Below are positions 1-52,482 of a stretch of DNA of 52,482 nucleotides, one piece after another. How positions within the stretch are numbered: position 1 is the first letter of the stretch; each line of letters starts with the position of its first letter. Below the pieces are notes generated by a model, which was given only the letters and a program-made list of their open reading frames with translations, did not search any database and was not told where the DNA came from. Made by a program: the position numbers and the translations under genes. This DNA is from a virus (Duplodnaviria; Caudoviricetes): IMG/VR virus record IMGVR_UViG_3300039159_000058, positions 1 to 52,482 of that record, one strand, 5' to 3'.

Positions 1-81
1 CACCAAATCCACCGAGCCCACCAAATCCACCAAGCCCACCAAATCCACCAAGCCCACCAAATCCACCAAGCCCACCAAACC
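1..81. repeat. Tandem repeat, 18-bp unit CACCAAATCCACCAAGCC (two 9-bp subunits), about 4.5 copies, truncated by window start
   Basis: Read directly; one frame gives (TKSTKP)n ending at TAG 95-97. Confidence 0.95.
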
Positions 82-91
82 ATTAAATTTT

Positions 92-120
92 TGTTAGCTA
101 CTAATTTCTGTTAGTATGTA
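92..120 (+). promoter_or_regulatory. Paired operator-like motif (TGTTAGCTACTA, TGTTAGTATGTA)
   Basis: Copies at 92-103 and 109-120 upstream of the RHH gene; same motif recurs in about ten intergenic regions. Confidence 0.65.
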
Positions 121-166
121 TACATACAAAAGTGCTAAAAAGCTCAAAAATTTGGAGATTTTTCGT

Positions 167-358
167 ATGTCATTACCCAGAGAGTTGATTTATCCCGGCA
201 AACACGGCGTACTTACACGACGTAATATCTTTTTGCCTGTCACATTGGTCGAAGAACTCAAGCTTATTGCGGGTAAGTCCCGGATTTCATACGCCGAGCT
301 CGTGCGCCAAGTGCTGCTCAAGCATGTCAAACAGAGTAAAAACCGAGAGAACCGGTAA
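167..358 (+). CDS. Ribbon-helix-helix (CopG/Arc-like) DNA-binding protein
   Basis: RRNIFLP beta-strand followed by two amphipathic helices (LVEELKLIA; SYAELVRQVL); GGAG SD at 155-158 favours ATG 167 over 116. Confidence 0.7.
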   Translation: MSLPRELIYPGKHGVLTRRNIFLPVTLVEELKLIAGKSRISYAELVRQVLLKHVKQSKNRENR

Positions 359-360
359 AT

Positions 361-885
361 ATGGACCTCGATGAGTTCTTAAAGCCTCTAGACCCCACAA
401 CGGCGGACATCCCCGAAGAGCTTGTGTGGCACATCGCAGCTGGACTTGAGGACGCAAACGATATTGCGCGTCGTTTTGGCTACACCGGAGCTAACTGGAA
501 GCGTTTGAAGAACCACGGCCCCTTTAAGCTCGCAGTAGAGACTCTTCGGGCCGAGTTTGACACCTCGGGGTTTACGTTTAAGCAAAAAATGCGCTTAATG
601 GCGGGGGATTTGGCTGAGCGCGTGTTTATGTCGGCAAAAACCCAAGAGGCTACGGTCGGTCAGGTGATAGAAATATTTAAAACCTTCGCCAAACTAGCTG
701 ATTTAGAGCCCAAGGTCGATAAGTCTGTGGCGGTGGACGCGGGGACTAAGTTTTCTGTGTCGATAAACCTTGGAGGCCAGGGCAGCCCGGCAACAACGAT
801 AGATATCACGCCACAACTGCTCCAGGCGGAGCCCACAGACCCCACAGACATAGAAGAAAACGAAAACACGGGGGACAAGGTATGA
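361..885 (+). CDS. terS: Probable terminase small subunit
   Basis: 174 aa directly upstream of and overlapping TerL; helical N-terminus, acidic disordered tail. Confidence 0.6.
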   Translation: MDLDEFLKPLDPTTADIPEELVWHIAAGLEDANDIARRFGYTGANWKRLKNHGPFKLAVETLRAEFDTSGFTFKQKMRLMAGDLAERVFMSAKTQEATVGQVIEIFKTFAKLADLEPKVDKSVAVDAGTKFSVSINLGGQGSPATTIDITPQLLQAEPTDPTDIEENENTGDKV

Positions 886-2282
886 ACGATGTGCAATATA
901 CCCCTCCGGAGTCTTTAATACCTTATTTGAAGTCAGATTCGTTTATAAATCTTATCGTGGGCCCCGTGGGCTCGGGCAAAACGACAGCCTCGATTATGAA
1001 GATTGTCTACGAGTCTAGGCGAGTCAAGGCGTGCACCGATGGCGTTAGGCGCTCCAGAGCAATTGTTGTGCGAAATACGTCTCAAGTTTTGCGAGACACC
1101 ACAATTCCCGATTTTATGAGCTGGCTACCAGATGGCATCGCTGGCGTGTATCAAAAGTCGGAGTACAAGTTTCGGTTAAGTTTTGACGATGTTGAGTGCG
1201 AAGTTTTGTTCCGAGGCTTAGATGATTCTAACGACGTGAGGCGTTTACTGTCCCTACAAGCGACTTTCGGTATTTTTGACGAGTATCGTGAGATTAATCA
1301 AGACATCTTTAACGCACTCCAAGGACGTATCGGTCGCTACCCCAGCAAAGCCATGAACGGCGTTGGGGCGTGTGATGACAAGGGGAACCAAATCGATAAG
1401 ATTTGGGGCGCAACTAACCCCCCGGATATGGGGACCTTTTGGGAAGAGTACCTCTCGGATCCACCGGCCAACGCACAAATCTTTTTCCAGCCCTCGGGGC
1501 TCTCGGCTCAGGCGGATTGGGCGCAGTACCTCAAGGATGATTATTACGAGAACTTGATCCTTGGCAAATCCGAAGACTGGATCGATGTATACGTGCATGC
1601 CAAGTTCGGTAAGAGCCTAAGCGGACAGCCAGTCTTTAGGGCGTTTGATGCCGATGTGCACGTAGCCAAGGGGCCACTAAACCACATAAAAGCTGCAACC
1701 TATCCGCTCATAATCGGCCATGACTTTGGGCTAACACCGGCTTGCACGATTAGCCAGATGGACCCCTTTGGTCGATTTATCACTTTAGCCGAGCTCACCT
1801 CAGAGGGCATGGGAGAGCTTAGATTTGTTAGAGAAAAACTCAAGCCCTTGCTCTCGCAAAGGTTCGCGGGTATGCCTGTCTTAGTGGTCGGAGATCCCGC
1901 GGGACAGCAACGCGCACAGACCGATGAGCGCTCAGTCTTTGACATCTTACGCCAAGAAGGCTTCAGAGTAATCGCAGCCAAGACCAACTCCATATCGGCC
2001 CGTATAAACGCCGTGGACAGCTGGCTCACACGTATGGCAGATGGTAAACCAGCGATGCTAATCGACCCCTCGTGTCGCTCGTTAATTAACGCACTGCGGG
2101 GTAACTATCGATACAAAATACGCACCAACGGCGAGGCTGACGACAAGCCTGAGAAAAACTACGCCTCACACCTAGCCGATTCCTTTCAGTACGCGTGCCT
2201 ACATGCTGACGTTAACGTGACGGGCGATTTGTTAGCCCAAAAAGTTAGACCCGTACAAAAAATTAAATATCTCTGGAGTTAA
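882..2282 (+). CDS. terL: Terminase large subunit
   Basis: Walker A GPVGSGKT, Walker B IFDE, motif III ATNP, nuclease IIGHDFG and SHLADS. Confidence 0.95.
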   Translation: MNDVQYTPPESLIPYLKSDSFINLIVGPVGSGKTTASIMKIVYESRRVKACTDGVRRSRAIVVRNTSQVLRDTTIPDFMSWLPDGIAGVYQKSEYKFRLSFDDVECEVLFRGLDDSNDVRRLLSLQATFGIFDEYREINQDIFNALQGRIGRYPSKAMNGVGACDDKGNQIDKIWGATNPPDMGTFWEEYLSDPPANAQIFFQPSGLSAQADWAQYLKDDYYENLILGKSEDWIDVYVHAKFGKSLSGQPVFRAFDADVHVAKGPLNHIKAATYPLIIGHDFGLTPACTISQMDPFGRFITLAELTSEGMGELRFVREKLKPLLSQRFAGMPVLVVGDPAGQQRAQTDERSVFDILRQEGFRVIAAKTNSISARINAVDSWLTRMADGKPAMLIDPSCRSLINALRGNYRYKIRTNGEADDKPEKNYASHLADSFQYACLHADVNVTGDLLAQKVRPVQKIKYLWS

Positions 2283-2324
2283 TATGTTAGTATCTGTAAA
2301 TTACGTTAGTAACTATGAGACCGC

Positions 2325-4457
2325 ATGCAGGGTATAAACATAACCTCATCAAGCGCACCCGGGTCAAAAATGATCGGCGGGCTTGTCGCTGTCAAATCTA
2401 ACAGTCAGTTACGCGCCGAGCAGCGCGCCCAAGCACAAGCGTTAAACGCAGACCCCGTTGTTCAAAACTTAACGACCTATATTCGCGGTAAATGGATGAT
2501 GGCGCGAATGGCCAAGATGACTTGGGTCGAAGAGCGTATGTACAAATCCGTGCGCGCCCGTCGAGGCGAGTACGACCCCTCGTTACTGGCTCAGATCGCG
2601 GAGCAAGGCGGGACTCAGATCTACATGTACCTCACCTCAAATAAGTGCCGAGCAGCCTCGAGTTGGCTGCGTGACGTGCTCCTGGGGAATAACCAAGATA
2701 AGCCCTGGACAATTGAGCCAAACCCGGTCCCAGATATGCAGCCCACGGTGTTAGCCGGGCTCGTTGAGCGGGCACAAGAGCAGCTCCTACAGGCGCTATC
2801 GAGTGGGGCTAACCCCACCAAAGAAGAGACCAAACAACTACTCCTATCGCTCAAAGATGAGGCCACGCGCCAGCAACGAACAATTGCCGAGCACACCATC
2901 GAGCGCATGGAAAAAAAGATGGAATCCCAGATGCTTGACGGGGGTTGGTCGCGAGCGTTTACGCAGTTTATTGACGACTTAACGACATTCCCCTCAGCGA
3001 TATTAAAAGGGCCTGTGGTCAGAAAACGTCAGGCACTAAAGTGGATAGCTAACCCCGAGGACCCCACGGACTACGTACTAGACACCCAAGAGCAACTAAA
3101 GCTTGAGTGGGAGCGCGTAGATCCCTTTATGGTCTATCCAGCCCCTGATGCCTCCGATATCGATGAGGGCGCGTTTATTGAGCGCCATCAAATGGCTCGC
3201 TCCGATTTACTGGCCTTGGTCGGTGTTGACGGGTACTCAGAGCCCGCGATTCGACAGGTACTAGAGGAATATGGTCGCGGGGGCTTACGAGAGTGGATAT
3301 ACGCGGACGCAGCCAAACTCTCAGCCGAGGGCAAAAACACGATTGGGGCTCAAACAAACCCGTCAGAGTTAATTGACGCGTTGCAGTTTTGGGGCTCAGT
3401 GCAAGGCAGCTTGCTAATCGAGTGGGGGCTTACGGAGCAAGAAATACCCGACCCCACCAAAGAATACCCCATAGAAGCTTGGCTCATAGGCACATGGATT
3501 ATTAAGGCCGTAGTTAACCCCGACCCACTGGGTAGAAAACCGTACTACAAAGCATCTTGGGAGGAAATTCCTGGCGTGTTTTGGGGTAACTCAGTAGCCG
3601 ATTTGGCCCGTGACACACAAAACGTTTGTAACGCAGCCGCTCGGGCTCTAGTTAACAACATGGCCTTGGCCAGTGGACCACAAGTGGTCTACAACATAGA
3701 TCGATTGCCACAGGGCGAGAACATCACACAGCTCTTTCCGTGGAAAGTCTGGCAAGTAACCTCAGACCCGATGAATGGCGGGGCGCGTCCGATAGACTTT
3801 TACCAACCCACCAGTATGGCTCAAGAGCTCATGGCAATCTATGAGCGCTTCTCGACTTTGGCCGATGAGTACACGGGCATTCCACGCTACATGATGGGCG
3901 GTCAAGCTCCTGGAGGCGCGGGCAGAACAGCCTCGGGCATGTCCATGATGATGAATAACGCGGGTAAAAACATCAAACAAGTTATTGCAAACATTGATGA
4001 ACGCGTGCTGTCTCCATCGGTGGCTCGGTTGTATTACATGAACATGCGCTACGGCGATGACAAAGAGCTCAAGGGCGACATTAACGTAGTGGCCCGAGGC
4101 GTGTCAGGGTTGTTGGCCAAGGAAGCTGCGCAGATGCGACGCAATGAGTTCTTACAAGTCGCCCTAAGTAGTCCTGTGGCGCAGCAAATCATTGGCCCTG
4201 AGGGCATTGCGTACCTATTGCGTCAAATGGCCTCAACGCTTGAGATGAACCCTGATGACTTGGTGCCCACAGATGATGTGGTTAAGGCACGAATAATGAA
4301 GATGCAGCAAGAGCAGATGATGGCAGCGCAGGGAGCACCGGGAGCACCGGGTGGCCAAGGCCCTCAAATGCAAGCCCCAGCAGACCCTAGCGCTCAATTG
4401 CCGGGCGGTGCGCCCGTTGTAAATATGATGCCAAGCAATGGACAAGCGGTTAAATAG
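2325..4457 (+). CDS. Portal (head-tail connector) protein
   Basis: 710 aa after TerL; podovirus portal-like RTASG motif; Q/P/G-rich C-terminal tail. Confidence 0.88.
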   Translation: MQGINITSSSAPGSKMIGGLVAVKSNSQLRAEQRAQAQALNADPVVQNLTTYIRGKWMMARMAKMTWVEERMYKSVRARRGEYDPSLLAQIAEQGGTQIYMYLTSNKCRAASSWLRDVLLGNNQDKPWTIEPNPVPDMQPTVLAGLVERAQEQLLQALSSGANPTKEETKQLLLSLKDEATRQQRTIAEHTIERMEKKMESQMLDGGWSRAFTQFIDDLTTFPSAILKGPVVRKRQALKWIANPEDPTDYVLDTQEQLKLEWERVDPFMVYPAPDASDIDEGAFIERHQMARSDLLALVGVDGYSEPAIRQVLEEYGRGGLREWIYADAAKLSAEGKNTIGAQTNPSELIDALQFWGSVQGSLLIEWGLTEQEIPDPTKEYPIEAWLIGTWIIKAVVNPDPLGRKPYYKASWEEIPGVFWGNSVADLARDTQNVCNAAARALVNNMALASGPQVVYNIDRLPQGENITQLFPWKVWQVTSDPMNGGARPIDFYQPTSMAQELMAIYERFSTLADEYTGIPRYMMGGQAPGGAGRTASGMSMMMNNAGKNIKQVIANIDERVLSPSVARLYYMNMRYGDDKELKGDINVVARGVSGLLAKEAAQMRRNEFLQVALSSPVAQQIIGPEGIAYLLRQMASTLEMNPDDLVPTDDVVKARIMKMQQEQMMAAQGAPGAPGGQGPQMQAPADPSAQLPGGAPVVNMMPSNGQAVK

Positions 4458-4463
4458 GCTATT

Positions 4464-4495
4464 TGTTAGCTAGTAATTGTATTTGTTAGTATGTA
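4464..4495 (+). promoter_or_regulatory. Paired operator-like motif upstream of head-gene operon
   Basis: TGTTAGCTAGTA 4464-4475 and TGTTAGTATGTA 4484-4495, followed by TGnTAAATT extended -10 candidate at 4499-4507. Confidence 0.6.
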
Positions 4496-4547
4496 ATATG
4501 GTAAATTAGTGTATATACGCATAGTAACTTACTAAACGGAGGCCAAA

Positions 4548-4742
4548 ATGGCTGATATTTTTAACACACTTAAACGTGGCAACAAAGAATTAGCGCAAGA
4601 ATCCGCTAAAACAGACGGCTTATGTAAGGGTGGTTCACCAGGCGTGAGTGGCGGCAATACATCGACATTTGGCACTTTAAAGGGCCATGCAGGTGGTGAG
4701 TATAAGCAAGAGTGCGCCAAAGTAGACGGAATGTGTAAATAA
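4548..4742 (+). CDS. Small hypothetical protein with duplicated ExxQExAKxDGxCK motif
   Basis: GGAGG SD; 64 aa; motif near both ends separated by a Gly-rich linker. Confidence 0.75.
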   Translation: MADIFNTLKRGNKELAQESAKTDGLCKGGSPGVSGGNTSTFGTLKGHAGGEYKQECAKVDGMCK

Positions 4743-4745
4743 ATA

Positions 4746-4976
4746 ATGATTCGAGTAGACGATCGTGTTGCTCGCGCCTTAGCACAACTGCGTAATCCAG
4801 AGATGGCTCCATTTACGGAGTATCTAAAGAACCAGAGGCTAGAGAAGCTTGAGCAACTAACTACGGCTACTTCGGAACAACAAATTTACCGCCTCCAAGG
4901 AGAAGCGGGATTAATCAAGGAACTTCTTGCATTAATCACAGGGGCAGAAGCCCTACTCCTGAAACTTAAAAAGTAG
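4746..4976 (+). CDS. Small conserved head-region protein (between portal and scaffold)
   Basis: 76 aa helical; IYRLQGEA motif; typical podovirus position. Confidence 0.7.
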   Translation: MIRVDDRVARALAQLRNPEMAPFTEYLKNQRLEKLEQLTTATSEQQIYRLQGEAGLIKELLALITGAEALLLKLKK

Positions 4977-5049
4977 TAGCACACCGAGCATCACGAGTGC
5001 ATAGTCCGCTTAAAGCGCGGAGTCGGAGCTAACTATCGGAGATATAGAG

Positions 5050-6045
5050 ATGGCTAATTTACCAGCAGCGGTGCAAGCCCAAATTGATGAGGCAGATCGT
5101 ATTGTGAGTTTGTTAAACACAGACCCACAACCCCCTGAGCAACAAAGCATCGACACACAGGCAGAGCAAGCTCAGCTTCAAAGTAAGCCAGAGGAGCAGA
5201 TAGCACAGCAGCAAAGTTTGGAAGAGATCCCCACGCTCGAGCAAAAGGATACCAAACGACAAGGTAAAAATACCTCAGATTCTGAGGAGACATGGGAGCA
5301 ACGCTACCGGTCTTTAAACGGAATGTATAACGCGGACATGCCAAGGCTTCAAGCCCAGGTAAAGGAGATGACCTCACAAGTTCAGATCCTCATGTCGGAG
5401 TTAGAACAGGAGCGTAATAAACCTGTAGAGAGTAAGCCCGTATCGAATATCACCGATGAGGACCGTGAAACTTTTGGTCCGGATCTTGTAGAGCTAATTG
5501 AACGTGCAGCAGAGGGGAAAGTCGCAACTTTAAGGGACCGCGAAAAAACTCTCATAGCGCAGATTGAGGCTTTTGAGAAACGGCTAGGCATGGTAACTGA
5601 ACGGCAAGTCGAATCTGAGCGGGATCGGTTCATAAACGGACTGAACTCATTAGCCCCGAACTGGGAAGCGTTAAACGTGGACCAAGGTTTTATGTCGTGG
5701 CTCTCAGAGATTGATCCAATTTATGGGGTGTCTCGTCAAGCGGCTTTAAACACTGCTTACGAAGCCTCAGACGCAAACCGAGTGGCACAAATTTTTAACA
5801 TCTACTCCGGCATGCGGGCCCCAGTTGCGCAGCAAAGAAACAACCAAGAGCTTAAACGTCAGATAGCGCCGAGCACTTCACGTGGATCAGCGGCTCCGAT
5901 TGAGCAGAACAATACAAAGATTTTTTCCTCACGGGAAATTGAACAGTTCTACAACGATTGGCGACGCGGAGACATCACAGAGGACGAGGCGGCTCGTATT
6001 GAACGCGAAATTAATGCTGCTGCTGCGGAGGGACGTATCCGCTAG
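5050..6045 (+). CDS. Capsid scaffolding protein
   Basis: Acidic Q/E-rich coiled coil immediately before capsid gene; C-terminal AAAEGRIR capsid-binding-type helix. Confidence 0.8.
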   Translation: MANLPAAVQAQIDEADRIVSLLNTDPQPPEQQSIDTQAEQAQLQSKPEEQIAQQQSLEEIPTLEQKDTKRQGKNTSDSEETWEQRYRSLNGMYNADMPRLQAQVKEMTSQVQILMSELEQERNKPVESKPVSNITDEDRETFGPDLVELIERAAEGKVATLRDREKTLIAQIEAFEKRLGMVTERQVESERDRFINGLNSLAPNWEALNVDQGFMSWLSEIDPIYGVSRQAALNTAYEASDANRVAQIFNIYSGMRAPVAQQRNNQELKRQIAPSTSRGSAAPIEQNNTKIFSSREIEQFYNDWRRGDITEDEAARIEREINAAAAEGRIR

Positions 6046-6101
6046 TAACAAACCCAATGTGGTAGTGGCGAATCTTTTATCTTAAACCTAAAGGAGACGT
6101 C

Positions 6102-7106
6102 ATGTCTAACATTACCCCAGCTCAGACTTACCCAGTAAACCCCGGTGGCTTTAACACTCCCGGTGGCTTAGTACCCTACTCAGGTGCCCCATATTCAGGC
6201 ACTTTTATTCCTGCACTTTGGTCAGGCAAATTAGCGCAAAAGTTCTACGCCGCTACCGTTTTTGGTGAAATTGCAAATACCGACTATCAAGGCGATATCG
6301 CGGGCATGGGCGACACAGTCATCATCAACACCATTCCTACTATCACCGTTAGTGATTACAAGATTGGTCAAAACCTTAACTACGAAACCCCACCCGGTTC
6401 AACCATTCAAATGGTTATCGATCAGGGTAAGTACTTTGGTGTGAACGTTAACAGCGTATTTGAGCTCCAGGCAAAACCACGTTTGATGGACATATTCACA
6501 AACGACGCCTCAATGCAGATGAAAATTAAGATTGATTCTGACATCTTGCGCGGCACTTTTAACAAAGGCGCAGCGTACAACCAAGGCTCTAGCGCGGGTA
6601 AGATTTCAGGCACTTTTAACTTAGGCACCGATTTAGCACCAGTTGCTTTGTCAGCATCTAACATCCTGCAAACCATTACAGCGCTTAGTTCTGTACTCGA
6701 TGAGGCTAACGTTCCCGAAACGGATCGTTGGTTAGTACTCACGCCTACAGAGCGTCAAGTTCTTATGCAATCTAACTTAGCACAAGCACAGTTCATGGGC
6801 GACGCATCGAGCATCTTGCGTAACGGCAGAATTGGTGTCATCGATCGTTTCACGGTTTATGTCTCTAACTTGTTACCCCGTGCTGAGGCAGGTAAAGACT
6901 GGTACGGCGCAGCTTCTGCCGGAACCGTTAAGCGTCACGCTATGGTTGCAGGTCATCGTTCAGGCATCACGTTTGCTTCGCAAATCGCCAAAGTCGAGAC
7001 CTTACAAAACCCTAACGACTTCGGTACGTTAGTTCGTGGCCTAAATGTCTTTGGCTATCAAGTTGTGCAAAAAGACGCGTTGGCTTGTTGCCTCGTAGCT
7101 GACTAA
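6102..7106 (+). CDS. Major capsid protein
   Basis: 334 aa; FIPALWSGKL and GDTVII motifs; AAGGAG SD; followed by a strong hairpin. Confidence 0.92.
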   Translation: MSNITPAQTYPVNPGGFNTPGGLVPYSGAPYSGTFIPALWSGKLAQKFYAATVFGEIANTDYQGDIAGMGDTVIINTIPTITVSDYKIGQNLNYETPPGSTIQMVIDQGKYFGVNVNSVFELQAKPRLMDIFTNDASMQMKIKIDSDILRGTFNKGAAYNQGSSAGKISGTFNLGTDLAPVALSASNILQTITALSSVLDEANVPETDRWLVLTPTERQVLMQSNLAQAQFMGDASSILRNGRIGVIDRFTVYVSNLLPRAEAGKDWYGAASAGTVKRHAMVAGHRSGITFASQIAKVETLQNPNDFGTLVRGLNVFGYQVVQKDALACCLVAD

Positions 7107-7118
7107 GTAGTCTTCATG

Positions 7119-7153
7119 GGTGGGGACTAATCCTAGTCCCCACCGTTACTTCT
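7119..7153 (+). terminator. Hairpin/probable intrinsic terminator after capsid gene
   Basis: Perfect 11-bp stem GGTGGGGACTA-ATCC-TAGTCCCCACC (7119-7144), weak U tract GTTACTTCT. Confidence 0.7.
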
Positions 7154-7159
7154 TGGAGC

Positions 7160-7453
7160 ATGAGCATGACAAAGAAGAAATTAAAAGTGGCAGATAAAAA
7201 CTGTTTTATGACATCGGACGACGAGTCTGACGATCAAAAAAATATGTCCATGTTAGTAAGCGTGGGTTTTACACCGCTGCAAGTAGAAGCTATGATTGCT
7301 GTTGTCAGTAACACAGCACCACCGTCGCTTATGGTTAGCTGCGGGTTTTGGCCCGCCATCGCGGAAAAATTTAGTGATTACGACAAACTCACCAGCGACG
7401 ACTTAACGCGCGCAGGGTTCTCACAGGCGCAAGTTCAGGCCATAGCTATATGA
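7160..7453 (+). CDS. Hypothetical protein
   Basis: 97-aa ORF with GGAG SD, coupled to the next gene; repeated GF(T/S)xxQVxA motif. Confidence 0.6.
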   Translation: MSMTKKKLKVADKNCFMTSDDESDDQKNMSMLVSVGFTPLQVEAMIAVVSNTAPPSLMVSCGFWPAIAEKFSDYDKLTSDDLTRAGFSQAQVQAIAI

Positions 7454-8139
7454 ATTTAGTAATGGCCAAGAGCATTATTGACCGAGCCGCTATTCAGCTA
7501 ACGGACTTACAGTCCATTCGTTGGACGCGCGCGGAGTTGCTCGATTGGGTCAGTGACGCTCAGAGTCAGATCGCAGTGTTGGCGCCCTCGGCCACTAGCA
7601 CTGTAGACGTAGTTGAGCTAGATACAGGCACACGACAATCGTTGCCCGAAAAAGCATGGATGCTCTTAGCCGTGTATCGCAACATTGTGTTGGGTGTTGA
7701 TTTCAGAGAACAGCCCGGACGCGCAGTGCAGCTCGTGTCTCGAAGCGTTTTGGATCGTTTTGACCCAAATTGGCACAACTCCAAGCCTAGCGCGCAGACG
7801 ATTAACTACCTGTACGACGTGCAAGAACCTAGAACTTTTTGGGTATACCCCCCAAGTAATGGGCGAGGAATGTTAGAGCTGTCTTACTCAGTAGATCCAG
7901 ACGCACTAAAGCTCGAGACGCAGACATTAACTGTGCAATCTGTGTATCACCCAGCAGTGCTTGATTACGTTTTATTTAGAGCATGTAGTAAAGATGCCGA
8001 GTACGCGCCCGGGCTGCAATTGGCGCAAGGATATATGACATCTTTCATGAACAGCGTAGCGGGTAAAACGGCTATGGAAGATAAAAATACGCCTGTGCTT
8101 ATTAACCAGCAAAATCAAACACGCGGGGTGGGTTCTTGA
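7450..8139 (+). CDS. Head-tail adaptor / tail tubular protein A-like
   Basis: RWTRAELLDW and FWVYPP motifs; position after capsid. Confidence 0.75.
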   Translation: MNLVMAKSIIDRAAIQLTDLQSIRWTRAELLDWVSDAQSQIAVLAPSATSTVDVVELDTGTRQSLPEKAWMLLAVYRNIVLGVDFREQPGRAVQLVSRSVLDRFDPNWHNSKPSAQTINYLYDVQEPRTFWVYPPSNGRGMLELSYSVDPDALKLETQTLTVQSVYHPAVLDYVLFRACSKDAEYAPGLQLAQGYMTSFMNSVAGKTAMEDKNTPVLINQQNQTRGVGS

Positions 8140-8789
8140 GCTACGACAATCGAGTGCCCTACGAGAAATTCTTACCCGATCTGACACAATACGTGCCCGA
8201 TGTGCCTGAGGTCGTGGCAATTAATGCGCTAAGAAACGCTGCAATTGAGTTTTGCGAACGCACACGCATATGGCAATTTGACATGGACGCCATGTTAATC
8301 ATCAAAGGCGTTAACACCTACGAGATCGATGTAACGCAGGGCATAAAGTTTGTTGATATTTCATTTGGCTACTACGCGGATAAGCTTCTTGTTCCTAAGT
8401 CAGCGGATGAACTAACCACGCTATACAGATGGACTGATTGGCGCACGCTTGAAGCGGAGCCAGCATTTATTACACGCATAGCAGCTAGGGAGGTGATGAT
8501 CGTCCCGACCCCTAAATTTGGCGGTGGCAAGGTGAGTGTTCGTGCCTCTTTTGCCCCGACTCGGGACTCATCAAGTGTAGGCGTAGATGTGTATGAGAAC
8601 TACACGGAAATTATCTGCCACGGTGCTCGTGCAAGACTTTACAACACCCCAATGCAGCCTTACTACGACAGACAAACAGCGGCAGAGTTTGAGAAAAAGT
8701 TTCGCGTCGGTATCACCGAAGTGCGAACGCTAGTCAATAAATCACTCACGCGTACATCTAATAGAGTTGAATTTCAGAGGATTATATGA
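8136..8789 (+). CDS. Second adaptor-like virion structural protein
   Basis: AAIEFCERTRIW motif; TTG start overlapping the previous stop. Confidence 0.7.
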   Translation: MSYDNRVPYEKFLPDLTQYVPDVPEVVAINALRNAAIEFCERTRIWQFDMDAMLIIKGVNTYEIDVTQGIKFVDISFGYYADKLLVPKSADELTTLYRWTDWRTLEAEPAFITRIAAREVMIVPTPKFGGGKVSVRASFAPTRDSSSVGVDVYENYTEIICHGARARLYNTPMQPYYDRQTAAEFEKKFRVGITEVRTLVNKSLTRTSNRVEFQRII

Positions 8790-11560
8790 GCGATAAACCA
8801 CAAGACAATTTGGAAGTCGTCTACCTTGATACGTGCGCTGTGCTGTGCACGATTTATGACGATACGGGCGTATCAGTTTCTGGGGCCACGATAACGGCGC
8901 AGCTAAACTCCTTTGATGTTGACAAGGGTTACATTACGCCTATGTTGGTTCAAGTCACCACAGATGCCGATGGCTTAGCGACTCTAAACTTATGGCCAAA
9001 TAAACGCGGGGCTACGAGTTCGTATTACAAAGTAAAAATCTACACCCCAAGCGGTAAAACACTCGCCCTTGACGCGGTAGTTCCTAATGAACGCGCAGCG
9101 CGCCTTGAAGATGTCGCTTTACTACCCCCATACCCGGGTAAACCCGATGGGTTCATCATCATCGATGAGGCCAAAGCCGCAGCAGCGCTTGCTGAAAGAT
9201 CTGCGCAACAAGCCGGTGTATCAGCTTATAACGCGGGCGTTAGCGCTGACTTAGCGCTGCAGTACTCAGAGGCCGGACGTGCATTTGCAACGTTTGGTGC
9301 GTTTGGTCGTGTGTTGTCACCAGAAAATTTACCCTCAGACGGCTTTCTTCCAGCGAACTCTGATGGTCCGGGCAACCCTGCAGTGAGCATACAGTTTATT
9401 AAAGGCCAAGGGCTTATATATTCTTTAGCACCCTCGTATGATGCAAACTACAACCATTTGTACTCCTTTGTGGGAACAGACATTACCCCCACAGGCTGGG
9501 TAGATTTAGGCGACTTCAGTGGCCCCAAAGGCGATACGGGCGCAAAAGGCACGGATGGCAAAGATGGACGTGCTGTCACAGTAATTGGCGCTTTTGGAAG
9601 TAGAAAATTTCCTACTGAACTACCCAAAAATGGCGTGATACCTGCTGGATTTGACGGTGATGGATACCCTGTACGGGATTACAAACTAGAAATTGGTGAA
9701 GGTCTTATATACAATCGATGCCCCAAGATAACCCCAGGATATGACGATGTTTGGGGATATGTTGGCACGGACGCTACCATTTCAGGTTGGGTTAATTTTG
9801 GGTATATAAAAGGCGTACAAGGTGACATTGGCCCTCAGGGCAAAAAGGGCGACCCCGGTACATCCGTTGAAATCGTTGGATCCTTTAAGTTTCGCTCGCC
9901 CGACCAATTACCCCCAAGCGGCTTCTTACCCAAAGATTGGGACAGCCCCGGCAACCCAGCACAAAACGAGCAACTTCGTGCGGGCGATGCGTTGTTGTAT
10001 ACAGGTGGCGTAAAAACGGATGAACAGTACGGACACATTTGGTCTTATGTAGGCATTTCTTTTACACCAAAAGGCTGGATTGATGCTGGGAATATCGAAG
10101 GCCCAGTTGGCCCTAAAGGTGACACTGGCCCTCAAGGCGAGCAGGGCGAACAAGGTGCGCAAGGCGAGAACGGTGAAACAGGTCCAGTCGGTCCTACAGG
10201 CGCAGAAGGTCCCGTAGGTGATGAGGGCCCTCAAGGTCCTCAGGGTGTACAAGGTAAACAAGGTTCTCCCGGTCGTACCGCAGAGCTAGTAGGTTCTTTT
10301 GGTCGCGTTAAAACTGCGGCTGATTTGCCTACCAGCGGGCTTTTACCTAAAGACTTTGACGGTCCGGGCTACCCCCCTGCCGACGAGCAGCTAGATTTAG
10401 GCATGGCGCTTGTGTTTGTTGGTGGTACACCCGGCGACGATAAGCACGGTCATATATGGTCTTACGTTGGGACACAATTTGTAGCCACTGCTTGGGAAGA
10501 TTGCGGAGATATTGAAGGACCAGAGGGTCCCACGGGCGCTACCGGCCCTAAGGGGAATCAAGGCGAAACAGGTCCAGTTGGTCCCACAGGACCTGAGGGT
10601 CCTAAGGGCGATCAAGGTCCAGTTGGCCCTAAAGGCGATGACGGAGAACGCGGGGGGCAGGGGTCAGAAGGCCCACAAGGTAAACAAGGCGCTCCTGGTC
10701 GAACTGCAGAGTTAGTGGGGTTTTTTAAAAATCGTACACCGGCAGAATTGCCTAAAAATGGTTTTATACCTAAAAACTTTGACGGGGGAGATAACCCGCC
10801 TAAAGATATTCAATTAGACCCCGGTGATGCGTTAATTTACACGGGTGGAAATAAAACAGACGAAGCCTACGGCCACGTATGGTCTTACGTAGGCATGGAC
10901 TTTAGCCCTGTCGGATGGGTTGATTGCGGAGATATTGAGGGCCCAGAAGGTCCCAACGGCAAACAAGGTCCACAAGGCCCAGAAGGCCCTGAAGGTAAAC
11001 AAGGCTCACCGGGTCAAACATCAAAATTAGTGGGATATTTTGCAGTACGTAACCCATCACAATTACCCGCGAATGGTTTTATACCTAAGGACTTTGACTC
11101 TCCTGGTAATCCTGCTACAGATGAGCAGCTAAAACCTGGGGAAGCGTTAATTTACACGGGCGGAAATAAAACAGACGAAGCCTACGGGCACGTTTGGTCT
11201 TATGTTGGCACGGAATATACCGTAAAGGGTTGGATTGACTCCGGTGACATCGAAGGCCCCGAAGGCCCACAGGGTGCGCAAGGTGTGCAAGGCCCACAAG
11301 GTGTGCAAGGTAAGCCTGGCGATATAGGTCCTAAAGGCGATAAAGGCGAGGCGGGTACAGACGCATCAGTTACTACTGCGAGTATAGTTGCGGCCCTTGG
11401 GTACACCCCAGCCAATCAAGCGACATTAGACTCGCTGGCCGCGCTTGTTAACGCAATTATTTCAGGTGTGCAACCGTTAGCTGCGGCAAATGTTACAGGT
11501 GCTTTAACTGTCGGTACGACTATTACGGCTAAGGGCGATATCACGGGTTTAACGGGGTAA
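8786..11560 (+). CDS. Collagen-like tail fibre with six repeated ~80-aa domains
   Basis: Gly-X-Y runs alternating with six copies of a G.F...LP..G.(L/I)P...D....P ... (Y/F)VG......W...G domain. Confidence 0.85.
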
Positions 11561-11563
11561 TCA

Positions 11564-12637
11564 ATGGCCATTAAACCATCTGGTCCATTAGCTATAAACG
11601 AGATTGGCGCAGAATTTAAAGCTGCGGCGCCTTTTTCTTTGTCCAAGTTTTACCGTGGAGGTGGGCTGGTACCCAACAGCCCGGCGAATCAAAAAGTGCC
11701 GACTGCGGGGGCTATAAGTTTTTCGCAATTTTATAGCGCGGCGAACACGTATTACCTCGAAGTTAGTAGCGGCGCAAACATTAACTTATTCGATGCGTTC
11801 GTAGCAACGTTTGGAAATCCCGGGGCATTGGCGATAGGCGTGAACATAAAAATTGTCACTGGCGCAGTAATCGGTGGCTCAGGTCAAAACGCTTTAACTT
11901 TCGGGCAGTTCCCTAACGGGTCTCAGATTCTAGTCGATAACTACGCATCGATCCAAGGCTATGGTGGTGGTGCGGCAGCAGCGGGTGGGTCTGCAGTAAA
12001 TGCAGACTTTGGCGGTCAAGTTATGACACTAAACAACCACGGCCAGATGTTTGCTGGGGGTGGTGGGGGTGGTAGAGCTGGCAACGGAGGTCAAGGCGGG
12101 CCGGGTAATTATCAAGGCCCAGACGCTCCCGGGCCTAACGAAAGTTCCTTTTGTAATACAGATTGTGATTCGTCTTGCGTACGTAAATGGGGCGCTGGAT
12201 ATTTTTGCCCTGAAAGTAATTGTTCTATTGAATCTTACTGCACGTATATAGGTATACCTGATGCGTATTGCATACGCTGTTATACGAGAGGACCTATTGT
12301 AGCCACAACGGGTGGTGCTGGCGGCGGTGGTGGTGCTGGCGGTCAAGGATGTGGATATAACCAAGCAAACACTGGCGGTGCTGCCGGTGCTGGGGGACAA
12401 CCCGGCGGTCAAAACGCGGGCACTGGCGGTCAAGGCGGTACTGGCGGTGCGGGTGGTGGTTGGGGCGTTGCAGGTGGTACGGGGGAAACAGGTCGCGTCG
12501 GTGGTAACGGTAACGTTGGCGGCGGCGGCGGGGGCACACCCGGTGCGGGAGGTGCGGGGTCAGGGTATTACCTTATCAAAGGTGGTGCAAATTTAACTTT
12601 TAATAATTATGGCGAAATTGCCGGAGGTCTAGCATGA
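11564..12637 (+). CDS. Glycine-rich tail-tip adhesin (gp38-like) with Cys-rich insert
   Basis: N-terminal SGPLAINEI..EF...SLSKFYRG segment, polyglycine runs, 8-Cys central block; follows the fibre gene. Confidence 0.7.
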   Translation: MAIKPSGPLAINEIGAEFKAAAPFSLSKFYRGGGLVPNSPANQKVPTAGAISFSQFYSAANTYYLEVSSGANINLFDAFVATFGNPGALAIGVNIKIVTGAVIGGSGQNALTFGQFPNGSQILVDNYASIQGYGGGAAAAGGSAVNADFGGQVMTLNNHGQMFAGGGGGGRAGNGGQGGPGNYQGPDAPGPNESSFCNTDCDSSCVRKWGAGYFCPESNCSIESYCTYIGIPDAYCIRCYTRGPIVATTGGAGGGGGAGGQGCGYNQANTGGAAGAGGQPGGQNAGTGGQGGTGGAGGGWGVAGGTGETGRVGGNGNVGGGGGGTPGAGGAGSGYYLIKGGANLTFNNYGEIAGGLA

Positions 12638-13200
12638 GTGATACGTTCAAATACAAAATTACGGCATTTGATAACGATAAAAAATTAGTCACCGTTGAGT
12701 TCGCAGATCAGTCTTGGGCCACAGTGGCGTTAGTCGTACCACTTCCAATAGATTTAGATGAATTAGGGGCTTTAGTCTCTGTGTATACGCAGCCCGCCGA
12801 GCATGAAGAAGCTGTAGAGGACAAAAATGCTGACCTTAGTTTTATAGCGAAAAATATTGGTGTAGAGCAAGAAACCAACAGACGGCGTATGCAACCTAAA
12901 GTCACACCAATTTTTGCTGATGACGATATAGACGCAATGGTAGCCAGAGAAATTGGACCAGAAGCCACAGAAAACCAAAAGAAAGCAAAGCAAACACTAG
13001 AGGCTGCTTACAGAGCTTATGTTAATAGCGTAAGCCTTTTAAGTGGGCCGTTAAGTACAAAATTAACTGAAAAGTCTAAAGCGCAACACGCAATCTTTAT
13101 GACGGCGCTTACAGCGATGATCATTGACGCAAACAACGCTGTTAAAAATAACACTCCATACGAAGCAATATTGCCAATGTTTGAAATGGAGCTTATATGA
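12634..13200 (+). CDS. Hypothetical protein, possible tail fibre assembly factor
   Basis: 188 aa translationally coupled to the adhesin. Confidence 0.55.
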   Translation: MSDTFKYKITAFDNDKKLVTVEFADQSWATVALVVPLPIDLDELGALVSVYTQPAEHEEAVEDKNADLSFIAKNIGVEQETNRRRMQPKVTPIFADDDIDAMVAREIGPEATENQKKAKQTLEAAYRAYVNSVSLLSGPLSTKLTEKSKAQHAIFMTALTAMIIDANNAVKNNTPYEAILPMFEMELI

Positions 13201-13367
13201 AATTTATAGCGACAAAGGAAATAATTATTGAGCGGTTACAAACTTGCGCGCAATGCGAGTTTATTAAGAAAGGTCTTATCCACAGATGTGACGCTTGTGG
13301 TTGTGCAATAAAAGCAAAGGTAATACTAGACAAATCGGCATGTCCTAAAAATAAGTGGAGAGCGTAA
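13197..13367 (+). CDS. Small Cys-rich protein (DUF6171-like), not in ORF track
   Basis: Manual translation: MKFIATKEIIIERLQTCAQCEFIKKGLIHRCDACGCAIKAKVILDKSACPKNKWRA; ATGA and TAATG overlaps with neighbours. Confidence 0.8.
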   Translation: MKFIATKEIIIERLQTCAQCEFIKKGLIHRCDACGCAIKAKVILDKSACPKNKWRA

Positions 13368-13687
13368 TGACTATTGACGTATTTAACCCCGCCGGGGCTA
13401 CTTTTAAAGTGATCGCTGTTGGGTCACCTAGCCAAGCTGTGCAATGTGTTATTTCACTGCAAACCCCGCAGTATCGAGTCGTTCACCCGGGCACAGAGCT
13501 TGTTTGGCTAGGTGTAGGTAAGACAGAAAAAGAGGCTATCGAGGCTGCAACGGTTGGGTATGGCAACGGTGTTCCGCTGCTACCCGGAACAGACGAGTTG
13601 TTTACGTTTGACAAAAAAACTTTCTTCGCTGCTTGCTGTGAAAAAGCTACGCAAGATATTTTTATCACCCCTGGATATGGAATGTAA
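13367..13687 (+). CDS. Small beta-rich virion-associated protein
   Basis: ATG overlaps preceding TAA; GGAG SD; C-terminal ITPGYG. Confidence 0.65.
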
Positions 13688-13689
13688 CC

Positions 13690-16200
13690 ATGTTAAAAGT
13701 CGTATCAAACAGAGGTGGCGGTGGTGGCGGTGAAGTTGGACCTCCTGGTCCTACGGGCCCACAAGGTCCCGCAGGTAAACAAGGCCTACAAGGCGACCCC
13801 GGTCCTACAGGCGCTACGGGCATTAAAGGCGATAAGGGCGATGTAGGTCCCGCTGGTAAAGGCGACCCCGGCCCCGCAGGTCCTAGCGGCCCTAAAGGTG
13901 ATGTAGGTACACAAGGCCCAGCCGGTCTTACTGGTCCTAAAGGTGATGCAGGTCCTCAAGGCCCACAGGGCGAGAAGGGCGAGAAGGGCGAGGGTGGCGG
14001 TGCTGCACTTGTACCTGCGACCACAAAAACGCTTGGTGGCGTAATTGTTGGAGATAACCTAACAGTAGATATTAGCGGGCGACTGTCTGCACACGGTTCT
14101 GGAGAGCCCGGCCCTGTAGGCCCTAAAGGTGATACAGGTGCGCAAGGAGACGTAGGCCCTAAAGGTGATGTAGGCCCACAAGGCCCACAGGGCGAGAAGG
14201 GTGAGGGTGGCGGCCAAAAGGGTGACAAGGGTGACACAGGCGCAGCCGGTCCGGCTGGTGCTGTCGGTCCTCAAGGCCCAAAAGGTGACAAAGGTGAGAA
14301 AGGCGATTCTGGTGGTGGCGGCGGTTCGATTTCGCAACGCGTCATTATTGTGGCAGCAAAAGAGCAAGAATACACAGAATATTTTCAAACGTGCGATTTA
14401 GGTGGCACCGTATCCGTTTTATCTAACGTATATGCAAGAGGCAAAATTGTGCTGCCAAAGGTAGTTGCTGAAGCGGCAAAAGCGGGACAAATTATCACTG
14501 TACAGAATCTTACAAACAGCGAGCAGTGCCAGTTGGCATTAGTTTCTGAAAGTGAAACAGACGAGTTCTTCCCTAGTAAAGACGACTTTATAGGTGTGGC
14601 GCCATATGGAACTGCACGTCTTACTTTAATAAACACCCTCTCATCTGAGGATGAGTCTGACGCCAGCACACGAAGCTGGACGTTGAGCGGAGACACCTCC
14701 AAAGTTCAGTTCTTACCGGGCGCGCTAGAACTGTTTGAGGCAGTTGGCTTATGGGATGGTTTGCGTGTCAAATTTAGGGTTCCAAGCGACTCTAAAATTG
14801 AGATCAAAAAATACTTCATTTATGTTAACAACATATCTGTTGAGCTAATCGTCACGGGGCAAGAGAGTAATTTATTTACGGCAGAAGCTCACAATGTAGA
14901 CCCCGGTACATATAACGTTTACGTTACTGGGGCTGTTGAGACAGGCGAGGAAACAAAACCATCTAACGTTATTGAAGAGGTAAAAACTGGCCCCTCGACT
15001 GTTATACCAGCAATACTTACTTGGGGAAATGGTGGTGTGGCTTTAAAACCTTTCGTCGTTTACGAGCAATACGAGGGTGTAGTTGGTGTAACGCTGGTTT
15101 ATTCCGGACCCGGTGGGGACAGCTATTACAGCGATGAAGTTAACGGCATGATATATGTGGACAAAGCATTAAAACCGGACACAGAGTACGACATGACCAT
15201 ACAGTATTCGTATGGCGACGACGACGACCAAGATTCACAAATGTCTGGGGTGCTGACAACGACTACAGGCGATCTTGATAGGTCAGCACCGACTAAAGCG
15301 ATTGTGTCGACAGGCTTTGATGTCACACCGACAATGTACGATAAAGGGTTTGTCACGGTAACAGACCCACTGTTAAACATTCAACGAAGAGGTATCGCAG
15401 TAAAAATCAATGACTCTGAAACTGTTGAAAGCAGCTCTGATGGCTCCTTGGTAGCATTTATACAATCAAGTAAAGCATATTGTAATGAGCCAGTTAATAT
15501 AAAAGTCGCGTTTAAACTCATAACCTATCAATGGTCTGATTTCTTAGATTTGGGCAATTTTACATTTGCTACGCAAAGACCGAAAAAACCCACTGGAATC
15601 ATAGGACAGCCCAGATACATTGACAATGCGAAGGTCAGGTTTACAGCGAAAGCACCAGCTGGCGACTACCCACTTGTAAAAATAAATGTTAACGCATTCA
15701 CCGAAGGACACTCTGTTAGTGGCCCTCGTCCTCTTGTGCTTGAAAGTGGGAACTTAATTTTTGACGTTGATATTTATTCTGATGGTACGGGCAAGTTTGA
15801 CATTAATTATCAAGTAGAAAATTTCGCTGGATTAAGCCCGTTCAGTGACTTACAAAATTTTACTGATCTATTCCCAATCAGAGCACCAAACAAACCGCTT
15901 TCAATTGAAATTAATGCAGCTTCTAACGAAGTGTTTACTCCGTGGGTTCGAGTGGAAAAGAATTTAATTGGTACTCAATCATTTAAATATACGATTGCCA
16001 GATCATTCGGGGGCAAAGAAGTTTGGTCTAAAGATTATACGCCCGCAGATTTAGCGCAATCTTTTCAGGTAAAAGGCGCTGATGCAATACCAAGCGATCA
16101 AATCGGCATACACACTTTTAGTGTTGTTGCTGTGGGCCAATTCGGTTTGAAATCCGATGCAGCTACCAGTACGTACGAAACCAAAAAACCCACAAACTAA
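13690..16200 (+). CDS. Second collagen-like fibre with C-terminal beta-sandwich (FN3/Ig-like) domains
   Basis: Gly-X-Y runs over about aa 15-210, [12 protein letters not shown] motif, FN3-like segments ([20 protein letters not shown]). Confidence 0.75.
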
Positions 16201-16212
16201 AAAGGAAATATT

Positions 16213-17259
16213 ATGTGCACACGTTTTACTATTCCCTACAAAGGCGGCACTTTAGTTGCTCGCACGATGGATTTTGCCAGCCCAACGGGCACAGAATTTG
16301 TTAAATACGAAACGGGCAAACTAGGCTACTGGGACCCACTAAACAGTAACGTTAAAGCGTACAACAAGACTCCTGTGTGGGGTCGTGCGACTAATAAGTT
16401 TGGCAAGTTCATTTTGTGTGACGGGGCAAACCAGTACTTCTCAGTTGAAGGTCTGTGGCTGCCAGAAACTAAGTATGAAAACCGCAACAGCGTGCTCAAA
16501 CCATCGACAGATAAGACTGACGCGTTAACGCTTATGAATTGGATTTTATCGGGCGACGTACAAGACCTTAACACGATGACTGACAAACTTAAGAACCTCA
16601 AGCCTGTAGCGTTATTTTTAGACGGCTTAACAGAGTCACTGGCCACTATCCACATGTCTATAACCGAATGGATTACGGGTAAAACCATTATTATGGAAAT
16701 CGGTACGGGCGACACTCCGGGTCTAGTCAAGGTTTACGACGCAGATCAAACAGGCTACGGCGTCATGACAAACAGCCCAATATACCGCTCACAGATTGAC
16801 AACTTGCGTGGTTATGTGAATTTGAACTCGGCAGCCAACGTAGAAGATGCAGTTATTGCGGGCATGAAGTTACACATGACGGGCAACGGCAACAACTTAG
16901 TCGGACTTCCCGGCGGGCCACTTCCTGCGGATCGTTTTGTTCGTGCATCAATACTGCTAAATTTGGCCACCAAAAACAATCCCAACATGACTTTAGATAA
17001 GGCCAAAGACACTGCAGCTGCGTTGATGAACACAGTTTACGTAGTTGATGGCACAACTTCTGAGTCAGCAATGATGCACCTGAAGACCAACTGGGACTCA
17101 ACACTCTGGTGTGTGATTAAGTACTTAGACGAAAAGAGCAACGTGGTCTATTTACATCGTGATAAAGCCGTTGATGGGTTTGTTATACGCTCAATAACTA
17201 ACGCCGATGCGCAAGACCCAGAGATCTCAGAAAAAGACATACAGGCAGCCAAAGCATGA
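16213..17259 (+). CDS. Ntn-hydrolase, choloylglycine hydrolase/penicillin V acylase family
   Basis: N-terminal nucleophile M-C-T, RTMDF, VMTNSP, GLPG...DRFVRA. Confidence 0.9.
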   Translation: MCTRFTIPYKGGTLVARTMDFASPTGTEFVKYETGKLGYWDPLNSNVKAYNKTPVWGRATNKFGKFILCDGANQYFSVEGLWLPETKYENRNSVLKPSTDKTDALTLMNWILSGDVQDLNTMTDKLKNLKPVALFLDGLTESLATIHMSITEWITGKTIIMEIGTGDTPGLVKVYDADQTGYGVMTNSPIYRSQIDNLRGYVNLNSAANVEDAVIAGMKLHMTGNGNNLVGLPGGPLPADRFVRASILLNLATKNNPNMTLDKAKDTAAALMNTVYVVDGTTSESAMMHLKTNWDSTLWCVIKYLDEKSNVVYLHRDKAVDGFVIRSITNADAQDPEISEKDIQAAKA

Positions 17260-17672
17260 TTTGCGCCCTCAACGAACCGTTGTACTTACACCTAATTTCT
17301 TTTGGTGGCGGGTTGTTGGGGGGCATTTCTATGCTTGTTTATATGCGAGCAAATGGTGTGGCGGATGGTCTGCGACGAATATTAATTAGCTCTGTCTCAT
17401 CAGGGTTACTGGCGTCTACGATGGCGTCAAAAATATTCGGCTCAGAGGCCCCAGAGTTGGTGGCTGCTTGCGCGTTTGTACTCGGGTTTGTTGCATGGAA
17501 TTTGCTAGGAGCTATTGCCCAGTTTTTTGAAAACAGAAAAGGTGACGACATCATGTCAATGTTAAAGACTTACAAAGACACTAACCGACCTAGTTACGGC
17601 GGGGGGTACGAGCCTAACAAAGTAATAGAGCCAATTGCTCGAAAAAACCAGATCGATAATCCGGACAACTAA
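17256..17672 (+). CDS. Putative holin
   Basis: About three hydrophobic segments and charged C-terminus, upstream of lysozyme. Confidence 0.6.
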   Translation: MICALNEPLYLHLISFGGGLLGGISMLVYMRANGVADGLRRILISSVSSGLLASTMASKIFGSEAPELVAACAFVLGFVAWNLLGAIAQFFENRKGDDIMSMLKTYKDTNRPSYGGGYEPNKVIEPIARKNQIDNPDN

Positions 17673-17673
17673 T

Positions 17674-18063
17674 ATGCAAGCATCACAACAACTTCTTGAA
17701 AGCTTACCCTTTTTCTGGGGCGTAGCTTTTGTAATTAACATAACGGTTGGAACGGTGCTTTTTGTCGCGATCATGCGACAGACTATGCCCTCTTGGTCCA
17801 CAGGGGTCACGTGCTGGGTTGCGTGGTGGGCATTTGCCACAGCAATTAGTTTGCTAATTAACGTAATCAGCGGCCCGAACGCCCCGTTCTCATACCACCA
17901 GATGGGCATCCTTACAGAGACGATGACTAACATCGGGATATTGCTTTGGGTTGCAACGTTTTCGGTACAAAACTGGGGCGTGCGAGGCGATGACTGGGAT
18001 CGTTTAAACGCGCTAAGAAAAAAAATTAATTTAGGTACGGAGCCAGATGATGAACCCAAGTGA
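17674..18063 (+). CDS. Membrane protein, second holin/antiholin candidate
   Basis: Three TM-like segments; ATG 17674 follows the previous stop. Confidence 0.55.
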   Translation: MQASQQLLESLPFFWGVAFVINITVGTVLFVAIMRQTMPSWSTGVTCWVAWWAFATAISLLINVISGPNAPFSYHQMGILTETMTNIGILLWVATFSVQNWGVRGDDWDRLNALRKKINLGTEPDDEPK

Positions 18064-18487
18064 TGAGTTAATAGAGCTGATAAAGCGCGCCGAGGGCTTT
18101 AGCGCTCAGGCATACCCAGACCCCGGCACGGGCGGTGAGCCCTACACCATTGGTTACGGCCATACGGGGCACGTAAAACTAGGTGACGTTGTTGACGAGG
18201 CACAAGCCGATGAGCTCTTACGTGCAGATTTGCAGCATGCTGTGGACGCAGTGCATGAGCTCGTAGCGTGGCCCTTATCGCAGAAGCAGTTCGATGCGCT
18301 TGTTGACTTTGTTTACAACGTTGGCACGGGTAATTTCACTAACTCCACGTTACTTAAGATGATTAACCAAAGAGATTTTATCGGCGCTGGCGAGCAGTTC
18401 TTGCGCTGGAATAAAGCTGGCGGCCACGTGATGGCAGGACTTACCAAAAGACGAGAGCAAGAGCGCGAGCTTTTCCTTAGCGCATGA
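18047..18487 (+). CDS. Endolysin, GH24 phage lysozyme
   Basis: EG...YPD...TIGYGH catalytic region, QFDALVDFVYNVG, GLTKRRE. Confidence 0.95.
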   Translation: MMNPSDELIELIKRAEGFSAQAYPDPGTGGEPYTIGYGHTGHVKLGDVVDEAQADELLRADLQHAVDAVHELVAWPLSQKQFDALVDFVYNVGTGNFTNSTLLKMINQRDFIGAGEQFLRWNKAGGHVMAGLTKRREQERELFLSA

Positions 18488-18900
18488 TCGGCCTACTGTT
18501 TAACCGGATGGTATGGGTGGCCATTGCTATTGCTGCGGCGGGTGCGGGTGGCTGGTGGATTGGGTATTCACATGAACACGAATTGTTTGTAGCCTTTAAA
18601 GCGCAAGTGACTGCTGCGGGTGAAGCCGCTCAAAAAGCGGCCAAAGAAACAGAGCAACGACACGAGGAAGCTAAAAATGAAATTGAGCAAGAGTATAAAG
18701 ATCGGATTGCTAGTGTGCAGCGTCGCTATGCTGACAGCTTGCGCCGTTCCAATAGCCGTGCAGTGCCCGCAACCAGCGATCCCACCAGACGCCTTAATGC
18801 AGCAGCCGCCAACAGCGACCCTTATTTAGTTGAGCAATGTGCGGAGACTACAACGCAGTTAATCGAATTACAAAATTGGATAAAAAGGACTTCAAAATGA
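18484..18900 (+). CDS. rz: Rz-like inner-membrane spanin
   Basis: N-terminal TM followed by coiled coil, after the lysozyme. Confidence 0.8.
   Translation: MIGLLFNRMVWVAIAIAAAGAGGWWIGYSHEHELFVAFKAQVTAAGEAAQKAAKETEQRHEEAKNEIEQEYKDRIASVQRRYADSLRRSNSRAVPATSDPTRRLNAAAANSDPYLVEQCAETTTQLIELQNWIKRTSK
18677..18829 (+). CDS. rz1: Rz1-like outer-membrane lipoprotein spanin embedded in Rz
   Basis: +1 frame; GAGGA SD; signal peptide with lipobox LTAC; Pro-rich mature part. Confidence 0.85.
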   Translation: MKLSKSIKIGLLVCSVAMLTACAVPIAVQCPQPAIPPDALMQQPPTATLI

Positions 18901-19370
18901 AACTAAAACTATTTTTTGTCCCAATGGCTATTTTCTTTGTTGTTATGAGCAACTCGCTTTTAGCTGCAAATTTAAACTTTGATGCTACGGTGGCAACATC
19001 TTGTACCCTTAATGTGGGCACGACTGGCGTAATGACAGTAGATAACTCAATTCCATCACTTATGAGCACCGGTAACGCGGGGGGCAACAGCGGCTCACTT
19101 GCCGTATCGTTCACGGGTACACCAACCCTAACAGTTACGATGCCTACGGCATTTAGTACCTCGCCCACCATTGGCTTTTCACCGATTTTTATGGGGACTG
19201 TCAATAGCAGTTCGTTTGGCTCAATGATTATCACGCAAGACGTAGCAACAGATACATACACGAGTGGCAACGGCGATGCTATTTCTGTGGGCCTATCCGT
19301 GAGCACAGGGGGTTCTACCGCTTTTCCGCTTGGCAGCTACCAAGCAGTAGTGACTGCGACATGTTCATAA
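18897..19370 (+). CDS. Exported pilin-like protein (Csu/spore-coat-U type fimbrial subunit)
   Basis: Signal peptide, then ANLNFDATVATSC.L alternating strand, S/T/G-rich beta body, C-terminal GSYQAVVTATCS; AAGGA SD supports ATG 18897. Confidence 0.65.
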   Translation: MKLKLFFVPMAIFFVVMSNSLLAANLNFDATVATSCTLNVGTTGVMTVDNSIPSLMSTGNAGGNSGSLAVSFTGTPTLTVTMPTAFSTSPTIGFSPIFMGTVNSSSFGSMIITQDVATDTYTSGNGDAISVGLSVSTGGSTAFPLGSYQAVVTATCS

Positions 19371-19813
19371 ATTTAGTTAGAGCAACGTTAGTTTTTGCGG
19401 CCGTATCTGGCGCGGCCTTTGCTCACGGTTTAAGTCCAACTCGTATTGAGGCGCCCTCAGGCTCCACGTTAGTAGCGTATAGATTTAGCGCATCAAATGG
19501 ACCTGAAGCCAACATATACGAAATTGAATGTTTTAAAGGTGGGTTTGATACACCATATCCGTGTCAATTTTCACCCCAAGTTTTAATTTTGTCACGTAAT
19601 GCCACACGTAATTTTAAAGTGCAGATTCAAACCAATGGTGATGGCCTTTATTTAATCTGCACCACACAGGGGATCACCAGTGAAAAATTTATTGTTACTC
19701 GCATTTGCGCTCGCGTTGGGGTTGGTGTCCCCGCAAGCACAAAGCCAGACAGCCATAGGCTCTATAAACCTGCCATCTCAGCCCCAGTTCCCCCAAGGCC
19801 AAGATCGAATTAA
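19361..19813 (+). CDS. Exported PapD-N-like fimbrial chaperone-like protein
   Basis: Signal peptide AFA|HGLSPTRI, single beta domain, four Cys. Confidence 0.5.
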   Translation: MFINLVRATLVFAAVSGAAFAHGLSPTRIEAPSGSTLVAYRFSASNGPEANIYEIECFKGGFDTPYPCQFSPQVLILSRNATRNFKVQIQTNGDGLYLICTTQGITSEKFIVTRICARVGVGVPASTKPDSHRLYKPAISAPVPPRPRSN

Positions 19814-20132
19814 GGGGGCCGATGGAACGGAGTGTTCAGTTAGTACAGCTCCAAGACAAAAGTTTATGGATGTAGGCGTTGTTGGTGGTACCAGTTCGGG
19901 GCAAGGGTCAGAGAATTCTTACGGTTACTTTGGGGGCTCAGGGTTAATACCACCGCAGAATCAGTACAGCCGTGCAACGGGTGGTGTCTACGCACGAATT
20001 GTTATTAATTTAGATCCAGAAAAACCAAGTATTGATTGCAATCGACTATACAACCTTGAGATCGAGCGCCTTAAAGCCGAGTTAGAACAAGTCAAGCTAA
20101 TAGGGGTCGGACGCGCTGTGGGGGGTAAATGA
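19680..20132 (+). CDS. Exported protein with two Cys and C-terminal coiled coil
   Basis: GTG start with GGGGA SD, clear signal peptide, GVYARIVINL and IDCNRLYNLEIERLKAEL. Confidence 0.75.
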   Translation: MKNLLLLAFALALGLVSPQAQSQTAIGSINLPSQPQFPQGQDRIKGADGTECSVSTAPRQKFMDVGVVGGTSSGQGSENSYGYFGGSGLIPPQNQYSRATGGVYARIVINLDPEKPSIDCNRLYNLEIERLKAELEQVKLIGVGRAVGGK

Positions 20133-20196
20133 TGTGGGTTTTATTTGTTATTACACTAGTTTTTTGATTTTTACTATGGGATATACGCACATAATG

Positions 20197-20241
20197 TGTT
20201 AGATACTAGTAGAATATATACTAGCTAACAGTTAGTATGTA
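20197..20241. promoter_or_regulatory. Cluster of operator-like motifs before the second tail operon
   Basis: TGTTAGATACTA 20197-20208, inverted TACTAGCTAACA 20219-20230, AGTTAGTATGTA 20230-20241. Confidence 0.6.
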
Positions 20242-20252
20242 AAGAGAAAAAT

Positions 20253-20525
20253 ATGATACCACTTGTAGATCTTATAGCCCTTACAGATATCGAGTTAGTG
20301 GGCGGCAATTTAATTATAGGTGTCGGTGAGAATCGTCGCTTTGTTGGCGCAGCACAAAATGGTTCATACACTTTAAACGACGAAGGTCGAGAGATCGCAC
20401 AAAGTCTTACAAGTGATGATTCAAAGGTATCAAACGAGAAACCTAAGCCCCCAAAGCGCAAAGCTGTAGCGCTAGATCCCGTAGAAGGTCTGATAAGCGA
20501 GCTTAACGCTTTAGGCATTGAGTAG
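20253..20525 (+). CDS. Hypothetical protein
   Basis: 90-aa ORF leading the tail tube operon. Confidence 0.65.
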   Translation: MIPLVDLIALTDIELVGGNLIIGVGENRRFVGAAQNGSYTLNDEGREIAQSLTSDDSKVSNEKPKPPKRKAVALDPVEGLISELNALGIE

Positions 20526-20534
20526 AGGAATTGA

Positions 20535-22205
20535 GTGCCATATCTAAGGATTGAGGGTTTCTCTGGCATCATCCCTAAAGTAACCCCCGGGTTGCTACCG
20601 GATAATGCTGCGCAAATTGCGCGTAACGTAAGGCTAGAGTCAAGGGCTATCGTGCCTTGGAACGACGACCAGCTAGAGTTTGACCCAGAGCTCACTGGTG
20701 ATATCCGAACAATTTACCGCTATGAAGGCCCTTCTTCTGAAAAGCCCGTATGGTTTGTTAGTAACACTGACATAGATTTTGTTTTAGGCCCCATAGCTGA
20801 CGTAAACGAGTACCGCTTGTATTTCGCTGGGGAGGCAATTACCCCCCGTAAAACGAACTGGAAAATGGCCACAAGTGCTGGCAAACCCCCGTACCCTAAT
20901 GAGTACTACGAGATGGGTACACCGGGGCCCATAACGGCTCCTGTCCTCACAGCCAGCGGTGGGGGCAAAGCCCCAACAGAAGTCCGGGCTTACGTGTATA
21001 CGTTTGTGACTGAGTTCGCACTTGTGCTTGAGGAATCAGCGCCTAGTAACGCAGCACTTGTTACGTGCAACACGGCTGATGATGTGGTTACGGTGTCTGG
21101 GTTTGATAAGCCACCAATTGGGCGCTACAACTATAAATTCTTACGTATATACCGTTCGGTAACGGGCAACTCAGCCGTCAACTACCAGTTAGTTGCGCAA
21201 CTCCCCATTCAGACCACAGAGTACAAAGACTCGTTAGCGGTGCAAGAGCTAGGAATAGTCCTGGCGTCCTCATACTTCACACCACCACCTGCGGGTCTTA
21301 AAGGCTTAGTCGTTATGCCTGGGGGCTTTTTGGCAGGGTTTGTAGGGAATCAAGTTTGGTTCTCAGAGCCATATATCCCGCATGCGTGGCCAAGCATTTA
21401 TATGCAGACTACAGACTTTCCGATCGTGGGATTAGCGGTGCTGGGTAACTCGTTAATAGTTTTAACGGATCGATATCCATATACGTTCACAGGTAGCGTG
21501 CCCACCGGTATTACATCCGATAAGCTTGGCCTCTTAGAGCCCTGTGTATCTAAACTGTCGATCACCTCAGATCAATACGGCATTATCTATGCCAGCCCTA
21601 ACGGCCTAGTGTCACTGAGCATTGGCGCGCAGAGTCTTATCACTCAAAGCCTTATTCGACGTGATCAGTGGCAAGACTACGCTCCTGAGACGATGTTTGG
21701 CGAGATATACAGCAACATGTATGTGGGTTTTTATAAAGGATTACTCGGCGTAAACCGCACTTTAATCTTATACCGTAACGATAACCCCCCATTGAGCAAT
21801 TATGATTTTCCCGGCGTAGCGTCATTTGTCGAGCCCAAAACAGGCGATCTGTTTGGCGTAGACGCCAGAGACAACAAGATTTATCAGCTTGACATAATTG
21901 GCACTAAACCTACTCGAGAGTATCAGTGGAAGTCTAAGCTTTTTATCATGCCCTTGCCTACGTCATTTGCGTGGATTCAAGTGCTTGCGGACTTCACCAA
22001 ATTTTCACCCGAGGAACGCCCTTTAACCGTTAGGCTTTATGCGGACCGTGAGTTCTTTTATGAGTTCAAGCCTAACACCACAGACCCCTTGCGACTCCCC
22101 GCGATTAAACGTGGATATAGTTGGGAGGTCGAGTTAATAGGTTTGCTACCGGTGCTGCGTGTCTTGTTAGCGACTACAACTGCAGAACTTAAGGAAACGA
22201 CATGA
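20535..22205 (+). CDS. Tail tubular/nozzle (stabilisation) protein
   Basis: 556 aa; FSGIIP..LPDNAAQIARN start, FSEPY.PHAWP, beta-propeller-like body, WKSK motif. Confidence 0.8.
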   Translation: MPYLRIEGFSGIIPKVTPGLLPDNAAQIARNVRLESRAIVPWNDDQLEFDPELTGDIRTIYRYEGPSSEKPVWFVSNTDIDFVLGPIADVNEYRLYFAGEAITPRKTNWKMATSAGKPPYPNEYYEMGTPGPITAPVLTASGGGKAPTEVRAYVYTFVTEFALVLEESAPSNAALVTCNTADDVVTVSGFDKPPIGRYNYKFLRIYRSVTGNSAVNYQLVAQLPIQTTEYKDSLAVQELGIVLASSYFTPPPAGLKGLVVMPGGFLAGFVGNQVWFSEPYIPHAWPSIYMQTTDFPIVGLAVLGNSLIVLTDRYPYTFTGSVPTGITSDKLGLLEPCVSKLSITSDQYGIIYASPNGLVSLSIGAQSLITQSLIRRDQWQDYAPETMFGEIYSNMYVGFYKGLLGVNRTLILYRNDNPPLSNYDFPGVASFVEPKTGDLFGVDARDNKIYQLDIIGTKPTREYQWKSKLFIMPLPTSFAWIQVLADFTKFSPEERPLTVRLYADREFFYEFKPNTTDPLRLPAIKRGYSWEVELIGLLPVLRVLLATTTAELKETT

Positions 22206-22453
22206 TACCTATGGGGTCAAAACTCGGCATACCGTCTCCTCTAGGGGTTCAAGATCCTGTTGCGCTTAGAGCCCTTATAGCCATCAAAGAGGCTGTCGAA
22301 AGATTAAGTGCTCAAGTGGACTCTTTAAATTACACGCTAGAAAAATCAGGGCAAGAAGTGGTCCCAATTTTACCCCGTGCAAATGCGCTACCTAATAACG
22401 TAGGACAAGCACCTCGGTTTAGTTCGGACAAAGACGTGTGTGGTAATGACTAA
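22202..22453 (+). CDS. Small virion-associated hypothetical protein
   Basis: Coupled ORF with short coiled coil. Confidence 0.6.
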   Translation: MIPMGSKLGIPSPLGVQDPVALRALIAIKEAVERLSAQVDSLNYTLEKSGQEVVPILPRANALPNNVGQAPRFSSDKDVCGND

Positions 22454-22886
22454 ACGAGTTGTTTACGGCGAAGATTCTCGTGTGTGCAAGTGGGTGCAAG
22501 AGCTAGTGGATGAGGATGATTTTGGGGATGGTGCAGTAGGTATTGGGCTTGAAAAAGATGGTGAGTTAGTAGCTGGAGTCGTGTTTAACAACTACAACAA
22601 AGCCAGTATTCATATGCACGTAGGTGCCAAGAAAGGCACAAACTGGCTAACAAGAGAGTACTTAACCCGATGTTTTGCGTATCCGTTTATACAGTTAAAG
22701 GTTAATCGAGTCACAGGGTTAGTACGTATAGATAACTTAGCGGCTCAAAAGTTTGACGAACACCTAGGATTTAAGCGAGAAGGGCTCGTTAGGCAGGGTT
22801 GTACGGACGGTACGGACATGATTTTATACGGACTACTTAAAGACGAATGTAGGTATTTACCAAAGGTACTAACAAATGAGACTTGA
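22446..22886 (+). CDS. GNAT-family acetyltransferase (virion assembly associated)
   Basis: N..AQKF.EHLGFKREG GNAT motif; usual position before ejection proteins. Confidence 0.85.
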   Translation: MTKRVVYGEDSRVCKWVQELVDEDDFGDGAVGIGLEKDGELVAGVVFNNYNKASIHMHVGAKKGTNWLTREYLTRCFAYPFIQLKVNRVTGLVRIDNLAAQKFDEHLGFKREGLVRQGCTDGTDMILYGLLKDECRYLPKVLTNET

Positions 22887-23847
22887 CGCACATTTTGACA
22901 TGTTACCCGAGCGCGCTTTTATACGTGGCTTTGACGGTCGTATTCAGCCACAAGGTGGAGGTAAGGGCGGGGGTGGTAGTGCACCTGCACCTGATCCGTC
23001 TATTGGTGCTGCGCAGTTACGGCTCACGGAACTAGCAGAAGCTCAGTACAAAGATTTTAAAGAAGAGGTGTGGCCAGAGATGCTTAAGCAATCGGCGCAT
23101 CAACAAGAACAGGCCGATGAATGGCAAAAACAACAAATGGACTTGGCCGATAAGAACTCAGGTATCGCCGATGAGTACTACGCGCGGATGAAAGAAAAGT
23201 TTTACCCCATACAAGACAAGATGGTCCAAGAAGCTACGGACTATAACACCGAGGGTAACTTTCAGATGATGGCTAATCGTGCGCTTGGCGACACTAACGC
23301 ACAAAACGAACTCGCACGTAAAAATCAATCAATGCAGATGGCTCAGTTTGGCATAGACCCGACTTCTGGGGCTTACACCGGAGCTAATCAAGCGATTAAT
23401 ACTATGGGCGCAGCTAACTCAGCTGCTGCTTCTAATCGCGCCTACACAGCCGCTAGAGAACTTGGCTGGAACCTTGGGATGATTACCTCTGGTTTAGGTG
23501 CAGGGTTGCCTGGACAACAAGTGGCCTCCTCTGGTGTTGCGATGAACGCGGGTAATGGCGGTATGGCCACAGGGCAGATGGCGATGGGTAACTACGGCGC
23601 ACTGGGTAGCTCTATGAACCAAGCCTACGGTGGGGCGATGCAAGGCTACGGGCAGTCTGGAAGTTTAGGCGCTCAAAGCTACAACACTCAAGTCAACGCG
23701 TGGAACGCGCAACAAGCGTCAAACGCTCAGTCATCCTCAGGTTGGGGGAGTGCCATCGGTGGTTTGGTTGGCGCGGGTATGAGCGGTGGTGCTTTGGGGT
23801 TTGGTGGATCGGCGATTGGTATGGGTATGAAAAAAGCATTCGGCTAG
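22876..23847 (+). CDS. DNA ejection/internal virion protein (P22 gp7-like)
   Basis: Leader followed by GGGKGGG, Q/A/G/N-rich body, hydrophobic Gly-rich C-terminus. Confidence 0.7.
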   Translation: MRLDAHFDMLPERAFIRGFDGRIQPQGGGKGGGGSAPAPDPSIGAAQLRLTELAEAQYKDFKEEVWPEMLKQSAHQQEQADEWQKQQMDLADKNSGIADEYYARMKEKFYPIQDKMVQEATDYNTEGNFQMMANRALGDTNAQNELARKNQSMQMAQFGIDPTSGAYTGANQAINTMGAANSAAASNRAYTAARELGWNLGMITSGLGAGLPGQQVASSGVAMNAGNGGMATGQMAMGNYGALGSSMNQAYGGAMQGYGQSGSLGAQSYNTQVNAWNAQQASNAQSSSGWGSAIGGLVGAGMSGGALGFGGSAIGMGMKKAFG

Positions 23848-23870
23848 AAGTAATTTAAAGGGAAAACGTA

Positions 23871-25385
23871 ATGGCTATCGATCTAGGAGTTGCATTTGGC
23901 TCAGCGATTAAAAGTGGTGTTGGTACCTATACAGCGTTACAGGACCAAGCGCAGAAAGATCTGCAGACCAAGCGCTTGCAGCAACAGATGACAGAAGAGG
24001 ACGGGTATAGACTCGCTCAAAAAGAAATCTCTGCCGAGCGTTTAACCGGCGGCACAGCCGTGGGCGACGTGGTGCAAGAGTCCACGCCTTTTTACGATAC
24101 ACAGCAAAAAGAGCAGTTAACGACTGCGCTAAAAGGCATGACCCCAGAGCAGCAACAAGCCGCACTTAGGTCATTTGCACCCGTGGAACAAAACGATAAG
24201 TTAGCCAAAATCGGTGTGTACGAAGCACCTGATGGAAGGTTACTTGCATCTAATGAACGCACTAGTAAGTCTGCGATGGACAAGCAGCGCGAGCTCATAG
24301 AGCGTATGCAGTCCGAGGGCAACATGTACGGGCAAGAAAAAGCCCTGCAGATGAAAAGTATTGTGCGTCAAAGTGACTTAGACGATCGTTTTGATAAATT
24401 TTTTAATTCAACTCAAGACACTCAGAAGACGCTACAAAAAGCCATCACAGACAATGGCCTCTCAGGGGTTCCAAACGCTGTGAATACGGACTTAAAAAAG
24501 TACGGCATGTCGGCCAAGTTCGTATCAGGTAAGGGCGCGGGGTATATAGATGTAATACAGGGCGGAAAGAGTGTAGGCCGTTACACAGACGGGGATAGTA
24601 TCGTCAAAGCGGTCACTCAGGCAAAGTTCAGCGTATTTAACGAAGAGCTTGTGGGCCTTATGGGTTCAGCGGACAAAGCCGCTTCTTTTATGACACAGCA
24701 GTACGGGCTAAAGCAAAGAGACCGTCAAATCGCTATACAAGAACGTGCGGTTGCGGCGAAAGAAAAAGCTGCGGGTACTACTAAGCTTGGCACTCCAATT
24801 CCTTTGTTTAACCCAGAGACCAATCAGACGGGGCTTATGTATCCGGGCAAGCCTGGGGCAGTGTTCACGCTAGATGGTAAACAAATTCCGGACCCCAAAG
24901 GATTTCTCTCAAACGCCATAGCTACTTCACAAATAAACGCGAGCAATAAAGCTGAGACGAAAGACAGATTATTTATAGGCCCTAACGGCGAGAACGCCAC
25001 TATGAATCAGGAAACCAAGCAACTTGAACGGCCAGACGGAACGATAGTTGAAAACGCGCAGATGTATAAGAGTGTTGGTAGCGCACCGAGTAAATCTAAA
25101 GAAGCTTATATACAGCAAACAGCAGCTGAGCTATTAAAATCTGCCGCGGAAACAGACCCAAAAGTGGCAGCAACTAAGGCTGAACAATTGTGGAATTTAG
25201 CCAACCCAACGCAAGCAACAAAGGGTAGTGCACAGGCCAAGGGGAATAGTAGTCCACTTCCGGATTCATTCGGGGCTCAGTTAGACCAATGGTTCGCGGG
25301 GATACGAGATATAAAAAACAAATCCGCAAAGCAAACAAGCGCTATCCCAAGACCTTTTAATGAAAATTCTGTCGTAGGTCCATAA
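23871..25385 (+). CDS. Internal virion/ejection protein
   Basis: 504 aa helical, between the pilot protein and the giant protein. Confidence 0.65.
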   Translation: MAIDLGVAFGSAIKSGVGTYTALQDQAQKDLQTKRLQQQMTEEDGYRLAQKEISAERLTGGTAVGDVVQESTPFYDTQQKEQLTTALKGMTPEQQQAALRSFAPVEQNDKLAKIGVYEAPDGRLLASNERTSKSAMDKQRELIERMQSEGNMYGQEKALQMKSIVRQSDLDDRFDKFFNSTQDTQKTLQKAITDNGLSGVPNAVNTDLKKYGMSAKFVSGKGAGYIDVIQGGKSVGRYTDGDSIVKAVTQAKFSVFNEELVGLMGSADKAASFMTQQYGLKQRDRQIAIQERAVAAKEKAAGTTKLGTPIPLFNPETNQTGLMYPGKPGAVFTLDGKQIPDPKGFLSNAIATSQINASNKAETKDRLFIGPNGENATMNQETKQLERPDGTIVENAQMYKSVGSAPSKSKEAYIQQTAAELLKSAAETDPKVAATKAEQLWNLANPTQATKGSAQAKGNSSPLPDSFGAQLDQWFAGIRDIKNKSAKQTSAIPRPFNENSVVGP

Positions 25386-25406
25386 ACATTTAGTAGGAAA
25401 AGTTGC

Positions 25407-28400
25407 ATGAGCTCATTAGCAAATTTACGAGAGTCTTACCCAGAGCAGACTAAAGATCTAACAGATTCCGATATAGTTTTTGGGTCTGCGAAAATGTTTG
25501 GCGTATCCCCCAAAGAGGTTGCTACGTCACTCGGATTAGATCCAAATGACAGAACTTGGGGCGAAGCAATCGTAGACACAGGGGTGCGAGCACTTAATGC
25601 CGTAGTGGGATCTGCTGGGGCTATTGCCTCGGCTTTTGATCCAAAGGGTAGTGAGGATATAAAAACACTTCAAGGCTACGGCGAAGAGGCTATGTCGCTT
25701 AAGTCTCGCATCGCCAGTGATGAGTTTAATACGGCGCTATCAACTAGTAATCTTGGAACACAAGCTAAAGGTGTTTGGGAATATATAAAGCAAGACCCCG
25801 TGGGTACCGCAGCTGAAGCCATTGGTAATTTTGTTATCCCCGGTGCAGCCATTAAAGGCGTTAAAGCTCTATCTATGGGGGCAAAACTATCTACAAAAGC
25901 CGCAGGAAACGTGGCTCTTGGTGCGGGCGCTGTTGTGGGCGGTGTGATGTCTGGTGGCGACGCTGCGGGGGATGCTTACGAGCGAGTCTTTAAGGCCACA
26001 AATGATGCAGATAAAGCTAATAGTGCAGCCAGATCGGCGCAAGTAATTCCTACTTTTGTCGGAGCAGGTGCGTCCCTTATAGGGCTAGAGAAATATCTGG
26101 CTAAAGGCGTTGGCCGCGCAAAAATAATAGGGACGGGTCTAAAAGAAGGCGTGAGTGAGCTTGTCGATGAGGGCACAAGTAAGTTAGAAGCAAATAGAGC
26201 TGTTGCACCGTATGTGGCGGGCACGGATATTATGGCGGGTGTGTTCGGCTCAGGACTCTACGGCATGGCGCAAGGCGGTGTGGTAGGTTCTACGGGGGCT
26301 GTGGTTAACAATATCAGTGTTGCGAGGGATGAGCGCAATAACGGCATTACGGTCGTAGGATATGTAGATAAAGCTGATAAGGCCGCAGCGCAAGCTATAA
26401 ATGGTACGAGCAATACCGATACGGGACAAACAGGCGGTCAATATACTCCCCCCACATTAGAGCAACAAGCCGATGCGATTGAGGTTAAACGTTTAGAAGC
26501 CAAGCAACTTGCCGCACAAGAACAGCAAAAAGCTAATGCGCAACAAGCACCAGTAGTTGCTGCGCAGCAACAACAAGCTGCACAAGCACAGTCAGTGCAA
26601 ACAGCGCAACAGTTATTTGATCAATTCGGCATGAAACCCGTATTAAACGACGTAGACGGGCAACCCACAGGTAAATTTGTAGTGGGCGAGAAAATGTTTT
26701 TTACCGAAAACGATGCTGTCAATTTCGCTAAAGGCTTGGTTGACGCTGGTAAAGACTTAAATCCCTATCAACAAAGTATGGTGGGAGTCTTATTTGGTGG
26801 TGATACGCTTGCTGCTAAAGCCGGGGATACTGCGAAGGGGATGGTAAGTCGTGCGGTTAAGTTTATGTCCGACAATCAGCTCTCGTCTGCGAAGACTATG
26901 GAAGAGGCTGTAACCCGAATTGATCAAATTATTGAAAACACTGCGCCCAATACAGACCTATCAAGCAGTAAACCTAACGTAGACGCTAGAAGGCTTTTAT
27001 CGCTTGATAAGTTACGCACGTCTATTACCGGTGAGGCTTCTGTTCGTTTGTCGGAGATAGCGGAGCAGCAAAGGCTTGTCGTAGAAAACGAGGTCAAAGC
27101 GAAAGAGGACGCAAAACAAGCGGCTCAAGCGGCAAAAGATAAGAAGGCTGCTGATGCTGCGGCAAAGAAAGCGGGCAAAGGGGCTGCGAAAACATCGACA
27201 GATGTAAAAAGCCAAACAAACACAGCAAGTGCAACAAACACAACAAGTGCAACAGACGCGGCAAGTGCATCTAGCCCAGTGACTAATGTATCTGTTGGAC
27301 AATATTTAGCCGAACAGGCAAATAACGGGGGCGTATCCCCAACAACTGGAGATTCAAATGGACAGCAACAACAGCAAAGTGCTACCGGGGTGGGAACAGT
27401 TCCAGTCCAAAGCGGAGCAAATCAAGACAGCACAAACACAGATGGGGATGTACGACCTACGAGCAATGAACCCATCGGGGCAGGAAGTGTCGGACTTGGA
27501 CCGAATGGCCAGCAAAATGACTCCCGAGGAACAAACGGAGATGAACAACGAACCGTACAACCCGCCAATACCAATGAGCGCAGTACTACTGGGCAAAACA
27601 TTGCGCAGGAAGTAATATCACCCAATAGCCCTAATTTAACGGGACAAGGAGACGTAGTTGGCTCAAGAACCGAAAGCAACACCACAAGTAACGTCCCTAC
27701 GGACACCGGAGGAAAGAGCTCTGTTTCGCCAGAAGTTGGCAGCTCAAATACTGGAGTTGTGGAAGGAAAAAGACCCCGAGGGCGTGCGCCGCGTGGACCG
27801 AACGTATCGACTGTCGCAAGCGATGTTACCGCTGCTACTGAAAATGACGGAAGAAGAAAAGGCCGCCAAGAAACTCCCGCCGAACGAGCTGCCATAGATG
27901 GAGCTGTTGCGCAGAGTCGTGAGTTAAACGGTGCGTTAGAGCGAGTATTTAACAAAGTATTTGTGACCTTTGGCGGTAACTCTGGGATTAAAAACGCTAG
28001 TAAAAAAGTTGATTTCTTTGCGCAGTTTTATCTAAATCCAGATGCTCTAGCGGATACGTCGTTACCGCAAATCGCAATAGACATGGATGTTCCCCTAGGG
28101 ACTATAAAGTCTTGGAGTGCGGAGCTGGCGCAAGATCCCGTCACAGGGCGTAGTGTTTTTGATGCGAAATACGAATCACGTTTGCGTGAGGCTTACGCAG
28201 CGGTTGCTAAAGATCTTAACCTCACAATAGAAGAAATGACTGCTGTTGTTCAGGCCAATGACTCTGTAGCAAAAATGACGAATGAGCTGAGCGAAGCTTT
28301 TGAAGCGCAGCAACTCTTAGACGAGGTAACTGGTTCTGAATCAGGCGCCTTTGCGCGAGAAGCTGTGCAAGAACTCACAGATAAATCCTCTACGAAAGAA

Positions 28401-31400
28401 TCGCAAGAAGCCTTTGCGTATGACGCGCTCAAAGCAACTAATGAGAATAATGACACGGGTTTAACCCTAAGTGACAGCCCAAGTGACACGAGTGTATCGG
28501 AGCAATTCAACACCGGTGAGGGTATTAGTAACAATTACATAAAGTTATTTGAGGGCTTAGAAAACGCTAAGAAAAAGGGCGATGCCACGCAGATAGAGGC
28601 TGCGCAAAAGAAACTAGACGACTTTATGGCAAAGGTCCCTAAGCTTACAAAGGACTCTATTAAGTTTCGTAAAGTTGGGGATCAAACCAACACCAAAGAA
28701 GAATCAGATGGAGCGAGCGAAGCTACGGGTAAAACCACTGTCTCTGAACAGATTAAGGCTAAAGTCAAACAAAAAAATAACGACGCTAAGTCAGGCACTA
28801 AAGCCTTGCCTAATGGGGTTATTAAAACGTCTAAAGAGCAGTACACAGACTTGGTCAAAGACATTGCTCAAGCCCCAGCGTTTGATGCGTTAAGCAATAA
28901 ACAACAGTCCCTAGTTACGGATCTTGCGCAGCGCGGGAAGTTAAACCTTGCGGCCATTAATCGTATCGTGGGGGAGGATTCGGTCCAGCTAAGCATAGCG
29001 CCCAAGGCTAAAGAAACATACATAGCGAATGATCTACGAGCCCAAGTGGTCGCATACATCGGGGTAGATAACAAAGACAAACTTGTCGTTTTACAGAGTG
29101 CCAAGGACATTCCCGCTCGCATAGTAAAACGAGAGCCAAAAGTACTTACCGCTGGGGGGTTTGTTTTTGAGAAACGTGCGTATTTAATTGCGGACAATAT
29201 CGCCCAGGGGCGTGGTATTGCAACATTTATGCACGAAGTCGGAGGCCATATAGGCCTACAACAAATGCTGGGTGATGAGTTCCATAATTTAGTAGACGAA
29301 ATATATGAGTGGAATAAAAGTGATGCTAACTCGCTTGAAGCAAAGTTGGCTCAAGCAGCCATTAGACGTGTAGCGGCTACAGATGTCTCTGGCCTTAAGT
29401 ATGAAAACGAATTGGTTGCGTACTTTATCGAAGAAGCAGTGCTCGCTGGCGTAAAGCCCACACATACGGGTAAAGTTGAACGAGTACTTAAAAAAGTAAT
29501 CAATGCGTTTAAAAAGGCATTATCGGTTCTTGGTATGAACCCGCAGTTCCTGACTGCCAAAGATGTTGTGAATCTGGCCTACGGTGCGGCTCAGATGGAG
29601 CTTAGCAACAAATTAGAAAGCACTAAGGACTCAGACAAAGAGGTGCAATTGTCAGAAAAAGATAACTTAACCCCAGCGCAAGAGAGTCGTATCGACCGCA
29701 ACATGGAGCGAGTACCGGGAAAAGTACGGGATGTGTTCTCAGCCTACTCAAAAGCCATTGCGCGACAAAGTAATAAGTTACGTTTTACGGGTCAGTTAAT
29801 AGAACAAGCTGCAAAGAGAATACCTGCGGCTAAAAGATATCTTGACCTTACGCGGGAGCAAATCGCGATTCGCGCCAAAGCACTTTACGACGTGGAGAAG
29901 ATATCCAATAAGTTTGATGCGTTACCAAAACCCGAACAGCGCGCAGTTAATCGTCTGTTAAAGGAGTCTACTCGAACAGGCAAGTGGGCTTTTGTACCCT
30001 CGTGGGTTCGTGGGGACGACGGAAAACCATCGATTAAAGCTAACGAAAGTCTTAAAGAGCAGTTCGATCTTTTATCGGCTCCGGCGCAACAAACAGTACG
30101 TGACGTGTTCGCAAACGGTTATGTCAGTATGGACAAGATGCGCGATGGTGCTACGCAGATGATTAACAGCATGTACGCCGAGAATATCGAGACCGCTAGG
30201 CGCGCCAACGACACAGAAACAGTAGCTGACTTACAAAAAGAGATGCGCACTCAGTTAGCTGACTTTAACCGGCTCTTTACGGAAAGAGGCCGCAAGCCCT
30301 ACGCGCCACTGCGACGATTCGGAAACCACGTGGTGGTTATGCGCTCCAAAGAGATGTTAGATGCGTTAAACACAGTGGAGACTGCGCAAGACAAAAGCAC
30401 ACCAGAAGATGTCGTTAAAGAGGCTAAAAAGTTTATTCGCGACAACGAAGGTAATGCCGAGCATTACCAACTGCACTTTAGAGAGAGCGGTATTGCAGCG
30501 CAAAGTTTGGCTCGAAGTTTAAAAGATATTGCCGGATCGACAGTGCAGACGTTTACGCGAGACCAAGCAGCCAAGGAGCTCTATACATCGGCAGATATTC
30601 ATGGGCTTATGTATCGATTACGTAAAAAATCAGCCGACGTGGTTGAAGGATCTACGGACCCTAAAACTGGGCGCGAGCTTGGCAACTTGTTAACCGAGCT
30701 GCATTTAACGCTTTTGTCAGAGCAAAACGCAAGACACGCCGAACATCGGCGGGTAGAAGGTGGTGTTGAGGGCGCGGAAGATAACATGATGCGTGCGTTT
30801 CATTCTCACGGAATGTCCACAGCGTCTGTAATCGCAGGGATGCACAAAAGTAAAGACATCGTTAACGCTCTTGAGCAGTTTGAAAAAGCCGCCAATGACC
30901 GAACCAACCCTAACAGGGCTCAGGACACAGCGCTCTATAACGAGGTAGCAGCTCGTTACGCGGTCGGACTGGATACAAATGATTCTGTGATTACCGATAC
31001 GGTACTAAAGTACAACTCTGCGATGATGCTTTTGCTTAAGCCCACGTATTACTTGCAGAACTTAATGCAGCCCTGGTCAATGACGTTACCCGTGTTGGCA
31101 GGTCGTTTTGGGCTACGTGCTGCGAAAGCTCTAGGGGCTGCGCAAACAGAAATTAGTGCCGTTATGTCCGGGGAGCGGTTAACCCTAGATACTATAGAAA
31201 AACTACCCCACGATGTACGTGGCGCGGTTAAAGACTTACTTGACTCGGGTCGCTTAAGCATCTCGCTTGACCAAGATATGGGTAATAGGCTGCGAGGGGC
31301 AAACGCTGGGGACAAAGTAATTACTAAGCTCCAAGGTATTGTCGAACGTGTAGAGGGTTTTAACCGAGTTAGCACAGCTATAGCTGCCTACCGTATGGCG

Positions 31401-32504
31401 GTTCTTGCGGGGGACTCTCACGTTAAGGCTGTTAATTACGCAGGAAACATTATTTACGATACACACGGAGACTACTCCGGGGCTAACGCTCCACGTCTTA
31501 TGCGCTCACAAGTAGGTCGAGTGCTTACACAGTTCCGTAAATTTCAGCTTATTCAAATTGGATTACTCGCTAAGCTTGGGCGTGAGTCGTTTCTAGACGG
31601 CTCACTTGACGCGGATGAGAAGTTAATTGCCCGTAAAGCGCTTGGGTATACCTTGTCTACTGCGTTCGCCATGGGCGGGCTATATGCGCTTCCTGGGGTT
31701 ACTGCTGCGATGTGGATACTAGGTAAAGTGTTTGGGAGCGCCGATGAGCCTCAGGACCCAGAAGCCCAAGAAGCACGGTTACGTAAAAAGATAGGAAACC
31801 CTGGCGTAGCTGATATTTTATTGCGCGGGGCTTCACGCTCAGTTCTTGGGATGCAAGACGGGCAAGCCTTAGGACTGGCTGATTGGAGCGGCATGTTAAG
31901 TCTCTTGCCGTACACCAAAATAGAAACCGCAGATCGTTCGACGTACCAGAACATATTGACTGGTCTGTCAGGCGCGGCCATAGGTGGTACGGGGCTAAAA
32001 ATGTTTGAGTCTATGGGTAAATTTGCTGAGGGCGATATTGCGGGTGGACTCGCTAAAGCTCTCCCCTCAGGTGTGGCCAATATAGTTAAAGCTATGCAAC
32101 TTGCAGAAAAAGGTGTCACACGTACTTCTGGGACTCAAATACTTAGCCCTGATGACATTTCTGGGTTCACAGTTTTCTTAGCCGGTTTGGGGGTTAAGAC
32201 GGGCGAGGTAGTGGACAAAGAGTTTACAAACCGTGTGGTTAACACCTACGAAGCGTTCTACAAAAATGAGTCGCAAATGATCACTAAAGATTACTCCGAA
32301 GCTTGGGAGAAAGGTGACTCAAAAGCTATGCAAGAAGCTCGAGAGCGTTGGAGCGAACTTAATGACTCCAGAAAAAATAATGGGTTCACACCACAGCCGT
32401 TTTCAACACTTATTAAATCGCCACTAGGTAAGCGTAAATTTGAAAACAAACTTAAAGGTCAGTTGTCAAACACGGGTAATCTTTTAACAGGAAAAGGGGA
32501 GTAA
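25407..32504 (+). CDS. Giant internal virion (polyvalent) protein with metallopeptidase-like motif and PLxRFG domain
   Basis: 2365 aa; Gly/Ala-rich N-terminus, FMHEVGGHIGL...ENELVA, YAPLRRFG. Confidence 0.85.
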   Translation: MSSLANLRESYPEQTKDLTDSDIVFGSAKMFGVSPKEVATSLGLDPNDRTWGEAIVDTGVRALNAVVGSAGAIASAFDPKGSEDIKTLQGYGEEAMSLKSRIASDEFNTALSTSNLGTQAKGVWEYIKQDPVGTAAEAIGNFVIPGAAIKGVKALSMGAKLSTKAAGNVALGAGAVVGGVMSGGDAAGDAYERVFKATNDADKANSAARSAQVIPTFVGAGASLIGLEKYLAKGVGRAKIIGTGLKEGVSELVDEGTSKLEANRAVAPYVAGTDIMAGVFGSGLYGMAQGGVVGSTGAVVNNISVARDERNNGITVVGYVDKADKAAAQAINGTSNTDTGQTGGQYTPPTLEQQADAIEVKRLEAKQLAAQEQQKANAQQAPVVAAQQQQAAQAQSVQTAQQLFDQFGMKPVLNDVDGQPTGKFVVGEKMFFTENDAVNFAKGLVDAGKDLNPYQQSMVGVLFGGDTLAAKAGDTAKGMVSRAVKFMSDNQLSSAKTMEEAVTRIDQIIENTAPNTDLSSSKPNVDARRLLSLDKLRTSITGEASVRLSEIAEQQRLVVENEVKAKEDAKQAAQAAKDKKAADAAAKKAGKGAAKTSTDVKSQTNTASATNTTSATDAASASSPVTNVSVGQYLAEQANNGGVSPTTGDSNGQQQQQSATGVGTVPVQSGANQDSTNTDGDVRPTSNEPIGAGSVGLGPNGQQNDSRGTNGDEQRTVQPANTNERSTTGQNIAQEVISPNSPNLTGQGDVVGSRTESNTTSNVPTDTGGKSSVSPEVGSSNTGVVEGKRPRGRAPRGPNVSTVASDVTAATENDGRRKGRQETPAERAAIDGAVAQSRELNGALERVFNKVFVTFGGNSGIKNASKKVDFFAQFYLNPDALADTSLPQIAIDMDVPLGTIKSWSAELAQDPVTGRSVFDAKYESRLREAYAAVAKDLNLTIEEMTAVVQANDSVAKMTNELSEAFEAQQLLDEVTGSESGAFAREAVQELTDKSSTKESQEAFAYDALKATNENNDTGLTLSDSPSDTSVSEQFNTGEGISNNYIKLFEGLENAKKKGDATQIEAAQKKLDDFMAKVPKLTKDSIKFRKVGDQTNTKEESDGASEATGKTTVSEQIKAKVKQKNNDAKSGTKALPNGVIKTSKEQYTDLVKDIAQAPAFDALSNKQQSLVTDLAQRGKLNLAAINRIVGEDSVQLSIAPKAKETYIANDLRAQVVAYIGVDNKDKLVVLQSAKDIPARIVKREPKVLTAGGFVFEKRAYLIADNIAQGRGIATFMHEVGGHIGLQQMLGDEFHNLVDEIYEWNKSDANSLEAKLAQAAIRRVAATDVSGLKYENELVAYFIEEAVLAGVKPTHTGKVERVLKKVINAFKKALSVLGMNPQFLTAKDVVNLAYGAAQMELSNKLESTKDSDKEVQLSEKDNLTPAQESRIDRNMERVPGKVRDVFSAYSKAIARQSNKLRFTGQLIEQAAKRIPAAKRYLDLTREQIAIRAKALYDVEKISNKFDALPKPEQRAVNRLLKESTRTGKWAFVPSWVRGDDGKPSIKANESLKEQFDLLSAPAQQTVRDVFANGYVSMDKMRDGATQMINSMYAENIETARRANDTETVADLQKEMRTQLADFNRLFTERGRKPYAPLRRFGNHVVVMRSKEMLDALNTVETAQDKSTPEDVVKEAKKFIRDNEGNAEHYQLHFRESGIAAQSLARSLKDIAGSTVQTFTRDQAAKELYTSADIHGLMYRLRKKSADVVEGSTDPKTGRELGNLLTELHLTLLSEQNARHAEHRRVEGGVEGAEDNMMRAFHSHGMSTASVIAGMHKSKDIVNALEQFEKAANDRTNPNRAQDTALYNEVAARYAVGLDTNDSVITDTVLKYNSAMMLLLKPTYYLQNLMQPWSMTLPVLAGRFGLRAAKALGAAQTEISAVMSGERLTLDTIEKLPHDVRGAVKDLLDSGRLSISLDQDMGNRLRGANAGDKVITKLQGIVERVEGFNRVSTAIAAYRMAVLAGDSHVKAVNYAGNIIYDTHGDYSGANAPRLMRSQVGRVLTQFRKFQLIQIGLLAKLGRESFLDGSLDADEKLIARKALGYTLSTAFAMGGLYALPGVTAAMWILGKVFGSADEPQDPEAQEARLRKKIGNPGVADILLRGASRSVLGMQDGQALGLADWSGMLSLLPYTKIETADRSTYQNILTGLSGAAIGGTGLKMFESMGKFAEGDIAGGLAKALPSGVANIVKAMQLAEKGVTRTSGTQILSPDDISGFTVFLAGLGVKTGEVVDKEFTNRVVNTYEAFYKNESQMITKDYSEAWEKGDSKAMQEARERWSELNDSRKNNGFTPQPFSTLIKSPLGKRKFENKLKGQLSNTGNLLTGKGE
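27216..27269 (+). repeat. 18-bp coding tandem repeat x3 (TNTASA/TNTTSA/TDAASA)
   Basis: ACAAACACAGCAAGTGCA, ACAAACACAACAAGTGCA, ACAGACGCGGCAAGTGCA. Confidence 0.85.
27358..27615 (+). CDS. Candidate overprinted gene 1 nested in +1 frame of the giant protein
   Basis: GGAG at 27348-27351, ATG 6 nt later; 85 aa. Confidence 0.5.
   Translation: MDSNNSKVLPGWEQFQSKAEQIKTAQTQMGMYDLRAMNPSGQEVSDLDRMASKMTPEEQTEMNNEPYNPPIPMSAVLLGKTLRRK
27658..27897 (+). CDS. Candidate overprinted gene 2 nested in +1 frame of the giant protein
   Basis: AAGGAG at 27646-27651, TTG 6 nt later; 79 aa amphipathic helical. Confidence 0.5.
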   Translation: MAQEPKATPQVTSLRTPEERALFRQKLAAQILELWKEKDPEGVRRVDRTYRLSQAMLPLLLKMTEEEKAAKKLPPNELP

Positions 32505-32506
32505 AA

Positions 32507-32764
32507 ATGGGGAGTAAAAAAGGGGTATCGTTGGCAGTTGGTAGGGGTGAAAAGTTACCTACCAAAGAGGGGGCTGGGCTTACGGAAAAAGGGCGTCAAA
32601 AGTACAACGCAAAAACGGGGTCAAATCTTAAAGCTCCGCAGCCTGAAGGGGGTCCACGAAAGAAATCGTTTTGCGCTAGAATGTCAAAAGTGCCCGGTCC
32701 AATGGTAGACGATAAAGGACAACCGACACGCAAGGCAGCAAGCTTAAAAAGATGGAAGTGCTAG
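32507..32764 (+). CDS. Small basic conserved phage protein (DUF6321-like)
   Basis: GLTEKGR..YN..TGSNLKAP, RKKSFCARM, LKRWKC. Confidence 0.75.
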   Translation: MGSKKGVSLAVGRGEKLPTKEGAGLTEKGRQKYNAKTGSNLKAPQPEGGPRKKSFCARMSKVPGPMVDDKGQPTRKAASLKRWKC

Positions 32765-32796
32765 TAGAAATTAGTGGTTAAAAACAACTAAAAACG

Positions 32797-33074
32797 CGGG
32801 GAACAAAACGGGGAGTTTAGGTAAAAAAGGGCTTTATTCCCCTTTTATCGGGGAGTTGGTTAGTAAGTATATACGCGTATTTTCCCTGTTTTTACGCTGT
32901 TAAACCATTGATTTTATTAGAACGGTACTTTTATACTAGCTAACATATTTAAAAAATTGGTGCCCAGAAGAGGTAGTTGATTTCAATTTAATTCCTTTAT
33001 AATCAAGATGTTACGTTTTTTCTCGGGGAGCAATTTTTCGGGGAGTTAGATTCCGAGGGGAGAACACACGGGGA
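32797..33074. mobile_element. attP: attP: tRNA 3'-end core with IHF and arm-type sites
   Basis: Core TGGTGCCCAGAAGAGG 32958-32973 (reverse complement CCTCTTCTGGGCACCA, tRNA-Leu-like 3' end); IHF consensus at 32901-32913 (-) and 33001-33013 (+); six CGGGGA repeats. Confidence 0.8.
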
Positions 33075-33166
33075 ATTATAGTCAGTAAAAAATAATTTTT
33101 ACGTTTTAAGCATCATCTAAATTTATTGCCTAAACTAACTCCATATACACACCTTTGGGGTTTTAG

Positions 33167-34183
33167 ATGGCGTACTTAGAGAAATTAAAAAACGGTAGAA
33201 TCCGGGTGCAAATACGTGGCGCCGGGAAGCCCCAAATTAGCAAAACTTTTACCTCAAAAAATGAAGCTGACGCGTGGGTAAAATACATCGAAATAGAGGG
33301 CGGAGATTCTCTACTTTATAACCACAAAAAAAATACCGTAGGGGATTTATTTACCCGGTATATGTTTAAGGTTAGTGTTAACAAAAAGAGTGGTCGTTCT
33401 GAGATTATTCGGATCATGAAAATGATCCGTGAAGTGGACTTTATGCGGCTTCCATTGACCAAATTAAGTCACATACATTTACGGGAATGGCGCGATCAGC
33501 GAGTCACTGAAGTAAGCGATTCGTCCACCCGACGAGAGTTCAATACTATCAGTGCAGTTATCAATCACTCGATAAAAGAATGGGACGTTCCGCTCTCCCT
33601 GGATATGACAAAAAAGGTCAGAAGGCCCATCGAACACAAACCCAGAAGTCGGAATGTGTCACAAAAAGAAATTGCATTGCTGTGGGAAAATACCCCGGAA
33701 ATTGGCCGAGGTGTAGCAGGTTACGTTGCCGCGATATTTGAGTTTTGTTGCGAAACGGCCATGCGAAAAGGTGAGGCTTTGGCGCTCACTTGGGATGATA
33801 TTAAGACTGGAGACAACGGCACAACGTGGGCAATTATTCGTGAATCCAAAAACGGAACCAGTAGATTTGTCCCTTTTACGAGCCGTGCTAAGGAAATAAT
33901 TGCTAAGATTCCCTTAAAAGAACCAAGGGTTTTCCCTATTACTTCGGGAGCCCTTGATCCTGTGTTTAGAGAGTTAGCTAGGAAGCTTGGAATAGAAAAT
34001 TTACACTTCCACGATAGTCGGCATCAAGCGACCCTTATGCTTTCGAAGAAGTTTTCTCCGCTTGAGCTTGCAAAAGTGACCGGGCATAAGTCCCTGGATG
34101 TTTTATTGAACGTATACTATCAGCCGACTGGTGACGATTTAGCTCAAACACTTGCGTCTTCTGTCCTTGAGCCAACACCTTAG
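33167..34183 (+). CDS. int: Tyrosine recombinase (phage integrase)
   Basis: TAMRKGE, SKNG, FHDSRH, TGH, VYY catalytic residues. Confidence 0.95.
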   Translation: MAYLEKLKNGRIRVQIRGAGKPQISKTFTSKNEADAWVKYIEIEGGDSLLYNHKKNTVGDLFTRYMFKVSVNKKSGRSEIIRIMKMIREVDFMRLPLTKLSHIHLREWRDQRVTEVSDSSTRREFNTISAVINHSIKEWDVPLSLDMTKKVRRPIEHKPRSRNVSQKEIALLWENTPEIGRGVAGYVAAIFEFCCETAMRKGEALALTWDDIKTGDNGTTWAIIRESKNGTSRFVPFTSRAKEIIAKIPLKEPRVFPITSGALDPVFRELARKLGIENLHFHDSRHQATLMLSKKFSPLELAKVTGHKSLDVLLNVYYQPTGDDLAQTLASSVLEPTP

Positions 34184-34367
34184 ATAACTTTCTACGGTTT
34201 TCAATCCACGTTTTAACGTCCTCCAAGTGCCAAATAATTCTCCTCCCCGGGTACGCAAACCTAGGGGGTAGTGACTCGGGTTTGCTGCTTGCGTACTTCC
34301 TGACGCTACTCGCAGGTAGTTTAAGAATTAAAGCTAGGTCTTGCACGGTTAAAAAAGGTGACTCCAT
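34035..34367 (-). CDS. Excisionase/AlpA-like winged-HTH protein
   Basis: FLTVQDLA.IL....SSVR...LPP....GRRIIW..EDVKTWI; adjacent to int. Confidence 0.75.
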   Translation of the reverse strand: MESPFLTVQDLALILKLPASSVRKYASSKPESLPPRFAYPGRRIIWHLEDVKTWIENRRKLSKVLAQGQKTQVFELNRHQSADSIRSIKHPGTYARSLLQAQAEKTSSKA

Positions 34368-34368
34368 G

Positions 34369-37332
34369 TCAAGCTCCTGCTTGCTTTAGTTGAGGTTCGG
34401 CGATTGCTATAGGGGGAAGAATCATAACTGGCAGACCATTTCCGTACATGCGTTCTAGAGCACTTACGTTAAGAGCAATACACGGCTCTTGCCCAGTTGG
34501 TCTGTTAGTTCCACGGCCCAACATAAAGCGCTCATTAGCCAAGTACACCTTAATGCCTAAGCGATCTAACTCTTCCTCTAGTTTCATATAGCTCACACGG
34601 TTTTGCGCGCACCACATCCTTACGGCTCGTTTAGACATGTATAACGTGCCCGCTAGTGCTTCGGAGTTATTTTTAGTGCCCAACACTAAGCGACCTGCTA
34701 ATTCCCCACGAACATATACTATTTCGGGTTGGTAGCCGTCCCTGGTTGCGTGGTAGTACTGCGTCACCGCTATGCTGTCAGATAGCGCGGTTATCATTTT
34801 CGATATGGCATCTTCCGGCGTCTCTGTGTTGCTCTCCATAACGTCTTTGGCTAGGCGCTGAAATAGCTTGATGATGTACGCGTAGACCGCCTCAGCGTCA
34901 AAGGCTAGTATGCCTAGCTTGTTACATATCTCAAGGGCAGCCATACTGCACTCGGCATGCCCACGGTAGAAACGAAACTTAACACTGGGCACATCTTTCA
35001 TCAGGCGCATCATCCACTTATACATAATCTCGCGCACCTCGGTTTGATTAGCCACGACGTACTGCATAAACTTATCCCCCGCAGTGCCTTGGTGCTTACG
35101 GACTTCTACCATGTACGCTTGCCAATCAACAGAGCCCCCGGCTATGGCTTTTTCCTCATCCATGTGTATCTGTATCATACGAACTGCCTCGGCTTCGGTG
35201 CTACTCCCACGTGTAGACAAGTGAACGTGCAAGTCTCTATTAGCCGTAATGTACGGAGATGATTTCCACCGCGCAATATGAGCAAATGACACACCTGACT
35301 TACCCCCGACCATACGGTGCTTCTCGGCTCCTGAGGACACCGTGTAACACAGAGCACTAAGCGCTGCGTTGTCCATATTAGTAGCTTCGTCAATCAGTAC
35401 GGGTATGTTTTTATATACGCCAAATGATGCGTACATCGCGTTAGTTGTGGAGCCTTCTGGGCCTGACATTAAGTTATCCGGATCACCCCAAACGGTAAGT
35501 GCGGTTCGAACTACGGTGGTTTTACCTTGCGCTGTGGCAACACCTGTAATTGCAAACAACAGGCCGTTGTAGTTTTCTTCTGAGGACAGCGGGGTAAGCG
35601 CGGAGCCAAACGACGCAATGATGGGGTATTGCCTGTATTCGTTTCCTAAGCCACCGTACATATCATCTATAACCGTAGACCACTTTTCAACGCTACCGCG
35701 CATTTTAGGAAACGCAATCAGCTTACCTTTTGGTTTATCAGCCAACATCGCTGTGTCTACGCGACCATCAGGACAGTACAAACGATTGCCGATAATAAAC
35801 GTATCGAGCGTATCGTCCCACCCAAAGCTTTGAGCTAATTGCTTTTCATCGGTGGTGTGTTTTAACTTGTCGAGCCAATCTTTTAAGTATGCGGACATAG
35901 CTTCTCCAGCCTTTTTGTGGTGTGTCGTGACGATCTGGTTAGCACCTAGTGCCTTTTGCAGGTCCGATGGTGAGATCGAGGCTATTGGAACTTTGAATTC
36001 TTTAATACCTTCCCGGGGGAAGTGGGCGCAAATTAACAGCCCCCAAGCTAAGTCGTCTAGTTGGACACGCATCTTTGGGTAAAACAGTGTGTTGCAAAAA
36101 GGTACGACCTCGATCCGATCTTCTATCTCGGTGCTTCTGCAAAGCAAGTTGTTAATGTAGCTATACCCTCTAGGTAACTCAGGCACGGTGAGGACTATTT
36201 CCTCGCCATCTTTAGTCGTTGTTTGCTCAACGTCTTTAGACTCGAGTTCTCGGTAGCCTAAAACGATTGGGGACTTAATCTCACCCTTAAACGGACAGTT
36301 GTTACAGCCATCTGCGTTGTGTGTCTCAAAGGTTGAGCACCTAGGAGGTCCTGCGTTCCACGAGTTCATCTCGTGGTCTATATCCGTCTTGGTATGATTT
36401 TTGTATCGATTCAATGTCCACTGAGGGGCTAACTCTGTACCATCCTCGCAGTGCTTAAGCAGACCTCCTACGGCTCGCCAATGCTCGTAACTCACGTCTC
36501 CTTGTGTGGCCCGCATCACGTCAACTTGGCTACACTTATTAGCGATGGTCTCAGCCCACGATGGAATCTTTACTCCGCCACTGCTCAAGTCGTCGTTAAT
36601 AGGGGGTTTGTAGATTTCCTTTTTAATTACGGTTACTTCGTTATCGGCGACGTACGTCTCGATTGTTTCTCGAAACACTTCCACAGACATAGGAGCCGCG
36701 TCTTTGACTAATCTCACAGTCATGTCCGGCTTACCCGGCTTACTGTTTACAGTGCCCACAGGGCGCAACACCCTAACGGAATCAATCGTGCAACTTGTGT
36801 CAACGTATGTCGATGTATGTCTGAGCACTGCGGCTAACTGGGAGGAAATCTCTAGCCACTCTGAGGGCAGCATATCCCGATCCATAACCCAGTAACAATG
36901 TAATCCGTGGCCTGAGTCAACAAGCATCGGTAGAGGTAATCCGATTTCTCTACAAAAACTAACTAGCGCGTTCTTAGCTTCGTTCTTTGTTTCGTAACCG
37001 CAGCGAACACCTTGTGAGTTATGAGTGCGCCCAATGCCCGTATCGATGTCTAACCAAAAAGAACGAATCATTGATAAGTTCGCGGGTATACGGTAGTACT
37101 TTGTTTTACGATCTGTTAAGCCACCTGCTATGAATTCTTGCTTAAAAGAAGAGTTTGCGTGGTAAATGACACGGTCGCTATGATTAACTTTTGCGAACTC
37201 GATGGCGTTAACAAGTTCTTGAGCCGAATGACACGGTATGTGTGTCCCGCTTCTGCTGTTCTTGCGGAGTAAAAATATGTAATACAGCCCTTGCTCGGGC
37301 AGTATTTTTTGTAAAAAGTCTACTGTATTCAT
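34369..37332 (-). CDS. Primase-helicase (AEP/RepB-like primase plus DUF927-type ATPase)
   Basis: WLDID, DSGHGLHCYW, RVLRP; Cys cluster; Walker A AQGKTT and Walker B LIDE. Confidence 0.85.
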   Translation of the reverse strand: MNTVDFLQKILPEQGLYYIFLLRKNSRSGTHIPCHSAQELVNAIEFAKVNHSDRVIYHANSSFKQEFIAGGLTDRKTKYYRIPANLSMIRSFWLDIDTGIGRTHNSQGVRCGYETKNEAKNALVSFCREIGLPLPMLVDSGHGLHCYWVMDRDMLPSEWLEISSQLAAVLRHTSTYVDTSCTIDSVRVLRPVGTVNSKPGKPDMTVRLVKDAAPMSVEVFRETIETYVADNEVTVIKKEIYKPPINDDLSSGGVKIPSWAETIANKCSQVDVMRATQGDVSYEHWRAVGGLLKHCEDGTELAPQWTLNRYKNHTKTDIDHEMNSWNAGPPRCSTFETHNADGCNNCPFKGEIKSPIVLGYRELESKDVEQTTTKDGEEIVLTVPELPRGYSYINNLLCRSTEIEDRIEVVPFCNTLFYPKMRVQLDDLAWGLLICAHFPREGIKEFKVPIASISPSDLQKALGANQIVTTHHKKAGEAMSAYLKDWLDKLKHTTDEKQLAQSFGWDDTLDTFIIGNRLYCPDGRVDTAMLADKPKGKLIAFPKMRGSVEKWSTVIDDMYGGLGNEYRQYPIIASFGSALTPLSSEENYNGLLFAITGVATAQGKTTVVRTALTVWGDPDNLMSGPEGSTTNAMYASFGVYKNIPVLIDEATNMDNAALSALCYTVSSGAEKHRMVGGKSGVSFAHIARWKSSPYITANRDLHVHLSTRGSSTEAEAVRMIQIHMDEEKAIAGGSVDWQAYMVEVRKHQGTAGDKFMQYVVANQTEVREIMYKWMMRLMKDVPSVKFRFYRGHAECSMAALEICNKLGILAFDAEAVYAYIIKLFQRLAKDVMESNTETPEDAISKMITALSDSIAVTQYYHATRDGYQPEIVYVRGELAGRLVLGTKNNSEALAGTLYMSKRAVRMWCAQNRVSYMKLEEELDRLGIKVYLANERFMLGRGTNRPTGQEPCIALNVSALERMYGNGLPVMILPPIAIAEPQLKQAGA

Positions 37333-37352
37333 GACTGCTCCGACTTCTAACC

Positions 37353-37381
37353 AAAAAGGGGAGGGCTAAATGCCACTCCCC
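37353..37381 (-). terminator. Intrinsic terminator after SSB gene
   Basis: Minus strand GGGGAGTGGC-ATTTA-GCCCTCCCC followed by TTTTT. Confidence 0.7.
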
Positions 37382-37402
37382 TGACTTTTTTGCTGTTACT
37401 AC

Positions 37403-38386
37403 TTAGTCGTCAAAATCAATGTCATCAAAGTTAATTTCTTCCATTGAGGGGATCTCTTTTGCTTTTGGTTTAGCTTTGGGCTTCTCGGCTACTGGGGCTG
37501 CGGGAGCTGCTGAGACTGCATCTCCTAGTACATCTTGCGCATCGCTCATGGCTTTTGTGACAGCGTTATCAATGTCGTCGTTATTAACTAACACGGGTTC
37601 CTCGCGTTTACTGACTTTACGAATAACCTTATCTGCTTGTGTGCGAGACTCTGACTCATCGTCGTGAGATGTGGAGGTACCACCGTGAACGATACTGTCA
37701 ACGATTTCTGACTCTGCCATCGCAACGGATTGCTCGGCCAACTCTTCAGACAAGCCACCTATTGCAGTGAAAGTCAACTTAGGTGTAGCTGAGGACACGT
37801 CAAACGCGATGCGGGTAGCGATCTTGTTGTAATCGACTCCCATTTGGGTGAGCTTGGCGCCGTACTCTTTAAGTGCTTTAAGGGATGCTGCGGGGACACG
37901 CAACAACATTGGATCGTCTAACTCGTTAATCGCGGCCACTGCGATGCGCCGTGAATCGCCACAACTCTTTAACTTGTTGCCACTGTCACTGATCTTTGAG
38001 CCCCACTGGTTGTGCTTGCATGTCACACAACTAGTTGATTGCGGTGCCTCGATAGAGCGGTCAGGAGTCTTGTTGTCATCAGAGAAACACGTTGGCTTAG
38101 AGTCATCACCTTCTTTCCAACCCACTGCGTAGTAGACTTTACTGTAGTCCTTGTTAGCCTTAATGATTACGGCTTCGATAGAGGTTGCTGCTGAATCGGG
38201 ATCTTTAGGGTTTGGTAATACTGTGCGAGTGCCTTCACGGCGTACGGAGAAAACTTTACCTTTCAAAGAAATGCTAGGAAAACCTAGAGAAACGCCACCA
38301 CCATCGGTGAGATCTGAGTTAGCGCTTGCTGAGCTTCTGAGGTGAGCCGGGATGTTAGACGAGCTAAAGGGGATGATGTTAGACAT
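37403..38386 (-). CDS. Single-stranded DNA-binding/annealing protein
   Basis: OB-like body with Cys cluster and acidic aromatic C-terminal tail (FDDIDFDD); replication module. Confidence 0.65.
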   Translation of the reverse strand: MSNIIPFSSSNIPAHLRSSASANSDLTDGGGVSLGFPSISLKGKVFSVRREGTRTVLPNPKDPDSAATSIEAVIIKANKDYSKVYYAVGWKEGDDSKPTCFSDDNKTPDRSIEAPQSTSCVTCKHNQWGSKISDSGNKLKSCGDSRRIAVAAINELDDPMLLRVPAASLKALKEYGAKLTQMGVDYNKIATRIAFDVSSATPKLTFTAIGGLSEELAEQSVAMAESEIVDSIVHGGTSTSHDDESESRTQADKVIRKVSKREEPVLVNNDDIDNAVTKAMSDAQDVLGDAVSAAPAAPVAEKPKAKPKAKEIPSMEEINFDDIDFDD

Positions 38387-38399
38387 GATTTATTTCCTG

Positions 38400-38783
38400 T
38401 TAGTTACTACGGCGGATGTTAACGACAACTTCACTGCGCCAGTTAAGCCCTGGGGGCAGATCGTTGTGTAATGATTTGTACGTCTCTACTGCGGATTTCA
38501 TAGGTCTAATTTCTAACAGACCCCACTCATCTTTGTCTTTCACAAAGTCTAGAAAAGCAGACTTATCTGCTGCGGTGCAATAGTTTCTTTCCACTATGTA
38601 GGCTGTACCCGAATCGGTCTTTACTGATTCGGTGCCTGTTTGTTGGAAACTAGCTAACAATGCACATTCTATCTTATCTAGTACCGCGTCTATCTTAGCT
38701 ATTTTCGCGTCGTACTCGGCTTTAATCTCGGCCTTCTTATCGCGGATCTCTACATACTTACCTATTAATTCGCTTAATTGCAT
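38400..38783 (-). CDS. Conserved replication-region protein (coiled coil plus LPPG motif)
   Basis: 127 aa; SVKTDSGT and LPPGL; precedes SSB. Confidence 0.7.
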   Translation of the reverse strand: MQLSELIGKYVEIRDKKAEIKAEYDAKIAKIDAVLDKIECALLASFQQTGTESVKTDSGTAYIVERNYCTAADKSAFLDFVKDKDEWGLLEIRPMKSAVETYKSLHNDLPPGLNWRSEVVVNIRRSN

Positions 38784-38807
38784 GCTAAATCTCCAGAGGG
38801 AACAGTT

Positions 38808-38864
38808 ATAGTAGCTAACAGATGTGTGTATGTCAAGCTACATTCGGGTAAATACTTACTAACA
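38808..38864 (-). promoter_or_regulatory. Sigma70 promoter TTGACA-17-TACTAT overlapped by operator-like motifs
   Basis: -35 at 38831-38836, -10 at 38808-38813; motifs at 38809-38820 and 38853-38864. Confidence 0.75.
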
Positions 38865-38867
38865 AAT

Positions 38868-40436
38868 TTATTGATTCTTAAGCATGTCCAGCAAAATGTT
38901 CTGCATGCTTTCTTTTTTATCGAGTCGTTTGTATATAAGCTCCTCGATAGGTGAGCCAGAGATATTGACGATTCGAGTCTTGGACTTTTGACCTATGCGT
39001 AATATCCTAGCGTTGGCTTGCCCGTAGGTATCTAAACTGTAGATAGGTGCGTACCAAATTATGGTGGTGGCTTTTGTGAGCGTTAGTCCATGGCTCATCG
39101 TGCTAGGGTTAGCTACTAGTACGTGCGGGCTACTGTGGTTTTGAAAGTTTTTAAATATTTCATCTCGCTCAGCTTTTGGTGTCGCTCCTTGCACGACGCC
39201 TACTTCCCATTCGGTGCTGAGTTCCCGCGCTACGTACTCTAGAGTTCCGGTTAGAGGCACAAACACAATCACCTTACTTTCAGATTCGGCTATGGTCTCT
39301 TTGAGCAGTTCTATGCGCGCAGGAGCGGGTATGACTACGCGTCCTCCGTCTTTTGTATACGCACAACCACACGCAATTTGTAAAAGCTTAGAGGCTTTAA
39401 TAGCTTCATTTACTGCGAGAATTTCTCCCCCGCCGTATTCGGTTTTAAGTTTTGTTAGCATCATCTTGTAGAGCTTTTTCTGCTCATCAGACATCTCCGC
39501 GTAACGATTAATAATTACTTGCTCAGGAAGCTCTGTCACCTCATCTAAGGTGTAACGAATAGAGGGCTGCATCCACTGGAGTACTGTCTCGGTTGCGTTT
39601 GCTTTGGGCTCCCATTTAAAAGGTCCTTTTTGTGTCATGAGTAAATCTCTAGCAGAACCAAAGTATTTAGGCACATCTTTGCGATTAGGTACAACTAATA
39701 CGCACTGCGCCCAAGCATCTGTTGGTCCATTCGGTGTGGGCATACCTGTGAGCCCCCATACACGCCTTGCTATTTGTTTGTTCGCAATAACGTTCATTGA
39801 TTTAAAGCGTGTCGTTTGAGCGTTACGAAACATAGCAACTTCATCAATAATCACAACGTCTATATCTTTACGGGTCGCTAGTTGCTTCTCGATGATACGT
39901 ATGCCGTCGGTGTTTATGATGTATATGTCTGCGCTTAGATCTGCTAGAAGTTTGTGACGTCGACTAGCCGAGCCATATAAGATGTTGGTCTGTAAGTGTG
40001 GAAAGGTGCGAAACGTTTCATCGGCCCACGTGCGTTGCATCGTTGACAGCGGGCACACGATTAGCATCTTGTTAACTTGCTTAGCCTTACGTAGGTAATC
40101 GTACGCCCACAGAGAGCTTACGGTCTTACCCGTGCCCATAGCGTTATTCACAAAGCACCGTGGGTTAGAGGACACAAAGCATGCCGTGTTTAGCTGGGTC
40201 GCGTATGGGTCGTAGCGCCCACTTGCCTTAGGCCATTCGTAGTGAATACGCATTGGGTCTAGAACATCAAACCCAAGTAAGCGCAACACTCTTGTTTCAT
40301 CAGGTCGATGCGGAATTGCTACATATTGTTGTCCATTGCGGCTAAAAACTTTTGCCGTGGGAATCACTGTCGTAATTCGTTCTGGATGTTTAAGCTTAAG
40401 GACAATGGCTTTCTTGTTTTTAACTATAGTAACCAT
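38868..40436 (-). CDS. SNF2-family (SF2) helicase
   Basis: MGTGKT, IIDE, LTGMP, HGLTL, QANARILRIGQ. Confidence 0.92.
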   Translation of the reverse strand: MVTIVKNKKAIVLKLKHPERITTVIPTAKVFSRNGQQYVAIPHRPDETRVLRLLGFDVLDPMRIHYEWPKASGRYDPYATQLNTACFVSSNPRCFVNNAMGTGKTVSSLWAYDYLRKAKQVNKMLIVCPLSTMQRTWADETFRTFPHLQTNILYGSASRRHKLLADLSADIYIINTDGIRIIEKQLATRKDIDVVIIDEVAMFRNAQTTRFKSMNVIANKQIARRVWGLTGMPTPNGPTDAWAQCVLVVPNRKDVPKYFGSARDLLMTQKGPFKWEPKANATETVLQWMQPSIRYTLDEVTELPEQVIINRYAEMSDEQKKLYKMMLTKLKTEYGGGEILAVNEAIKASKLLQIACGCAYTKDGGRVVIPAPARIELLKETIAESESKVIVFVPLTGTLEYVARELSTEWEVGVVQGATPKAERDEIFKNFQNHSSPHVLVANPSTMSHGLTLTKATTIIWYAPIYSLDTYGQANARILRIGQKSKTRIVNISGSPIEELIYKRLDKKESMQNILLDMLKNQ

Positions 40437-40722
40437 TGTGATCTATCCTTACTGCGGTTCTCATTACGTCTATTTTCTGTCGCAAACTTAGAACGTTCGG
40501 TAGCGTAATGTCTAAGACGATTATTTTATTAACGTTACGTCCGATGTACCTACTTGCATCTAGGCTCGGATTAGGCGTCACCTCTATTGTACTAATCCCG
40601 ATGACTCCCATTAAAAACCAAGTGTTCGTTTGTTCCTGCGGTTTAACAATTTTTAATATGGCGGTAGTGTCTAACTTCTTTTGATGTTCTATCCATAAGC
40701 TTTTGGGTTGTGTTTGCGCCAT
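40420..40722 (-). CDS. Hypothetical protein
   Basis: Fills the gap between HNH and helicase genes with overlaps; start uncertain. Confidence 0.5.
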   Translation of the reverse strand: MAQTQPKSLWIEHQKKLDTTAILKIVKPQEQTNTWFLMGVIGISTIEVTPNPSLDASRYIGRNVNKIIVLDITLPNVLSLRQKIDVMRTAVRIDHNGYYS

Positions 40723-40955
40723 GCACGGTTCTCCTTGGCATCTACTACTCGTAAGTTACTCTTGGCGTTTGTGCCCCCACTGTCTAACATTTTTTTATGG
40801 TCTACATCTTTACCGTCGCCTTTAGTGACAAGCCCTGCCTTAAGGGCCTCGCCTCGGGCTTTATTACGCGCTACGCGTTTAGCAACCTGAGCGGGCTGTG
40901 CTTGATAGGCATCGTCTGCTTTTTTCATAGCAGGGGTTCTCTTATTCGCGGTCAT
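40689..40955 (-). CDS. Small HNH endonuclease-like protein
   Basis: DVDHKK.L..GG.N..SNLRV....N motif. Confidence 0.8.
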   Translation of the reverse strand: MTANKRTPAMKKADDAYQAQPAQVAKRVARNKARGEALKAGLVTKGDGKDVDHKKMLDSGGTNAKSNLRVVDAKENRAWRKHNPKAYG

Positions 40956-41238
40956 TTAAATACTCCAGTAAAGGTTCTACGCTATCGACAACTAATACCG
41001 TGCCCCCACGAGAGCGGATCTCTTCGTGGCAGTTGCTTTGGTTAGCTGTTAGTGTGTTTAGTTTACCCGGTGCTTTAGTTTCTATGAAAAAAACATGATC
41101 ACCTGGGGCTATACACACAATATCAGGCACTCCATGGGTGGAGTACATCCCACCTATGGGGCTAAAGTGCCAAATATTACGACTTGTTAGTAACTTCTTA
41201 CAAGCTAACTTAACTCGTCCTTCCGGGGTCTGAGCCAT
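40942..41238 (-). CDS. VRR-NUC domain nuclease (resolvase-like)
   Basis: PEG.V, GVPD, FIETKAP, Q motifs. Confidence 0.88.
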   Translation of the reverse strand: MAQTPEGRVKLACKKLLTSRNIWHFSPIGGMYSTHGVPDIVCIAPGDHVFFIETKAPGKLNTLTANQSNCHEEIRSRGGTVLVVDSVEPLLEYLNDRE

Positions 41239-41371
41239 TATCTGCTATGTATCCTAGTAAATTCTCTATTCGTTGTGCCAATTCTAATTCCAGTACTGTT
41301 GACTTTTTATTTTGCTGCACAAAAGCCATTAATAACTCCGTTTCGACTGCGGAATACTCGTTTGTGTTCAT
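41210..41371 (-). CDS. Small hypothetical protein
   Basis: Likely start at MNTNEY immediately after the nuclease stop; LELELAQRIE helix. Confidence 0.55.
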   Translation of the reverse strand: MNTNEYSAVETELLMAFVQQNKKSTVLELELAQRIENLLGYIADNGSDPGRTS

Positions 41372-41372
41372 G

Positions 41373-42017
41373 TTACGTTTTCCCGTTGTGTTCGCACTGC
41401 AAGACATGACACCACTGTTTACATAAGCCAGAGGGTTTAGCGGGCCACTTGTTACTTTCTTGCGAATGTTCAATCTTTAGTGTTGTAGGTATGAATTGAA
41501 GCCATATCTTTGATATGTCACTTCGTGTGAGTACGTCTCTATCAATTTTTTTATCCTTAAGCCAAACAAAAGCTGTATGTACCGTTTGCACCTCGGGGTA
41601 GTGTGCAAATACATAAGCAGCGTAGAGGCTTAGCTGATCGCTGAGCTTGCGCTTGCCTGTCTTATAGTCGGCAACAATTGCAGTATTGCCACTAACTACT
41701 AACAAATCTACTATACCTCGAGACCATGCGTTGTCCCAATCACAGGGCGCAAAATGCTTATTAACTGCTAGTTTTATTTCCGTAAATTTATCGCCTTTAA
41801 TGGCTTTAATTTTGTTTAAAAAAGACTCCCAGCCTTGCATCTCTTTTGGTAACGAGGTATCTAACTTTACCGCTAACTCAAAAGCTTCGTGTACCTTTTC
41901 CCCCCAAATGGTTTGCTCCGAGGGAAGATCTTTAACATCTTTTAAAACTCGTAAGTGAAAGTATTGTCTCGGACATGTTAGATACTTTTCAAGGCTTGAG
42001 TAGGTCCATGCCGACAT
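41373..42017 (-). CDS. PD-(D/E)XK Cas4/RecB-like exonuclease
   Basis: SSL...CPR, G..VH, GIVD, DYKTG, QL.LYA, C-terminal CxxC..C cluster. Confidence 0.88.
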   Translation of the reverse strand: MSAWTYSSLEKYLTCPRQYFHLRVLKDVKDLPSEQTIWGEKVHEAFELAVKLDTSLPKEMQGWESFLNKIKAIKGDKFTEIKLAVNKHFAPCDWDNAWSRGIVDLLVVSGNTAIVADYKTGKRKLSDQLSLYAAYVFAHYPEVQTVHTAFVWLKDKKIDRDVLTRSDISKIWLQFIPTTLKIEHSQESNKWPAKPSGLCKQWCHVLQCEHNGKT

Positions 42018-42075
42018 GTAAAACCTCTATGAAAATCCCCTCCTCCTTACGTATTTAAGTCGAATGGGTGTGTGT

Positions 42076-42120
42076 ATATTAGCTAACAAATGAGGCTTAG
42101 TCAACGCATACTTACTAACT
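42076..42120 (-). promoter_or_regulatory. Sigma70 promoter TTGACT-17-TAATAT overlapped by operator-like motifs
   Basis: -35 at 42099-42104, -10 at 42076-42081; motifs at 42077-42088 and 42109-42120. Confidence 0.7.
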
Positions 42121-42606
42121 AAATTCAGAAATCGATAAATCAAGTCCTTGGTCGATAAGCACCCAGTACTCTTTTATTATTTCATTACGCTGATCCCACG
42201 TTAGCTCGTCGTATTGCGCAATAACTTCGTCACGGCCCTTGTTCCAGCTGCTATATCTTTCTAATAAAAACAAACGTCTTTCTTCGTGGCTTAATTTTTT
42301 GTTCGTAATCAGCTCTTCTACTCGAACAGCCTTTGCGTCTCGACGACGTTTAGTGGCCATGAACTCGCGTTGATAGTCTGCTTTGTCAGACCTATGGCTT
42401 TTGATAACTTCATACAAATTGTCCAGTGCTTTTTTGTTTTGAAAACCAATGAGCACTAACTCGTTTAAAGTTTCTTGCTCTCCCTCAAAGGAATTTAGAT
42501 TTGGTTTTTGCGACGCGGCAACAATCTTCCTCCAAAGTTGTGCGTAGTACTTTTGGGTTAACAAGTAGTTAATTGCAACTTTTGCTCTTTCGACGTTGTA
42601 CTCCAT
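42115..42606 (-). CDS. Hypothetical helical protein
   Basis: 163 aa with GAGG SD; basic YQREFMATKRRR segment. Confidence 0.7.
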   Translation of the reverse strand: MEYNVERAKVAINYLLTQKYYAQLWRKIVAASQKPNLNSFEGEQETLNELVLIGFQNKKALDNLYEVIKSHRSDKADYQREFMATKRRRDAKAVRVEELITNKKLSHEERRLFLLERYSSWNKGRDEVIAQYDELTWDQRNEIIKEYWVLIDQGLDLSISEFS

Positions 42607-42711
42607 GAAAAAACCTCTTTAGTGATGTGATGTAATTAGTAGTTAGTATACACATACACACGTTAGTAAGTAGATATTAGCCTATGTTTACTATTAATTT
42701 TTATTTTTTCA

Positions 42712-44556
42712 TTATTTCGCATCTCCGTAGTTGTCTGCGATGCTGCCCTCACAAGCCACAGGTAAACCCTTGGCCCACTTAGGTGCTGTACTCATAATTG
42801 CAATCAACTCATCAAGGGTCTCTTGCGCTTTGTCCTGCGGGACAACGAGTACTGTCTCGTCGTGTACTGATAACACCGTTCGGTAATGTTGTCGCGGTGT
42901 GTCTTGGCTCCTCATTATGTGGTCTATGTTGCACATCTGTGTGAAGACTACGATACGTGCTAGGGCTTGGACAATGTTTTCTACCGCAGCTGCGCCGTAG
43001 AGTTTCTTCACTCCGTACTTACTGTCAAACAAAAATCCACGCCCCTCAGGGTCTTGCCTAAGCCCTGGGTACTTAATCAACATGCCGTTAGGTAATATGA
43101 ATCCATCGCCATTGCCTTTAAGCCCCATTACACCTACCTCTACGTTCTTATCCATGACCATTAAGCCTAGAGCTTTATCGACTTCTTTCCACAGGGCTAC
43201 GATCTTTGAGTTCGTTGTGCGGTAGGTTTTGATGATCTGCTCGGCTTCTGGTTCAGTTAACTTCACGCCTTGCAACCCGATGTACTCGCGAAACTTATTA
43301 GCTGACATGCCGTAGCCACAGCCAAGCACCACTACCTTGGCAATAAAACGTTGTGCGGGGTCAACTTCTTCGATCGGTATGTTGTATAACTTTGTGGCGG
43401 TTAGCTTGTACACATCCTGCTTGTCGGCAAAGGCTTTTACTAAGTCTTCTTGCCCGGCCAACCACGCAACGATTCGCGCTTCTATCTGGGAGCTATCGCA
43501 CACCACTAATTTGTGCCCCTCTGGAGGCCTAATCGCACGTCTAATCGTGTTTTTACCCGGCTTACTTGGTAGATTCTGAAGGTTTAATTTTTCCCCTCCA
43601 GCACATCGACCTGTCGCAGCTCCGTAGTACTGGAGCATGATCGGTAAGGTGCCTCGTTGAGATACGCCCATGAGTGACTGCGTTCGTGTTTCTTCAAGTG
43701 TTGACTTAACCCCAAGACGGGCTGCTACAACGGCTTGCACACGGGGGTCATCATGCTCTTGTAATGCCTTAAATGCGGGGTCTGTTTTTGCAAAAGCAAA
43801 CGTAGTTTTTCCGTTGGCTGGTGACTGCTTAGTCGGGGGCACAACGCCAAGCTTCTCAAGGAGCGCTGCAAACTTAGGGTTAGACATTAGTAATTCTTTG
43901 TCTACTGCGCGAACCCTATTGAGTAACCTCTCTTTGTCAGTCTGAACCATCTCTAGGTGCTGCGCTAGTAAGTCGTAATCTAGGATAAGCACTGGGGTTG
44001 TGTACATGCGTAAAAGTAAATCGATTATGTATAGCTCGATCTTTGGGATATGGAGTGCGAGCTTGCCGTATAAAGCTCTTGTGAGCGCCACGTCGTTCTT
44101 ACAATACTCACCGTACTGAGCGAGCTCTGTGCCACTAAAGAAGCCACGACGTTTACCTAACGCTGCAATAACCTCTTTACCCTTTTCACCTAACTCGTAG
44201 TGCGTAGCCAGCTTAGCTAAAGAGCCACCCACGATAGTGTGAGCATGCAAGGGTCTAGCCATTGACAGTGTATCTAAATACACCTTGGGCACAATGCCGT
44301 AGCGCCACGACAGGATAGCGCCGTCAAAGGCCGTGTGATGGCACAGTAGGGTGTGTCTAGGTAGATCTAGCTCGTGCAAGCGCGCCGTGATGTACTCATC
44401 GGTGCCGGATACCCACACGGGGTCTTGTTCGTCTATGCAGTAGGCAAAGCCAATGGTTTGAAACTGTTTGTCACGGATGTACGACTCCGTGGTCATCTTT
44501 GATAGCGAAAATTGCTGCGAGTAAAAGGTTTCAAAATCTAGTGTAATAACTGACAT
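42712..44556 (-). CDS. polA: DNA polymerase family A with 3'-5' exonuclease
   Basis: LDFET exo I, DSSQIEAR motif A, RFIAKVVVLGCGYG motif B, VHDE motif C. Confidence 0.95.
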   Translation of the reverse strand: MSVITLDFETFYSQQFSLSKMTTESYIRDKQFQTIGFAYCIDEQDPVWVSGTDEYITARLHELDLPRHTLLCHHTAFDGAILSWRYGIVPKVYLDTLSMARPLHAHTIVGGSLAKLATHYELGEKGKEVIAALGKRRGFFSGTELAQYGEYCKNDVALTRALYGKLALHIPKIELYIIDLLLRMYTTPVLILDYDLLAQHLEMVQTDKERLLNRVRAVDKELLMSNPKFAALLEKLGVVPPTKQSPANGKTTFAFAKTDPAFKALQEHDDPRVQAVVAARLGVKSTLEETRTQSLMGVSQRGTLPIMLQYYGAATGRCAGGEKLNLQNLPSKPGKNTIRRAIRPPEGHKLVVCDSSQIEARIVAWLAGQEDLVKAFADKQDVYKLTATKLYNIPIEEVDPAQRFIAKVVVLGCGYGMSANKFREYIGLQGVKLTEPEAEQIIKTYRTTNSKIVALWKEVDKALGLMVMDKNVEVGVMGLKGNGDGFILPNGMLIKYPGLRQDPEGRGFLFDSKYGVKKLYGAAAVENIVQALARIVVFTQMCNIDHIMRSQDTPRQHYRTVLSVHDETVLVVPQDKAQETLDELIAIMSTAPKWAKGLPVACEGSIADNYGDAK

Positions 44557-44834
44557 TATTGCCCCTCGGCTAGTCGTGCTTCGGCTTTGAGCGCTGCGTA
44601 AGCGATGCAGTCCTCAAGGGAATCTATGTGTGCTTTGCTGCGCTGCCTGTCACGTACGTCTTTAAGTACCTGGAGCAACAGCCAGCCTTCTGACTCACTT
44701 AAATCTCTATCCGTAATTGTGTTAAAGGCTTGGACTGCGCGCCCCATCGAGCGTTCACCCTCGGGCTTGTCGTACTGTTGCCCGCGATCTTTCATGTGCT
44801 GTGAGGCTTTCTCTAGTAAATCATGTGCTCTCAT
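44556..44834 (-). CDS. DUF6378-like small protein
   Basis: DRGQQY...LK.VR...H.DS.ED...YAAL pattern. Confidence 0.7.
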   Translation of the reverse strand: MRAHDLLEKASQHMKDRGQQYDKPEGERSMGRAVQAFNTITDRDLSESEGWLLLQVLKDVRDRQRSKAHIDSLEDCIAYAALKAEARLAEGQ

Positions 44835-45046
44835 TTTGATCCCTTTTGTATGTGTGTAAATAAGTTAACTGTGGGAGAGTCGACTCGTTTGTATATACAT
44901 AGGAAAACTTTTTCAAACTCCACACGTGAGTCTTTTACAAACATCATGCTGTCTCTGTGTGTTACGTAAATCATTCCAAACGTTGCGCTGGGGTACTTTC
45001 TAAACCACAAGTAAAAAATACCTATTAGGTGTCTAGGTTGACTCAT
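44831..45046 (-). CDS. Hypothetical protein
   Basis: ATGA-coupled to both neighbours. Confidence 0.55.
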   Translation of the reverse strand: MSQPRHLIGIFYLWFRKYPSATFGMIYVTHRDSMMFVKDSRVEFEKVFLCIYKRVDSPTVNLFTHIQKGSK

Positions 45047-45300
45047 GTGTTCTTGTCCTTAAGTTGCCTCATTGTTTCTTCGATACTTTCGTAAGCACCT
45101 AGGTCCATCTCGAAAATATCTTTCACTTCTTGCTCCGTCAGATCAACCCACTCACGCTTTGACGGTGTTGTGTAAAGTGCAACGTCGCCACGTTCATAAT
45201 AAAGACCAAGGTTAGTTCGCCACTCTTTTGCTCCTGCTTGTTTAACCGCAAGCATGTAACTGATCTCTTTATCTTTTATGTACGCGACCGGATCGTTCAT
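45043..45300 (-). CDS. Hypothetical phage protein
   Basis: PVAY...LYT.P..REWV.LT..E pattern; coupled overlaps. Confidence 0.7.
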   Translation of the reverse strand: MNDPVAYIKDKEISYMLAVKQAGAKEWRTNLGLYYERGDVALYTTPSKREWVDLTEQEVKDIFEMDLGAYESIEETMRQLKDKNT

Positions 45301-45602
45301 TGTTCAAATTCCTTAGCTGACAGAAGGATTCTTTCGATTCGCGAATGTGGGTAATTACGCTTAGCTTCTTCGTTTGTATAAAATTTGTCAGTGATGCTAA
45401 AGGAACATCCACTCACAACACATCCGTTCATAAGTACGTGTTTGTATTTAGTAACTGGTTTTGGTTTAACCCGATACTCTACATCTTCGTACATCTCAGG
45501 TTGAGGAACATCGAGCCATCGGCCACAGGTTTCGTCATAAAACTGAATCACAGCACCATCAGCCCATTGCTTAATGAGGTTTGCGTGTTTATGTGGTTTC
45601 AT
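45297..45602 (-). CDS. Hypothetical phage protein
   Basis: KPHKHA.LIK.WADGA.IQ...EYRVKP pattern. Confidence 0.7.
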   Translation of the reverse strand: MKPHKHANLIKQWADGAVIQFYDETCGRWLDVPQPEMYEDVEYRVKPKPVTKYKHVLMNGCVVSGCSFSITDKFYTNEEAKRNYPHSRIERILLSAKEFEQ

Positions 45603-45772
45603 AGCTGAGCCTCTTTAATCTGAGCGTATGCGAATCGTGCCTCGGCATTGAACTGCCTTGTGGTGCACTCTGAAAAGTTTATGCACATCTCATCGGTTAC
45701 TTGGATAGCCATTTCATCTGAGCACCCTAGTAAATCTTTGACGTCTTGCATGTGGCCATTTAGCTTAAGCAT
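45599..45772 (-). CDS. Small hypothetical protein (57 aa), not in ORF track
   Basis: Manual translation MLKLNGHMQDVKDLLGCSDEMAIQ...IKEAQL; GGAG SD; ATGA overlap with the next gene. Confidence 0.6.
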   Translation of the reverse strand: MLKLNGHMQDVKDLLGCSDEMAIQVTDEMCINFSECTTRQFNAEARFAYAQIKEAQL

Positions 45773-46436
45773 GTTCTACTCCTTGTTGGACTGCGTTTAA
45801 TGCGTTTAAGGCATTGTTGTAAGTCTCTTCCTCTTCTATGTCTAATTCGTTACTCACGATGGTGTCCCATATCGCGTCGTCTGTGGTTAGGTCTTCGTGC
45901 TCACTTCTAAGCTCTTTGTATAAGTCTTCCATATGGCCTCTAAAACATTTCTCTATGTCCTCTTTGATGCTAGTAAAGTTAAACGTTGAAAGCACGGCTA
46001 ACCATGCGACTATTCTTATGTCGTCTAAGGGTAAGTCTGACTCGGGCATACAGAAATCTGCGTGTTGATAGACAAACTGTTCCTCATCACTGCCGTCGTT
46101 GTATGGTGTGTCGTGATTAAAATGCACAGAGTAGCTGTGGTAGTAATGCGATGTGTGATGGCAACTAACGCTCCACCATTTGCGCGCTAGTAAAATGACT
46201 GCTTCGTTAGTAACGCCCATATGCCGTAGGAATAAGTCCCAGTCATACACTCGACCTACAAAGCATGCACCGTCACCTTGGGAGTAAAACCCAGAGAAGT
46301 ACACCTCGTCTACATCGATACCGATTGCGCCCATGCGCTCGATAAAACTGCACTGCACAGAATCCCACCACCAATTGTTATCAACGTTTATGTCCCAATG
46401 TTTTTGTATGAGCCGGGCTTTTTGTACGCTGTCCAT
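45765..46436 (-). CDS. Acidic early protein with SGFxSQGDGA motif
   Basis: YFSGFYSQGDGACF motif of a mobile-element family of uncertain function. Confidence 0.7.
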   Translation of the reverse strand: MDSVQKARLIQKHWDINVDNNWWWDSVQCSFIERMGAIGIDVDEVYFSGFYSQGDGACFVGRVYDWDLFLRHMGVTNEAVILLARKWWSVSCHHTSHYYHSYSVHFNHDTPYNDGSDEEQFVYQHADFCMPESDLPLDDIRIVAWLAVLSTFNFTSIKEDIEKCFRGHMEDLYKELRSEHEDLTTDDAIWDTIVSNELDIEEEETYNNALNALNAVQQGVEHA

Positions 46437-46438
46437 GA

Positions 46439-46738
46439 TTAGTCCTCGTCATCAAATAAGTCCGTGGGTAAAGGTGCTAACGTGTTAAAGTTTTTATCAA
46501 ACAAATCATTATTTTTAAACCCTAGTATGGGTGGTACTACGGGTACAAGTAACTCATTAGATCTAGGTCCGCTTGAGGTTATAAATCCCTCAGGCTGCAT
46601 GTCCGCACCGTAGATGTAGGTGATGTATGGGGTAACGGTGGCAGACCCTGCGAACACACCGTCAGAGCCAAAGTAGTTATATACCTGAGCGTGAATAGCC
46701 GTAGGTACTAACGCAATCATTAGTAGTCGTTTGTACAT
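46439..46738 (-). CDS. Putative exported small protein
   Basis: Signal peptide MYKRLLMIALVPTAIHA|QV. Confidence 0.6.
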   Translation of the reverse strand: MYKRLLMIALVPTAIHAQVYNYFGSDGVFAGSATVTPYITYIYGADMQPEGFITSSGPRSNELLVPVVPPILGFKNNDLFDKNFNTLAPLPTDLFDDED

Positions 46739-46754
46739 TAGTGAACCTTTTAGG

Positions 46755-46922
46755 TTAGGGGAGTAATTTGTAGGGTGTTTTACGTACTTCTTTTTTAGCG
46801 TTCATAGCAATTAGCGTGGGCTGAGAGCTGGCTCTATTCGCAGATATCTGCATAGCGAGATCAAATGTGTAAGCGCGAGGTTTGGCTGCAATTTCTACCG
46901 GTTCTCGTAATTTTCTTTTCAC
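46755..46922 (-). CDS. Small basic hypothetical protein (55 aa), not in ORF track
   Basis: GTGA overlap with the sigma-r4 stop; GAGGA SD; fills the gap. Confidence 0.45.
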   Translation of the reverse strand: MKRKLREPVEIAAKPRAYTFDLAMQISANRASSQPTLIAMNAKKEVRKTPYKLLP

Positions 46923-47107
46923 AATAAATCCTCAATTCCTTTGATACCCTTTGCCGCTAATTTCTTTCGTAGCTTTTTAAGCGCCATCGTTTCAATTTGT
47001 CTGATCCGCTCACGAGTTACTTCGAAATCAATTGCTATTTCTTTAAGGGTCTTATGTGCGTCTTTCTCATACATGTGTGATTCTGCTCGTGCGTATTTGG
47101 CTGGCAT
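46919..47107 (-). CDS. Stand-alone sigma70 region 4 HTH protein
   Basis: TLKEIAIDFEVTRERIRQIETMALKKLR closely matches RpoD region 4.2; GGAG SD. Confidence 0.85.
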   Translation of the reverse strand: MPAKYARAESHMYEKDAHKTLKEIAIDFEVTRERIRQIETMALKKLRKKLAAKGIKGIEDLL

Positions 47108-47120
47108 ATATTCTCCATTT

Positions 47121-47155
47121 TGTTAGTAAGTATACACACGTTATGTTAGTTAGTA
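47121..47155. promoter_or_regulatory. Paired operator-like motif upstream of the sigma-r4 gene
   Basis: TGTTAGTAAGTA 47121-47132 and TGTTAGTTAGTA 47144-47155. Confidence 0.6.
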
Positions 47156-47191
47156 AATTAGCTATTCCCTCTATTTACCGCTTAATATTAC

Positions 47192-47299
47192 GGTGAGGCG
47201 GCTTGGCAATCTTGTGCGAGCTTGATGTCTATGAGGAACAAGCACGATTGCATAAAGGGCTGTGTGTCAAGTGGCTACCTTGACTAAGGATCTCTCACC
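47192..47299. ncRNA. Candidate structured RNA (multi-stem junction)
   Basis: Closing stem GGTGAG/CTCACC enclosing GCAATC..GTGC/GCAC.GATTGC and GTCAAG/CTTGAC hairpins. Confidence 0.35.
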
Positions 47300-47313
47300 A
47301 ACCCATGTCTGAA

Positions 47314-47985
47314 TTAGTCTCTATTACCTTGAAGTTTAGATAGTACTGCTGATGCCGTTAGCATGTCAGTGTCAATGTTAGCTAATACAGAAGCTGCTTT
47401 GCTTTCTTCTTTGACCTTAGTGATTTTTTCGTGTGTCTTTTTCACGTAAGACTCTGGTACGTACGAGGTAATGTGAGGCCATAACTTGATTGCTTCATTC
47501 AAAGACTTGCAGCTTTCTAAGAAGTTAGTAACTTCTCTATGTATTTTGGCGTATTTAATGTTTACGGCATCTCGCTCCTGCATCGCTTTAATTACTTCTT
47601 GTACTTGGGGGAATTCTTTGACGTCAATTACACGATGTATGACATACCCCCCTAACTTATGGTCGTATGTATTACGGGTGAGATCGAACGGAACTCTTAC
47701 CCCGTCGTCCTCAAAATTAAATGTCACTTTTCTATCCAGATAGGCGCCCATTACGAGCTCCCCGCCGTTGATAACTTTTGCTTCAATACTTGTGGTGCCC
47801 CAGAGCCACTCCTCTGGTATTTGGCGTCCTATATCTGCATGCTCACCAAAACGTAATTTTTCTATTAGTGCCGCTTCATGATCTGCTACAGAATACGTTG
47901 TTGGGGCAAGGACTTCTTGAGACTTTCTTAGCTTAATTACGACTTGTGTTTCATTTATAAGTCTTTGTGAGATAGCTACATACAT
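47314..47985 (-). CDS. Hypothetical protein, Nmad5-like C-terminus
   Basis: LESCKSLNEAIKLWP pattern; AAGGAG SD. Confidence 0.6.
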   Translation of the reverse strand: MYVAISQRLINETQVVIKLRKSQEVLAPTTYSVADHEAALIEKLRFGEHADIGRQIPEEWLWGTTSIEAKVINGGELVMGAYLDRKVTFNFEDDGVRVPFDLTRNTYDHKLGGYVIHRVIDVKEFPQVQEVIKAMQERDAVNIKYAKIHREVTNFLESCKSLNEAIKLWPHITSYVPESYVKKTHEKITKVKEESKAASVLANIDTDMLTASAVLSKLQGNRD

Positions 47986-48005
47986 GTTATTGCTCCTTGG
48001 GTGAG

Positions 48006-48386
48006 TTACTTACTGCGTGGAATGTTTATCGTGATTTGAGAAACTAGCTTAAGTACTCTAGGATTCGCATCATCACGTTGGTCTGAAAAATTGTCTATGT
48101 CGTCTTGGTCTTGGCCTGTTCTTACAAACTCGTAGTGCAAATTAGTGCCTTTCGTTTGTATCATTAGTTCGTGCCAATCTCTTACTGCAAAGTTTTCTAC
48201 GTACCATTTTATTGATGGCATATCCAGCACAAAGTACAACGTGTTATTTAGTGACTGCTGCCAATTTAAGTGAGGTGAAAATACTTCTAAAGCTTTGTTG
48301 CCCTCGAGTTTATGAGCCGTAATAAAGCTAAGTACTTCGTGCTTTGGCCCATATATAGTGCTTGCCACGTTGCTTAAGTAGCCCAT
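48006..48386 (-). CDS. Hypothetical phage protein
   Basis: MGY.S.V start, KWY and EFVR.G...DD motifs. Confidence 0.65.
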   Translation of the reverse strand: MGYLSNVASTIYGPKHEVLSFITAHKLEGNKALEVFSPHLNWQQSLNNTLYFVLDMPSIKWYVENFAVRDWHELMIQTKGTNLHYEFVRTGQDQDDIDNFSDQRDDANPRVLKLVSQITINIPRSK

Positions 48387-48392
48387 GATTGT

Positions 48393-49592
48393 TTACCTCT
48401 TTACTTTAAACGGGATACACATGCCGTAAGGTGGCACGATATCTGTAGACACACACCACACTACTGGAAACGGTGGTGCTTTGGTGTACTGAGTTTCGCC
48501 ATCAGTTAGACATATGAATAATTCTGGCTCTATTGAGTTATCTATGCAGAATTTAAACCCTTCCTCCATGTCCGTACCTCCTGCACGAAACGTCTCAAAC
48601 TCTACCTCTGAGGCATCATCGAACTGGGTGTGACGCTTAACCTTTGTGTCTGTGTACAGGATATGGATAGTCTGTGGATTACACTCCTCGAGTAAACGTT
48701 TAACGTGCCCGTTAAAGTGTGCAGCCTCTACCTCGGAGACCGAGCCACTTATGTCACGCTGTATGACAACAGTACCCATCTTAGGGACTGAGCCTGTGGA
48801 GGGTAAGTAATGACCCTGAGAGATAAAACGACGATTAGGTCTAGTCCATGTGTAATCTGCTGCCTGTAAGCCCTGCATATACTCGTGTAACTTGTCAAAC
48901 CACGGTATGTCTGACTCTAATATCCTGCCAACAAACTGTTCTAACTCTGAGCTAAATTGACCGCGAACCTTTGCATTTGCACTGGCCTCGGCTAAGTCTA
49001 CTCGTGCTTGCATCTCGGCTACACGCATCTGCTCATCGGTCATCGTAGTCTCGATGAGGTCTTCGCCTAAGCCGTTGTCATATGGGTCTGACCCTGACCC
49101 TGGCCCTGGCCCTGTCCCTGGTGGTGGTGGTGGAGGGGCGGGAGGATTTTGTTCTAATCGTTTGTATATATCGTCAGTAGTGAAAGCAAACGCACCAACC
49201 ATATTGACAGTGCCCGGTATTGGTGAGCCTACTTTTGACTCAAACAGCAAAGAGTTAATAACTGCGTCACCTGCGTAATTCCACATCTTTGGATTACGAT
49301 TGCCACGTCTAGTTAAGTGCATAAGCACTGGGTGCATCACCTCATGACACAGCGCCCATTGAATCTTTTTGTTGTCATCTTTAAACTCGGCGATAAAACT
49401 TGGATTGACCTTGATGTTACGGTTACCGTCTACGGCCAATGTATCGACTTTGTCTGTAAAGGTTATGTTGTGCTTGGCTAATATGTGGCCAAAGAAACCG
49501 TAGGACAAGAAGATTGCTGCTCGTGCTTTAGTGACTGCTTTTTCTGCAATCTCTAGGTTAGCTAATTTTGGGGGTTCGCAAATTACGGACAT
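48393..49592 (-). CDS. Metallopeptidase (HExxH) plus VWA domain protein (DUF2201-like)
   Basis: HEVMH, WN.A.D..IN, Pro/Gly linker, MIDAS DISGS, GGTD, LTDG. Confidence 0.88.
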   Translation of the reverse strand: MSVICEPPKLANLEIAEKAVTKARAAIFLSYGFFGHILAKHNITFTDKVDTLAVDGNRNIKVNPSFIAEFKDDNKKIQWALCHEVMHPVLMHLTRRGNRNPKMWNYAGDAVINSLLFESKVGSPIPGTVNMVGAFAFTTDDIYKRLEQNPPAPPPPPPGTGPGPGSGSDPYDNGLGEDLIETTMTDEQMRVAEMQARVDLAEASANAKVRGQFSSELEQFVGRILESDIPWFDKLHEYMQGLQAADYTWTRPNRRFISQGHYLPSTGSVPKMGTVVIQRDISGSVSEVEAAHFNGHVKRLLEECNPQTIHILYTDTKVKRHTQFDDASEVEFETFRAGGTDMEEGFKFCIDNSIEPELFICLTDGETQYTKAPPFPVVWCVSTDIVPPYGMCIPFKVKR

Positions 49593-49604
49593 AATAAATA
49601 CTCC

Positions 49605-50549
49605 TTACATGAAAGCTGCCATCTTGGAGGCGATTGCGTCAAGATTCGTACGTGCTGAGGCTCGTGCTGTGGGGGACTCTTTTAGGTAGTCAATGGAGTA
49701 ACGCTTAACCTCGCGGTCAAGCTCCTCGACCATCTGTGTTAACTGCGGGTCTTTGTCAACGTTAAACTTCTTAAACGCTTCTACGGCATCGATCACGTTA
49801 GTCACCGTGCTTGCGTGAAACCGTGATTGATCTTCTAGGGGAATGCTGATCTTCGCAACTAACTTGCCTACTGGGTCAAGCAAACGCTTAACAATCTCTA
49901 CACGTATGGTTGACTCTACTTCTCTGATGTAATCATCAAGCGCGTTAATGTCATCTTGGCTCACGTCAAATAAGAAGTGTGCACGGTCAGGCATGGGCAA
50001 CAAACGCAACTGCATGTAAACACTTTGCTCAAACTGCGAGGCCGTGGGGTAGTCTGTGATAGACACATCGGACTGTTTACCTAGGGACTGAGACTTTTGT
50101 GTGCGATCTTGTATGTCCATCTGTACTGCGTTGTCGTACATGGGTAAGAGCTTGGTCTTGGCGCGGTTAACTTCTTCGATCATGTCCCCCAGTACGCGCC
50201 TATACTCCTCAAGCGCATGCACGGCTAAGATGCGCTGTCCTGTCTCGTTACTTGGGTAGGTACTGTTTACGTGATACGTGTAGACTGCGCGCCACTGCGA
50301 CATGAACTTATACACAGGGTTGCTTGGGTTTTTAAATATGCGACTGCGCACCGTTAGTGACTCATCGGCAAACTGATCTTGTACGTGTTGCTCGGCAGCC
50401 TTATCACGCCTACTAAAACTAGGCGCACCCATCTTTAGGCATGCAATTAATGCCTTCTCGTTTAAGCGTTTGATGTGGCTCTGTGTATTGGGCTTAATTA
50501 ACTCTTGGGCGTTGGTAGCTTTGCTCCAAGCTTCTGTGATCGCGTTCAT
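49605..50549 (-). CDS. Helical protein of the MoxR/VWA module (DUF3150-like)
   Basis: 314 aa all-helical, between ATPase and VWA genes. Confidence 0.6.
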   Translation of the reverse strand: MNAITEAWSKATNAQELIKPNTQSHIKRLNEKALIACLKMGAPSFSRRDKAAEQHVQDQFADESLTVRSRIFKNPSNPVYKFMSQWRAVYTYHVNSTYPSNETGQRILAVHALEEYRRVLGDMIEEVNRAKTKLLPMYDNAVQMDIQDRTQKSQSLGKQSDVSITDYPTASQFEQSVYMQLRLLPMPDRAHFLFDVSQDDINALDDYIREVESTIRVEIVKRLLDPVGKLVAKISIPLEDQSRFHASTVTNVIDAVEAFKKFNVDKDPQLTQMVEELDREVKRYSIDYLKESPTARASARTNLDAIASKMAAFM

Positions 50550-51169
50550 CGTTGTAATCCTTTAAGTTGTATTGGCTGATTGTTTTTAATCATTTCGCAT
50601 ATCATTTCTACTTTTGCTTCTACTGTTTTATTAAACTGCGCGGCTGTCTCGTACACCTCAGAGCCTAAGCTCACATGGAAAAAGTTTGTTGGTCTCATTA
50701 AAAAAGCATGAGCCCCTGGCGCATCGTAGTGAAACTCACCATACTCATACTCAACGGAGTTTTTATCGTAGTTGGAGTACTGCGCGTTCATCTTTCTGGC
50801 TACACGCTCTGCTGTGTAGTAAGGTAAAAGTGCTTCTAAAAACTCAGGAGACGTTGAGTAAAAAGATACGCTTTCGTGCTCTTTTTTTGTAGGGTCTAAA
50901 GGATGCCAATGAGGGCTAACATCATTTTTTTTCTCAACGACTATGTGTTTAAGGCCGTACCCCTTTATGATCTCCCAACATATAATTGCCGTGTCTCCTG
51001 AGGTGTATAGGCGAGTACCCCGCAATTGCCTCATCATCTGATTTTTAAGACGCACGGACATTTTCTCAGTCACAATGACTGCTTCAATATGCGCGTACTT
51101 ACACGTCTTAAGTACTTCTAGACGACACTTTGGGTCGGGTTTTAGGGCACTAGTTTGGAGGGTTTGCAT
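50546..51169 (-). CDS. Hypothetical protein
   Basis: 207 aa with AAGGAG SD, inserted within the ATPase module. Confidence 0.65.
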   Translation of the reverse strand: MQTLQTSALKPDPKCRLEVLKTCKYAHIEAVIVTEKMSVRLKNQMMRQLRGTRLYTSGDTAIICWEIIKGYGLKHIVVEKKNDVSPHWHPLDPTKKEHESVSFYSTSPEFLEALLPYYTAERVARKMNAQYSNYDKNSVEYEYGEFHYDAPGAHAFLMRPTNFFHVSLGSEVYETAAQFNKTVEAKVEMICEMIKNNQPIQLKGLQR

Positions 51170-51180
51170 ATGTATGCTCC

Positions 51181-52188
51181 TTAGAACAAGACGTCTTGAT
51201 TTGCTATGGCAAAGTCAATAAACGCTCTTGATGATTTACCTGCGGGGAATATCCTGTTTGCATCTTGGACAAACATAACGGTTAAGTCTGCTGAGAACCT
51301 ACGTGCATAGGTCAAAGCTGCGTCATATGCAGCCTGATTTTTTATGTACAGGGGCACACCTTTGTCTGCGCGAGCTAATGCCCCAAGAGTGGCGTACGCC
51401 ACATCTAGCCGGTCAGGCACACTCACACCCAGTGGATCAGCCAAACAGCCACGTAGATCGGGCAAGTCACGATAGATATTACGAAACGCGATATACCCTG
51501 CAGCTGCACCCGCACCCACGTCACCTTGCACAGATTCAAAGTACACATCTTGGGGCATATCTGTGGGGATAAGGGACACACGACTCCAGTTACGAGGCGT
51601 TGGGGAAGAGTCCATAGCGGGGTCAAAGGCAGCTAAGTTGCCTGAGAAACGTAGATACGCAATTAACACTGGGTCAATAGAGTTATTAACTGCCCAGTCC
51701 TCCCAGTCCTGCAGATCCTCTGTGAATGTAAGACGACGTACACGGCCTGATAACTTACTGATAAGACGGGTTGCTCCAGACTTGTCCTTTGCACGGTTGC
51801 CTGTGGCGATGATGTATGTGTCGGGGCTAAGCGTGACTGCTCCGATTTTGCGGTCGTGAAACATTCCGCACATAACGTTTTGCACGGGAACTGATGAGTC
51901 TGTTAGCTCCTCTACGATTAGTAAGTTGCGACCCGTTTGTAACTGCAGTAACTCCTGAGGGGGTCTCCACACGGTTACTTCGTCTGAGGGGGCAGGGGTG
52001 CCTAAGAAATCTACGGGCTCACGGTGCGCAGGGAAGAACTGTACGACCCGCTCGAAACCTAATTGCTGACCTACTACGGCAGCAGCGGCTGACTTACCGC
52101 CGCCAGGAGCGCCTTCGATAAAGAAGATGACTTGGTTAGTTACTTCGAACTGGCGACGAATCGCATCGGTTAGCTGAGTGAAACGCAT
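51181..52188 (-). CDS. MoxR-like AAA+ ATPase
   Basis: GAPGGGKS Walker A, LIVEE Walker B, ATGN sensor 1, TPRNW sensor 2. Confidence 0.88.
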   Translation of the reverse strand: MRFTQLTDAIRRQFEVTNQVIFFIEGAPGGGKSAAAAVVGQQLGFERVVQFFPAHREPVDFLGTPAPSDEVTVWRPPQELLQLQTGRNLLIVEELTDSSVPVQNVMCGMFHDRKIGAVTLSPDTYIIATGNRAKDKSGATRLISKLSGRVRRLTFTEDLQDWEDWAVNNSIDPVLIAYLRFSGNLAAFDPAMDSSPTPRNWSRVSLIPTDMPQDVYFESVQGDVGAGAAAGYIAFRNIYRDLPDLRGCLADPLGVSVPDRLDVAYATLGALARADKGVPLYIKNQAAYDAALTYARRFSADLTVMFVQDANRIFPAGKSSRAFIDFAIANQDVLF

Positions 52189-52281
52189 ATTAAAACTCCT
52201 TGGGGGTGGTTGGTTAGTTACTTGGGTTGTGTGTAAGTACGTGCGAGTATGTGTATAGGTACTGCGGGGGTGGTTGGTTAT

Positions 52282-52482
52282 TTAGTACTTGATGAACCCC
52301 GCGCAAACGCCTAGGGAATATATGAGCCCGAATACGCCTACAACTACGACTATTACGTCTTCTTGAAATGTCCCTACGTAGATCAACAACAAAGTTGCTA
52401 GGACAAGCAACACGTTTGCTATAAGAACGAGAGACTGCGGGGGGTCTGTGGTGTCTGTGGTGTCTGTGGTGTCTGTGGTGTC
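52282..52482 (-). CDS. Partial two-TM membrane protein with (DTT)n repeat, 5' end outside window
   Basis: Manual translation DTTDTTDTTDTTDPPQSLVLIANVLLVLATLLLIYVGTFQEDVIVVVVGVFGLIYSLGVCAGFIKY*. Confidence 0.6.
   Translation of the reverse strand, partial: DTTDTTDTTDTTDPPQSLVLIANVLLVLATLLLIYVGTFQEDVIVVVVGVFGLIYSLGVCAGFIKY
52444..52482. repeat. Tandem repeat, 9-bp unit GTCTGTGGT, >4 copies, truncated by window end
   Basis: Read directly. Confidence 0.95.

Follow-up and report, generated by a model that had tools for sequence, protein, structure and literature searches.

The Lysis Region and Its Three Additional Genes

The window, that is, the whole stretch of DNA analysed (52,482 nucleotides; IMG/VR virus record IMGVR_UViG_3300039159_000058), carries a string of lysis genes that is prolonged by three genes for small, predicted secreted proteins, here called g1, g2, and g3 (Table 1). 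The phage is temperate, as judged from its integrase (phrog_1, 1.7e-48). The first product of the lysis cassette has weak matches to PHROG holin families (phrog_6384, 0.002; phrog_2359, 0.0032), and its position upstream of the endolysin gene fits this assignment; for the second membrane protein, Pfam and PHROG searches gave no match. The Rz-like gene (18484-18900) and the lipobox ORF embedded in it have the make-up of a spanin (Rz/Rz1) pair, and the same holds for two close viral contigs, L002 and L003, whose Rz genes contain equivalents of the embedded ORF. The idea that the trio substitutes for a missing o-spanin was dropped because these Rz1-like ORFs are present.

Table 1. Features of the lysis region and of the three genes that follow it, in positions of the window.
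Feature	Position	Strand	Basis or remark
Holin-like membrane protein, 138 aa	17256..17672	+	First gene of the lysis cassette
Second lysis-cassette membrane protein, 142 aa	17635..18063	+	ORF with hydrophobic segments
Endolysin, phage lysozyme family	18047..18487	+	PF00959, E 2.9e-44; phrog_7, 1.2e-57
Rz-like i-spanin	18484..18900	+	phrog_1327, 1.5e-7; phrog_312, 2.3e-7
Rz1-like o-spanin lipoprotein ORF, embedded in Rz in the +1 frame	18677..18829	+	Lipobox LTAC; Pro-rich mature part of 29 aa
g1, predicted secreted pilin-like beta-sandwich, 157 aa	18897..19370	+	ORF, family, AF2 model, Foldseek
g2, predicted secreted one-domain Ig-like protein, 150 aa	19361..19813	+	ORF, relatives, alignment, AF2 model
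g3, predicted secreted protein matching no known family, 150 aa	19680..20132	+	ORF, relatives, invariant columns
g2/g3 overlap, 134 nt	19680..19813	+	Tail of g2 over the signal peptide and N-terminus of g3
AT-rich intergenic gap closing the lysis-plus-trio gene string	20133..20252		Sequence

The initial annotation had described three overlapping genes at 18897-20132, directly after the lysis cassette, each with a Sec signal peptide and paired cysteines. The ORFs are indeed found at these coordinates on the + strand, and reading of the translations bore out both the export signals and the cysteines. The ATG of g1 overlaps the TGA of the Rz-like gene in the tetranucleotide ATGA (18897-18900), g1 and g2 share 10 nt, and g3 starts with a GTG that has a GGGGA 10 nt upstream. 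A consensus scan revealed no terminator-like site in the gap that follows g3, and no promoter-like site was found on the + strand from 17554 to 20700. The GC content is 0.38 at 20000-20399 and that of the trio region is phage-like. A view of the trio as a moron, or compositional island, under the control of a separate promoter was rejected because of this phage-like GC content and of the lack of a + strand promoter-like site near g1. From the arrangement of the frames, the trio is predicted to share its transcription with the late lysis genes and to be coupled to them in translation.

The signal peptides and cysteines were read off the translations by eye, without a signal-peptide predictor. 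At the start of each protein, a positively charged n-region is followed by a hydrophobic core and then by an AxA-like site, the predicted cleavage sites being SLLA/ANLNF in g1, AFA/HGLSP in g2, and AQS/QTAIG in g3; none of the three translations contains a lipobox. There are two cysteines in g1 (C36 and C156), four in g2 (C57, C68, C100, and C116), and two in g3 (C52 and C120). Some doubt about the reality of the genes could arise from the automated call of g3, which comprises only 88 aa (P0017), and from the tail of g2, which overlaps g3 by 134 nt. The chance that some or all of these ORFs are not genes is nevertheless negligible, and the conservation data already contradict it: the protein sequence of each frame is conserved across many independent contigs, and the N-terminal half of g3 missed by the automated call carries invariant residues. 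The long frame of g3, and not the call of 88 aa, is supported because the residues that precede the internal Met do not vary among 21 aligned homologues. On the evidence of sequence conservation, g1, g2, and g3 form a genuine three-gene phage module for proteins predicted to be Sec-exported and disulfide-bonded.

Conservation and Genomic Contexts

The trio recurs in the same order after Rz/Rz1 in L002 and L003. In the window it lies directly after Rz, and in L002 it is wedged between Rz and the endolysin gene, with overlapping start and stop codons. In a further contig (L065) the module is located upstream of genes for a membrane protein and for holin-like, Rz-like, and endolysin-like proteins, in the same slot as in the window, between the tail fibres and a phrog_511-type protein. 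More distant relatives were collected with a profile of the diverged g3 family, which gave 388 viral matches, of which 80 loci were fetched. The g1-family HMM matches 74 of these 80, which is every informative one (74/74), since the other six are uninformative for g1, having at most 518 nt upstream of g3. A middle ORF of about 125-150 aa is present in all 77 sources that contain both g1 and g3, and in the diverged family the overlap between g2 and g3 is small or absent. There the trio belongs to a wider module of six genes (C2, C1, g1-g3, C0). A search with three endolysin seeds located an endolysin close to the module in just 8 of 85 sources, which limits the link to the lysis genes. The initial annotation had made the co-occurrence of the three genes in other genomes a check on its reading; they are found together widely, so that the reading stands on this point.

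One carrier record (G001; 53,560 bp, terminal repeats, 100% complete) contains the module, and no tyrosine integrase or resolvase was found in it. Each of five carrier records searched has a single pilin-like gene. A member of the g1 family is also recorded in a bacterial chromosome (WP_143087887.1, Nitratireductor indicus), and Pseudomonadota clusters reported by the Atlas are further bacterial examples for the g1 and g2 families. No match was obtained among 50,697 named phage records by megablast and tblastn with the region, g1, g2, g3, and the diverged g3, and the g2 and g3 profiles retrieved no confirmed relatives from genome contigs; no carrier in culture is known so far. A closer g1 alignment found nothing among viral contigs, and neither did a single g3 sequence. 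In the literature, as covered by listings and the opening parts of abstracts, no phage-borne module of pilin-like or chaperone-like proteins is described.

The absence of an usher gene, a central claim of the initial annotation, was upheld. The usher family PF00577 is not matched in the window record (0/1; 90% complete) or in five other carrier records (0/5; one complete genome), and the same search gave a match in the E. coli control. The conserved flanking clusters likewise contain no usher-sized ORF.

The Pilin-Like Protein g1

The g1 profile collects 203 cluster representatives at E <= 1e-3. Its AF2 model has a pLDDT of 92.7, and the best Foldseek rows from the PDB are nearly all chaperone-usher (CU) pilins or archaeal donor-strand fibres, the former including PapA, Caf1, CsuA/B, the pilin domain of PapG, FimG, and CfaB. 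These matches are weak: the best E-value is 3.5e-3, no row reaches E <= 1e-3, and CsuA/B and the Csu pilus stand at ranks 3 and 10 (E 7.1e-3 and 1.5e-2). With VIA the best rows are archaeal cannulae, with Z of 7.5 and 7.1 over 105-129 aligned residues, and CfaE/CfaB also appear; Z-values of at most 7.5 lie within the background stated by the tool for models without a clear match. The model scores much the same with diphtheria-toxin R domains, with MSCRAMMs, and with integrin domains as it does with pilins, and a BFVD fold search gave no match at E <= 1e-3 and no informative names.

CU pilins are defined by a donor strand at the N-terminus, in which hydrophobic residues alternate and a Gly is conserved, together with conservation of the C-terminal strand. 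All of these features are found in the g1 family. Among 155 unique sequences numbered from the first mature Cys, position -10 is hydrophobic in 80%, -8 in 94%, and +2 in 100%; position -6 is Gly in 85%, and -4 is V or I in about 90% (hydrophobic in 94%). The C-terminus of the same 155 sequences reads G(98%)-x-Y(94%)-x-A(69%)...C(100%), and the two terminal motifs align with the N-terminal extension and the last strand of FimA, FimI, FimF, and FimG.

Sequence comparison gives no significant homology. When the g1 profile was compared with PDB sequences, its best match fell on the N-terminus of a chain of fimbrial type (10ss_a, E 0.0059), which speaks for a pilin-like protein; a Pfam search with g1 is empty at E up to 10. 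Apart from SCPU (PF05229), no Pfam family matches more than a single member of the g1 family; SCPU matches 2 of 100, with a best E of 0.039, below the cut-off. By hhalign, the g1 family scores 7.5% against FimA, which is not significant, and 2.4% over 15 columns against the mature parts of 13 E. coli pilins. A value of 85.9% against the E. coli pilins was rejected as an artefact after trimming, since it appeared only because the signal peptides had been included. The assignment of g1 to the Csu/SCPU pilins made in the initial annotation is retained in part: the fold neighbours, CsuA/B among them, and the alternating terminal strands agree with it, and the lack of significant sequence homology does not. 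The model and the alignment point to a pilin-like beta-sandwich subunit whose termini would have the features typical of subunits that form fibres through donor-strand complementation.

The Partner Proteins g2 and g3

Three database relatives of g2 were found. In an alignment of 61 sequences of the family, H22, P26, C100, and C116 are invariant, and His22 is the first residue after the signal-peptide site in all of them (61/61). The protein comprises one domain of about 105 mature residues, modelled by AF2 with 7 strands at a pLDDT of 63.5. Foldseek returns PapD-like and MSP domains, with many pilus chaperones (E 4.8e-4 to 3e-3), the best row being a FixG-related Ig domain. A structure search of the Atlas gave pilus-chaperone clusters (TM 0.72-0.74), and a cluster named 'putative copper chaperone PCu(A)C' reaches a TM of 0.73 with the Atlas model of g2. 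The top VIA rows are Ig domains of GbpA and GH2, generic sandwiches among which FimC is tied at equal Z. No Pfam match to PapD_N or PapD_C was obtained, and the hhalign scores of the family are 1.35% against five E. coli chaperones (0.8% with signal peptides removed) and 0.24%, not significant, against FimC. A predicted complex of mature g1 and g2 scored 0.01, below the 0.32 mark, and this value weighs neither for nor against binding.

A one-domain, PapD-like g2 had been proposed at the outset. The single Ig-like domain was recovered, with PapD-N among its best fold matches, and the likeness to PapD lost its force to generic Ig sandwiches that match equally well. The LSPTRI motif that had served as the PapD cue did not hold: in the diverged family a Tyr takes the place of the Arg of 'PTR', and it is the N-terminal His that is invariant instead. 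The model fits the PapD N-domain without being specific for it, and g2 would be a periplasmic partner made of a single Ig-like domain, with a likeness to PapD-N that is confined to its shape. Beyond residue 126 or so, the tail of g2 is variable among homologues and poorly modelled; its stretch inside the g3 overlap is probably passive read-on.

For g3, 28 database relatives were found, including the shorter call of the window itself; the others are 40-76% identical. It matches phrog_37374, whose function is unannotated (5.9e-8), and its nearest viral Atlas clusters have 63, 95, and 1228 members. Two conserved beta-like segments, ..EFGVVG.. and ..GVYARIxI.., flank a variable Gly-rich loop, the N-terminus is conserved within the g2/g3 overlap, and the conserved, highly charged C-terminal helix appears amphipathic, or coiled-coil-like, from the sequence. 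A PDB profile search with g3 was empty, and hhalign of the family against FimD gave 0.55%, which is not significant. The beta segment, the C-terminal coiled coil, and the overlap of 134 bp reported for g3 at the outset all reappear, the first two as features of the sequence, and no known family is matched. Its conserved columns predict a small, disulfide-bonded protein that ends in an amphipathic helix. For all three proteins, sequence searches of Pfam, NCBIfam, and the PDB came back empty.

Proposed Function and Alternative Explanations

The reading preferred here, with a rough probability of 0.45, is that the trio constitutes a donor-strand-type periplasmic assembly that is independent of an usher and made late, together with the lysis genes. 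According to this model, g1, g2, and g3 would be exported to the periplasm late in infection along with the action of holin, endolysin, and spanin. There, g2 may transiently hold or cap g1 through beta-strand complementation, and g1 would then self-associate through its N-terminal strand without an usher, as do the archaeal cannulae, which PMC12518558 describes as polymerising by donor-strand complementation with neither chaperone nor usher. The third protein might oligomerise through its helix and tie the assembly to the envelope. The module would work in the lytic cycle, at the envelope and at the step of lysis or release, and not as a fimbria of lysogenic conversion; the complete integrase-free carrier genome and the placement inside lysis cassettes argue against a purely lysogenic-conversion role. 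Against the assembly reading stand the weak Foldseek and VIA matches of g1, the low confidence of the g2 model and its generic fold matches, the departures of g1 and g2 from CU systems, and the lack of significant sequence homology.

In a rather unlikely alternative, the fold resemblance would be convergent or generic, and the trio would consist of secreted Ig-like or small envelope proteins, unrelated to pili, that mask or modify a receptor or another envelope component late in infection, thereby protecting the progeny from adsorption to debris or blocking superinfection. The Llp protein of T5 and the Cor proteins are functional parallels for such receptor masking and superinfection exclusion. 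Export signals and paired cysteines, read as disulfide bonds, in all three proteins would suit this role, and so would the position of the module in the window and in L065, where tail-fibre genes flank it on one side and lysis genes on the other, fold matches that by Z are no better than generic Ig sandwiches, and the absence of sequence homology to pilus proteins. However, the Foldseek list of g1 is strikingly enriched in donor-strand pilins, a monomeric binder would hardly account for the strictly alternating N-terminal strand, with its conserved Gly, that 155 sequences share, and three co-conserved genes exceed the needs of known single-protein exclusion factors. Less probable still is a minimal fimbrial set that depends on an usher of the host, either to display a fibre specified by the phage or to jam or cap the host pili, which would mean lysogenic conversion or the exclusion of pilus-dependent phages. 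A pilin-like g1 and a chaperone-like g2 without an usher in any carrier record searched, the temperate nature of the window phage (integrase phrog_1, 1.7e-48), and the family member in a bacterial chromosome (WP_143087887.1) are compatible with it, yet a complete carrier genome has no integrase or resolvase, the genes show translational coupling within late lysis operons, where no promoter-like site was found on the + strand from 17554 to 20700, and no sequence similarity links them to pilins or chaperones recognised by ushers.

Two further proposals concern single members of the trio, and both are improbable. That g2 binds a metal such as copper through its N-terminal His, as CopC, YcnI, or PCu(A)C-type proteins do, so that the trio would perform a metal or redox task in the periplasm instead of building a fibre, is suggested by the presence of this His in 61/61 family sequences, the Atlas cluster named after PCu(A)C (TM 0.73), and the FixG-related Ig domain as best Foldseek row. 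Nonetheless, CopC, PCuAC, and DUF1775 give no Pfam match even at E up to 10, only P26, C100, and C116 are invariant besides H22, with no second conserved His, Met, or Asp ligand visible, and g1 and g3 would be left unexplained; the chance of this reading is small. It is smaller for the proposal that g3 oligomerises to form a pore in the outer membrane and so takes over the export of g1 from the usher, a highly doubtful idea prompted by the two conserved beta-like segments with a Gly-rich loop between them and the conserved C-terminal helix, and by the constant association of g3 with g1 and g2. The helix is, on the contrary, highly charged, and no similarity to a secretin, an usher, or a CsgG-type protein was detected (hhalign with FimD, 0.55%; PDB profile search empty).

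Significance

The lysis cassettes of phages of Gram-negative bacteria are thought to be understood in terms of holin, endolysin, and spanin. That hundreds of viral contigs have a three-gene secreted module in or beside such cassettes suggests a late function in the periplasm that has gone unrecognised. None of its genes is annotated in Pfam, NCBIfam, or the named PHROGs. The analysis contributes three new protein families with clear signatures, as well as the correction of the automated g3 call. If g1 assembles by donor-strand exchange, it would show that such a system can be reduced to a minimum, without an usher and with a one-domain partner, which would bear on the evolution of CU pili and on the design of self-assembling protein fibres.

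A bolder and unlikely version of the usher-independent assembly would place a dedicated donor-strand system in tailed phages whose hosts are Gram-negative and largely marine. In the final minutes of infection this system would polymerise in the periplasm and so form a hitherto unrecognised part of the programme of lysis and release. The trio might then act mechanically on the outer membrane or the cell wall, or re-organise them, or it might coat debris or receptors while the cell bursts. It would be the first CU-like machinery encoded by a phage, and the first example in the bacterial world that needs no usher.

Comparison With Known Systems

One known system close to the trio is that of the spanins and other genes of the lysis cassette. 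Like Rz/Rz1, the three proteins belong to the same operon, with translational coupling, and are periplasmic and disulfide-bonded (as predicted from sequence for the trio); the helix of g3 is coiled-coil-like, as in i-spanins. In contrast to spanins, the three proteins lack a membrane anchor and a lipobox and match none of the PHROG lysis families, and carriers (the window, L002, and L003) already possess complete Rz/Rz1 pairs.

Classical CU pili (FimA-FimC-FimD, PapA-PapD-PapC) resemble the module in several aspects. The g1 protein is a predicted Sec-exported beta-sandwich of about 15 kDa with an alternating N-terminal strand that has a central Gly, a Cys after that strand, and a C-terminal G-x-x-x-A... 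strand; an adjacent gene encodes a periplasmic Ig-like protein (g2), and pilins dominate the Foldseek list of g1. The differences are nonetheless considerable. The trio comes without an usher in the records searched, has no significant sequence homology to CU proteins, and is encoded by phages beside lysis genes, with one pilin-like gene per genome in the carrier records and a third component, g3, that has no CU counterpart. The g2 protein has one domain instead of two, lacks a conserved Arg of the PapD type, and carries an invariant N-terminal His that has no role in the chaperone model, and the predicted disulfide of g1 joins the first strand to the C-terminus, whereas that of Fim subunits joins strands A and B. 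The archaic (sigma) Csu pili and the SCPU proteins (PF05229) are a further comparison, and CsuA/B, of similar size, appears in the Foldseek rows of g1; however, SCPU matches only 2 of 100 g1 members, below the cut-off, and neither a two-domain chaperone like CsuC nor a CsuD usher accompanies the trio.

The archaeal cannulae (CanA) and bundling pili provide the best VIA matches to g1, at Z 7.5 and 7.1, values that fall in the background range. They belong to an archaeal context, in contrast to the phage and Gram-negative context of the trio, and the phage module adds two conserved partners to its fibre-like subunit.

Gene context of the trio

The three overlapping genes g1, g2 and g3 (the trio, or module) close a continuous gene string which begins with the lysis genes of the phage. 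The main features of the IMG/VR record, whose completeness is estimated at about 90%, are collected in the table. The coordinates, overlaps, signal-peptide-like N-termini and Cys pairs described in the initial annotation were all confirmed in the window sequence: the start of g1 overlaps the Rz stop as ATGA, while g1/g2 and g2/g3 overlap by 10 and 134 nt, respectively. An Rz1-like lipoprotein ORF is embedded within the Rz-like i-spanin gene. A consensus scan showed no plus-strand promoter-like site from 17554 to 20700, nor any terminator-like site within the string, and the GC content of the trio region is the same as that of the remainder of the phage; on these grounds the trio seems to be transcribed with the late lysis genes as one unit and not to form a separate island. 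The PF02275 gene located beside the lysis cassette is unusual for a phage.

Features of the window record (52,482 bp)
Feature	Positions	Strand	Remarks
Choloylglycine-hydrolase / linear amide C-N hydrolase family protein	16213-17259		348 aa; PF02275, 1.2e-25; between tail-fibre genes and holin
Lysis genes and trio	17256-20132	+	order: holin-like, second membrane protein, endolysin (PF00959, E 2.9e-44), Rz-like i-spanin, g1, g2, g3
g1	18897-19370	+	
g2	19361-19813	+	
His22 codon of g2	19424-19426	+	directly after predicted signal-peptide cleavage site
g3	19680-20132	+	150-aa GTG-start frame
phrog_511 protein	20535-22205		556 aa; ~31% identical to proteins of Vibrio, Stx-converting, Escherichia, Ralstonia and other phages; 364 records match
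Acyl-CoA N-acyltransferase-type gene	22440-22886		phrog_4470, 6.4e-47; amid virion-protein genes
2365-aa ORF	25407-32504		C-terminal part matches PHROG 'DarB-like antirestriction' family (4.3e-39)
Integrase	33167-34183		
Terminase, portal, major head, tail-fibre genes			
DNA polymerase, primase/helicase		opposite to trio string	

Conservation of the module

None of the three proteins has a match in Pfam, NCBIfam or PDB sequences, and no trio homologue was detectable by tblastn in named phage records. Two close viral contigs (L002 and L003) carry the same trio directly 3′ of the Rz gene, with an embedded Rz1-like ORF there too; in L002 the trio is flanked by Rz on one side and by a 207-aa endolysin-like gene on the other, and at both junctions the stop and start codons overlap. 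The profile of a diverged g3 family, first met in two metagenome contigs, matched 388 viral stretches. Among the best 80 of these 388, which were the ones analysed, 74 loci have an ORF matched by a g1-family HMM some 0.9 kb upstream of g3; the other six are uninformative because they hold at most 518 nt on that side of g3. A plus-strand ORF of 125-150 aa occupies the gap in every source having both g1 and g3 (77/77; the window itself, L001, and L006, from the same contig as L003, were left out of the source count). A narrow HMM built from six g2 sequences picked up 19 of 87 sources (duplicates counted), and alignment places the remaining middle ORFs in the g2 family too. The proposal that the three genes travel together therefore stands, given their recurrence in the two close contigs and the diverged loci. 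A g1-family member is also recorded in a bacterial chromosome, as a hypothetical protein of Nitratireductor indicus (WP_143087887.1; P0187, cluster of P0077; longest contig 1.85 Mb).

In the diverged family (L007-L086) the trio is set in a larger conserved string (e.g., L065:3726-6892). Upstream are found a 193-aa protein with a signal peptide and a C-terminal anchor (51 of 85 sources; phrog_20531, function unknown) and a 291-aa secreted protein (66/85), and downstream a membrane and coiled-coil protein (80/85) with a weak Rz-like match (E 0.0025), often followed by the small terminase subunit (33/85; phrog_3802, 1.6e-38), all these counts being lower bounds, as many loci are incomplete. The first three of these flanking proteins are uncharacterised. 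The order in L065 is tail-fibre-like genes, the 193-aa and 291-aa proteins, g1, g2, g3, the membrane protein, a two-TM protein, Rz-like, endolysin-like and a 790-aa homologue of the window phrog_511 protein, so that the module occupies the same genomic slot as the window trio. The link to lysis is documented in three arrangements and not in most diverged loci, since a search with three endolysin seeds found such a gene close to the module in no more than 8 of 85 sources.

Neither the window record nor any of the five other carrier records examined contains the usher family (PF00577), which bears out the earlier statement that the system has no usher. One of the five is a complete record (G001; 53,560 bp, terminal repeats, 100% complete by CheckV). 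Each of these five has exactly one g1-family gene, and none has a tyrosine integrase or resolvase. Besides the temperate, integrase-bearing window phage, at least one phage that appears to be non-temperate has retained the module, and this favours a lytic-cycle role.

The three secreted proteins

A word-indexed database search with g1 gave no match beyond g1 itself; a profile of g1 and its two viral homologues matched, out of 1.84 billion, 203 cluster representatives at E <= 1e-3, of which 40 reach <= 1e-10; almost all of the 203 are about 150-165 aa long. The AlphaFold2 model of g1 (100-sequence alignment) is all-beta, with pLDDT 92.7 and pTM 0.78. Foldseek against the PDB returned nothing at E <= 1e-3, and its ranking consists almost entirely of archaeal donor-strand fibres and chaperone-usher pilins (PapA, top at 3.5e-3, Caf1, CsuA/B, the PapG pilin domain, FimG, FimF, CfaB, CS17, and PapE). 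Z values from VIA-align do not exceed 7.5 (cannulae 7.5 and 7.1, CfaE 6.8 and 6.3), which is the background range for this method, and diphtheria-toxin R domains, MSCRAMMs and others are interspersed.

Both termini of g1 carry a motif common to the 155 unique members of its family. The N-terminal strand is strictly alternating, h-x-h-x-G-x-h-x-s-x-C-x-h (Gly in 85%, hydrophobic positions 80-100%), and the C-terminal motif is F-P-x-G(98%)-x-Y(94%)-x-A-x-V-x-h-x-C; exactly two Cys are present in 151 of the 155 members, and the last Cys is at most three residues from the end in 140. In a joint alignment with FimA/I/F/G these segments coincide with the N-terminal extension, the first Cys and the last strand of the Fim subunits. 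Among PDB sequences, the g1 profile matches best to the N-terminus of a chain of fimbrial type (10ss_a, E 0.0059). This chain is labelled 'Ferrous iron transporter B'; given its signal peptide, its ..ITFNGKV..C.. N-terminus and the 14 chains of the entry, it resembles a fimbrial subunit, and the label may not belong to it. Regarding the Csu/spore-coat-U pilin assignment of the initial annotation, the pilin-like termini and the presence of CsuA/B in the Foldseek list agree with it, but only 2 of 100 family members match SCPU, below the cut-off. Homology to 13 E. coli pilins by hhalign (A4 versus A11) was rejected, as its 85.9% probability fell to 2.4% over 15 columns after signal-peptide trimming; untrimmed signal peptides are thus a methodological trap in such comparisons.

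Three relatives of g2 were found (49-56% identity). Its model, from six sequences, is a seven-strand sandwich of modest confidence (pLDDT 63.5). Foldseek matches (E 3.5e-4 to 3e-3) include a FixG-related domain, HAP2 domain 3, PapD-like and MSP domains and many pilus chaperones, and the Atlas model reaches pilus-chaperone clusters at TM 0.72-0.74; its other matches are a cluster that bears the name PCu(A)C (0.73) and bacterial clusters without a name (0.72-0.76). The PapD-like reading agrees with these chaperone folds; however, GbpA and GH2 Ig domains rank level with FimC in VIA, hhalign found no match between the g2 family and five E. coli chaperones, and the Arg of 'PTR', taken as a PapD cue, is Tyr in the diverged family.

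The 28 relatives of g3 in the database are about 151 aa long and, leaving aside the shorter call of the window itself, 40-76% identical. The 35 invariant columns, both Cys among them, reach into an N-terminal half which the automated 88-aa call (P0017, internal Met start) omits. This call was rejected; since the missing half is conserved and bears the signal peptide, the longer frame can be taken as the real g3. The conserved core is nL.lP..P...sDr.r.gd..C...(E)FGVvG, a variable loop, and gVYarI.Ip....erinCN.LY.LE.. followed by a helix. The only PHROG match is phrog_37374 (function unknown), and neither a family nor a PDB sequence was matched. This third secreted protein is strictly co-conserved with g1 and g2.

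Interpretation and relation to known systems

A confident pilin-like subunit whose termini are of the donor-strand type, a periplasmic Ig-like protein encoded next to it, a co-conserved g3 and the absence of an usher are best read as an usher-independent assembly that would operate like a donor-strand system, a reading to which we give a probability of roughly 0.45. Archaeal cannulae offer a precedent for donor-strand polymerisation with neither usher nor chaperone (PMC12518558). Membership of the chaperone-usher family is not established, because several of its defining features were looked for and not found. One feature of g2 is not accounted for by a chaperone or donor-strand model: His22, the first mature residue, is invariant in all 61 unique sequences (alignment A8), as are Pro26, Cys100 and Cys116. 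A minor alternative is that g2 is a metal-binding protein, the invariant histidine being reminiscent of N-terminal-His metal sites.

The biological role is read solely from position (lysis cassette, late operon) and from presence in a phage without integrase; the bolder view, that the trio would be a new component of the lysis and release programme, seems unlikely. Full-text searches, at the level of their listings, returned no description of a phage module of this kind. Donor-strand fibre systems as such are already known; the trio would differ from them in being phage-borne and usher-less, with a one-domain partner and an extra component.

Follow-up and report, generated by a model that had tools for sequence, protein, structure and literature searches.

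Fully nested genes are known in phages from the spanins of phage lambda, in which Rz1, a small gene in the +1 frame of the same strand, lies wholly inside the larger Rz, starts independently and escapes standard gene callers. Its product is a lipoprotein that carries a signal sequence and a lipobox and acts in lysis with the product of Rz as its functional partner. The overprinted genes of phiX174 (that is, B in A and E in D) come from very small genomes in which size is at a premium; in double-stranded DNA phages, long genes nested completely on the same strand are considered rare, and annotation pipelines discard them. In phiX174 as in RNA viruses, for which it has been reviewed (PMC8227390, PMC3494269), overprinting is dual coding in which the adaptive demands of the two frames conflict and one product is disordered and of low complexity. 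Among titles and the opening lines of abstracts, we found none that deals with genes embedded in giant virion proteins, and in the PLxRFG literature none that deals with embedded genes. The locus considered here, in which we believe that such a gene is present, lies in a stretch of 52,482 nucleotides that we call the window (IMG/VR record IMGVR_UViG_3300039159_000058); its features are collected in Table 1.

The neighbouring genes place the giant host gene at the end of the structural module, adjoining an integrase gene. Residues 1396–2327 of its product match the profile phrog_10089 (‘DarB-like antirestriction’, E 4e-39), its translation contains PLRRFG (the motif that gives the PLxRFG family its name), and phage proteins annotated as PLxRFG or DarB-like match it in 34 phage records by tblastn; on the C-terminal profile match, the product can be assigned as a predicted PLxRFG/DarB-like virion protein. 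The PLxRFG/DarB-like proteins of phages LASTA, Skulduggery, PBC5 and Atu_ph08 resemble the C-terminal ~950 residues of the giant protein, but with an identity of only 21–27% that is confined to this part. The linker has an AT skew of 0.4–0.5 and encodes a stretch rich in G, S, T, N and Q in the host frame, the product of which over ORF1 is 22% Gly and contains no F, Y, W, C or H. Blastn with the linker against GenBank phages gave zero matches, and no relative locus was found among viral contigs with the giant protein or its upstream neighbour as the query. The initial annotation had described two consecutive +1 ORFs in this linker, and their lengths, starts, Shine–Dalgarno (SD) sequences at 6 nt and separation by 42 nt were all recovered as described; the gap (27616–27657) contains two +1 stops. 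The TTG with which ORF2 begins is a weak start.

Table 1 Features of the giant gene and of the +1 ORFs in its linker (window coordinates)
Feature	Position	Strand	Description
Putative giant virion-protein gene (host frame)	25407..32504	+	2365-aa ORF; PLxRFG/DarB-like C-terminal part (predicted)
T-poor low-complexity linker of the giant protein	27150..27900	+	Host-frame residues ~582–832
SD core GGAG of ORF1	27348..27351	+	6 nt before ATG
ORF1	27358..27615	+	Frame +1 of the giant ORF; ATG; TAA; 85 aa; 9.6 kDa; pI 5.3; conserved in relatives
SD AAGGAG of ORF2	27646..27651	+	6 nt before TTG
ORF2, candidate second +1 cistron	27658..27897	+	TTG; TAG; 79 aa; pI 9.5

On the evidence of the window alone, this pair of ORFs is not beyond chance. 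When synonymous codons were resampled with the host protein held fixed, the linker was expected to contain 8.1 +1 stops and contains 7 (P(≤7) = 0.41), and a longest +1 open run of at least 101 codons arose with P = 0.17 and a second run of at least 79 codons with P = 0.024; over ORF2, 2.4 stops were expected given the host protein and none is present (P(stop-free) = 0.052). Stops are few in the +1 frame because each requires a T at host codon position 2, where T is scarce in the linker (12%). An antisense frame is open for 201 codons at the same place, and SD-like 4-mers occur at 20 per kb in the linker versus 7.9 per kb in the whole window (that is, a 2.5-fold enrichment), and 4 of the linker’s 26 +1 start codons have one at a spacer of 4–10 nt. 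The single-genome signals (that is, ORF length and SD) were thus non-significant, and only comparison with relatives told a real gene from noise.

The ORF1 protein has three database homologues of 81–90 aa with the same start (E 5e-16 to 3e-12), and a homologue is encoded in 27 IMG/VR loci, in 27 of 27 cases inside a very long ORF and in its +1 frame. This set was ascertained through the +1 peptide itself and is therefore biased; where the locus end does not cut them, the surrounding giant ORFs span 2250–3096 codons. As a partial answer to this bias, a second set of 22 loci was ascertained only by host-frame C-terminal motifs: of the 18 loci with contigs that extend into the region, 15 carry ORF1, and L050, L052 and L055 represent one lineage that has a complete giant ORF and lacks ORF1. 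The 40 complete ORF1 loci in IMG/VR (window included) reduce to 26 distinct sequences, which form 11 clusters at ≥85% nucleotide identity; the window ORF1 is 53–59% identical to the other distinct sequences at the nucleotide level. These sequences are related, and the counts over pairs and over sequences given below are non-independent.

Across the 26 distinct sequences, ATG and TAA are each kept in 26, GGAG stands at a spacer of 6 nt in 25 and the longer AAGGAG in 24, and the encoded proteins measure 78–86 aa. No +1 stop falls inside ORF1, versus 39.8 expected from the host protein sequences; the host frame is likewise free of stops over ORF1, although conservation of the +1 protein alone would predict ~145. 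The homologues share two invariant blocks (PGWE.. and NPS.QE.S..DR), and the ORF1 protein has a brief hydrophobic patch ahead of its basic tail. When both frames are translated from the shared bases, protein identity averages 0.669 per pair in the +1 frame versus 0.511 in the host frame, the +1 value being higher in 318 of 325 pairs; between the window and the other sequences the two values are 0.453 and 0.304, and in the subset found through host-frame motifs they are 0.793 and 0.641 (+1 higher in 75 of 78 pairs). Differences that are silent in the +1 frame but replace a host residue occur at 1.78 times their possible share, and the reverse class at 0.71 times. Host third-position diversity is 0.51–0.68 upstream, falls to 0.27 in the bin containing the SD and ATG and to 0.12–0.22 inside ORF1, reaches 0.33 in the last ORF1 bin and stands at 0.57–0.70 farther downstream. 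Variation inside ORF1 peaks at the +1 wobble position (in the order p2 < p1 < p3), and the codon-usage fit to local genes is 0.64 for the +1 frame, 0.55 for the host frame and 0.53 for the +2 control, with +1 fitting best in 23 of 26 sequences.

Given that start, SD, stop and protein are conserved and that host synonymous diversity collapses over the same interval, we consider it very probable (roughly 0.85) that ORF1 truly encodes a protein, as a gene embedded in the +1 frame of the giant gene, and that both of these frames are coding in this stretch. Sequence-specific selection over ORF1 appears to act mainly on the +1 protein. The initial annotation had proposed that an overprinted gene is hidden in the linker and missed by standard annotation, and had pointed to relatives as the place to look for a preserved +1 frame, a preserved SD, reduced synonymous variation or, conversely, interrupting stops; for ORF1 the proposal has proved right, with the start, SD, stop, length and protein all preserved, synonymous variation reduced and the +1 frame uninterrupted. 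This support, drawn from at least 11 diverged lineages of uncultivated phages, is as strong as sequence alone can give.

ORF2 is a weaker candidate. In 23 of the 25 distinct relatives a second +1 ORF follows ORF1, its start lying 0–15 nt (gaps of 0, 12 or 15) beyond the stop, and, where the gap is 12–15 nt, GGAG precedes it at a spacer of 6 in 14 of 15. As these ORFs are defined by openness, stops were counted in a fixed window, in which 5 +1 stops were found versus 16.3 expected. Host wobble diversity at the second ORF is 0.335 versus 0.48 and 0.53 in the flanks, and in the largest subgroup of relatives its protein is less conserved than the host frame (identity 0.567 versus 0.644); the second +1 ORF of the relatives appears to be under weaker constraint than ORF1. 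The idea of a tandem mini-operon thus gains from the relatives as far as the arrangement is concerned, but ORF2 of the window shows no detectable similarity to their second ORFs: its HMM score against them was no better than that of shuffles, and in pairwise comparison the best of 19 tests was matched by 13 of 500 shuffles. A homologue of ORF2 was looked for by tblastn in phages, by database search and in the ESM Atlas, and was not found. L048, the closest relative for which DNA is available, covers no more than the final 43 codons of ORF2, in a non-significant alignment that 390 of 2,000 shuffles reached. In the ORF2 region the host-frame proteins of the four closest relatives fail to align, and neither viral nor metagenome contigs yielded DNA for the nearest relatives by protein (P0005, P0009 and P0010, with 38–41% identity over the query flanking the linker and ~40–50% over the whole giant protein).

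It is an even bet that ORF1 is real and ORF2 a chance ORF, the lineage of the window having lost, or never had, the second cistron. Beyond the lack of similarity just described, the gap of 42 nt with its two +1 stops contrasts with the 0–15 nt of the relatives, the start is TTG, and the P value for a second open run of such length is no lower than 0.024. Against this reading stand the absence of the stops that the host protein would lead one to expect in ORF2, the AAGGAG at the same 6-nt spacing as the SDs of the family, and the +1 frame of L048, which is open up to a stop within 3–4 codons of the host-frame position at which ORF2 ends. We regard ORF2 as an unproven candidate that corresponds in position to the second ORF found in relatives, and rate the chance that it is a real, fast-evolving second gene, rather than a compositional ORF, at slightly short of even.

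Relatives also carry a further embedded gene of ~50 aa, which starts with MPFKS and lies ~1 kb downstream, bringing the number of embedded genes to as many as three per giant gene; it was looked for in the window and is not present there. Its products weakly match phrog_1375 (E 5e-4, 5e-4 and 0.03), a family of small phage proteins of unassigned function, and in this differ from ORF1 and ORF2, which have no convincing PHROG match.

With ORF1, an improbable alternative is that its frame is the tail of a programmed +1 frameshift product, in which the giant protein would be cut short after its N-terminal part and end in the segment encoded by ORF1. Upstream of the ORF1 ATG, 4–61 codons of the +1 frame are open, making a shift just before it geometrically possible, and SD-like sequences can stimulate frameshifting, as in prfB. 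However, the ATG is invariant, the GGAG keeps a 6-nt spacing of the type used in initiation, three sequences are open for only 4–5 codons upstream of the ATG, and conservation at synonymous sites begins at the SD/ATG bin and not earlier. Less probable still is that the conserved element is a nucleic-acid signal (for example, an RNA structure or a packaging or regulatory site) rather than a protein: reduced synonymous change in the host frame would by itself be compatible with such a signal, but variation follows the +1 frame in its three-base periodicity, the start, the stop and the SD are all kept, +1-silent changes are enriched, +1 codon usage is gene-like, and Rfam gave no match at E ≤ 1. 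The weakest alternative makes both ORFs by-products of linker composition (few hydrophobic residues giving few T at codon position 2 and hence few +1 stops, and purine-rich Gly and Glu codons making SD-like words by chance), which suits the single-genome figures, including those of ORF2 with its lack of homologues, but is excluded for ORF1 by the features conserved in 26 sequences and the collapse of host synonymous diversity, and weakened for ORF2 by the conserved slot for a second cistron, leaving it with almost no probability as an account of the pair.

Taking ORF1 as a nested gene, we envision that the late structural mRNA that carries the giant gene would also be its transcript, and that ribosomes would initiate internally at the conserved SD and ATG to yield, in this and the homologous loci, a soluble protein of ~80–86 aa. 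The giant ORF would have to stay open over ORF1 for its N- and C-terminal parts to remain one polypeptide, to which this stretch may contribute a glycine-rich spacer only. The second cistron of the relatives, so close to the ORF1 stop, would fit coupling or re-initiation, and ORF2 would fill the corresponding slot in the window. As possible roles the initial annotation had put forward chaperones, inhibitors of the ejected protein, or exclusion factors made in the lysogen. A sigma-70 promoter scan of 26900–28200 gave 0 sites, and thus no promoter-like site that would allow expression of the embedded ORFs in a lysogen.

Searches of Pfam gave no match for ORF1, ORF2 or the embedded ORFs of the relatives, and the ESM Atlas no usable match for ORF1 or ORF2. 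Among 50,697 GenBank phage records, tblastn with the ORF1 of the window and that of a relative found no homologue; with these two and ORF2 as queries, there was either no match or nothing below E = 3. The best PHROG match for ORF1 was a holin family (phrog_11087), a candidate that we rejected since the E value of 0.011 falls short of significance and hydropathy does not exceed 0.71 in any 19-residue window of the 26 homologues. An o-spanin of the Rz1 type was also rejected, as ORF1 has a polar N terminus, no signal sequence with a lipobox Cys and a maximum 19-residue hydropathy of −0.01 (0.20 for ORF2). An AlphaFold2 model of ORF1 from the 26-row alignment was poor (pLDDT 61, pTM 0.26), and prediction of an ORF1–ORF2 complex was uninformative (score 0.00). 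Solely from the fixed position of ORF1 inside the giant gene and its basic tail, we tentatively suggest, as a guess that is more apt to be wrong than right, that its product could be a small protein that serves the virion or ejection module as an accessory or as a co-packaged partner and is produced alongside the giant protein.

Real genes can thus be concealed in the low-complexity linkers of giant proteins. The present locus offers a concrete family of small phage proteins, so far hidden and open to test, that is linked to the virion and ejection module, as well as a clean natural case for the study of two frames sharing one sequence. Given that they are more strongly constrained, use codons as ordinary genes do and have an unremarkable composition, the small genes (that is, ORF1, the second cistron and the MPFKS gene of the relatives) could conceivably be the primary layer, and the linkers of the giant protein former small-gene regions, rather than spacers in which ORFs happened to arise, that are now read through in another, overprinted frame that is only held open, although we consider this doubtful. 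If true, giant phage proteins would be fusions built across an operon of small genes that still work inside them, and more hidden genes would be predicted in the linkers of other giant phage proteins.

Set beside the described systems, ORF1 resembles Rz1 in lying wholly within a larger gene on the same strand, in the +1 frame and with its own start, and in being missed by gene callers. It differs in having neither a hydrophobic N terminus nor a membrane segment, in that its host is a giant virion protein, and in that constraint is stronger on the embedded frame than on the host frame. With the overprinted genes of small phages and RNA viruses it shares dual coding, the adaptive conflict of the two frames and the disorder and low complexity of one of the two products; those genomes are tiny, whereas ORF1 lies in a temperate double-stranded DNA phage of more than 52 kb, and here the composition of the small protein is ordinary and it is the host frame that is of low complexity. 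This last difference suggests that the linker, rather than ORF1, is the younger reading of the shared sequence.

Everything that the initial annotation had described in the linker (that is, the low-complexity stretch of the giant virion protein encoded at approximately 27150-27900) is present in the sequence: two ORFs, ORF1 and ORF2, in the +1 frame of the giant gene (the host gene, read in the host frame), each preceded by a Shine–Dalgarno (SD) sequence and separated by 42 nt. The linker is T-poor, with an AT skew of 0.4-0.5 and a T fraction of 0.12 at host codon position 2, which matters because each +1 stop requires a T there. When the host protein was held fixed and synonymous codons were redrawn from the codon usage of the window, 8.1 +1 stops were expected in the 251-codon block against 7 observed (P = 0.41), an open +1 run of at least 101 codons arose in 17% of redraws, and a second run of at least 79 codons in 2.4%. 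SD-like 4-mers occur in the linker at 2.5 times their density across the whole window, and of the linker's 26 start codons in the +1 frame, 4 are preceded by such a 4-mer at a spacer of 4-10. From the window alone, the two ORFs were indistinguishable from a compositional by-product. Both are overlapped by an antisense ORF of 177 aa (201 codons between stops), which is to be expected where the composition is A-rich and T-poor; we found no reason to call it a gene. A third long +1 open stretch, which contains a TTG ORF, lies in a second low-complexity part of the giant gene.

Features in the window and in loci of relatives (L numbers denote IMG/VR loci, except L073, which is GenBank phage C75C1)
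Feature	Location	Strand or frame	Basis or remark
Giant ORF, 2365 codons	25407-32504	+	ORF reading
Giant ORF before the database-called start	25407-25493		
GGAG, 6 nt before ORF1 start	27348-27351	+	sequence
ORF1, ATG, 85 aa	27358-27615	+, +1 frame of giant ORF	ORF reading
Antisense ORF	27422-27955	-	
AAGGAG, 6 nt before ORF2 start	27646-27651	+	sequence
ORF2, TTG, 79 aa	27658-27897	+, +1 frame of giant ORF	ORF reading
Third +1 open stretch, 91 codons	28618-28893	+1 frame of giant ORF	
TTG ORF, 72 aa	28675-28893	+1 frame of giant ORF	
HEVGGH motif	29232-29249		giant protein residues 1276-1281
Integrase gene	33167-34183		phrog_1, E 2e-48
Second cistron of relatives	L026:10256-10435, L037:10235-10405, L036:10262-10405, others		
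MPFKS gene of relatives	L026:11384-11539, L031:11114-11269, L042:10994-11164, 19 further distinct loci	+1 frame	not in window
Match to MPFKS peptide	L073:6001-6072		C75C1
End of L048 contig, inside linker	L048:1-133		

Over its C-terminal 950 residues, the giant protein resembles the PHROG "DarB-like antirestriction" (E 4e-39) and, at 21-27% identity, proteins from 34 GenBank phage records that carry a PLxRFG or DarB-like annotation. Genes for terminase, portal/adaptor, major head protein, tail fibres, an internal virion protein and a virion structural protein lie upstream, the giant gene being the last of the structural module, and the phage is probably temperate, given that an integrase gene lies directly downstream of the giant gene. 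Mid-protein, an HExxH motif whose residues H1276, E1277 and H1281 are invariant across the four closest giant proteins hints that a domain of the zinc-metallopeptidase type may be present; Pfam made no call there. In the database the giant protein (P0004) is given as 2336 aa, 29 residues short of the longest ORF, which places its called start at a later ATG.

DNA and protein searches found no close relative of the giant protein in GenBank phages or IMG/VR, and protein databases gave a few relatives at approximately 40-50% identity (P0005, P0009 and P0010), whose DNA did not turn up in the viral and metagenome contigs searched. A homology search with the ORF1 peptide, as the initial annotation had proposed, recovered three database proteins of 81-90 aa (E 5e-16 to 3e-12) that have their start and length in common with ORF1. 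Alignment of the homologues retrieved 27 IMG/VR loci, in all of which the homologue is nested, in the +1 frame, within an exceptionally long ORF (2250-3096 codons when not truncated by the end of the locus). Because this set was retrieved through the +1 peptide and is thus biased, a second set of 22 loci was drawn by host-frame C-terminal motifs only; four of these are cut short, and of the 18 with a contig long enough to include the region, 15 carry ORF1. The other three (L050, L052 and L055), all from one lineage, have a complete giant ORF that lacks it. The 40 complete ORF1 loci, including the window, comprise 26 distinct sequences in 11 clusters at 85% nucleotide identity, with the window as the most divergent member (53-59% nucleotide identity to the others). 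The closest relative with DNA, L048 (48% identity to the giant protein), has its contig end inside the linker, so that ORF1 and most of ORF2 are unreadable there.

All 26 distinct sequences begin ORF1 with ATG and end it with TAA, at a length of 78-86 aa, and in 25 the start codon is preceded by GGAG at a distance of exactly 6 nt (AAGGAG in 24). No +1 stop is seen within ORF1, whereas 39.8 would be expected given the host proteins. Over the same bases, mean protein identity is 66.9% in the +1 frame versus 51.1% in the host frame, with the +1 value higher in 318 of 325 pairs, which come from related sequences and are not independent tests. The corresponding identities are 45.3% and 30.4% between the window and the other sequences, and 79.3% and 64.1% in the host-motif subset (+1 higher in 75 of 78 pairs, likewise not independent). 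Differences that are silent in +1 and replacing in the host frame reach 1.78 times their possible share, and the reverse class 0.71 times. Scored in bins along the host-frame codon alignment, third-position diversity is 0.51-0.68 upstream of ORF1, 0.27 in the bin that includes the SD and ATG, 0.12-0.22 inside ORF1 (0.33 in the last bin) and 0.57-0.70 further downstream; inside ORF1, variability is highest at the +1 wobble position and lowest at the host wobble position. From these comparisons we conclude that ORF1 is a conserved gene. The proposal of a gene overprinted in the linker is thus borne out for ORF1, the relatives having kept its frame, ATG, SD, TAA and protein, with reduced synonymous variation in the host frame.

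Given that a scan of 26900-28200 found no promoter-like site and that synonymous conservation begins only at the SD, ORF1 would be carried on the giant gene's late transcript, with internal ribosome initiation at its own SD and with the next cistron coupled or re-initiated. A +1 frameshift out of the giant frame is a weaker alternative to this internal start, as in three sequences the open +1 frame reaches back just 4-5 codons from the ATG, and a frameshift would leave the ATG and the initiation-type SD spacing unexplained. Conservation of an RNA or DNA signal rather than a protein is spoken against by the three-base variation pattern, which fits a protein, and by an Rfam search that gave no match over the ORF1 region. 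The ORF1 protein of the window is predicted to be soluble and acidic (9.6 kDa, pI 5.3), and has two invariant blocks as well as a short hydrophobic patch with a basic tail behind it. None of the 26 homologues has a membrane segment, and ORF1 is therefore neither a holin nor an Rz1-type spanin. Searches gave no family, fold or Atlas lead; the best guess, from its position and at clearly less than even odds, would be a protein that partners the virion and ejection module, either as an accessory or by being packaged along with it.

The two overlapping frames are both kept, but unequally constrained. If the +1 protein alone were preserved, approximately 145 host-frame stops would be expected inside ORF1 across the 26 sequences; there are none, so the giant ORF is actively maintained as an open frame. 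The protein that it encodes over ORF1 is 22% glycine and lacks F, Y, W, C and H. Codon-usage fit to local genes is 0.64 for the +1 frame, the better of the two in 23 of 26 sequences, versus 0.55 for the host frame, which is close to the non-coding +2 frame (0.53). Sequence-specific selection thus acts mostly on the small protein, and all that the giant protein requires at ORF1 is a flexible connection that stays open.

The tandem two-gene layout initially proposed stands in part: 23 of 25 distinct relatives have another +1 ORF, 43-69 aa long, that begins 0, 12 or 15 nt past ORF1, but ORF2 itself has no detectable similarity to these in profile and pairwise tests. At gaps of 12-15 nt, GGAG occurs at spacer 6 in 14 of 15 relatives, and at gap 0 the start codon comes immediately after the TAA. 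In four loci, a second stop immediately follows the ORF1 TAA and the next ATG lies 12 nt past it. The relatives' second cistron is very variable between subgroups, keeping a proline-rich start and then a short amphipathic stretch. A fixed interval past the ORF1 stop holds 5 +1 stops versus 16.3 expected, and its host wobble diversity is 0.335 versus 0.48 and 0.53 in the flanks (same 16 sequences). Constraint on this second ORF is weaker than on ORF1; in the largest subgroup, conservation of its +1 protein falls below that of the host frame (0.567 versus 0.644), and in a small subgroup of 4 it lies above (0.361 versus 0.195). ORF2 occupies the same slot with the family SD spacing, and no homologue of it was found in any database searched. 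L048 covers only the last 43 codons of ORF2; over these its +1 frame has no stop until 3-4 codons or less from the host-frame position at which ORF2 ends, and its alignment with ORF2 over those 43 codons is not significant (390 of 2000 shuffles). The probability of ORF2 being open given the host protein is 0.052. That ORF2 is a real, fast-evolving second cistron is, in our estimate, slightly short of an even chance.

Relatives carry a further embedded gene, named MPFKS by its start residues, of approximately 50 aa with a lysine/proline-rich tail, nested in the same giant ORF approximately 1 kb downstream of ORF1. Its 22 distinct sequences are all +1-nested and all start with ATG, with identity of 0.709 versus 0.531 in the host frame (+1 higher in 229 of 231 pairs), and the gene is also found in the lineage that lacks ORF1. 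It weakly matches phrog_1375 (E 5e-4). In the window it is absent at E<=0.01, and the third +1 open stretch has no similarity to it. The sole GenBank phage match to its peptide, weak (E 9e-3, 24 residues), is in a structural module of C75C1, within a gap between two annotated small hypothetical genes and touching the edge of each; it could be a free-standing relative.

Nested same-strand phage genes are known, as in the case of Rz1 within Rz and the genes of phiX174. Overprinting in viruses appears to be well reviewed, and the titles and abstract openings of the open-access literature searched contain no report of such an embedded family. What seems to be new is that the linker of PLxRFG/DarB-like giant virion proteins contains an embedded protein family not recognised before. 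As judged from sequence, this family is conserved across many uncultivated phages, has the embedded frame as the more constrained one and, in relatives, occurs together with one or two additional putative embedded genes.
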